Assembly: GCA_964016885.1 (NCBI GenBank)
Contig: OZ024741.1
Span: 365,366,001-365,430,000 of the forward strand
Source of the DNA: Eledone cirrhosa
Taxonomy: Eukaryota
Length of the DNA: 64,000 nt
Direction of reading: 5' to 3'
Shown: positions 1 through 64,000 of the stretch, piece by piece
Numbering within the stretch: the stretch's first letter is position 1
Layout of the letters: every line of letters begins with the position of its first letter
Program-made: the position numbers and the translations under genes
The notes under the pieces: generated by a model
The model's input: only the letters and a program-made list of their open reading frames with translations
The model's database searches: none
What the model was told of the DNA's origin: nothing

Positions 1-34
<34 letters not shown>

Positions 35-141
35 ATATATATACACATACATACATACGCACACGCACGCACGCATGCACAAGCACATACACACAGACAA
101 ACACACACACATATATACATATATATATATATATGTATATG

Positions 142-227
<86 letters not shown>

Positions 228-562
228 TAAACTGAGTTTTTTTAATATTAATAACATTCGATTCCAAAGAGCTAGTGAAAATATATGCTATTTTCTAAAA
301 TATACAGTGACTGATTGGCCTGATTTGCATATTAGCAGATCCATTGATCAGCCAGATTTGCATATCAGCAGACTGGCAAGTCAGTTTCCTGTATACGAGT
401 GATAAATGTCCAACTTTGCCACATTCGAAAAAAAAAAGAAAGAATTTTCGAATAATAATAATAACATTCGATTCCTTTGCAATTATGCGAACAAGCTTCA
501 TTTTTAAAGCCATGTCAGTTGAATGAACCCTTTAATCTTGCTCTTGTGTTGGAATGTAAACA

Positions 563-612
563 GAACTGCAGACACAAATGTTTCTGGGTATCACCCTTCA
601 TCAGTACAACTC
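563..612 (-). ncRNA. Type I hammerhead ribozyme
   Basis: gagttgta CTGATGA agggtgataccca GAAAC atttgt GTC tgcagttc; stem I pairs fully (with G-U), stem III ACA/TGT, GUC site. Confidence 0.8.
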
Positions 613-1056
613 ACTGATCACCTGCCAACTGTCAGAGCTAGTGAAAATATATGCTATTTTCTAAAATATGCAGTGACTGTCGGCCTGATTTGCATATTAG
701 CAGACTGGCTGATCAGTCAGATCTGCATATTATCAGATCCACTGATCAGCTGATTTGCATATCAGCAGACTGGCCAGTCAGTTTCCTGTATACAAGTGAT
801 AAATGGCCGACTTTGCCACATTAAAAAAAAAAAAAAAAATGTTTCGCTCTACATGGCTGAATACAATAAATCTAATCTGAGTTTTTCGAATATTAATAAT
901 AACAAAAATGTTCGATCTACATGGCGGAATGGGTAATATGCAGATCTGACCGATCAGCCAGTCTGCTAATATGCAAATCAGGCCGATTATCACTGTATAT
1001 TTAAAAAAAAAATAGCATATATTTTCACTAGCTCTGACAGTTGGCAGGTGAACAGT

Positions 1057-1106
1057 GAGTTGTACTGATGAAGGGTGATACCCAGAAATATTAGTGTCTG
1101 CAGTTC
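1057..1106 (+). ncRNA. Type I hammerhead ribozyme (inverted copy of 563-612)
   Basis: gagttgta CTGATGA agggtgataccca GAAA tattagt GTC tgcagttc. Confidence 0.7.
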
Positions 1107-1264
1107 TGTTTATATGCCAACACAAGTGTAAGAATGAAGGGTTCATTCTACTGACATGGCTTTAAAAATGTGGCCTGTTCGCATAATTGCAAACGAATCG
1201 AATATTATTATTAATATTCGAAAATCTCATATCACATTTATTGTATTCAGTCATGAAGAGCGAA

Positions 1265-1323
<59 letters not shown>

Positions 1324-1371
1324 TTTCGCTATTCATATATAGTTATGTAATAAACAACATAAGGCAATTAT

Positions 1372-1430
1372 TTCATTTACCAGTGGTTTCTTGAAAGCAA
1401 ACAAATTTTGCTTTCAATCATCAGAATGAA
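1372..1430 (-). ncRNA. Type I hammerhead ribozyme
   Basis: ttcatt CTGATGA ttgaaagcaaa..tttgctttcaa GAAAC cactg GTA aatgaa; perfect stem I and long stem II. Confidence 0.85.
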
Positions 1431-1655
1431 TACATCCTGAACTTCTTCTCTGCTCTCTACGCCTTACATCCACTACGATTTTTTTACCTTCTGAACTCAC
1501 TTTCTGTACTCTTATATTCTTTTTCTCCTCTATCTCCCCTTATATTTAAACCTTTTCCTATGTATTTATTTTCCCTATTCCCCCTACTTTATACCTTATC
1601 CTTTACATACCCACCTGTTTTAATTTTAGATATTTATTTCTGTGTGTGTGTGTGT

Positions 1656-1710
<55 letters not shown>

Positions 1711-1740
1711 GGGCATATGTGTATATATGTATATATATAT

Positions 1741-2392
1741 ACCGCCAGAGATTCGATTTTACTGATTTCCAATTATATTATTCTCCTAGATTTAATAATT
1801 AACCAATTAATTTAATTAGACAATTCTGTTGATTGGTTAATTATTTGTGTTTGTTTTATAACATCTAGTTGAGAGCTTATCATGATGATTAGCGGAAATT
1901 AAAATATTTCCTTTCGCTAGCATTTTGAATGACCCATCTAAAACCGGGGGTTATTTCCCTTGCCGGAATTAACACGTGATAACTATAGATGCGATTAGCA
2001 GCCATATGGAGCAGCAACATATAATTTATCACTCCGGTCCTAGGCAGAACGAAATACCTGTTGATAAACTGAATCCTCTGTTCGATCACCAATACCATGA
2101 GCTTGCCATTCACGTAAGTCTGGTATTTGATTTCGGATTCAAAGAAACACATTAAACTATTGTTTGTTTGATTTGTCCAGGTGTACTTTTCTCAACCTGA
2201 TTAGTTCTATCGTTACTTTGGTATATATTGTGTGTTAGTTTCCCCTACCACGATGTTCGATTTGTCAAGTTATTTAAACGTATGTTATTACTCTGAGGTC
2301 CTATCTTATCGAGTGCTTTGCTAACTCATCATTTCATATAAGTAGGCCGAATTTACTTGCAAACCGCCAGAGATTCGATTTTACTGATTTCC

Positions 2393-2398
<6 letters not shown>
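1741..2398 (+). mobile_element. Non-coding element with ~36-bp terminal direct repeat (unit ~622 nt) in (TA)n
   Basis: ACCGCCAGAGATTCGATTTTACTGATTTCCAATTATAT at 1741 and 2363; TA flanks. Confidence 0.6.
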
Positions 2399-2440
<42 letters not shown>

Positions 2441-2523
2441 ATGTATGTGTATATATAATTATATATATCTGTATGTATATGTATGTGTGTATATAATTGT
2501 ATTTTACATGCTTCTGTCGTATT

Positions 2524-2572
<49 letters not shown>

Positions 2573-3035
2573 TTATATTTGTGTGTGCGTATTTTTATTT
2601 AGGTGGTGACGTAACTTTTTGTAGATATGTGTATTTTTATATAATTGTTTATGTGTGTATATATATAATAGCCTCAGAAACGGCTTGATCTGTGCCGCCG
2701 CGGTCATACTTTTTCCTATATGTATATATATATATATATGTATATGTATGTATATGTATGTATATATGTGTGTATTTGTATGGTTGTGTGTGTGTATATA
2801 TATATATGTATATGTATATATGTATGTGTATGTATATGCATAATTACATACAGTGATTTAATGGTTATGATCATTTGCTTCAGGAACTTGTTGAGTGCTC
2901 TAAATCAGCTATAAACATTTATACCCTTTTCTAATTATTTATTTATTTATTATTTGTCGTATTCCCAACTATTTGTTTACCCCATTCACCTATTTATTTT
3001 TATATATATAATATTTATGTATTTTCTTATATATA

Positions 3036-3149
<114 letters not shown>

Positions 3150-3302
3150 GTATATATATATTTAAGAGTTAAACAAGGTTCAATGAATACATCTAAGAAT
3201 AAGTTTTACACACATACATGTGTGTGTATGTATTTATATATATGTGTGTGTATGTACGTGTGTATATATGTATGATTATGTGTATGTATATATATATAGA
3301 TA

Positions 3303-3369
<67 letters not shown>

Positions 3370-3678
3370 GAGTGTGTGTGTGTGTGTTTGTGTATTTGTG
3401 TGTAGGTGTATGTATGAATATCTTGATATATATATGTGTATGTATGTATATGTATGTGTATTTGTACGTATATGTATATGTGTGTGTATGTATGTATATA
3501 TATATATGTGTATATGTATGTATATATATGTGTATGTATATATGTGTGTGTATGTAATTGTGTGTGTGTGTGTGCATGTGTGTTTATTTTTCCTTTCCTT
3601 CTTCCTTTTCCAGCCTTACTTTCATATAGATTATATTTTTGCTTTTAAAATCCAATGTCAATAAATACATCAGGATTT

Positions 3679-3737
3679 TTCATTCTGATGATTGAAAGCA
3701 AAATTTGTTTGCTTTCAAGAAACCATTGGTAAATGAA
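3679..3737 (+). ncRNA. Type I hammerhead ribozyme (same family as 1372-1430)
   Basis: ttcatt CTGATGA ttgaaagcaaaatttgtttgctttcaa GAAAC cattg GTA aatgaa. Confidence 0.85.
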
Positions 3738-3834
3738 ATAATTGCCCCATGTTGTTTATTACATAACTATTAAGCTCTGTAACCTACATAGAGCACTCTT
3801 TTTTCCTAGACCTTTCCGACAGAATTACTTCATT

Positions 3835-3890
<56 letters not shown>

Positions 3891-3895
3891 TATAT

Positions 3896-4250
3896 TATAT
3901 TAACATTAAGCGAGATAAAACAGAATTTATCGGAGTATAAACAAGATTGACAAAAAAATATTCTATATAAACTTGCTGATATATAGATCTCCCTACCATG
4001 GGAAGAATTCTTATGTATAATTTCTTGGACAATTTCTCTTAGATTTTGAAAAATTAAAAACCCGTGAAGTGTATGGCGGATTCTTCAATTATTGGTGTAT
4101 CCCTTCAGAATTCTTCCCCTTATGAAACTATGGTAGATATCTCTCTATATATTATTGTCTATCTTGTTTATACTCCCATCTTGTTTTTTACTTGCTTAAT
4201 TTTAATATATAATATTGCTTCTCGGATAAATTCTTCTCATTGAGATGTTT
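3896..4250. mobile_element. Old fold-back element with diverged inverted termini
   Basis: GGAGTATAAACAAGATTGACAA (~3932) vs TTGTCTATCTTGTTTATACTCC (~4154); TTAAGCGAG vs CTTGCTTAA. Confidence 0.5.
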
Positions 4251-4374
4251 AATTATTTGTGACTATTTCACTTTTAATTATATATATCCATTTACTATCT
4301 TTACATACATACATATACACATACATACATACAGACATGCATACACACACACACATACATACACACATAATCAT

Positions 4375-4642
4375 TAATATTGATTTCTGATTTAGTCACG
4401 AAGGCATTCATTTTTTAGGAGAAGGGCAAAGTCAATTATATCGACTGAGGTACTTTACATATACTTTTGATTTATTAATCTCGGAAGGATGAAAGGCAAA
4501 GTTGACCTCGGCTGAATTTGAAATCAGGACCCTGCTTAAGTCAACTTTTCTTTTAATCCTTACGGATTCGATAAAACGAAGTACCAGTACGCACTTGTGT
4601 CGATTTAATCGACTTCCCTTCTCCAAAATTGTTGGGTTTATG
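4375..4642. mobile_element. Two degenerate SINE fragments in opposite orientation
   Basis: GGATGAAAGGCAAAGTTGACCTCGGC (minus-sense core) followed by TCCTTACGGATTCGATAAAACGAAGTACCAG (plus-sense core). Confidence 0.6.
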
Positions 4643-4876
4643 CCTAAATCAGGGATCATTATCTGATTCTTTTACATGTTTCAGTCCTAGAGACTTGGCC
4701 ATACATGAAGGGATTTAATCTATGATATCGACCTCCAGTACATATGTTTTCAAATCTAGTACTTATTTTATCGATTTCGTTTTGTCAAAGCAATGATTTA
4801 AGATAGAAAAATAAACATCAAACATAAAAACACACATCTATGTTTCTACCTACTTCAAAGAAAGATATCTATCACT

Positions 4877-4923
<47 letters not shown>

Positions 4924-5113
4924 GTGTGTGTGTGTGTAAAAGGTAAACAGAAATAACAACATATATTTATATATAAATCAGCATATAGAGAAAAGTACAG
5001 AAAGAGATATAATCAAAACCCACCAGAGTGACGAACCTATTGCCTACGGAAGGAATGGTGAATATAAATCAATAACAAGATTATATGAAAGTATACTAAC
5101 CATTCGATTATGA

Positions 5114-5297
5114 TAATTGTTTCTACTTTTGGCACAAGGCCAGCAATTATTCCAGTGTATTACTGGTACTTTATTTTATCGACCTCGTAAGGATGAAAAG
5201 CAAAGTTAACCTCGGCGGGATTTGAACTCAGATCATAAAGGGCCGTAAATCTTTGCTGCAAGCATGGCATCCGAACTTCTACCAATACTGCCAATCC
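5114..5297 (-). mobile_element. tRNA-derived SINE (octopus-type)
   Basis: Reverse complement of the family at 11721, with B-box GAGTTCAAATCC and the conserved core. Confidence 0.85.
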
Positions 5298-5492
5298 AAC
5301 ACCCGGACATGCTCAAATAAGTGTATGTTTCGCTATAATAAGTGAAGAATCCATATTGTGCATGTAGCTAATCGGCGGGTGCCTAGCAGTATGATCAACA
5401 CTTAAAAAAAAAGTTTATGAGATAACTAAGTGGAAAGATATGTGCATTTTATAGCCCATGGTGGTCAAACTGAAGTAATAGTAGTAAACATT

Positions 5493-5591
5493 TTCTTCTT
5501 CTTCTTCTTCTTCTTCTTCTTCTTCTTCTTCTTCTTCTTCTTCTTCTTCTTCTTCTTCTTCTTCTTCTTCTTCTTCTTCTTCTTCTTCTTC
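5493..5591 (+). repeat. (TTC)n trinucleotide repeat, ~33 units
   Basis: Direct reading. Confidence 0.95.
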
Positions 5592-5732
5592 GTATTTTAT
5601 GTCATCCTTTTTTATTTCCTACTTCTACAAATAAAACTGCCACACACTCACCATACCTCACCCATACATTTACCATTCCCCCTTTATATATATATAAATA
5701 CATATATATATATATAATATATATATATACAT

Positions 5733-5785
<53 letters not shown>

Positions 5786-5788
<3 letters not shown>

Positions 5789-6191
5789 TTTTAATATAGA
5801 TGAGATTCGTCCAATTGATGCGCGAGGCCGCGTGACCGCACGCAGCGAACTGCGAATGGCGCTGTTAGCGTCTGACGCCTCGTCGGTCGCACCCGGGAGT
5901 CGGGTTACAAAACGCGCGTGCGGCGTTCGACGCCGTCATCGTTCCGTCTTCCCGCGCGGTCCAAACAGACCGCGTCGACACAGTCGGCCTTCGCGTTGGT
6001 CGCGGCGCAAATATTAGACTGAGACCGGCGACGCGTCAGACGCCGGCCGCGCCGTTCGCAGTTTGGTGCGTGCGGTCCCGCGGCGTCGCGCATCAATTCG
6101 ACGAATCTCATCTATATTAAAACTGTTATTCTCTGCTGTGTATTGAGTACCTTACTTACTGTGGTTATCTCCGATTCAACCCGGAATAACG
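5786..6191 (+). mobile_element. Fold-back element in (TA)n with a GC-rich rod-like hairpin
   Basis: Arms 5788-5890 and 6020-6123 are complementary; termini and 3' tail shared with 19011-19168. Confidence 0.8.
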
Positions 6192-6200
6192 TGTATATAT

Positions 6201-6311
<111 letters not shown>

Positions 6312-6413
6312 CATATATATATATACATATACATATATATATATATACATATATATGTATGTATCAATACAATAATATTAATAAATCGAAATTATCTTTA
6401 TAAAACCATATTT

Positions 6414-6474
6414 ATTTTATTATATATATTTCAGGAGTACCAACATTTTTTGGTACGCCCTCATCAGATAAAAT
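6414..6474 (-). ncRNA. Type I hammerhead ribozyme
   Basis: attttat CTGATGA gggcgtacc...ggtactcct GAAA tatata TA ataaaat; palindromic stem III. Confidence 0.75.
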
Positions 6475-6602
6475 ACAAAAGTTGTTTTACAGATAGTGAC
6501 ATATTCAAAACTAGAACTTAGTGTTTTGAGTTCTGTTTGCATAGAACTCAAAACGCTAAGTTCTAGTTTTAAATATGTCAGTATCTGTAAAACAACTCTT
6601 GT

Positions 6603-6664
6603 ATTTTATCTGATGAGGGCGTACCAAAAATTGTTAGTTACCCTTGAAATATATATAATAAAAT
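6603..6664 (+). ncRNA. Type I hammerhead ribozyme
   Basis: attttat CTGATGA gggcgtacc...accctt GAAA tatata TA ataaaat. Confidence 0.75.
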
Positions 6665-6829
6665 AAATATGGTTTTATAAAGATAGTTTCCATTTATTAA
6701 TATTATTGATATTATACTCCAGAATAAATTTGTAGAGTGCTTCTAATCTATTAGAAACTAAATTTGTTGAATAACCAACAAATTAAATAAGTCATTGCTT
6801 ATATATGTATGTGTATATATATATATATA

Positions 6830-7366
6830 TGAGGGTGTTAAAGTTTGCTTGAAGCATTGTGAAATGTGTAAAATACGTAGTTTAGAAAGCCACAACAATG
6901 CAGAGGGAAATCTCGAGGTAGGAAGTGAATGATAGATAGGAGAAATAGGAGAAAGTGAAAATTGAGAGAGACAGAGATGAAAACAAAACAAAGGTAGAAG
7001 GGTTACCGTAGTGGAGATTTAATCCCAATATTTCGGGCTCACGCCCATCAACGGGGGAAAGTTCCAAAAGGGGGGGAACAGGCTAAGCCGGAGAAAGTTG
7101 TGATGTCGTTAAAACAGGAATGCCCTGTTTTAACGACATCACAACTTTCTCTGGCTTAGCCTGTTCCCCCCCTTTTGGAACTTTCCCCCGTTGATGGGCG
7201 TGAGCCCGAAATATTGGGATTAAATCTCCACTACGGTAACCCTTCTACCTTTGTTTTGTTTTCATCTTTGTCTCTCTCAATTTTCACTTTCTCCTATTTC
7301 TCCTATCTATCATTCACTTCCTACCTCGAGATTTCCCTCTGCATTGTTGTGGCTTTCTAAACTACG

Positions 7367-7370
<4 letters not shown>
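6830..7370 (-). mobile_element. Near-perfect ~245-bp-arm palindromic element plus unpaired tail, in (TA)n
   Basis: 6872-7117 is the reverse complement of 7124-7370 (identical 61-aa ORFs on both strands in the track); short copy at 61522-61655. Confidence 0.85.
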
Positions 7371-9118
<1,748 letters not shown>

Positions 9119-10030
9119 TATACAACATAAAAAAATAACGAAACAAAACACCACGCCCGTTTGTTTTGCATTACCTACATATTTCAATTTCACAGTTGTA
9201 CAAGACCTTTCGGTCAAATGCATGACCTCTTTTAACCTACAACACTTTTAACCTGTCACTATTACTTCTGTACCATTTACCCCTCCTTCCCCGTTCCACA
9301 CTGTCCATTAACTCTTCAGTATTTCTTATATTGTTTTCCCTTTTCTGCACGATAGATATTTTATTTTTTGTATCTCTTGATTTTACATACCAACTCTTTC
9401 ATCAAAGTGGAGGCATTATGTCTCTCTGGTTAAAACGTCTCCTAAGAAATCATGAGGTTTCATGTTCGACCCCAATGTGTGGCATCCTGGCAAGTTTCAT
9501 TTCATAAAGGCTCGCCTGAACTCAATCCTTACATGGATGGACAGAAAATAGAAGCTTATCGTACTGAGGGTACTTGTTATGTGGTGGACCAGATTTATCG
9601 CATACTGTGTGACGTTGAATCTTAGATAATTACGTTTAGGTTTCAGGTACCACTTCCTCACTCATTCATGAGTTGGACGATCAATTGTTCGAACATCAAC
9701 TCATCCGTTAAATCGACGGAGGATACACATTTTTACTCGGTCTGCCCACCACTTTTCCCTCATTCCTTTCTCCCTATTCTCACTCTAGTATCTATTTTAT
9801 CTATTTTTTTTACTGTTTTTCTAAAGAGGTTTTCTAAAGCTATTTACTTTTTATATCTCTTGTTTTCCATTATCAATACTTTTATCAATAGCTTCTGTGT
9901 TTAACATCACTACCATCATCGATGCTTAAACCACAACCACATACTACTCCTATCCTACATATTTATCTGCATCTTTTATCGACTAAACCCTCTTCAGAAA
10001 ATTTCAGAACTCGTGTCTATGTTACAAATC

Positions 10031-10670
10031 GTTATTATTATGGTTCATTTCTTGTAAATCTCAGACATGTTAAGCGATCTGGATATTTCAGTTAGGGAGT
10101 AGTCAACAACAAGTTGACAAATGTTCCTCACTACATCCACTTCTGTGCCTTACAGAGAGAAAACTTTCCTTAAAATCCTTGCTGAACCAAGAAGTGCTGT
10201 TTTCTGCATGACCTGCAACCTTGCATCAATTCTGATTCTATTTACACAGTCCTCGAAACAGTCCGATATGCACCCCAATGCACGGATCACTACCGGAATC
10301 ATTAAAACATTCTCCACCCACCACAGCTTTCAAACCTCTTCCTTTATTGGCTCATACTTCTCCAACTTTCATGCTCTTTATCCTTCACTATACTATCTAT
10401 TGGGATAATTTGGGCCTCATTTTTCTCATAGTTCACAACTAAAATGTCTGGTCTTCTTGCCTAAATCATTATATCGCATTGAGTGGTGAACTCCTCAAAA
10501 ATCTTAAATTTGTCATTCTCTAATATCCTTTCTGGTCTCTGCTCTTACCATTTAGTTGATCCTACAAATCCACATTTCTCAGATATCATCCAATGGTTAT
10601 ATCTGGCAACAGTATCCTTACATCTCTTGTACTCTCGTTGTGCCAACTTAGTACATTCGCTTACACTATG
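10031..10670 (-). mobile_element. 3' fragment of an R4/Dong-clade non-LTR retrotransposon (REL endonuclease remnant, 10150-10670)
   Basis: Manual minus-strand translation across stops/frameshifts: HSVSECTKLAQREYKR..ARRPDILVV..KLEKYEPIKEEV..LW..IPVVIRALG..QKTALLGSARILRKVFSL*; short TAA tail at ~10032. Confidence 0.8.
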
Positions 10671-11295
10671 AGAGTGAACGAATCTTCTTAATCATGCATG
10701 CACGTCATTTGAAAGATGCTAAATTCCTCAACATGTATAGTGAAAGATCACTTAGATTTGTTAGAGCAGTAAATCACCAGATAAACACGTATCACTTCCA
10801 GACTTTGTTATTGTTCGAATAGAGTTGAAGGAGTTGTAAGGGATGGTGTTGGGAAGGTGGTATTGTTAGGATAATACTTCATTAAAACGCAGTCAGATAT
10901 TCACGTATATACGTTCATACGCAAACAAACACAGTCGCGCAGAATGTGAAGCTAATTGTCCATATAAAGTCACGCGTTGACACACACACATACGCACACA
11001 CATACACACATACACACACATACACACACACACACACAACCACACACGCACACACACACATCCACACACACATATATATATACACATATATATATATACA
11101 TGAAAACAGGGAGAAAGAGACGATTATTAGGAAGAAAAATATATTTTTTTCCTGTTTTATTTCTCTATCTCTTTTTTCTGGGTTAGAAAATGATTAAAAC
11201 GAAATGTTTTACTTTGTGTGAAGTGTTAAGATATTAGTTGATTTATTTATTAATTAACAATGACATTTATTTATCTATTTATATATCTAATAATT

Positions 11296-11340
11296 GTCTA
11301 TTACCGGTTTCAGCATTTTTATGCATTATCAAATGATAGT
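11296..11340 (-). ncRNA. Hammerhead with U3-A8 variant core (pLTR of the Neptune-like PLE)
   Basis: ctatcat TTGATAA tgcataaaaatgct GAAAC cg GTA atag; the 3' copy at ~15515-15557 has G5 mutated. Confidence 0.55.
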
Positions 11341-11720
11341 GATATGTATTAGTATAGAATGGTGGTGTCGCACATGTTAAAGAAATGGTGCAGAAAGAAT
11401 AATGTTATTTACAAACAGGGTTTATGAAGTGAAAAGAAAAAAGAACAAAGAAAAAAAGTGACTTAATATAGAGCATAAAAAGTCAATATGAAAGAAAAAA
11501 TAATGTTATTTACAGGCAGAGTTCTTGAAGTTAAGCAGATCAAAATGTGTTAATATAGCAAGGATGCTAAGTTGATCTATGGTGGAGGCAAATGGTGGAT
11601 TGAGGTTTGATGTGATTTCCCTTTTTAGAATAATCGACTCTTTCTCCCTGTTTTCATATATATATATATATCCTAACTCGTGTGCTTCCTCTCCACATTT
11701 TATTATTATTATTATTCACT

Positions 11721-11900
11721 GGATTGGTAGTATCGGTAGAGGGTCGGGCGCCATGCTTTCCAGCATAGTTACGTCCCTTTACGATCTGAGTTCAAATCCC
11801 GCCGAGGTTGACTTTGCCTTTCATCCTTACGGGGTCGATAAAATAAAGTACCAGTAATGCACTGGGTAATTGCTGGCCTTGTGCCTAAAGTAGAAACAAT
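11721..11900 (+). mobile_element. tRNA-derived SINE nested in the PLE 5' region, with TSD
   Basis: A-box-like TGGTAGTATCGGTAG, B-box GAGTTCAAATCC, core GCCTTTCATCCTTACGGGGTCGATAAAATAAAGTACCAG; TSD TATTATTATTATTCACT on both sides. Confidence 0.9.
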
Positions 11901-13499
11901 TATTATTATTATTCACTACCACACGAGATACAAAAAATGCCTACTAAAACAAAAACAGACTCCACTCTCATCAGCATTAATCAAGAGATACTCCAAGAAC
12001 TACAAAAAATTAACTCTAATTTGTCAATACTCACCAACAAACTTAACTCTACAAGTGAAGAAACAATCCCCAAATACACATCCTATTAAATCAACGACAA
12101 TATCAATAACTTATGTGAAACAATAAAAACACAACTGAATAACAACACAAATCCTATTCAAACGAACGAAAATACACATGACACTAATACACCTACACTT
12201 TACCAAATAAAAAACAAATTAATACCACAATGGTACACATCTCTTAAAAACAGGAAATTCCCCTTTTGGTTGGAAGATGATACAAAACAATAACAAAGCG
12301 GAGATCTATGAAAAATAGATTAACTCATCCACATTAATCATTCCCCGAAAACTACAAATTAAATCCATGCCAAACGAACCAGAAACACAAAGACGCCTCA
12401 GGGAAAGAATGGCACTTGATAACATAAAAACCGAAATTGAACTCCTTAAATTGAGAGCCCAAGCAAATGAAGATAGGATCAAATCAATCGACGATGAGAT
12501 TAATCAAGCAATTATCAAGAAAACCAAAGACACCACCCTAGAAAATATTTCAAAATTATGGTTAGAGGACTGTAATAAGGAAGAATTAAAATCTTTTCAA
12601 CGCTGGGAAAAAAGACGAAACCTGGTTCTCTAACTAGGAAACACTTTTCCCAAAAGAACACACATCCAAGAACCCCTTCATTAAAACCATAATAACAAGA
12701 AAACTCAATCAACACCCAAACACCACACAACAACCAACAACAACAAAAAAAAAAACAATACCTCCCCACATACCAACAAAAGAAGGCATCACCTCGCCCC
12801 TACCTCCTACATCCTCCACACAACTACCACACCACACGGTAGCAACAAATATAGTAATAGAGAAACATCAGCTACAAGATAGACACTACAACTTCTCTAC
12901 CACCAGGAGAAACCATAGAACCCCCCCACACTTACAACCCCCCCTAACATCCCCACACAACAAACCCACAACCATCATTACTTCCAACATAGAACCCAAA
13001 ATACATAACTACCACACATGTCACACAGCGCCTCACAACCACACACAGCTATAAGGAAACACTAATCTACCCTCCCCCACTAACCACATCCTACTACAAC
13101 AACACCAGCAGCGGACAATGCAACCACACGAGACACCCTAACCACTACAACACCATATAACAGCAACATCAGGACTCAATATAACCACACAAGGCAACCC
13201 TACTACAACTACCACCAAGTCTACACACCCTACAACAACAGCAGTTCTCAGTACAACCAACAACCACCACAACTTCACACCCTATAACCACGTCCATCAA
13301 ATCTACACACCCTACAACAACATCAGCAGGGTTCAATACAACCACATGATACAACCTAAACTCAACAACCACCACAGCTACAAACCATCTAACAACAACA
13401 GCATGGGCCAATACAACTATAAGAGACATCCAAACTTCAACAGCCATCACAAATTCCGTAATCATTTTTTAGACACAGGATAACAAGATAAAACAAAAC

Positions 13500-15460
13500 A
13501 CACAGGAGACACAAAATGCAATACAAATTGTCAATTTAACCTCTAAAGAATTAACAATAGACCAAATCAACATACGCTCCAAAGGTCTAAAACTTACACC
13601 AACTCCCCAACAACCAAACTACCCCGAAATGAAGGAAGATATTGCAGAATTCTGTAGAAAACTAAGACTCAGCGAACAATTATACGACAAATACAATGAG
13701 GATGACTCAATAGCCTGAAATAGAAGCAACTACACCCCCACCAAAAGGCAAGAACAAATTCCTCGATCAATTCTGCGAACACATCACTAATTACCCATAC
13801 CACCACCTACACAGACATAAACAAGAACTAAGCCTAAGCAAAAATAAATGAAATGGTATTAACAGTCTAAAAAACGACAAAACCCTAACAATCAAAGAGG
13901 AAGATAAAGGGAGTGCAGTAGTCCTTATGGAGACAGATTATTACACGACTCTAGTACTCTCAACTCTAGAAAACTAAACATATTATGAAAAGGCCCAACA
14001 CTACACACAACAGAAAATAATGAGAAACCTAAAATCCCTAACAACCCTTTACAAAGAAGGCCTTACAGACAAGGAATACAACCACATCCCCAATTTCAAA
14101 AGCAGAACCAGCCTCTTCTATGGTATCCCAAATACACACAAAAGCGAAGTAATAGGTAGGACCTGCAAGCAGGTCACAGACGTTTACATCAATATAGCTC
14201 CTTCTCATCTTAAATTAAGACCCATAATAGCAGGCACTACATGTGAAACCCACCACCTAAGCAACTTCCTAGATATTCTGCTTAAACCTTTCCTTAAACA
14301 CATAAAAAGCTTCATAAGGGACGACCTTGACATGCTCAACCACCTCCCAACAACACTCAATAATGAACATGCCCTACTAGTAAACTTTGATGTCATCAAT
14401 TTATATTCCAATATCCCACACAACCTAGGTATAGAGGCAATACAATTCTGGCTTGAACCTTTCCCTAGTGAACTCCCACAGCGCATCCCTAAAGAATTTG
14501 TGTTGGAGGAACTCAAATTTATCTTGGAAAACAATTTCTTCGAATTCAATGCCAAATATTACAGACAGAAATCTGAGACTGCCATGGGCATGAAAGTAGC
14601 CCCCTCATACGCCAACCTTGTCATGGAATATTTGGAAACCACTCTTTACCGCAAAGTTCTAGACAAATACGGCAACCACTTCTACCAACACATAGAAAAG
14701 AACTGGAAGAGATATCTGGACGACTGCTTCATCCTCTGGCATGAAAGTATAGATAGACTGTTTGAGTTTAAAACCCTTCTGAATGGACTCAACACAAACT
14801 TACACAATGGATTACAGCCATGAACAACTCCCTTTCCTCAACATCCTCATCAAGAAAACAAGCAACAAAATAGAAACAGACATATACTACAAACCCACAG
14901 ACTCCAAACAATACCTCCCATTCAACTCGTGCCACCATAGACACACCAAAATGGCAATTCCTTATAACCTATCCAGAAGGATCTGCACAATAGTTTCAGA
15001 TAAATACCCATGCTACACACGACTAGAAGAATTAAAAAACGCACTTATCAGCAGAAAATACCCACCATCCCTAATCATCAATGGATTCCAACGTGCCCTA
15101 AAACTCGACATCCAGGAACTCAGACACCCCAAACCCAGGAATGAACCGAAACAAAAATCTCTACCATACATCTCCACACACAAGCCCCTCAACAATGAGG
15201 CATTCGACACCATCCTCCAGAACATTCCTTTACTAAAATGAGACCCAAGAATGAACAAAATCCTCCAAACACACAATATCATAAAGAGAAAAAGACAACC
15301 TAAATCCATAAAAAACATCCTCACACAAGCCAAAATCCAACAAACCCTCACAATGAACCCTACAGGAACAAAATGCGGAAGGCCCAACTGTGGCATATGC
15401 ATAAATCTAATAGAAGGTTGAACATTACATTTTAAACAAGGACAACATTTCACAGTTTAC
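13500..15460 (+). pseudogene. PLE reverse transcriptase, frameshifted
   Basis: EDKGSAVV, LRPIIAG, FDVINLYSNIP, AMGMKVAPSYANL, WKRYLDDCF, YYKPTDSKQYL..SCH. Confidence 0.9.
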
Positions 15461-16325
15461 ATTTCATGTAAACACAACTTTACATGACACCACCATTCTA
15501 CACTAATACATATTACTATCATTTAATAATGCATAAAAATGCTGAAACCGGTAATAGACAATTATTAAATATATAAATAGATAAATAAATGCCATTGTTA
15601 ATTAATAAATAAATCAACTAATACCTTAACACTTCACACAAAGTAAAACATTTCGTTTTAATCATTTTCTATCCCAGAAAAAAGAGAGAAATAAAACAGG
15701 AAACAAATATATTTTTCAACCTAATAATTGTCTCTTTCTTCCTGTTTTCATATATATATATATACACCCTAACTCGTGTGCTTCCTCTCCACATTTTATT
15801 ATTATTATTATACATATATATATATATACGGGATAACAAGTTATCGTTATAGGCAATCCACTTACAGGTAGTCCAGTTAGAATACTCCGTGTTGTGGATG
15901 GTATTAACGTATGGCTTAGTTTGACTCAACAAGACGCTTCCATAGTGTTGCAGCGAGTTCACGGTGATTTTTATATAGGTTATACTTGGAGTAATAATAT
16001 TTCAAGAGATAATAGTAACATGGTTTCCTGTACAATAAGGGCTTTATTCACAGTGCTGACAATTGTTTCTTTGATCTGGTAGGTCTAGAGTTCGCTAATC
16101 GCTAGATGTTGCGTCAATTGAACTCCAATACTTTGTTTATAACCACTTAATTCATCAGAGCGAGCGAATGTGAGGATAATATACAAGGCATGGCTTTTAT
16201 ATATATATATTCCTTTATTATAGCTAAGTCGTCAGTCTTGATACTCTGGAGTTTCTCCTGCACCCTCAATATTGAGTACACTTTTCTCATGTGCGTCAAC
16301 TGCATACGGATATATAAATATATAA

Positions 16326-16428
16326 TAAAGAAGGTGTGGTAAGATACCAATTGGACCAGACTACTCGATACTTAGGGTAGTAAAGTGGGTAATAGGAAAA
16401 GAGTCAGGACCCCACGGCCCTGAGTCTT
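16326..16428 (-). mobile_element. Short fold-back element (family of 18793-18984)
   Basis: Shares the CCTATTACCCACT..TATCGAGTA..TTACCACAC tail. Confidence 0.65.
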
Positions 16429-16513
16429 TATATATATATATATTATATATTATATATATATATATACTATATACATATATATTATATATTATATATATAT
16501 ATATATTATATAC

Positions 16514-16544
<31 letters not shown>

Positions 16545-16552
16545 ATATATCA

Positions 16553-16632
<80 letters not shown>

Positions 16633-17247
16633 TGATATATTTACTTGCTCAACATATGGTGGGGTTTATTTTTTGCAATCTGTCAGGATTATTGTAACAG
16701 CTTTCTCGCTATTCTGATTTCCTCCTAGCATTTGTAGTTTAGAAATTATATCAATGACAATGGCTTTAAATGCAGAATCGTTTGAAGAATATTGATAAAT
16801 CTCACACCGACAAAACATTAATATAGTTATATTTTTTTATTACCTGCTTCAAGAGTTATTTTAGAAATTAGCTATAATGGCCTTGTTTGAGTTGGTCACT
16901 CATCGTTTTCAATGCTTGGTCGCATATGATGTCTAATACTAATAAAGAGGTAACAGTCCCTGTAAAAAATGCGTTTATACCGCAGTTGCTGTGTTTGTCT
17001 AGATGACAATTTGTGCGGCGGAGAGGTACGTCACAGTAGATTCTACCAAAGTGCAAAACAATTTCATCCTTATTAGAGAAATGCGGTGCATCTCTATGCA
17101 CAGGCACCGATAAAACTTTATATTCGCATAACTAGCATTCATTTATAATTCGTATGCTCAATATTATAGCTGCTACATTCACTCTAACACGCACACACAA
17201 GCACATACACATACATACACGCGCGTGCACAATCATACACACAGATA

Positions 17248-17307
<60 letters not shown>

Positions 17308-17312
<5 letters not shown>

Positions 17313-17590
17313 ATACTTTGGGAGGGTCATGTTGCCAATAAGAAACACACGCACCAGTTGCTTTCGCTTCAATTTAATTTATTATATATTTATAAATTTA
17401 CAAATTTATAAATTTCTGGTTGGTTGGTTGGTTCCACAACCAGATAGTTGTTTATATATATATAGTCATAGTTCTTTCGTCACACACTCTGTGACCTCTT
17501 CAGTGACTGGGGATTTCTTTCTTCGTTTCTGTGCCTTACCTTTCTTCTATCCTACGCCATTTTGTTTCTTGCTAAACAAATTCAGAAACG
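17308..17590 (-). mobile_element. Solo pLTR related to the PLE at 46840-49122
   Basis: Starts TTGTTATACTTTGGGAGGGTCAT like 23459 and 46840; contains an HHR. Confidence 0.65.
17464..17508 (-). ncRNA. Type I hammerhead ribozyme
   Basis: agtca CTGAAGA ggtcacagagtgtgtgac GAAA gaac TA tgact; stems I and II perfect. Confidence 0.8.
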
Positions 17591-18446
<856 letters not shown>

Positions 18447-18792
18447 TATATATATAATTCTTATAAAAAGGAAGTATGTTTGTTTGTACGTTGACCTCTG
18501 ATAACAATAAATAAAATTCATAATAATTAAAGTGTTTCGTGTGTTTTCAACTAACCTGATATCCGGTATGCTCACCTTCAACGTTTTCTCCTGAAACAGA
18601 GTTGGGGGGAGGGGTACTGCTCTTTCTGCCACAGTGACACTATGGCAGATACTCTTGCTCGTTTATACATTCATATAATTTCTCTCAATCTATATCCCTC
18701 TCTATTTTTCTCTATCACATTTAACGTCTCTCTATCTCCGTACCTTTCTCTATCTATCTCTTCTTTCTATATACATATATATATATATATAT

Positions 18793-18984
18793 AGGAAAAT
18801 GTTCAAGACCCCGACGGCAGAGCTCAAGCCGTTTTGACGGCTATTTCCGGAAAGAGCCGTGCAAACGGCTTGAGCTCTGCCGTCGGGGTCTTGGACATTT
18901 TCCTATTACCCACTCTACTACCCTAAGTATTGAATACTCTGGTGCGTTAGGGTCCATCTGGTTCCTTACCACACTTCCTTCGTT
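18793..18984 (+). mobile_element. Short fold-back element in (TA)n
   Basis: Hairpin 18793-18904 centred on TTTCCGGAAA plus ~80-nt tail; relatives at 16326, 39172, 41995 and 42189. Confidence 0.85.
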
Positions 18985-19010
18985 ATATATATATATATAT
19001 ATATATATAT

Positions 19011-19167
19011 AAGTTTTAATATAGATGAGATTCTACAGGACTAGAACTGTTTCATTCTTTAGAAAGTTCTAGTCCTGTAGAATCTCATCTATATTAAAAC
19101 TTGTATACTCTGCTATGTATTGAGTACCTTACTTACTGTGGTTACCTCCGATTAAATCCGGAATAAC

Positions 19168-19168
<1 letters not shown>
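19011..19168 (+). mobile_element. Short fold-back element (same termini and tail as 5786-6191)
   Basis: AAGTTTTAATATAGATGAGATTC..GAATCTCATCTATATTAAAAC plus tail ending CCGGAATAACG. Confidence 0.85.
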
Positions 19169-19248
<80 letters not shown>

Positions 19249-20657
19249 AGTGTGTGTGTGTGTGAGTGTGTGTATATATATATATATATATGTGTAGTGA
19301 TGTGGTTAGTCAGTCTGGTCACTACTCCTGATCAGATCCGAGAATAGCCCTTAAAAGGACTGTTGTCTCATACGGTAAGGATGAACAGACGGAAGAAGAA
19401 GTTGAAAGGACGAGCAAGGCGAGAGATGTAGTTTCGGTCAGCTATTTATTTTCATACATGAAGCGACGATACAAATGTACAAGGCGTGTGTGAGTGACAA
19501 GTGTGGCAGAGGAGAGGAACAACGATACGCGAGTTGACTCTGCCAAAGGTCGACTGGGGAAAGTGTTTGGAATCACTCTATTTATACAAAAATAATCGTT
19601 TGATGTTTAGCCGCTGCATAGGCGTTTTATTTTGGTGGCTTTAAGGATTGTTTGTTTCACGATGAGGTAGCTAGCTAAGCAGATAGATGGAGCTGTTTAT
19701 TTCACAGATGTTATTTCCGGTGGCTGTAAATTATCCCCCTGCCAGATCTTTTGTACAACAAAAGAGCGAAATATCGTATAGTAATGAGGCAGTGGTGCAT
19801 TTGTCAAGGAGTGTCCAGCACGTTGTGAAGTTTGGTGATCATCGAATATATATATGACAGAGTCGATGTAGAGATGATATGGCAAGATGTGTGTGTCAGG
19901 AAGAGAAAAAAGAATTAAACTATAAAATGACTTTGACCAGAGTTATGCAGGCGTGATGAATGATGAGCCTGTTGCTATTTGGATTGAGCTGCCTGTAAAT
20001 TGCGTGACAAGAAGTCTAACAAGGCAGCGAAAATAAGCGTAATGTGTGAACTGAATGGCCGTAAGCATGTTGCCTGAAAGTAACAGTTTGCTCCAAAGCA
20101 TATGACTTGAGCGAATGCATGTGGTAAAAAATAGCGAGGCATTCTCGAGCTATTGAGTGAATGTGTACGTGAAAAAAAAGAAGGCCAGTGTTTTGAGGAT
20201 GCGATTTGTGAAATGCGTGATCAAAGAGAAAACGTTTTGTAGTGTAAGAGTTAGAGGGACAAAAATATCTATTGCTCAGTGTATGAACCAAAGGTGAAAC
20301 AAACGTGGTTGTATAGTGTGCATGGAAAATAGAATATGTACACGCCTTGTATGTATATAAAAATTATGGCAATTACACAATTAATATTGCAGAACAAGAA
20401 AAATGAAAATGTTTGCAAAACAAGGGAGAGAAGAAAAAAAAATGATATACACAGTGCTATACACAATATTTGTTCTTGAATAGTGTTTGTAATAGATAAT
20501 GTTCATAATAAATAATGTTCTTCGTGACATGAGCACATGGTCACTAACAATTGCAATTGTTCAAGCAGAAAGTTCATTGTATTTGAAACTGGAAATAGTA
20601 AACACAAGGAAAATGGAAATGTTTTGCAAGAAGAATGATTAAGAAACCCACTTGAGG

Positions 20658-24515
<3,858 letters not shown>

Positions 24516-24680
24516 TACTCACACACACACACGCAAACACACACATATATATATTATAAGTACAGATTACAGTTTAAGCAAAGAATCGCTGCTTTCACCC
24601 TTTTAATAAATATTTGCTCTACGGGCTTTTATATACACTTCATATTTACACTAGCAGTAGGACCCGGCGTTTCACGGGGT

Positions 24681-24799
24681 GAGAAATCTTTCACCGTGAG
24701 GTTTGTGGTGGTGTCAATAAGCCTCCGGTTCTTCATGTCCACCAGAAGGTTGAAGTGGTGGAGAAAATCGGCTCCTAAGATAGGGGTCGACAGTGGCTG
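24681..24799 (-). pseudogene. Gypsy aspartic protease C-terminal remnant
   Basis: Manual translation PILGADFLHHFNLLVDMKNRRLIDTTT. Confidence 0.8.
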
Positions 24800-24825
24800 T
24801 ATATATATTTATAAGTGTGTGTGAG

Positions 24826-24860
<35 letters not shown>

Positions 24861-25424
24861 GTATATATATTTATATATGTGCGCACGTGTTTGTGTGTAT
24901 GTGTGTGTGTGTATATGTGGTTATGGCATATTTACATTAACTTGTGGTATTATGTACAATCTATTGACCGGGTAATAAATAAATACCATTACAACAGCTT
25001 TCTCGCTATTTTGATTTCACAGTATTTTTCTCTGGTTTAGAAATTATACCAATGACACAAACGAGTGGATTTGTTTGAATGATATTGATAAATTTCACAC
25101 CTTCAAAACAGTAATATACCCATTTCGTTTACTATCTGCTTCAAGGTTTATCTTACGAATTAGCTCTTGTTTGTTGAAGAGTGCATTTAGTATTAGGAGC
25201 ATTTAACTGTGTTTTTATTCTGTTTTTTGTTTATATAACACTTCCTTCTGCATTTACAGCGTGTTATTATAGACAGCCTCAAAATTGTAAGTGTAAAGAA
25301 TATTAAGTATTTGGAAAGTAGAATATAGTGTACTTTAAATAAATATATATATATTCGTTTGTAAATGAAGATACACACATGCGTACACACACAGATAGAC
25401 ACATAGATACACACACGCGAGCGC

Positions 25425-25476
<52 letters not shown>

Positions 25477-25634
25477 GGCTCTGCTCCAAAGCATAGAGGT
25501 AATTATTATGCTGCCAATACCTTAATGGGACACGGGTATACAATACCTAACTCCTATTAACCTAAGTATTTCTACGGCTCCCCCCGGTTGAGCTAAATCC
25601 TTATAACCTGTCCACGTTGTGTGTATGATTATAA

Positions 25635-28216
25635 TTGATTGGCAGCATGCTAACTAAAGACTACCTACCTATATCACTCAAGAACATCCCAACCCCATCC
25701 AGGACTACTTATGAGAAATTACTGATAGCTAGTGTCAACTCCTTCATTAAGCGTATTAGATGGCGCACTTTCCACTTCGATACGAGAAATAAGAAATCAA
25801 CCACGGTGTCCCCCAATAATAAATTCGGTTTTAAAACCTATAGGAGCCCGCCCCATAATTCCATGCTAGATGGATTTGAGAATGACCTCCTATCACTAGT
25901 AAGGAATATTAAGTTTAAAAAACCCCATGGGAATAGTAACAAATTCCGGATGAAACTGGACACCTTAGTTAAGGGCTTTAACGATAAAAGAGATATCCTG
26001 GTCACCTCGGATAAAACCAGAAATATTTATAGCTTAAATTATGATACGTATCGCATGTTTATATACAATGAATTAAATAGAAACTATAAAAAGACAACAA
26101 GCGCAAACCTAGATGAAATTAATAAGGAAGCATGCGCCATAGTGTATAAACTAGGCCTGGAAAAGTATACCCAACCATATACCCCTAGGCAACCCAGGTT
26201 CACCCTTAAAGGCCATAAGGCTGACTTCATTAGTAAACCCTCGGTTAGATTAATTAGCCCATCGAAGTCAGATATAGTGATTATCAGTAAGAAAACTTTA
26301 GACGGCATTATACCTACCATCAGGAGGAAAATAAATCTAGAGCTATGGGAGAATACGGAAGAGGTTTTGAAATGGTTCTCAAGCCTTAACAACCATAAAT
26401 CCCTTAAATTTATACAATTCGACATCGATGCGTACTACACCTCAATCTCCCCCATACTCCTTAATAAGGCCCTAATCATGGCCATGCAGAAAACGACCTC
26501 ACTAGGTCTCAAATTGATGTCATTCTTGCGGCCCGGAAAACGATAATCACATTTGAGGACGAATTGTGGACCCGCAAGAATACGCCCAATAAACTTCGAC
26601 ATCACAATGGGATCTAGTTACTCTGCACAAGTAACGGACCTGGTAGGATTGTACCTCTTAAAGGAGTTACATGAGACATTACCGCACTTGAAGGGCGGCT
26701 TATATCGTAATGACGCCCTCCTCACTCTCGAGTATAAAAAGTGCAATATAGAAAGAACTAGGAAACAGTTACGTAGGTTCTTTAAAAGCTTTAATCTAAG
26801 TATTACCATAGATGCAAATGACAAAACAGTAAACTTCCTAGACGCCACCCTTGACCTAGAAACTAAAACATTTGCACCCTACCATAAACCTAATGATAGA
26901 CTAACATATGTAAACGCCAGCTCCAACCACCCCAAATCAGTCCTAAACGCTATTCCCAAGGGGGTCTCTAATAGAATTAGCAGACTGTCCTGTAATGAGA
27001 GTATCTTCAACTCCAATGCAGAGTATTATGACAAGGCCCTAGCAGAATCTGGTTACGGGAATAGATTATCATATATACATCAGGACTCCCAAACCATGAG
27101 TGGGAAACCTACCAACATAATCACACATAGTATGGCCACAAAGCCTAACCAACTTAGAGGCAAGAATAATAGTAAGAACCCTAATGGCGCTAACCCAGCT
27201 AAATGTAAACCACGTAGAGACAATACTAGAGTCCCTCACCACAACTCTACAACAACAAATGATCATGACATGAATATAAACCATCCGGGCTTAAGCAAAA
27301 CAGACAACGCCACTAACGTTAATAACGGAACCCTACAAAATAGTACGCACAGTAACGAGACTCACCCCACAGATAAGAAAAAATAGAAGAAGGAAAAACA
27401 TGTATTTTAACCCCCCTTTTAACTCTGAGGTCCTCACTAACCTCCCCAGAGTATTCTTCTCATTATTAAGAAAAACTTCCCACCAGGCAATAGATATCGC
27501 AACATAATTAACAAAAACGTGATTAAATTATCCTATTCGGCCACACCTAACCTCGCATCACACCTAGCACGCACGAACATTAGGAAAACTGAAGAAGGTT
27601 TCGAAGCAATTAAAATGGCAGTTAACCACCAGCAACCGACTACACTGGAAAAAGGGCAACATAATAGCATCACTGAGCCATCTAATGATATAGAGGCGCC
27701 TAGTGATAATGCTAGTAACGAAAGTTAGGGAGGTACGCTAACTGATCGAACCCGCAGTTGCAATTGTAGGCGGAGTAGTAATTGTCCCTAAAGGGGGATT
27801 GCCTCATGAAAAACATCGTATATGCATGTGACGTAACCACGCACAACTCTACCAAAACATATATAGGATCAACGTCCAATACATTTAAAACTAGATTTAA
27901 CGCGCATATGAACACATTTAGATACGATAGACATAAGAATGCCACCTCACTGGCGGGATACATCTCCTTTTTAAAAAATAATAGTACCCCATACAAACTT
28001 TTTTGGAGGAAGCTTACTAGATCCACGCCATACCGATCGCAGAGCGGGAGTTGTGACCTGTGTTTACTGGAATGCTATGCCATAATACACTCTAAACTGA
28101 ACCTGCTTAACAGGAAATCGGAAATTTTCTCCTCTTGCCAACACAAAATCCTGAGTTCCTTCTTCTATTTAAACCTAGCACATAGACGTAACATATATTA
28201 CGCAACCCCCACCTAG
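25635..28216 (+). pseudogene. Naiad-like PLE polyprotein (RT plus C-terminal GIY-YIG), frameshifted
   Basis: SLKNIPTP, SDKTRNIY, QFDIDAYY, MGSSYSAQVTDLVG, GLYRND, CNCRRSSNCP, IVY..YIGST, CDLCLLE. Confidence 0.9.
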
Positions 28217-28332
28217 ACATACCCCTCCTTGACTATAGCCCCCCCCCCCCCCCCCCAACCCATAACCCAGATAGATAGGTATCCTAGGGGTGGAACAGTC
28301 CCCTACAAGGTTGGTGTTTGTGCGTGTGTGTA

Positions 28333-28418
<86 letters not shown>

Positions 28419-30350
28419 CTCCTTTTTTCTCTCTCACACACACACACACAAACATATGTATATATATGTGCGTACGTGTGTGCATGTATGCATGTGTGCG
28501 TGTATTGTATACATGTATATTGTATATATATATATATATATGTATATTGTATGCAAGTGTATTATATTGTGTGTATGTGTATATGTGATATGTATGTGTA
28601 TATATATATATGTATGTGTATATGTGTATATGTGCGTGTATGATATGTATATATGTGTGTATGTATGTATATTTTTTCTGTAGAAGTCTTCTCTATATGT
28701 GGTGTTTGGCATGAATTCCTCCTATAATACACTTCTTTGAGAGGAGCACGATATATAGAGTAACACATATGTATTGTCGCAGTTGAAACTGAGAACCACC
28801 ACCCCTCCTGCTGACCCAAATGTTTACTGAGGACCAGAACACCATTCTCCACAATATAAGAGAGGAATGCGCTTGTCAGACTATTGATGACCATAACATC
28901 ACATTCCAAGGTAATGGCAAAACACAATGAATGCTAAACACGACCAGAACACCACAACATGCACATCGGAGCAACAGAGATATAATATCAATAAGCGAAT
29001 CAATTGAATTTTTTTAGTTGAAATACATATAAATATGTGTCTGTGTGTATCGGACACACGTACACATAAAGAAACTGCTGACCTAAATGTACCTGTCATG
29101 CCTGTCTGAATTCCTAAGAAAATTTTCGGTCAGTTACTATCTTGACCGATTACCCTCACAATTACTACGTAGCGGTTCTTGCACGTGACTGCTGGACCCG
29201 GATGAAACGAAGACGAAGAATTTCCTTGCGTACCGTTTTGTACCACAGATGCGATCTCACTCTGCCTCGTTAATGTTCAATCGACACCAAAGTTCTACGT
29301 TTGGAGCAATAGAATTGAATCCAACCACCGACAACATAGTTGGATGACCGATAATCACACCAAACCGGAGTACTGTGATCCTTGTGATTTCGAGATATAC
29401 AACCACTGACACTGTTACGAAGACCAGAAAACCATACTCCATAATATTGAACCAAGTGATTGATTTGTGCGACCAAAATAACACCACACACATATTGAAT
29501 TAGGAATATTGGATCCTCCGTCAATGTCTGGGTGAGCAAAAATAGACTTATATCTGCATTGGAATTTACGAACTTGTGCATCTGCTGTGTGTCAAAAACA
29601 AACGCACATGACCGAACAGATGAACAATGGACTATGCCACGTGGGTTGAACCTGCAAGTGAATTGAAGGATGTGTAACTTTGATATACAGATTATTTATT
29701 ATTAAGATGTATAAACTTGACATAACTATTATCATTTTATATTCTCTCAACTAATCACATTTGATTATATTTCTCTCTCCCGTTTTCTCCCCCCATATTT
29801 ATAATATTTTTATTTGAAAAAATCGGTTTTTTTACATTGTGTTTTTCCCTTTCTAATACTTGCTTATATTTCTTTATATAATCTCTATATATATTTTTTT
29901 AAATTTATATATATATATTTTTTATCTTTATTTTTATTTTCACTTTTATCCTCCTTTATATTTTACCTTATTCTTACTTTTATACCTTATTATAGTGTAA
30001 TCTTCCCCATGCTTTATTATACATTATTAATTATAGATTATTATTATTACTCTTTTTCCATTTCTAATTACCTCATGTACTTTCTCCTCCGTTATATATA
30101 TATTGTATGCCCTTTGTGTGTGTGTAGCTTCTGCACACCCTCTGCACCCTACTATCGACGCCAGCCCATCTATGGCTCAACTAACCTCTCGACTCCCGGG
30201 AATGAATATGACCACAGCTAGTAAACAAGGACCCCACCCCCCGCACCAAAATTAGACTTATCGTCCCCTGCTTTTGCTCTTTACTCTCTTTACTCTTTGT
30301 TCTTGAATGTTTGGTTGGTAGAGTCCATAACACCAAGCAAACCCCTTTTA

Positions 30351-30398
30351 TAGCTCTGACGAACCCTACGGTTACGTAAGGAAGAAACATTGTAAGCC
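30351..30398 (+). ncRNA. Type I hammerhead ribozyme (possibly the pLTR of the upstream Naiad-like PLE)
   Basis: gct CTGACGA accctacggttacgtaaggaa GAAAC att GTA agc. Confidence 0.7.
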
Positions 30399-30468
30399 AA
30401 TAAAAATCTTGTGATGTTGTAGACGCTCTTGTGTTCTTTATCATATATATATATATATATATATATAT

Positions 30469-31857
<1,389 letters not shown>

Positions 31858-31990
31858 TCACACACACACACGCAAACACACACATATATATATATATTAA
31901 AGTACAGATTACAGTTTATGCAAAGAATCGCTGCTTTCACCCTTTTAATAAATATTTGCTCTACGAGTTTTTATATACACTTCATATTTA

Positions 31991-33121
31991 CACTAGCAGT
32001 AGGACCCGGCGTTTCACGGGGTAAGAAACGTGAAATAGCAACACGCATATGCAAAGATTGAGGAATGTACCTGTGTACATTTTGAATTCCCTTATTCTCA
32101 GGGAATGATTGTTCATCTACTGGTAACGTAGCACACCAGCAGGCCGAATCCAATAATAGCGTCAGTGGGCTGATTTCGGAAATCCTGTATGCGAAAGGAG
32201 TAAGTAAGTGTTGTGAGGCGATGTATGTCGTAAGTCAGTCCACGAATTACGTCACGGATGGGGAACACACTTCAGTCTGAAGGAGCGGCGTAGTCGATTG
32301 TGTAAAAACCAAGTAGGGATGTACGTTTAAGTAGAGATATTGAGATGATGAAATCAGTATGACAACGCAGTTGCAGCCGAAGGGGGTCATAGTGCAATTA
32401 GAGCAAACACTGGGCGGCACTGGTTGCACTGCGTTTACACAGCAACAAATGTGCGACAAAAGGGGTCACCGCGGAATTAGCACAACCGCTGTTCGGCGTA
32501 CTTGCAAAGGGCGTTCATACTGCGCTGTATGTGCAACAAAATGGGTCTTAGTAGAAGTAGCACAGACGTGAATTTTACGGTGTCAATAACACGGCACCGT
32601 ACACATTTGCACGTGATGAAACCACGAAGCGACAACTGGGCGGCGACACAAATTTTAAGGTCCTCCTCATTTCCTCAATACCCTGAAAATGGTCCTGCTT
32701 AAAAGTAAGTGTTGTGTCCTCTGTTAAATAAACCAAATTTTGAACGAAATATTATACACTACTTACGATGTTTAAGTAGCGTTTATATTGAAAAATCAAT
32801 GCTAATTCGTAAATTTCCTAGAAACCATTAATAGAATCGGAATTTTTTTTGTCTACAGCAATGCGAGGGTCTAACTAATGTGTGCTGCAAATTTCGAGGA
32901 ACTCAGCTGGATTATATTTAAGTTACGCCTCAAAAAGGCCCCAAGATGCCTAAAAATGCGGTGTTTCGCCTAATGTGGGCCCTAGCGCTGAAAATGTTTA
33001 GCCCATTGCACTTCAAGAAATATAAGTAAGGCATGTGTAAAGTTTGAAAAAAATCGGTCGGGTACTTCTTGAGTGTTAGGGATTTACACAGACAGACATC
33101 CTCTGTTTTACATATATAGAT
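31991..33121 (+). mobile_element. Non-autonomous Helentron/Helitron-type (HINE-like) element
   Basis: 5' CACTAGCAGTAGGACCCGGCGTTTCACGGG; 3' ACAGACAGACAT..TTTTACATATATAGAT. Confidence 0.65.
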
Positions 33122-33194
33122 AATCCTTATCGAGCCCTCTTCGGATTTTAGACTTCACATTTATCATTACTATGTATATATATATACTATATAT

Positions 33195-33308
<114 letters not shown>

Positions 33309-33312
33309 ATAG

Positions 33313-33344
<32 letters not shown>

Positions 33345-33347
33345 TAT

Positions 33348-34600
33348 AAGCAAAGAGTTATTTTAATTTGCTGGTTATTCCACAAATTTATTTATAACAG
33401 ATAGATACGAAGCACTCTACAAGTTTCTTCTGGTGTATAATATCAATAATATTAATAAATGGAAACTATCTTTATAAAACCATATTTATTTTATTATATA
33501 TATATTTCAAGGGTACCAAGATTGTGGCACGCACTCATCAGATAAAATACAAAAGTTGTATTACAGATATTGACATATTCAAAAACAAGAACTTATCGTT
33601 TTAAGTTTTGTTTGAATAGTGAAAAATAAATTCAAATCTTAGGATGAATATGTTAATGAGGATAACGTAAAGTTGAAAAAGATCGTTATATTTAGACGCT
33701 AAGTAATTTAAAATAACTATTAGGATTATTTTTTAAGGGAAGAAGAGAAAGCGGTTATTATTAATATTAGGGTGTAAGAAAATTTAAGGAAAGAATATAA
33801 GTAAAAAGTATATTAGAGTTAGAAATAGACTATTATTATTAATATATAATTGTATGGATCGTATTTGTGGTAGTGTAAAGAGAGTGAAATAATTATATTT
33901 ATTTATTTAATTATATAATTATATATTTTGGGAATATCTATAATATAATATGAGAATTATAAATGTGTTGAAGTGGTAGAATATTTATTTAAAAAAGTGA
34001 GAGATACTACTAATTATTGGGGCTATTCTAATAGTGTATTTTAATATTATAGAGATAATATTTATAAGTATATTTTATGACGAATTAGGGTTGTAAGTAT
34101 ATTTTATTTTATTATATTACAACAGGTTATTTATGTAAATAATTTTGGTTGTTTTTATTAATAGATAGATACTTTAAATAATTTTTATATGTGAAGGGTT
34201 ACGATGAATTTCGTGTTTATATTTTCAATATACCTTTAAAGAAAGAGGAAGTAGTTCTATTTTATAATAGAAGATTATTTTGTATATTCAATAGTTGCAT
34301 CAAGATATTTATACATTTACGAAATTATACAAAAAAAAATGTTAATATTTATTTAAAGTTTAGTTGTTAGTTAGAAAAAATGTGTAAGCGTGTTACATTA
34401 TAAAGTAAAAGATAACTCCAATATTTCTTAGTTAAAATAGTTAAGTTATATTTACCGTTTATTCTAGAATTTACTTTAAAAAAATATTCTAATTAAGATA
34501 TATGTAAAAAAATTATATATTATTTTATATATGATTTTATAGTATCATATATTACATATTTTCTAAGATAAAAATTCCTTTTTATAAGTATTTAGATGTT
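33348..34600 (-). mobile_element. Highly decayed Naiad-like PLE 3' end with HHR (33488-33548)
   Basis: pLTR and tail homologous to 6550-6800; attttat CTGATGA..GAAA tatata..ataaaat; only faint coding similarity upstream. Confidence 0.6.
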
Positions 34601-37179
34601 ATATATATATATATATATAATCAAAGGTATATTTGTTAGAAACTCAAAATAGTCTCTTACAATAAATTAGCTCTAGGAAAGAGATTTTTCCGCGCCGTAT
34701 AATATAACTGAACAAAAAGGAAAAACGAATAGACACATACATATATGTGTTCAAATCGTAAGGAACCAGATTCGCTAAGGTGAAAAGAATACTAACAATA
34801 GGGTTTGCCAGACTCAATTTAAGAATAAATCAAGAAAGTAAATACAAACCGGAATTGTGGTAACGGTCAATCAGTTTTCACACATACGTCTCAAATTCCT
34901 ATTTTGTTTAATATCTTTTATAATCACTATATTTTATTATAACCATCACATCACATTTAGGCAGTTTAAAATTTCATTGTTTCCGCACCTTATTTCACAA
35001 GCTTCTCTTATTCTTATTTTTGGCTAATAACTTTATAAAAAACATCGTATCACCCACTATATATTAATATTAACTATTCAATACCAGTAGAATTAATTCA
35101 TAAATTTCTTTCTCCTTTAATAATGCATAACATTTTAAGTATACATAAATAGTTTCTTTAATAATGCAAAACATTTAAGTATACATAGATAGTTTCGTTC
35201 TTGGTAATATGTGTATTTTTTTAACTTTTAAAGTTTTATAGTTTTGTTATCATTAGCCCAAGAAATTTTCTAATTCGATCCTCATATATCTTTACATATT
35301 TTTTTTTTTTTTGTTTTTTATATATTCATTTTCTTTAACTCTCTGATGTCTAGTATTTCGTACATGAATTATCTCTTCTTTATTTTGATTTAACCGGATG
35401 TTTTAGGATTGGTTTCAAAACATCTTTAATTTCTATGTTAAGTTATATGCTTTATACTCCTGATAGTATGACTTGATATCCTCAATCGAACTATATAATG
35501 CCTTAGGTGGTGTGTCCTAAATACCTCACTTATATGACTTCTATTTATATTGAATCTTTTCACTTTGATGGCTTGATTGTTTTATTTATTCCCCATAACA
35601 TAATTTTTTTGGACGTTTATAAAATCGTTATTATGGCTAAATTGTGTGGCCGAACATATACGTCTTAAATTGTACCATTATAAAGCCCAAGATCTTGCAT
35701 CTGTCTGTAATCATATGTTATACTACACTTGCATTTAACCATTTAAAATGTTTAATCCTTAAGCTTTATTTTGAAATGCATGTCACCTCTGTCCTCTATT
35801 ACCAACTTTTTCAGCAACCATATGTATATCAATTTAAATAAACGTTCAGTCGTATTGGAGTTCCATATAACATCGCTATCTTCTTTTGTTAATTTTGATC
35901 TCGCGTTTGGCGATATTATAGCAATTATTTCTTTCTTTAATATAGTGTGATTCCTCATACTAAATCATATTCACTGAAATAAAAAAAATGTTAGTAAACT
36001 TAACTTATTTTAAACTCGTGATTGCAAACGTCGCCGTGGCACTTCAGGTGTTATACTATATTCACGAGAAGAAGAATTAGTTCTACTTACTTGGAAAAAC
36101 GCTACCCTGCTTAATTAGTAAATGAATATTTCGGTTTTCTTAAGGCTAAATAAAAACTAAAGATAATCTAAGAATTCATACTTGTAAAATTACAAAGCTT
36201 TAACTCTTTTTGATTCCACCTGATAATATATCTGGTTCAATGATGCGTTGTAATTTAGGCACGCATCAACCAAGTTAAGGGGAAATGAAAGCTGATTACT
36301 TCAACCACAGTTAGTGATTGCTTATTTTATTGACACCGAAAGGCAAAGTTGATTTGAAACGAGAACTTAGATTGTTGTAAAGAAATACAACAACGCATTT
36401 AATACGGCGCACTAACTATTCTGCTAATTAACCATTCTTATGATACTTGTAACATTACCTGGCATTGTCTCTGTTTATAGCAATACGCCTCAAATTAATC
36501 ATGGTTCAATGATACAAAACTGCCGGCTTTAAATTGTTCATAATTATATTAAAACATTTGTCACATGTTTATGAAAGAATATTTTGTTTAGTAATATTTC
36601 AAATAGTATATTAATAATGAGACAATGTATTATTTTTATTAATTTTCTCTAAGATTTTGATTATTTTGAAATTTAATTAGAAAACATTGGCAGTGTATTT
36701 CAAGAGAGATGTAGTAATGAAAGGGTTAGATAAATCACTTAAATGTTTTTGTTACATAGACACATGGCAGTTAAAATACATACACACAGATATACAAACA
36801 CAGGCACACTTCCTCAAACTCATTTTGTTTTATTTTATTCATTTATTCTTTTTCTTGTTTTCAGTCATTCTGGTAGTAATCCTACTACTTATTTTACTCT
36901 GGTACATATTTTATCGATCTCTCATTGTAGAACTGTTCAATTAAAGGAGTTAAATAGAAACACGTGTGCTTACTTAGAAACATACACTCGCATAGATATA
37001 ATATATGTAGGTATATATATCTGCGTCAGTGGATTGATATTTCTCCGTCATGGTCACTTAAAAATAATTTTTAAATGATTAAAATATACTCATACATGTA
37101 TATAATGGGAAATGAATCTGGAAGGCCCATATATATACGCGTGTTTATGTATATATATAAACGTATGTGTTTGTATACA

Positions 37180-38040
37180 TACATGGTGGCTGCCAACTCG
37201 TTTTCGAGTACGGCCACTACTTTATATCCATGTAGGAGAACCCCTACCGATGCGCTGAAGGAGTGTGGCTTTTTAGTCCAGCCAGCGACTTGAAAACTCT
37301 GGTACAAACACAACACTTGTGACAATTATTGACAACTAGTGCTGGGCCCATGGTGCCATGTGACCCAAGGTGTCGTGTGAGATCACTACTCGACCTGCAT
37401 ACCCTTCCACAAACATTACATGTCGTCGTCTGATGAACACTTATAGCTCCACAGGTGCCTGCTTCCCTGTTCTTGTGCACTCTCAGGTGACTCTTTAGAC
37501 CTGCCATGCTCAGAAAAACCCTATTACAGGTCTCACATGTCAGGTCAGGCCGTCTGTCAGTGCCTTCGGGAAGGCCAACATGGATTCCTTTCTGGACATC
37601 TCTTTTTAGTGTCGCGTGCCTTCTTCTTGTTTCCTCAAATAGACTCTTGCCACCAGCCACCGCTTTCCTTCAATGCGATCGGTCGCTAGCGCATGCTTCT
37701 CAGTGCTTACAAGGGATGTTACTTTTCTTGAGCGCCCCCTTGATGCAGTCCTTAAAACGCATCTTGGGTTTGCTCGCGTTCCTTTTTCCCATTTAGAGCT
37801 CGCCATAAAGCAGCTGCTTCGGCATTCGCTTGTCACTCATCCGTACAAGATGGCCTGTCCAGCGCAGCTGATGTTTCAAAATCAAGGACTCGACACTATC
37901 ACAGCCACTTCTGGCCAGAACCTCGACGTCACTGACAAACATTTGCCAAGTTATGCCGAAGATCCGACGTAAGCAGTACTGGTGGAACCTCTCAAGTCGC
38001 TTCATCTGTCTACGGTAGACCACCCACGTCTCACAAGCAT
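37180..38040 (-). mobile_element. 3' fragment of an RTE-clade LINE with C-terminal C2H2 fingers
   Basis: YACETW..LERFHQYCLRRI..QLRWTGHLVRM..MPKQLLYGEL; three CxxC-x12-H fingers in ORF 37244-37660. Confidence 0.88.
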
Positions 38041-38056
38041 ACATACATACATACAA

Positions 38057-38149
<93 letters not shown>

Positions 38150-38151
<2 letters not shown>

Positions 38152-38343
38152 ATGAAAGTACACAGAAAACCTCATATCTCGGGAACTCGTGCTTCGATTT
38201 TCGCGAAACTTGTTTTATTCCATTTGTATTCCCATTTCAGGGGCAACTTCCTATCAAATTATTTTCTCATTATGCGCCGCTTTGGTTGTATTACATTACA
38301 GACAAGCAAGCAAGCAATCACAGAATTTTAGTAATATATAGAT
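38150..38343 (+). mobile_element. 3' end of a HINE-like element
   Basis: ACAGACAAGCAAGCAAGC..TTTTAGTAATATATAGAT terminus. Confidence 0.45.
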
Positions 38344-38429
38344 AGATATGTATAGATGGATATGTATACAACCGTTATCGAGTCTTCTCTCGATTTTGGT
38401 TTTGTATTAATTACTACTATATATATATA

Positions 38430-38950
38430 CAATCGAGACTTTGAAGAAAAAATAGGTATATTTTCGTCTATTATTTCCTCGTATTTAGAAATTGATAAAT
38501 AGCTCTGATTAAATGATTGTTTTAATTCTTTTGATCATTTTATTTATTTCGGTCATTGAGCTAAACTGGTCAAGGCGGGAACACCACACACACATATGTA
38601 TATGTACCTGTGTATGTATCTTATCACTAATGTGTCCCAACTCCCTTACAGTATAGTTAAATAGACGGGTGCTGACTGCTTTTCTAGCAAATTTGGTACT
38701 CGCTAAACGTCCCGCCTTCCCTCCCTTCTCTGATCGCTATATCACGTGATAATTTCTCCCTCTCGATAATTATTCACTTGTAACGGTCGGGTCAAGAAAT
38801 AGTTCACTTACTTGAGGCGTCTCTTGATAAGTCAACAGCCTCACAGCAATGGACGACTTTACTGGTGCATGATTGTTGCGGACTAGTCGGCGAAACTGCA
38901 GTCGGGACTTTGAAGAAAAATAGGTAAATTGTTGTCTATTATTTCCTCGC

Positions 38951-38955
<5 letters not shown>
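38430..38955 (+). mobile_element. Retrozyme-like monomer (~469 nt) with terminal direct repeat starting at the HHR cleavage site
   Basis: CAATC|GAGACTTTGAAGAAAAAATAGGTA (38430) vs CAGTC|GGGACTTTGAAGAAAAATAGGTA (38899); TA flanks. Confidence 0.7.
38819..38908 (+). ncRNA. Hammerhead with U3-A8 variant core and extended stem II
   Basis: gtctc TTGATAA gtcaac..cacagcaat..attgttgcg..gtcggc GAAAC tgca GTC gggac. Confidence 0.75.
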
Positions 38956-39011
<56 letters not shown>

Positions 39012-39061
39012 TATATATATATCATTATATTTATATATATATATATAATTATATATATATA

Positions 39062-39312
<251 letters not shown>

Positions 39313-39630
39313 ATATATATATATATATATAATGGCTGAGGTTTTATGATGAATTTAAACTTAAATGTTACATCTATATAGGAGGACAGGAACACCGACC
39401 TGCTGCATATCGCTGATAGTACGATTCATCTTGCATCATTTAAGTCTGTGTGTACGTATGTCTCTGTTAATGTACTGTAACTTAGCGCTTCGGCGGTAGA
39501 TGTTTGATACGTTGACTATGAGACTTAGTAAAATAAACACTAGAGTCGATATGAGTGACTAAATCCTTTCACAATTTTGTCACAGCATGATCAGCGACTA
39601 ATGATTAAATCTAATAAAAAAAAAAATAAT

Positions 39631-39812
39631 AATTGTTTCTACTTTAGGCACAAGGCCAGCAATTACCCAGTGCCTTACTGGTACTTTATTTTATCGACCC
39701 CGTAAGGATGAAAGACAAAGTCAACCTCGGCAGGATTTGAACTCAGATCGTAAAGGGACGTAACTATGCTGGAAAGCATGGCGTCCGACCCTCTACCGAT
39801 ACTGCCAATCCA
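39631..39812 (-). mobile_element. tRNA-derived SINE
   Basis: Near-identical reverse complement of 11721-11900. Confidence 0.9.
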
Positions 39813-41994
39813 CCGTCCTCGATACTGCCAAATAGCAGGAAGAGGTAGTTAGTGATAAAAAGTGAACGTGCGAAATATGTGTGCCAGGAATCAATAAAAC
39901 CTGTTTATCAAATGAGGTTAATGGATCGTGTAACGTTTTAATATATATTTTACTGGTTTGCCCTATTTGAACGACAAAGTACAAATGTTGTTTTTTTTGC
40001 ACTCTGTACTTTGAACCTCTTTTCCTAATCATTAGGATCAACAGTGCATAAACTACATTATGCTTAAACTAAGCTGAAAGAGTATAGCATTCGTTGCTAC
40101 ACTTGTGATTGCTGACAGATTAAATACTTTCTTTCGTTTGCCTGAAAAGAATTTTGTTTACTTCAATGAAATAAAAAGCATATAATGCATGTGTTTATAT
40201 ACCTATATGGTTTGAAAGAAAACATCACCCCTTCTGTATATACATTTCTGTGATTCTGTCACAACACGTAAAGAGAGAGGAGTAGTTTGACTACCTCATA
40301 CCACTCCTCTCTCACTATGTCTGCCGCCTGCATGAATGTATGTGTGTGTAAAAGGAAGGCAGGGGATTGTGAGTGTATGTGTGTTTGTGGGAATTCATGT
40401 GTGTGTATGTGTAAATATATGTCTGTGAGTGTGGGTTTTTGTAAGTGTGTCTGTGTTTGCCCGTTTATATTTATATACTCATACATATCAATGTACGCAT
40501 ATGCACATACACACAGGCATAAAAACATACGCTTCAGCGTATGGAAAAAAATGTAGTAAATAAAAGAATGAAATATTTTGTTTTTATTTTTCAATGAAAA
40601 TACATTCCACTTAGATTCAACACACGTACTCGGACTATGTCATTTGCAAGACAATTATAACTCTGAAATTTCAAAAGCTTGAGCCAGGCTATCAAAAGAT
40701 TGAGGGATGCTGTTGGATGTTGCCTCAAGAATTACACTTTGTTATTCGTAATATTATACAAACGTTTACTAAAATCTATATCAATACAGTATTATATCTT
40801 CCACTGACAAACCATTCTTAGATTACTTATAACGTGTGATACATTAGCGGAATCTTTAGAGGATTGGGCAACATGTATTACGTTAGTTTTCCGCCTCCGA
40901 TTTACGTTAGCTTGACCGATGTAAATTTTGCCTTCTGAAACCAATAAAACAATGTACGACTCAATTTGTGCCTCCTGGAATGGGCCATCATGGTATAGTA
41001 GAGGCGAAACACCTCTCCCCCCCCCCCATAAAAACAGGTTATATTACTGTCACATCAATATTTATTTTCTCTAACGCCCTATATAGTGCCAACACAAACC
41101 ACACACTGAAAACCTATAATTGACTCACATATATGCACAATTTCTCTCTTAAAATGGATCCCGTTATGAGGTGTATCGTAAAATAAATATACGAAAATTT
41201 AATTTCTCAAGACATCAGATTCGTTAGAGTAGTGTGCCTTTCTAAATTAATGCTGCCGTTGCATTATGAGTTGACAGAACCTCGTGTTTTTGTCCTTTGT
41301 ATTCGTAGCAGGTTTATGTCTTAAGCGCCTTTGATGTTTTCTTGGTTGCTGGTAAAAATGGAGGAATTAATTTTGTAGGTGCTACATTACGTATGTTGTT
41401 TCTATGGATTCTCTTTGTTTGGGTTAGGATTAGAACAGATGTGCGCATCTGTCTGGAAAAGGGTATGGGGTAAAGCTTTTGAGTCATATCCGTATGAGTT
41501 CGTGTATAAATGATAGATTTTGAGCAGATCTAGGAAATCTTTTTAGATATAGATAAGAGATAGAGTCTTTGTCGTATTAAATTTTGAATATTTCTAATTG
41601 TAGGTGTGATATTTTATATTTATATTTGAATTTCGAGTGTTTTGTTTCACTATATTTCTGTTCAAGTGTTATTTGTAGAACCTATATATCCATTGGAGAG
41701 AGAATTTTATATGACTTATAAGGTTTTCCTGTTGTTTTCATCGCGAGATTTTCAGTGTGTTTTTCGCATTTGTTTCCAAACTAGGTTTCTTTGGAGGGAT
41801 TCGCAAAATTTATCATAGTTGCTTCTCATTTATTAGCGATATTTATTTTTGATATTTATTTTCTCATTTATTAGCGATGTTTATTTTTGTTTGCTAAAAA
41901 TAAGCATATTGCTCTGTCGCTTGAAAATGGTGATTAAACACACACATATGGATAGTATGGATTTAAACATATATATATATATATATATATATAT

Positions 41995-42147
41995 AGGAAA
42001 ATGTTCAAGACCCCGACGGCAGAGCTCAAGTCAGGCTGTTTCGACGTCAGGGTCTTGATCATTTTCCTATTACTCTCTCTACTGCCCTACGTATTGGAGT
42101 ACTCTGGTGCATTATGGTCCACCTGGTTCCTTACCACACTTGCTTCG

Positions 42148-42190
<43 letters not shown>

Positions 42191-42397
42191 ACAAAGAGCG
42201 TGTGGTAAGATATCAGGTGGACCATAATGCACCAGAGTATTTGAGGTCGTAAAGTGGTTAATAGAAAAAACAGTCAGGACTCCGACGGCTGAACTCCGGC
42301 CGTTTCGACAGCTAGATCCGAACTAAGCCCGGGCTTAGTTCGGATATAGCTGTCGAAACGGCCTGAGCTCAGCCGTCGGGATCCTGACTCTCTTCCT
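41995..42397. mobile_element. Two fold-back elements of the 18793 family, tail-to-tail around (TA)n
   Basis: 41995-42149 (+) and 42189-42397 (-); the second has a hairpin centred on CCCGGG at 42328. Confidence 0.8.
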
Positions 42398-43885
42398 ATA
42401 TATATATAACACATATATATATGACAATGTGTGTATGTGTGCGTATATGTGTAAGTGTGTGCTTGTGGAAATTTGTGTGTGTCAATGTGATTACAATTGT
42501 ATTTGATCACATGTAAACATAGTTACAGCATGGATGATTGAACGATTACAAGCAATCTGATCTGAAGTTACAAAACGATCACTACAGGCACATTACATTC
42601 CCTCATTACTTCATCCCCCTCAGTATGTCATTGGTGTGGATACGTCAGTAATTCTGACAATTTGTCTTCCCACAAATCTGAATGCCATCCAGTTTATCAT
42701 CTACAAAAGATGGACATAACTAAAACAGCAATCATATGTTGTCTGTCGATATTGTTTTGTACCATGTTTTCTTTGAAGAAACAGATGACGAAAGGCTTTC
42801 TAATAGTCTTCATCCCGACTATTTTCTTTCAATTTCAGCCATAATGAATCTAGGACTATAATATCAAATGTTTTAAAGGGCCAGTGTACGATTTAAGTAG
42901 CCCACGGCTTTATAGATCAGTGTAATATACAGAATGGTTAACATTATCCCAACTAAATTGTTAGAATTATTTATTTATTGCTGGAAGCAGCAACCCTTTG
43001 GTTACCACATGTCTAACGAAAATCTTAGACCATAATTTTTGAAAATAACCACGAATTTGAAAGGATTTAGTAGTATAATCAATTGTCTCATTATCAAACT
43101 GATGTTTGGAACATAACATAACAAAGGATCTTTAGTAGAATTATGATGCAATGTGTACACACATAAGCAGCTTTGAATCGTAGAACCAGAGATCGTATCA
43201 AGCATTTTGGTATGAAAAACGTTAAGAAGACAAGAAAATAGATCTTCAAGGACAGACCTATTGTGTTCATGACCTATTGAGTAAATGAAATATGCTGTGG
43301 ATTATTAAATACAAACCGACGTCATTATATACTCTAATATAACATTTTGTTTATATTTTCTTTTTCTGCTAATATAACATTTTCGTTCATGTATTTAATT
43401 GTGTTCAGAAGATTCCTCGAAGAAAATCACAGTTCCACGTAAGTAGAAAAGAATGTTGGCTGTTTTATGTTGAAGAATATTCATAAGAAATAGAAACATT
43501 TCAATTCTTAGGTGAAATTAATTAAAAGAAAATGAAGTCAGCTACAACCAGGGAATTAACAAATTGATTCGAAGCTAATAACAATTATTGAATTTCCATT
43601 AAGAATTTCCCTTGTCGTTAATTTAAGTGAAAAGAGGAAGGAAGGTGAAATTGAAGATCCTACAGCAAGCAGTGGATATGGTATGTGGGATATGGTGAGT
43701 AGGTGGCGTAATAAGCAACAATGTATAGATCACGTGAGAGTGATAAAGATAGAAAGATAGAAAGAGAGAAGACAGGAGAAAGACGACTAATGAGAGAAAG
43801 AAAGGGTTGAAGGAAAATACAAAATAGAAGGATATATATAGGTATATATGCATGCATGAATATGTGTATATATGAATTTTTGCAT

Positions 43886-44207
43886 GTATGTGTATGTATG
43901 TATGTATGTATGTATGTATGTATGTATGTATGTATGTATGTATGTACAAATGTATGTAAGTATGTATGAATGCATGTATGTGTGTTTGTATGCATGTACG
44001 TATGTATGTATATATGTATGTTTGTATGTATGTACGTATGTATGTTTGTATGTATGTATGCATTTATCTGATTGTATATATATGTATGTATGTTTGTATG
44101 CGTGGATGTATGTATGTTTGCATGGATGGATGTATGTATGTATGTATGTATGTATGTATGTATGTATGTATGTATGTATGTATGTATGTATGTATGTATG
44201 TATGTAT
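43886..44207 (+). repeat. (TATG)n degenerate tetranucleotide array
   Basis: Direct reading. Confidence 0.9.
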
Positions 44208-44699
44208 GCATGTCTGCGAGTTTGCGTGTGTTCTTGCGTGTTCTTACATGAAAAGAAAGAAATAGTTAAATAAAGGTGAAAAGATTACATTTGATAAATT
44301 TGAGATCCGAAGAGACGGTAGTAGTATCACGAGAAAGATATATCATAGTGTGGTAAAAAAATGAAAACAAAATTAAAAGGAGTGGAGTTTGTCAAGGATG
44401 GGAAAATGAAATACAACTGGAATTTAAAAATAGGAAGAGAAAACAAAAATAGAAACAAGACGATGTACAGAAGAGAGGAAGAAATTATTGACATTGAATG
44501 CATTAGGGAGTAGAAATAAATGAAATAGAAAATAGTTGTGTTAAAAAACACATTAATAAAATTAAATGAGGAATGTGGGTGCGTGTAATGCTACATAATT
44601 TAATAAATGATTATTATTACGTAAAAGGTTTTAGACGTAACGGTGATATATTTGAATATATTATGTTTTATATTCCCTATTTCAATTCATGTTATATTA

Positions 44700-45125
44700 T
44701 GTTAGTCTCCGCATCCGACTTAGTTACTTCTGCCACAAACCACGGTACTGTGGCGCGCAATGCAGAGTATAGGAAGACAAACAAATACCGTGGAATTGTC
44801 CGACCGCTTCTTCTTCGCACCCGTGACCGGCGAGACCTCAGACGTACTCGGACCCCATAGTGCCGAGCTCCTCCGCAAGATCGGAACGTGGGCAGCCCGT
44901 CTGAAGAAGGAGCACAACGTGGTAGGGTGGCTGTTTCAGGGGGTATCCTTGGCCATTGTCCGCAGAAATGCTACTGCAGTCTTACCGCGGGGTGCTTCCC
45001 TAACTCCTCCGCGCCCTAGGCCCAGAGACCATCATCCTCCATTTTCCCCATTCTTCTGTGACCCTAGAGACTTGCCTTTCTCTTGCTTTTCCATTATTAA
45101 ATATCAATACATTTGTAGTCTAAAA
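44700..45125 (+). mobile_element. 3' fragment of a CRE-clade non-LTR retrotransposon (REL endonuclease)
   Basis: AEYRKTNKY..F.PVTGETSDVLG..LLRKIG..WLFQGVSLAIVRRNATAVL across one frameshift. Confidence 0.75.
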
Positions 45126-45218
45126 ATATTACTAAAATAATTACCAAGAAGAGCTTTGCATATGTTGTGATATAATTGTTTCCTCGGTCTGAAATCAGAA
45201 ATAGAAATTGAAATTGAA

Positions 45219-45384
45219 ATTGGCAGTATCGGTAGAGGGTTGGACGCCATACTTTGCAGCATAGAGTTACGGCCCTTTATGATTTATCCTAACGGGGTCG
45301 GTAAAATAAAGTACCAGTCATGCACTGGGGCCGATTTAATCGATTTAATTGCTGGCCTTGTGCCAATATAAGAAAAGATTATTA
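45219..45384 (+). mobile_element. tRNA-derived SINE with internal deletion
   Basis: Same head and tail as 11721; B-box region missing. Confidence 0.8.
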
Positions 45385-46045
45385 TGAAATAAAGTACGGG
45401 AGATTGTCAGAATCTTTAGAGTATGTAACACAATGTTTTGTGGCATTTCTTCTGATTTTAAATTCCACCGAGATCAACGTGAACCGAACACACTAAGAAG
45501 TAGATGAAATGTAAAAGTGGTACGATTTATCTAAAAGAAAAGAAAAGAAAAGAAAACAATATCTATCTATCGTTGAATTCTAAGTATGCAGCTGAAATGA
45601 AAGAGCTCATAAGTTCTTTGATAGCATGTTCCTTTACATAGATTTTCAAAGTATATCACGAAGCAATCAATAAAATATCGTCTCGTTAATTGTAGGATAT
45701 AAGTTCGCTCTTTAACCAAGTCCATTCATTTTATGTTTTAGAAGATATTTTTTCTGAATTATATTGATTAAAATGTAGAAATCTCAGTTACATGCAACGC
45801 TTGCAATGTAAACACAAATAAATATATACATACATTTAGCCGCAGAGTAGACATGGCTTTATGGCTATTTCATCTTTCAATCACACACACACACAAAGAT
45901 TATATATATATATATATATATCTATATATATATCAACTAGAAATTGATTGACATATATATATTTAAAATAAACATGAAACAAAAACATTAGTAAAGTGTG
46001 TAATCGGACATGGCTCCCTTAATTTAATTTAATTTAATTAATTTT

Positions 46046-46094
<49 letters not shown>

Positions 46095-46097
<3 letters not shown>

Positions 46098-46769
46098 GAA
46101 AGATCTTCAGCACCGTATGCCTACATAGATGCACACATATATATATATGTACGTATGGGTTTACCGAACATTCATTATAATGCTCGGTTTGTATGTAAAC
46201 AAACAGCCCGATTTATTAGCCGTACAGTGGTCCGCAAACATCGGTGCTCTTTTGTTCAAAACTGACAAAGGAACGATGAACTAGTTTCTTGTTTATTAGC
46301 TGTCATCAGCACCGAATATATATATGTCTGCATGTATGTATATATACATACTACTGTACGTCTGTATACATATATGTATGTACTTATATTTAAGTAACAG
46401 CCGTACTAAGAGTGGGAATTGAAATTTCGTTTCATTTTTTTCGTTTATCGTTTTCGGTGCATCCGGCCGATTAACCCATTCGATATGAAAATTGCGCTAC
46501 TCAGCCGTTAATATGCATAAGGTAAGTATATACGTTCAACAATCTGGCTGACGATAGCTAATAAGCTTGAAACTAGTACAGCGTTGAACAAATGAGCAAC
46601 GATGGTTGCTAGACACTACGGCTTAATACGGGATATTTGTTTACAAACACATCGAGCATTATAATAAATGTTCGGTGAATCCATCCGTACATATATATAT
46701 ATGTGTGCATGTATGTATATATACATACTACTCTACGTCTGTATACATATATGTATGTACGTGTACATA

Positions 46770-46770
<1 letters not shown>
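46095..46770. mobile_element. Diverged fold-back copy of the 30469 family with HHRs in both arms
   Basis: HHR cores at 46273-46315(-) and ~46545-46582(+, CTGACGA tagctaataagctt GAAAC ta GTA). Confidence 0.75.
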
Positions 46771-46839
<69 letters not shown>

Positions 46840-46844
<5 letters not shown>

Positions 46845-49122
46845 ATACTTGGGGTGGATCATATTTGTGTAACAATATTGCCAGAATTAATAACACAACA
46901 CACTCACTGTTTGGTTGGTTTTCGCTTCTGTGTCTTTTATATCGGTTAATTTAATTTATTCGGTCCTCAATGTTACCATTGATTGACCAACGGTCAAAAA
47001 TACAGATATAATATAGACACAACCACATATATATAGTTTAACAAACTTCTTTCGTTGCAACTCTGCAACATCGTCAGTGGTGCTATTATGTTTCCTCCTG
47101 TTGTATTGTATGCCTACGCCAACTTCATTTAGTCTGTTTATTTATTCATTTTTTTGTCTTCTCTCCGCATGCGTTTGCGTGTGTGTATAGTGTTTGATGT
47201 GTGTTCGTGTTTGGCTTACTGTGTATTGGTTATTGTATTCTATCTTAGTTTACTAGTGTTTTATGTGTTTGTTCTTATTGTGCTTGTGTATGTATTTATT
47301 TATTTATACTTCTCTTAGGTCAGTATTTTTTGTTTGGGTGTTGTTGTTATTCCATTCATTTTTTTCTGTTTAGCCTTGGCCTTCTAAGTTCTATTTTTAT
47401 GGTATAGTGGGAAAGGAGACTCAAAAATATCCTTGATGAGAGCTCCATAGACCTCATATGTACTCACGTTACGTAGACGACATCAATATAGTAATAAGGA
47501 CATCCCCACAAGAGAGTACTAACAAGTTTGATTTAGAACGTAGTACAATGGAAAGCATCCAGCAGATAGCTAATTCCATACACCAGAGTATATCTGTAAC
47601 TATCGACTACCCTTCCAAACACCCTAACAATAGACTACCTGTATTAAACACGGAACTCTGGATTAACACTATAGACGAGAGAGCCCAAATTTTCCACTCA
47701 CACTACGCTAAACCCATGGCCTCCAAAAAACTCAGCAATGTCCAATTGTGCTAAGTTTAATATTCTGATCGCAGACTTAGTACGAGTGATGAAGAACGTG
47801 TCCTGCATGTGCGACCCAACAGAAATGGAAAGACATATCCAACACTTCATCAACCGCATGCAGTTCTCTGGCTACAACCAAAGAGACAGAATCAGAGTAT
47901 ACGAAGGAGCCACGGAGAACTATAAGACCCTCATAGAACTGGACATGAAAGTAATTTGCCCATTATACAGGAGCAAATCATGGAATAGCTTAGATAGGAC
48001 TAAACATAAGATAGGTAAGGCCACCTCATGGTACGAGAACCGGAGATACCAGAGTGTCATGTTCGTAGACGCTACCCCTGGAGGGAAATTAGCTAACCAG
48101 TGTAGAAAGGCCCTGAGAAAGACCCACTTAAAGATTAAGGTGGTAGAAAAGCCAGGAACCACCATAAAATTCCTGATCAACAAAACTTAGCCTTTTCAGA
48201 AAACTCACTGTACTAATAGGAAATGTATTATATGTAAATAAACCCCCGGATAATCTGTAAAACTAGAAACGTAGTCTATAGCATAAGATGTACAGAGGGT
48301 ACTTACAGAAACATGACAACAACATACATAGGCGAGACAGCTCGTAGCATAGGTGAAAGGATAGACCAACACTCGGGGAAACTAAAAGGACGAAAAAACG
48401 GTTCAGTACTATACGAACATGCGAGACAACAACACGACGGTAACATAGACAACATAGAAATTAGAATAATATCTAAACATAGAAATGACCCTGCAGATAG
48501 GCATATCAGAGAGACAAGTGAAATAGAACTTAGAAGGCCAAGGCTAAACAGAAAAAAATGAATGGAATAACAACACCCAAACAAAAACACTGACATAAGA
48601 GAAGCATAAATAAATAAATACATACACTTGCACAATAACAACAAATACATATAAACACACACTAGTAAACTAAGATAGAATACAATAACCAATACACAGT
48701 CACCCAAACACGAACACACATCAAACACTATACACACATGCAAACGCATGCGCAGAGAAGACAAAAAAAAAATAAATAAACAGACTAAATAAAGATGGCG
48801 TAGGCATACAATACAACAGGAGGAAACATAATAGCACCACTGACGATATTGCAGATGTGCAACGAAAGAACTTTGTTAAACTATATATATGTGTTTGTGT
48901 CTATATTATATCTGTATTTTTTACCGTTGGTCAGTCAATGGTAACATTGAGGACCGAATAAATTAAATTAACCGATATAAAAGACACAGAGGCGAAAACC
49001 AACCAAACAGTGAGTGTGTTCTGTTATTAATTCTGGCAATATTGTTACACAGATATGACCCTCCCCAAGTATAACAATATTTGTTTCGACACACGATTTC
49101 ATATAAAAACCTCGCAAAACTA
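46840..49122 (+). mobile_element. 5'-truncated PLE (third lineage) with inverted 5' pLTR (46840-47395)
   Basis: YSRYVDDINIV, LPVLNTELW, HYAKPMASK, FVDATPGG, YIGETARS; HHRs at 48832-48878(+) and 47039-47085(-). Confidence 0.9.
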
Positions 49123-49773
49123 ATATATACATATATATACATATATATATATACACGTATACATGTATATATATATATATTTTTTTTTATATATATATAG
49201 TTATATATATTCCCCAGCCCTAAAATAAGAAGAAAGAGATGACTGAGCACACGCGTGCTTTTTTTCCATATTTTCTCCATATATTTTCCATATTTTTCCA
49301 TATTTCTTTCTCTTTTCCCTCTTCTCTATATTCCATATCTTTCCTACTGTATCAAGCGTTAAACTGACATATTTCTTCATTGAACTATAACGTTTGGTGT
49401 GTTCCTTTGCACATGCATACACATACACTCAGACACGCACACACAGTCAGACACATACACGCACACACACGCACACACACGCACACACACATAGCCACAC
49501 ACGCACGCACACACACATAGACACACACGCCCGCGCATACACACATACATAGACACACACGCGCGCACACACATACACATACTCATACACACATGCGCAC
49601 AAACATACACACACACATACACCTATATAAATATGTATATATATATCCATATGTGGTTGACGATCAAGAGAAAAGTGTAGGCAATACCGAAATAGAGTGT
49701 TAAATTTCTGGAGGTTCGCCTACAGGAAAAACTCCAGGGTAATAACACTTACTATTTAGCGTTTATTAAACAA

Positions 49774-49816
<43 letters not shown>

Positions 49817-49844
49817 AACATATATATATATATATATATACAGT

Positions 49845-50757
49845 GGTAAAAGATCGGGACGTTATATCCGTAGTAAGTAGAGCACTCAGCCGAAAGGACA
49901 AGTTCCGTATAGAGTTAGATGCACAACAAATTAGCAAACCATATTGGCGGACCTGCGTTTCACGTGACGGAACGTCTACAAGATACTTACACTTTCAGCA
50001 ATAGATAGCTTACGAGACACTGCTCCATTTCCGTATGGCCAGGAAAGGGTTAGAACTTTCCATTGAATGGAGAAATTCCCGTCTGAATCGTTGAGTAACG
50101 ATATGTGGCATGCCAGCCAGCTTCGTGGATAACCTCTAATCAGAGTATCCGAAGATCGTCTGTTCGTTAAGGAAGTTCTTTAAACCGGCCGGCGATACAT
50201 CTACATACGTTTTAGCCTTGTGTTGTTGGTTCGTTCGTGTAGATGTAACTTCAGCCTAACAGACGACTGTAGATGTGTTACACAGATGTTGAAATGCATG
50301 GTTATGGCCTTCTGCAAGGGAACCCGGGTGGGGGAGAGCTGTAGGGATTGATGGTGATGTGGGTAGTCATATATTTAGCACATTAATATCCGAGTTCCAC
50401 CCTCTGTCTATTAATGATAGATCTGTATTTATGTCCTATAGGGAAGTGCTTGTCGAGGAGTGCCATGTATTTCTTACCTAGATTAGTTCTAATTCAAGCG
50501 ATATGGGTGGGTAGAACCAACGGTAGAGGGTTGGACGCCATGCTTTCTAACGTAGTTACGTTCCTTTACGGTCTGAGTTCAAATCACGTCGAGGTTAACT
50601 TTGCCTTTCATCCTTACGGGGTCGATAAAATAAAGTACCAGTAATGCACTGGATAATTGCTGGCATTGTGACAAAAGTAGAAACAATTATTATCTTTCTT
50701 TCTACAGGTAGTGTGATGAGGAGGAGAGTAAGACATTTTATCGGAGAAGCCGAAACT
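49845..50757 (-). mobile_element. Decayed Naiad-like PLE 3' fragment interrupted by a SINE
   Basis: Manual translation GFSDKMSY.., IRTNLGKKYMALLDKHFPIGHKYRSIINR, AEVTS..KTYV, QWKVL..PYGNG..KLSIAE, matching the 55433 ORF. Confidence 0.75.
50521..50693 (+). mobile_element. tRNA-derived SINE
   Basis: Same family as 11721. Confidence 0.88.
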
Positions 50758-50761
50758 TATA

Positions 50762-50799
<38 letters not shown>

Positions 50800-50800
<1 letters not shown>

Positions 50801-53800
50801 CTTGAAAAACTTAATACAGATACATCTTGTATAATGCATGAATTAGACATTGAGAATAAAACACAACCCTTCATGCCTAGGAAACCCAAGATCAATATGA
50901 AAGATCACAAAAGAAACTTTGAAAATGATTTACCAGTTAGATTAATTGCACCATCCAAATCTGACCTGGGAAAACTTAGTAAAAATATTATAGACAGGGT
51001 AATACAACAAATTATAAACTTACCTAATTTATCTTACTTAAAATTATGGAAAGGCACTAGTGAGGTTATTGATTGGTTTAAAGAAATGACATATAACTAA
51101 TAATAAGTTTATTCAGCTGGATATTGCTAACTACTATTCATCTATCACTCCTAATCTACTGAATAAGGCACTAAATTACGCATTTAAACATACTGACCTA
51201 ACTAGCAATGAAATGCACATTATATTATCGGCAAGGAAAACATTGATAGAATTTAATAACCAACTCTGGACTAGGGCAAATAGAAATAATAATTTCGACA
51301 TAACTATGGGATCATCAGACTCAGCTCAGGTAACGGACCTTGTGGGCCTATTTATAATTAATTCGCTACATAGAAAAATATCAGGTGTAACCGGAGATTT
51401 ATATCGTGATGACATGCTTTTACTTATAGAAGATAATAGCTGTGAACTAAATAGAAAAAGAAAACAAATTATGCAATTTTTTAATTACCTTAATCTAAAA
51501 ATAGAAATAGAGAATAACCATAGAATAGTCAATTTTCTTGATGTAACACTAAATCTCAACACATGTCTTCATTATCCATTTCACAAACTAAATGAGAACT
51601 TGAATTATGTCAACTTTAACTCTAATCCGCCCAGATTTTAAAAAAATACTATAGTGAACTCTGTTCAAGAACGAATTTCAAGAATTTCATCTAATAAAAA
51701 AATATTTGATGAAAAAGCGCAGTATTACAACGAAGCATTAGCTAGAGCTGGATATAGAAATAAAATTAAATACATCGATAATAATAATAATAAGCAAATT
51801 AACCAAAATAATAACAATTTCAATTACGGTAACAACTTTAACAACTATAATAGAAAACATTACAATAATTCCAAAAGCCGAAAAAGAAATCGAACTAGAA
51901 ATATATTATGGTTTGCTCCCCCTTTCTCACTAAATATTAAAACCCCTATTGCTAGACTATTCTTTAAAGCTCTTGACACACGCTTCCCTAGAACACATAA
52001 ATATCACTCAATTTTTAATTGACACACTATAAAATTAACTTACTCGTCCACCAAAAATTTAGCACAAATAATAATAGAATTAATAATAAGAATTTAAAAC
52101 CTAACCAAAATACCAATAATAACCCAAACAATATTCAATTAAATAACTGTAACTGTAGAAATAAATCTAACTGTCCGTTAAGTAACAACTGCTTAGCTAA
52201 AAATGTAGTGTACAATTGTAATGTTAAAACTAATTTAAATGCATTTAACTATGTTGGTTCCACCTCTACAGAATTTAAATTTCGCTTCAATAATCATAAG
52301 AATTCTTTCACAGATCCAAACAAAAAATCTTCAACTTCGCTATCTAGCCTACTATGGGACCTAAAACGAGATAATATTAAATATTCGATGAATTGGAATA
52401 TTATTTCAAAAGCTACTCCTTTTAATTCCTCTTCAGAAAATTGTGATCTTTGTATTGTAGAAATTTTCTTTATATTAAAGTCCAAAAATTCCCTTAATCT
52501 GAGGAACAATTTATTCAGTTGCTGCAGATATAGATTGAACTCAACGTTTAAATATAAATATAAATTTAAAATGTAGTATAATTAATTAAGTAATTTTAGT
52601 TAATATATAGAACCTGTCGATAATCCATTAGATTCCTTCACCTTTTTCTTTTTAAACTTTCTTCCTAAATATAAACATGGATATAATAAACTACTCTAAA
52701 ATGTCTATACTTCCAATGTATTAAATAAAATATACGTAGGATAAATTTCTATACTAAATATATAAAACATATTATTTTAACTTAAGATACTCTATAGTGT
52801 TTTAATGATATTTAATGCTTTGATATTTCTAGATTTCTTTTGACTATATAGTTGCATTTCCAAAATGTATTCCTTTGGTATTTTAAATTTATATTGTTAT
52901 GGTTATATTTACAAATTATAGTCCTTTGGTAATTTATTGATATTGGATTATCTCTATACAAATGCATATGTGTGTATTAACATGCATAGAAAGTGTTATA
53001 GATTTTTGTGTTTGTATATGTGTCTGTATATATACATGAGTGATGCATGAGGACGCACGCAAATATTTATTTATACATATGTATGTGTATATATATATGT
53101 GTATATATCTATGTGGTTGAGAGGTATGTTGCAGATGTGCATAATATTAAACACATGAATGGTAATCGTATATATGAGGACATGATTGTTAATCGTATAT
53201 ATTTGTATATATATACTGTGAAATTTTTATAACACAATGAGTGTATAGCAGTGATTAAGAGAAATCATTTACGTTTTGTATGGCTATATTGTTGGCTTGA
53301 GTAAACATAATTTCTATTTTCAGGACGTACGTATCTATATGTATGTATACTTGTATGTCTTTGCATAAAATACTAATCTCTATAGCAAGGGTACATTTTG
53401 AACTCAGATTTTGGTATATTGATCTCAAGTTTCTAAACTAAACATATGGTCATTATTGAACAATGTTTAATTTCTCATATTATATATCTATGTCCCATTC
53501 ATGAATATTGATACTTATATTTATATTTTTTATTATTCATTTCATATAAATTGTTAACTCAACTTAATATGACATGACGTAAAGTTGTCACTGTCCCCCT
53601 CTCTCTATATAGTATTTCTCTCTCTTGAGTTTCTCTTTCTGTTGCTTTCCTTTGTTTTTCTTATTCCTTCCTTTTCTTTCTTTCTAATTTCCTCCTATCT
53701 TTATTTATCTCTTTCTTTTCTCCATACATTTCTCTCTCTCTCCGATATTTCTCCAGGTTTTCTTGCTCTTTTCTTTCTCTCTCTCTGTCTTTGTTCTTTT

Positions 53801-54137
53801 CTCTTTCTTTCTCTCCGTCTTTTTCTAATTGTGCTTAACACTATGACTTATTATATAAGCAAATCACTATCCAGACAGCCTCCAAAAGTAATGGTTGTAT
53901 TTTAAAGGGTACGTCAAACCTATTTGTAAAACTGTTATATATTGTATTTTGGCTGATGAAGGCATACCATAATTTAATGTGGTATCCCTGAAATATGTAT
54001 AATGAAATAAATATGGTTTTATAAATATAGTTTCCATTTATTAATATCGTATATCTACTCCAAAAATTTGTCGAGGGCTTTATATCAGTTATAAAAATAT
54101 TTACTTGTTGTATCCCAACAACTTTAAATAGAACTTT

Positions 54138-54140
<3 letters not shown>
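50800..54140 (+). mobile_element. 5'-truncated Naiad-like PLE (RT and GIY-YIG remnants 50834-52576; HHR 53945-54008)
   Basis: QLDIANYY, MGSSDSAQVTDLVG, LYRDD, CNCRNKSNCPL, VVY..YVGST, CDLC; CTGATGA aggcatacca..tggtatccct GAAA. Confidence 0.9.
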
Positions 54141-54188
<48 letters not shown>

Positions 54189-54603
54189 TAGCTTAATACT
54201 GATAAAATACGATTCGATTTATAATAAAAAAAAAAATTGTAAGCATGCTCGGATTGTTGGTTTTTCCTTGGCCTTCTCTCGTCTGTTATTCCGGCCATCT
54301 CTGACTTTCATTTTACATTCATCTAAATCTATCAAAATGATTTTCTTCCATGTTTTTAAAATCATTATGAAACATATAGCCAGTAAAGTACGAATGCATG
54401 GTTCTATTTATGTATCTCTCTATCTATCTCTCTGTCTCTCCTTCGGATTGCTGTTTTATTTTTTCCTTGATAGTGTTCGGTAAACTTCCATAAATAGATA
54501 ACTATATATTGACTGTCAATCTATATAGAGTTATCTAGCTAGATAAATAGACAGGTAGACAGATAGAGAGACAAAAAGATAAATATAGAATATTGGTTCG
54601 AGA

Positions 54604-54724
<121 letters not shown>

Positions 54725-54887
54725 AGGATTTAGATATAGGCATAGCTGTATACATATACGTATAGACATTTCGTATTTCTAAAGAAACACGGTTTATTTG
54801 CAGGTAAACATTTAGAAAGCCGTAGCAATGCAAAAAACCACCGGGACTAACGCCCTCTGATGGTGCTCAGCAGAAGCAAGGGGGACA

Positions 54888-54931
54888 ATCGTTGATGCAT
54901 TTCGGATTTAGCTGGTCCTCATCAGGACGAT
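54888..54931 (-). ncRNA. Type I minimal hammerhead ribozyme
   Basis: atcgtc CTGATGA ggaccagctaaatcc GAAA tgca TC aacgat; palindromic ATGCAT stem III. Confidence 0.75.
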
Positions 54932-55339
54932 CCCTCCCCCACTTGCGACCGTTGGACTTGAAAACAGTCGAGAATATATAGTTTTCTCGTCTGTGTAAAT
55001 GAAGTGATTAATCTCATTTGCATATGAAGCTGCATAAGATATGTTGTCTCTCCTCTGTTTTGTCTCTTCTGTTACTCCACGGAACAGCGTTTGGGTTATG
55101 TTATCGCTGTGGCCCCGGATGGACCATCAGTACCGTTGTTAGGGGTCGAAACTGCCCAAATCCATCTCAACGGCCGATGACCAGAAAGTGTTGTGTCTTT
55201 CCTTTGTATTTTTAATTTAAAAAAATAAACTTTTAAGACTGCCCATTAAAAAATTGTTTTTTGTTTTGTTTTGTTTCAGTTCGTTGTCTTGTCCTTTCTG
55301 CGTTAATTTTGTTAAGTTTATTTATATTCTCAGCTCACA

Positions 55340-57762
55340 TACCACAACAAAAATACCTTTGCTAGTTTTAATCTTAAAATTACTATTGATACTAACCTTT
55401 CCAACGTAGATTTCTTAGATATAAACTTAGATTTGCCTACTGCTTCTTATAAACCATACCGTAAACCTAATGAAAACTTAAAATATATAAATAAAGGATC
55501 TTGCCATCCACCTATAGTTTTTAAAAACCTTATCCCTAATATTAGCCGTAGGATCTCCACCCTCTCTTCATCAGAAGCTATTTTCAATAAGGCATCCCCC
55601 TACTATAATAAAGCCCTCCAAAATAGAGGCTTTAGCGAACCGATTAAATACATACCTAACTACACTAACTCTATTAAACATAAAAATAGGGAAAGAAAAA
55701 TCTGGTTCACCCCCCCCCCCTACTCTCTAGCAGTTAAAACTAATGTAGGCAAAAAATTCCTAGAACTCCTAGATAAACATTTCCCTAGAACACATAGATA
55801 CTATAAGATCTTTAACAGAAACTGTGTTAAAATTAGCTATTCCTGCGGTCCCCCTATTAAGTCCTATATCCTCAACAAAACATCACCTAGAGAAAATCAA
55901 ACTTGCTCCTGTAGAATCAAAAGTGAATGCCCATTACAAGGTAAATGCAACACCAAAGCCATTGTATATGCGGCTAATGTGACAACCATCAGCAACAACC
56001 ATCCAGTCACCAGTGAACGATATGTGGGTATGACGCAAGGCAGATTCAAAACGCGTTATTACTCACATGTCGCATCCTTTCGACATCCAGAAAAAAGATT
56101 TACAACAGCTCTGGCTAGCAGAATCTGGGATTTGAAAGACCAAGGCATCCAATATAAACTAGATTGGTCAATTTTGAACCAATCTAAAAAATATGCTAGA
56201 GGAACAAGAAAATGCACGCTCTGCATAAACGAAAAATTTTGGCTATTGCAAAATCTTAAATCACCAAAGACCTGCCTGAACACGAAGACGGAAATTTTTA
56301 CCAGTTGCCCACACATGAAATCACACCTGCTTTCCAGCTCATATAAACTTAACACACTTTCAGATACTTATCCTCCATAAGCTCTTATTATTCTCGTTTT
56401 AATTACCCTTTCTGACTTATTTTCATTCTTATCCTTGTCAAAAATTTCATTTATTTTCACTTTTATTTACTTTTACTTCACCCCCCCCCCTTATTATCCG
56501 ATCCACTTCCTATTTTCTATTTTTTACTTCCCCTTCTTTTACTTCCCTTTTTCTTCCACTAACTGATTATACATGTCTTTTGTGTTTTTCAATCCAGATA
56601 TATTTTTCATTTTTAATTTTATTTTATTTTTGCGCAGCCTATCTTACAATTTTACATTTGTACTTATTTATCCACATTTCTATATTGCTGAACGCCTTAA
56701 TGTGTGTATACTTGTTATATATGTACATGAATGACTACGTATGTGCGCGCGCGTGCGTGTATGTATATGCATATATATATATATATATATATATATGCAT
56801 TATGTATGTGAGTGTGTACAGGTGTTTGTGTGTGTGTGTATGTATATATTATGCGCATGTGTAAGTGTCTTTATATCCGTGTTTTTGACATTTCAGTTTT
56901 ATGTTTTTGTTTTTATGTTTTTGTTCCTTTTTTCTTCTCCCCCCCTTCCCTCTTTTGTTACTTACTCAGTTTCATACGTGGGCATGCAAACAGGTTTATA
57001 TGCGCGCGTATAAGTATGTGTGTGTGTGTGTGTGTATGTACGTATCGAACGTATGGAAGTGTAAGTGCGCGTGTGTATATAAGCATAATTATTTTTACAT
57101 TTCTTTTGTAAGACACGCGTGTCTGTGTATGTATGTACCCCCCCTTTTTTGTTTTCTTTAATTTTTTCTTTCTATCTTTTCTTTCTAATTTATCGTTACT
57201 ATATTTTTATAAATATATCGAGACTAATACTCTCTTTACCTCCTTTCTTTCCGCATCTAAGTGTACGAGTGTCCAGGCGTTTTTATGCGCGCGACTTTAT
57301 ATTCTTATATTTACGATGTAACCATTTCTGTCTGTATAATACAGACATATAGATTCATTTGCCCTAAATTGTTATAATTACGCACACTTTCTAACTATAC
57401 ATTTACATGTGCACATATATATATATGCACATATGTGAGCGTATATACATACACATACACACACCTAACTATTTTTCTTGATAGATTTTTATATATTTCA
57501 ATTTCTATTTCATTTATCTATATATCTTTTTATATTTTTTTGATTTTCTTGATGTGTTTTTCTAAGTATTTGCCCATGTTTTATATTGCCTCGTCTGACG
57601 AACGAATGAAGTCGTTTATTTCGTATTCGCCTCATTCGGGAAACCTCTGGTAATGAGGTAATTATATTGTATTGATTTTACACATTAAATTTTGCTCTGA
57701 TACTTACATAGAGCACTCTTCATTTCTATGACCTTTTCTGTTTCCAACGGAAATTTCAATAC
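55340..57762 (+). mobile_element. 5'-truncated Naiad-like PLE; uninterrupted thumb plus GIY-YIG ORF 55433-56380
   Basis: PYRKPNE..SCHPP, CSCRIKSECPLQGKC, IVY..YVGMT..FKTRY..H, CTLCINEK. Confidence 0.9.
57586..57661 (+). ncRNA. Type I hammerhead ribozyme in the Naiad-like pLTR
   Basis: ttgcctcgt CTGACGA acgaatga..tcattcgg GAAAC ctctg GTA atgaggtaa; 9-bp stem I. Confidence 0.85.
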
Positions 57763-58026
57763 TTATATATAATATATATTAGGTATTAAAATAACAATGA
57801 AAATAAAACAACAAAGTCAAGTTACTTTACCTATTTATATAATTGTTTTACGATCGTTTCGGAGGGTCGATCATATTGATATATTGTCTGATCTATAGTA
57901 GTTATATAACTGTATACTATCAGATCTCACATGTAGGTTCGATCAGACTGTCTTCTTCGCACCTTACCACCAGAGGTAGACCACACTGAAAAATAAAAAA
58001 TATATATAAATATAGATAGATAGATA

Positions 58027-58063
<37 letters not shown>

Positions 58064-59044
58064 CAGGCATATAGATAGATATCGGCATCTTCGTCAAGTG
58101 ACATTTACCATATCCTTGTACCTATCCATGCCTCGTGAGTGGGATTTTGTAGCCGAAATTCTTGCGCCACTATATAATTTAATTTTTAATTTACCTTTTT
58201 GTTTTTCTATTGTTAAATATTAAATCATTTATTAGTAGAGTTTTTCTTGTAGTGGGTCTTTAATTTTTGTGTGGATATTATGTGGTTTTGAAATTTGCTG
58301 ATATTTTGTGATATATATAAGGTGTCTCTGGTAGTTTGGTTTAAATTATTTTCCGTTTCAGTTTCTAAATTGGGAAAATGTAGAGGATACTGTGACGGAA
58401 TATATTTATAGTTGCTATTGGATTTTGTTGGCTGGAGTTGGTTTGTGAGATATATGAGGCACATATAAATTTGTTCGTATGTGTTTATGAGTCAGTCTTT
58501 CTGTCTGTCTGTCCATGTGTATGCATGTATGTATATTTCAGTTAAGAAAATGACGTTATCATAGAAATCAATGAAATTATAGTAATATTTATCGCATTCA
58601 TTATTAATATTATTACGAACCACTATCAGAGCCACCATCGCCACCAACAACACTCCCACAATCTCAACGAAGACGAACACCACTGCTACCACTAACATAA
58701 TCACATTTTATCATCATTAAGTTCTCTCTTTTTTATTGCAATACTTATTATGAAGGCTGTCATCATTTTCAATGTTATTAATACTAATATTACTTGTTAT
58801 GCAGGAAGAACGATGAGTTTTATAAATTTACTTTGTCTTTACAATGATTGTATCCTGTTACTGCACAAGGTTTCATTACATTCTTGTTTGCAAGATTAAT
58901 GACGTTTATGGCGCCTGCATAATCTTATTGCCGAGACGCAATTTCGACAAAATAAAATAGCTCACTATTTAATGTTTATAAATAGATTACGTATATACAA
59001 ATTTAACGTATTTTCTTCTTGCACACCCATATATATCAATGTCA

Positions 59045-59102
<58 letters not shown>

Positions 59103-60002
59103 GTGTGAGTGTATGTGTATGCATCTATGTATGTGTATATGTGTGAGTGTGTTTATGTATTTATCAGTGAATATGAACAAGGATGAAGAAAAACAGTGCC
59201 AGATCTAGTATGTGGATTGATATATTATATTTCTTTGTAGTCTTACACAGAAAAAAAGCGGTGCTAAGAAATGTTATCTCTGCCTCAGTGAGAAATGTAG
59301 CATCTAACAAGGTTTGTACCCTGCAAATAATTACGTGAACTATTGGAACGAATGTTTTAAAAAGCCAATTCCTTTCTAAGAGGGAATGTTCAATGAATTC
59401 CACAGATTTTGATCCAACTTGAGATGAGTTTTATACTTTTTATATAACGTTACTATTTTTCACACATACATAACACTATACATCTTCTATACTATTCAAC
59501 CCCAGCACTTAAATAGAATATACTACATATATGTATGTATACTACATACCACCACATAACAAAATAGATGTACTATACTGAAAATATCACTACAATTATA
59601 TACAAATTTCTATACAATATACTTGCAACATCGAACACATAAACATATATATTTAAATTTTACACCATCAGTTATTCCCTTTTGTATATAAATAGATCTT
59701 TTTTGTATATGAATATATCCCTTTTGTATATAAATAAATAAATGTCATAACGGAACGCTTAACACAATTTACTTTTCATGGGATCTTCAAATTCGTTATT
59801 GCGCTTGTTGACTATAAGTCCCGTGTTTGATAGCTGGTCAGTGGATTCTCAATCCATTAAGTCCAATCATAGATGGCTATAGCTAGGCCTTGAAACCTAA
59901 GGTAGTGATTTTGGTTCTGTGTATGAAGATAAATATATAAATAGTAATAATAATGTGAAGACTAAACTCTGAAGAGGGCTCGATAGGGATTATATATATA
60001 TA

Positions 60003-60158
60003 TAAATCCGTAGAACAAATATTTATTATAAGAACAGATTAAAGTTTAAGCAAAGAATCGCTGCTTTCACCCTTAACGGTTGAAACGTTTTTCGAAACAT
60101 TTATTTCTGCGTCCAAGCAGCGATTCTTTACTTAAACTTTAATCTGTTCTTATAATAA
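60003..60158 (-). mobile_element. Short fold-back element in (TA)n
   Basis: AAGAACAGATTAAAGTTTAAGCAAAGAATCGCTGC vs GCAGCGATTCTTTACTTAAACTTTAATCTGTTCTT; relatives at ~24558 and ~31900. Confidence 0.75.
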
Positions 60159-60224
60159 TAATAATATATATATATGTATGTATATATACATATATATATA
60201 TATTATTATTATTATTAATATTAA

Positions 60225-60442
60225 CAATATTAATAAATGGAAAATATCTTTATAATGCCATATTTATTTTATTATACATATTTCAAGGACACAAAATGTT
60301 AGTGTACTTTCATCAGATAAAATATTATATTTTATCTGACTATGTCCTTGAAATACATATAATAAAATCTGTAGAGTGCTTCACATCTGTTATAAAATTA
60401 ACTTTGCTGAATGATAATCAACAAACCATATAACTCATTGTT
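60225..60442 (+). mobile_element. Short fold-back copy of the 6365 family; HHR at 60266-60323(-)
   Basis: TCATCAGATAAAATATTATATTTTATCTGA centre; tail with TGTAGAGTGCT. Confidence 0.7.
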
Positions 60443-61418
60443 TATATGTATATGTAGTCGGCAATTAAATATGTTATGATACAACACTGATTCTTTGTTC
60501 CTTCATTCTTATACTATATATATATATGTATATTTTTTTAATACATTTATTTATTAATTTATGAAAAATGTATAGAATATAGTATAAGGAATGTTAATCT
60601 ATCCCCTAGTCAAGAAAACATTGATAGCACCGCCTCGTGGTAAGGAAATTGAAAACTAAGTTTAACTATACCATTAAGCTCAGTCACTGAAAAACAGCAT
60701 TTTCATTCCCTTATCGCACTCGTTAAAACTTATCATATATTGCAGAAAACTGTTTCAACAGTTTCAGTTAACACAAAATAAATTATATCATGTATTTACT
60801 ACATCCAGTGGTAACAGTTTGTTCATCCAGAAAGAATATTATTGAGACAGTACAACTACTCTTCGATTAAGAACCTACTATATATACAAGGCAGAGGAAA
60901 ATAAACAGTCCCGCAACTTTGTACTACTCTGCGATAGAAAATCCGTAACCACACCGCGTGCATAACAGGTATAGACAAATGAAAGGCAACAACCATCTCG
61001 AGCTACATTTGTTTACTAAAATGAAAATATTGTAACTTACTTTGTCAACTAAAACATCGGTGTAAAATGGAGACCTTCCTCTATGGGAAGTAAACTTGGT
61101 TTCTTTACATCTACGGATATATTAATTCTGAAAAGAAAAAAAAACTACCTGGCAACAGGATAGTATGTAAATATCAAACAAGACATTTAGTAAATGTAAA
61201 GTTGTCAATGAGTTTATAGTATCTAGATTTCTAATTGGAATATAATATTGTATTTGTGCAGCTCTTGACGGGTGTGCAAGGATGAAACATTTTCAAATGA
61301 TTTTCCTATATATTTCGAAATTAATTTTAAATATTTCGTCGTCTTTTCTTTCCTCGACTTATCGCTCTATCTCCAGACTGGACCTTATATTCGATATTTT
61401 ATTTAACCTAATGTTATC

Positions 61419-61516
<98 letters not shown>

Positions 61517-61521
61517 TATAT

Positions 61522-61654
61522 ATGAGGGTGTTAAAGTTTGCTTGAAGCATTGTGAAATGTGTAAAATACGTAGTTAAGAAAGCCACAACAATGCAGAGGG
61601 AAATCTCGAGATTTCCCTCTGCATTGTTGTGGCTTTCTTAACTACGTATTTTAA

Positions 61655-61655
<1 letters not shown>
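61522..61655 (-). mobile_element. Short perfect palindrome, family of 6830-7370
   Basis: Centre CTCGAG at 61605-61610. Confidence 0.85.
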
Positions 61656-61686
<31 letters not shown>

Positions 61687-61815
61687 GTGAGGTTTTTTAC
61701 AAAATGAAAAATAACCGAGGTGTCCTACACGAGTGAAAGTATAAAGAAAAAAGATGAAATCGAAAATACAACTGGAGTCTTATTTTAAAATAATATATAT
61801 ATATTTATTTGGTTC

Positions 61816-61851
61816 ATTTACCGGTTTCGCAGTTCTTCTGCTTTTCAAAAG
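61816..61851 (-). ncRNA. Hammerhead with U3-A8 variant core
   Basis: ctt TTGAAAA gcagaagaactgc GAAAC cg GTA aat. Confidence 0.55.
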
Positions 61852-61974
61852 TAGAGTTGAGATGGGGGGTCTGTGGTTTTTCTCACATCTCTATATATAT
61901 AGTGTTTCCGTAGGAAGGGTAAAGGAAAGGAGAGTGCTCTATTTAAGCTACAGAGCTATTTAGTTATATATAAC

Positions 61975-62103
<129 letters not shown>

Positions 62104-62208
62104 CCAGGGAATATAACGTGATGTTACTGTAGGTTCACCCAAGTGAACACTCGATGTTTAGGTTGACGTCAGTAGCGAGCTGTACAGCTAAACAGAGAGT
62201 AATATAAT

Positions 62209-62386
62209 AATTGTTTCTACTTTAGACACAAGGCCAGCAAATACCCAGTGCATTACTGGTACTTTATTTTATCGACCCCGTAAGGATGAAAGGCAAAGTC
62301 AACCTCGGCGGGATTTGAACGCAGATTGTAAAGGGACGTAACTATGCTGGAAAAAAGGCGTGCGACACTCTACCGATACTGCCAAT
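62209..62386 (-). mobile_element. tRNA-derived SINE
   Basis: Reverse complement of the 11721 family. Confidence 0.88.
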
Positions 62387-62502
62387 AATAATACAAAGAC
62401 GATTTATTAAGCCTTCATTACGTTTATTGATTGGTGACGTGCATTTCGCTATTGATCAGCTCAACGCTCGATCTGTATTGATCTCTATCGATATATACAC
62501 AC

Positions 62503-62546
<44 letters not shown>

Positions 62547-62727
62547 TTCCTTCGTTTTAAATTTTAAAATGTTTTGAAAGTGAGTTAATTTTGTTCATGT
62601 CACCTTAAATATATTCTAAATGTTTTCCCGGATAACTAGATTTTAATGGTGCAAATAAAAGAAAATTAAGAAAAACCAAATGTTTTCTTAGCATAGTGAG
62701 ATCATAAACGTAAATAAGATTTGCTTA

Positions 62728-62939
62728 ATTTTAGCCAATGATATCTCTATATTTTAGCCAATGATATCTCTATATTTTAGCCAATGATATCTCTATATTT
62801 TAGCCAATGATATCTCTATATTTTAGCCAATGATATCTCTATATTTTAGCCAATGATATCTCTATATTTTAGCCAATGATATCTCTATATTTTAGCCAAT
62901 GATATCTCTATATTTTAGCCAATGATATCTCTATATTTT
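62728..62939 (+). repeat. 23-bp minisatellite, 9 perfect copies
   Basis: Unit TTAGCCAATGATATCTCTATATT at 62731, 62754 ... 62915. Confidence 0.95.
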
Positions 62940-63652
62940 GTCAGACGTTAATGTGTCAATTACTGATGGTAAAGACACACTTTAAATTTGTTGCAAATTA
63001 AAACTAATATTGTTTTACAAGGATTCCGTAATAATCGTGTTGGAGAAGCAGATATAATGTAACTTGAGATCACAAGAGTAAACACAAGAGTAAATTAAAG
63101 AACGAAACAAAAAAAGATTACATTTTTGCCTTCCATGATATTTCGAGGTTACGACCTGCTTTACAAAAAGAAAAAAAAATAGTGTGGGGTTTGGCGATTA
63201 GTAGACATTTGGGTGACATGCGGAGATTGATGTACTCACAAAAGCCAATCGTCTTTATCCAATTCGCTTCTTATATTTATGACTGATCTCGATTTATTGT
63301 CTAGAAAAGTTTGTTCGCGTCTCCGGTTTACTGATGTTATAATTAACTTCAATATTCGTGTTGCAACATATTTGTCTACCTCTATATGCATTTGTGTGTG
63401 CATAGAACAACTACATTTGGTAATGGCGTCATTTTTCAATACTATGCACTCTTTCCATTTCATAAACTACTATGTTCATCGAAATGAATTTTGAAATTCT
63501 TTCTCTCACTCCCGCTCTCTCTCCACACGCACACACATGCGTAAATAAATAAATAAATATATATATATGCATATATCTATATATAATATATGTGTGTAAC
63601 ATTGCCTCCAGTGTTTTATTTGTTTCATTATTAACTATATATATATATATAT

Positions 63653-63690
<38 letters not shown>

Positions 63691-63731
63691 TATGATGTGA
63701 GAAAAACCACAGACCCTCCATCTCAACTCTA

Positions 63732-63767
63732 CTTTTGAAAAGCAGAAGAACTGCGAAACCAGTAAAG
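63732..63767 (+). ncRNA. Hammerhead with U3-A8 variant core (inverted copy of 61816)
   Basis: ctt TTGAAAA gcag aagaa ctgc GAAAC ca GTA aag; 63695-63843 is the reverse complement of 61740-61890. Confidence 0.65.
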
Positions 63768-64000
63768 GAACCAAATAAATATATATATTTAAAAAAAAAT
63801 AAGACTCCAGTTGCATTTTCGATTTCATCTTTTTTTCTTTATATATATCTATATATATCTATATACATATATATACTAGACATCAAAAATGCGCAAGCTC
63901 AAAAGTGCCACAGAATGTTATAATAAACCTTCAAAAGTGTGGGACTAGAGTTGTTGCTAAAAAATATTGTAATCATTATATATCGTACATTCTGTGGCAT

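Follow-up and report, generated by a model that had tools for sequence, protein, structure and literature searches.

Insertions of Penelope-like elements (PLEs) are described in Craig 2021 (PMC8557442) as an inverted 5'-truncated copy together with a one-sided tail of 30-40 bp, and the same paper reports a preference for (TA)n among the Hydra and Naiad PLEs, both of which are present in Octopus. Frangieh 2024 (PMC11167929) ties the tail to two reverse-transcription start sites, and the account in Arkhipova 2013 (PMC3846280) includes self-priming and the capture of unrelated sequence between pLTRs. Penelope-like families are reported as recently active in O. vulgaris (PMC13282606). Non-LTR retrozymes, as defined in bioRxiv 10.64898/2026.07.22.740005, are made of units in tandem, every one of them carrying a type I hammerhead.

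The window, that is, the whole 64-kb stretch of DNA analysed, consists of AT-rich animal DNA in which microsatellites, remnants of retroelements, and fold-backs abound. The element considered here is made up of a shell and a GC-rich interior. On its left lies a (TA)n microsatellite (5685-5786), the likely target, which hides any target-site duplication; the perfect inverted copy of a 22-bp shell arm (5787-5808, minus strand) runs into it at the outer end. On the right, the direct copy of the arm (6103-6124, plus strand) is followed by a one-sided tail of 67 nt (6125-6191, plus strand), which carries a small terminal hairpin (6170-6185), and then by a (TA)n-rich flank (6192-6347). Enclosed between the shell arms are a left GC-rich arm (5809-5891, minus strand), which is an inverted copy of 6020-6102, a GC-rich loop of 128 nt (5892-6019, plus strand), and the right GC-rich arm itself (6020-6102, plus strand).

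The limits of the two parts can be read from a sister element (19012-19168, plus strand), whose perfect 37-bp arms (19012-19048 and 19065-19101) enclose a loop of 16 nt and are followed by the same tail. The two elements have 5786-5808 (23 of 23 positions) and 6103-6191 (92% over 89 nt) in common, and the stem of the sister is AT-rich and unrelated to that of the target, just as an earlier reading made from the sequence only had stated. Both are flanked by (TA)n runs on each side. Since the sister shares exactly these two stretches, the junctions fall at 5808/5809 and 6102/6103, and each is the exact mirror of the other.

The shell is most likely the end of a PLE, and the PLE-dependent shell proposed in the sequence-only reading looks sound. 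It has an inverted 5'-truncated copy beside a direct copy, a tail on one side only beyond the inverted repeat (67 nt, compared with the 30-40 nt described), a (TA)n target, and a variant of a Hydra-type terminal motif (CTCT..ATHGARYAC; 6131-6150, plus strand) that begins 6 nt past the arm end. The target has no hammerhead core; the sister carries a GAAAC half-core at the expected distance on its inverted side, 43 nt from the motif, and the remainder would lie beyond the truncation. An autonomous PLE with exactly this shell at its end was not found, the motif of the shell is a variant rather than the exact Hydra motif, and the shell's own motifs gave no match in the supplement of Craig 2021.

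The terminal motif can be followed in that supplement, where six 9-mers gave 12 matches. Three of these lie within GCTCT-stem-loop-AT(A/T)GAGCAC near record ends, namely at two 3' ends in the Hydra section and at the start of Hydra-1_Ajap; the Hydra-1_Obim record ends ~40 nt after its hammerhead and lacks the motif. The strict form occurs three times in the window against 0.00 expected (3774-3796, 57694-57716, and, on the minus strand, 61934-61956), and variants lie at 6131, 19108, 18913, 39220 (minus strand), and ~6715. A relaxed pattern gives seven matches against 0.32 expected, including the target, the sister, and two of the five copies of a stub family (family B), although four of the seven are matches by construction.

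Its spacing can be compared as well. Two window copies of the motif stand 50-51 nt behind the hammerhead GAAA, as against 47 and 52 nt at the two Hydra 3' ends; in families A and B and in the element at 1339 the motif starts 4-9 nt past the end of the inverted arm; and a GAAAC half-core precedes it by ~45 nt in the family-B copy at 42188, much as in the sister. The motif thus recurs in the tails of several stub families at steady distances to the arm end, the hammerhead GAAA, and (TA)n. We regard it as a candidate cis signal for PLE mobilisation or enzyme recognition. No paper on it turned up in the literature searched, and the main text of Craig 2021 uses neither 'hairpin' nor 'stem-loop'.

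The plan of the target, in which (TA)n runs enclose an inverted arm, a variable middle, a direct arm, and a tail on one side only, recurs in several families of the window, namely family B, a further fold-back family (family C), the element at 1339-3850, and two PLE remnants (23460-24450 and 46841-49120). The element at 1339-3850 (plus strand) serves as a control within the window, with an inverted arm (1339-1440), an AT-rich interior of 2.2 kb, a hammerhead core at 3685, the motif at 3774, and a tail; its interior is framed by hammerhead-bearing inverted arms, has no similarity to them, and is possibly a second captured interior. Family B consists of five stubs with one tail and differing hairpin apices (18794-18983, 41996-42148, and, on the minus strand, 42188-42396, 39174-39312, and 16310-16428), one of which abuts the sister across a short (TA)n run. 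Family C (6361-6800) adjoins the target; each arm of this fold-back bears a hammerhead core, the tail is ~100 nt long, and there are relatives at 33320-33607, 53920-54140, and 60216-60455. The PLE remnants at 23460-24450 and 46841-49120 have long inverted arms, CTGACGA-type hammerhead cores, and a ~45-nt tail without the motif, and probably belong to another clade.

Coding remnants of a suitable enzyme lie in the same window. An ORF remnant at 55316-56380 (plus strand) resembles Hydra-1_Obim in the RT thumb and endonuclease region, by an alignment compared by eye with a shared run of 12 residues, and ~1.2 kb downstream of it a hammerhead core, the motif at 57694, and a tail occupy 57595-57765 (plus strand). 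This remnant is likely the kind of helper that the target would need, and its resemblance to Hydra-1_Obim suggests an octopus-like host; a PDB sequence search with the Hydra-like ORF returned nothing. Broken Hydra-like RT and GIY-YIG remnants number three in all (25635-28216, 51090-52576, and 55316-56380), and there is a weak GIY-YIG match at 27782, an RT ORF at 13978, and an LTR-type pol at 21633-23078.

Several other features were recorded. The region of the LTR-type pol holds a broken LTR-retrotransposon pol at 20658-23314 (minus strand) with RT, RNase H, and integrase zinc-binding matches. There are also a 141-aa open stretch with C2H2 zinc fingers at 37244-37669 (minus strand), which may be part of a gene or the end of a LINE ORF, and a tandem array of a 23-bp unit in about nine near-identical copies (62728-62939). 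A dispersed repeat of ~190 bp, which we take to be SINE-like, is present in five copies that are 85-96% alike (5107-5298, 11720-11913, 39619-39812, 50521-50704, and 62194-62386), and a short GC hairpin followed by CTAG (9027-9066) presumably resembles the 3' end of a Helitron.

A related organism (organism A) is represented by contigs from three runs (X1, X2, and X3) of one sample. The tail is hugely abundant there, with 2,908, 2,919, and 3,130 contigs aligned per run and a summed depth of up to 1.7 million on the tail, and 17, 24, and 20 contigs, respectively, stop at 6103 and then continue with the stem of the sister, which is the usual family form in organism A. The GC-rich right arm is covered by a single contig of depth 4,409 (X1) or 3,479 (X3) together with one or two contigs of depth 8-12, and in X1 a chain of contigs of similar high depth spans the loop back to 5931. 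Beyond 6102, the high-depth and the low-depth contigs alike continue with sequence unlike the shell. Shell and GC-rich part are therefore separable, each with a different partner in organism A, in keeping with the sequence-only reading, to which the cargo appeared swappable.

Depth is not copy number, but a ratio of ~280-450 on one path suggests a homogeneous repeat in many copies. Since it is found at high depth in the same DNA sample as the shell, in contigs that run on past 6102, the GC-rich part is probably a host repeat and neither a contaminant nor a MITE ending at 6102. It may derive from an array such as an rDNA spacer, from a young retroelement's UTR, or from a family with a PLE tail; the homogeneous depth of ~3,500-4,500 along one path suggests a fragment of a tandem array or rDNA spacer. 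None of the 24 organism A pieces listed, of ~8,970, bridges 6102/6103. The left arm is uncovered in all three runs, which is weak evidence, since the high-depth contig of the right arm is likewise missing from run X2.

We put at roughly 0.62 the probability that the element is a dead chimeric insertion made by a Hydra-type PLE, in which the shell was joined to a fragment of a GC-rich repeat, folded back in a self-primed step, and then decayed. Given the observed anatomy, symmetric junctions, terminal motif, and separate partners in organism A, we infer every enzymatic step as follows. The PLE enzyme would nick (TA)n and cDNA would start within the tail of the shell (compare Frangieh 2024, PMC11167929). 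At 6103, 22 nt past the tail, the enzyme would switch template to RNA of the separate, homogeneous, multi-copy GC-rich repeat and would copy ~210 nt of it, from 6102 back to 5892. The cDNA end would then fold back near 6020, prime itself, copy back to the tail boundary, and join (TA)n. Such fold-back copying to the tail boundary would make both arms and both junctions in one event; the arms would mutate independently from then on, and their point mutations would now read as G-U pairs and spaced mismatches.

The interior is indeed as rich in GC and CpG as had been noted. The stretch 5806-6108 has 65% GC and 58 CpG, with an observed/expected ratio of 1.79 (whole 64-kb window, 34% and 0.87), and is the richest in GC of any 300-nt stretch in the window. 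The arms (5787-5891 and 6020-6124) pair over 105 bp without an indel, and the outer 25 bp, 22 of shell and three of cargo, are perfect, in agreement with the description of ~100-nt arms with mismatches and G-U pairs behind a perfect outer end. Thirteen columns are not Watson-Crick (five G-U, one A-C, two C-C, two G-G, two U-C, and one G-A), and seven of them are transversion-type mismatches.

As RNA, the plus strand has a predicted minimum free energy of -248.1 kcal/mol (z -15.97; 0 of 100 shuffles as good), and it is more stable by 14 kcal/mol than the minus strand (-234.3 kcal/mol, z -15.0). Both small hairpins that had been named in the loop are present (5921-5935 and 5955-5974), but the 128-nt loop alone does not fold beyond its own shuffles (z -1.47, with 24 of 300 as good, and 116 of 300 on the minus strand). 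Transcription, if any, would give long double-stranded RNA, as it would for many fold-backs of the window, and nothing points to selection for its formation.

Polarisation of the mismatches against organism A covers 32 columns only (6041-6072) of the 83 in the cargo arm, at positions away from contig ends. Within these, the main contig of organism A differs from the window's right arm at four of seven non-Watson-Crick sites and at one of 25 Watson-Crick sites, besides one insertion (p = 0.004), and the mismatches therefore look private to this copy. At the seven sites, organism A has the letter that pairs with the left arm in three cases, the same letter as the right arm in three, and a third letter in one, which fits two copies of one template mutating separately; each of the seven is readable as a change that only one window arm underwent. 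Of the six polarised private changes, three lie in each arm. The polarised G-U pairs derive from C>T changes. Since none of the six is A>G, nothing indicates that an RNA intermediate was edited, which speaks against the proposed ADAR substrate. Probably, the mismatches are later decay.

Arm divergence in the target is 12.4%, above that of 13 of the 14 other fold-backs measured in the window, which range from 0 to 15% and contain the mismatch classes of the target (32 G-U, 41 A-C, and 81 transversion columns in 2,562). Long fold-backs with arm divergence of 1% to 15% served as controls (6864-7378, 8026-8397, 17593-18415, 30858-31752, 444-1225, and 46095-46771). The eight true mismatches of the target are more evenly spaced than random (P = 0.019 and 0.008 in two post hoc tests), and G-U outnumbers A-C by 5:1 (P = 0.11; under the window's spectrum, 0.024 one-sided and 0.094 two-sided). 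Taken together, spacing and G-U excess have a P of ~0.0008, a post hoc value before allowing for the choice among ~15 fold-backs and two strands; all these tests concern an element that was picked for such features. The remark that the arms pair with spaced mismatches and G-U pairs thus stands in so far as the pattern is jointly unusual, but the sites are not conserved in organism A. Even spacing could also be obtained through survival bias against perfect GC-rich palindromes.

CpG decay was considered as the main cause of the mismatches and was not leaned on. CpG transitions account for four of the six polarised changes, yet the whole arm shows no significant enrichment (9 of 41 vs 4 of 42, p = 0.14), and octopus transposons are reported as scarcely methylated (PMC9476566).

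A second explanation deserves to be kept in mind, although we consider it unlikely: the GC-rich hairpin may be a mobile, non-autonomous module, comparable to a SINE body, that rides on and swaps the tails of Hydra-type PLEs. Its two diverged arms would have existed beforehand, a template jump would have added the tail of shell A, and fold-back would have made only the perfect outer 22 bp. The contrast between a shell arm with 0 differences in 22 columns and a cargo arm with 13 in 83 (16%; p = 0.065) suits a hairpin older than the shell, and the regular spacing of the mismatches and the variable interiors behind a fixed tail in family B and the 1339-3850 element agree with such a module. So would a tail of its own, and the GC-rich part may carry one of PLE type elsewhere: the high-depth contig has CTCT 8 nt past 6102, and in X3 a 28-nt consensus of loose ends has, immediately after it, a stem of 5 bp closing a loop of 4 nt, which is the layout of the terminal motif at its usual distance from the arm end. 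The combination of CTCT and stem-loop occurs at ~0.1% of window positions; it was joined from two contigs, post hoc, and the low-depth contig has no CTCT past 6102. Against the module, too, are the lack of a left-arm contig or strand-change joint among the pieces listed from the three runs and the pairing letter that organism A has at two of three checkable true mismatches. No Pol III-type ancestor was detected, as Rfam gave no match of tRNA, 5S, or 7SL type up to E = 10.

One may go further and picture a GC-rich hairpin RNA in hundreds of near-identical copies that parasitises Hydra-type PLEs by swapping short 3' tails, whose small terminal motif would be conserved between these stubs and the Hydra elements of coral and sea cucumber, with the rod kept imperfect by selection. 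We hold this bolder version to be quite doubtful. If the GC-rich part were a tail-swapping module, it would be a SINE-like parasite of PLEs, a PLE version of the SINE-body/LINE-tail system, and would provide a minimal cis signal for mobilising PLEs.

It is improbable that the element carries, or has been made into, a structured RNA under host selection, be it a pri-miRNA, a hairpin-RNA gene, or a dedicated ADAR substrate. The very stable rod, its better fold on the plus strand, the G-U excess, and the regular spacing are what would recommend it, but organism A does not conserve the mismatch sites, none of the polarised changes is A>G, the loop does not fold beyond chance, and the setting is repeat debris with many other fold-backs. 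Comparison with one outgroup over 32 columns gave no conserved or covarying stem of the sort expected of a pri-miRNA or hairpin RNA. Rfam returned nothing at the gathering score and only sub-threshold matches, mostly driven by (TA)n, ARAGORN found no tRNA genes, and neither a ribozyme core nor a long ORF was found in the element, so the selected, structured RNA cargo favoured in the sequence-only reading finds no support. Two likenesses were dropped on the way. A T-arm-like reading of the hairpin at 5921-5935 has too short a loop and fits no tRNA model, and a stretch of 13 nt in the left arm that seemed to resemble 18S rRNA has no Rfam support and depends on a private change.

It is very improbable that the GC-rich part is a MITE with terminal inverted repeats of its own that inserted later into an empty shell. 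The symmetric junctions, with a CG at each that is readable as a 2-bp duplication, would suit it. However, the high-depth and low-depth contigs of organism A both run past 6102 with related sequence, which means that 6102 is not an element end with variable flanks, and the 46-nt inner stem and loop of the sister are replaced rather than interrupted. A secondary MITE insertion, which the sequence-only reading had named as an outcome that would refute it, is thus not what these contigs suggest, as the source continues beyond the junction.

Helentrons and Helitron2-type elements have terminal and subterminal inverted repeats and a 3' stem-loop, and the shell could be a non-autonomous DNA element of this kind whose interior was captured in rolling-circle copying. 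The chances of this are similarly slim. Its inverted repeat is terminal at one end and subterminal at the other, with a small hairpin near the end, but the flanks are (TA)n rather than TT, the motif is of Hydra type, and the same layout is present in hammerhead-bearing elements of the window.

Foreign sources were sought in several collections, using scans with exact motifs, which miss diverged relatives, and blastn. Tail motifs gave no match in viral, GTDB, or metagenome contigs; cargo motifs gave one chance match, in a 105-kb viral contig, and none elsewhere among the viral, metagenome, and GTDB collections; and a 21-mer of the shell had four exact matches in viral contigs, within one AT-rich viral stretch lacking tail and hairpin, which we take as chance. 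By blastn there were no phage records and one plasmid match at E = 0.4, so that these scans gave no real match in the viral, metagenome, GTDB, phage, or plasmid collections, and six element motifs of 14-17 nt were absent from the main text of the papers searched. An integrated viroid-like or Obelisk-like RNA, foreign DNA, or an assembly contaminant is the least credible origin of all: the composition is far from that of the surroundings and the fold is rod-like, but the sequence is a high-depth repeat within the shell's own DNA sample, which also speaks against a captured foreign sequence, the arms are inverted copies of one sequence with neither ribozyme core nor long ORF, and 13 substitutions without indels would be unlike a read-chimera artefact.

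We return to the probable dead chimeric PLE insertion and to how it compares with known systems. With the Hydra-clade EN+ PLE insertions of Craig 2021 (PMC8557442) it shares the inverted arm, direct arm, one-sided tail, and (TA)n flanks, as well as a terminal motif like that near three Hydra consensus ends, and Hydra-like ORF remnants lie in the same window. Unlike Hydra PLEs, the target has no ORF and no full hammerhead, which Hydra elements possess, and the copy stops 22 nt before the tail; unlike the insertions described in that paper, its tail is 67 nt long rather than 30-40, and its interior is not pLTR sequence.

The Penelope case in Adineta vaga, as presented in Arkhipova 2013 (PMC3846280), is similar in that short ends frame an unrelated interior, with a fold-back junction and with the same ends around unrelated spacers. 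The target differs from that case in keeping only ~90 nt of the end, in having the captured piece doubled in a stem, and in showing no readable target-site duplication. MRC1 and its relatives, the non-autonomous PLE derivatives of Craig 2021, and the animal non-LTR retrozymes of bioRxiv 10.64898/2026.07.22.740005 resemble the target in having no coding capacity and in a 3' end likely shared with an autonomous partner. The target is not a retrozyme because it is a single unit with no tandem units and no pair of hammerheads, and the hybrid is known here as a single copy.

The resemblance to RNA replicons is one of outline. Viroids, HDV-like RNAs, and Obelisks are RNAs of ~300 nt that are GC-rich and rod-like, with mismatches and G-U pairs, and the target, at ~300 nt, is GC-rich with a predicted rod of just this appearance. 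It differs from them in being a linear DNA insert whose arms are copies of each other, with no sign of circularity and with none of the self-cleaving ribozymes or conserved ORFs by which they are recognised, and its mismatches are not conserved in organism A. The researcher should keep in mind that decayed GC-rich fold-backs can resemble viroid rods. Seen beside these systems, the element would be a tidy case of known PLE behaviour, with its fold-back, its tail, and its captured unrelated sequence. Of greater use is a by-product, the short terminal motif common to Hydra consensus ends and several stub families.
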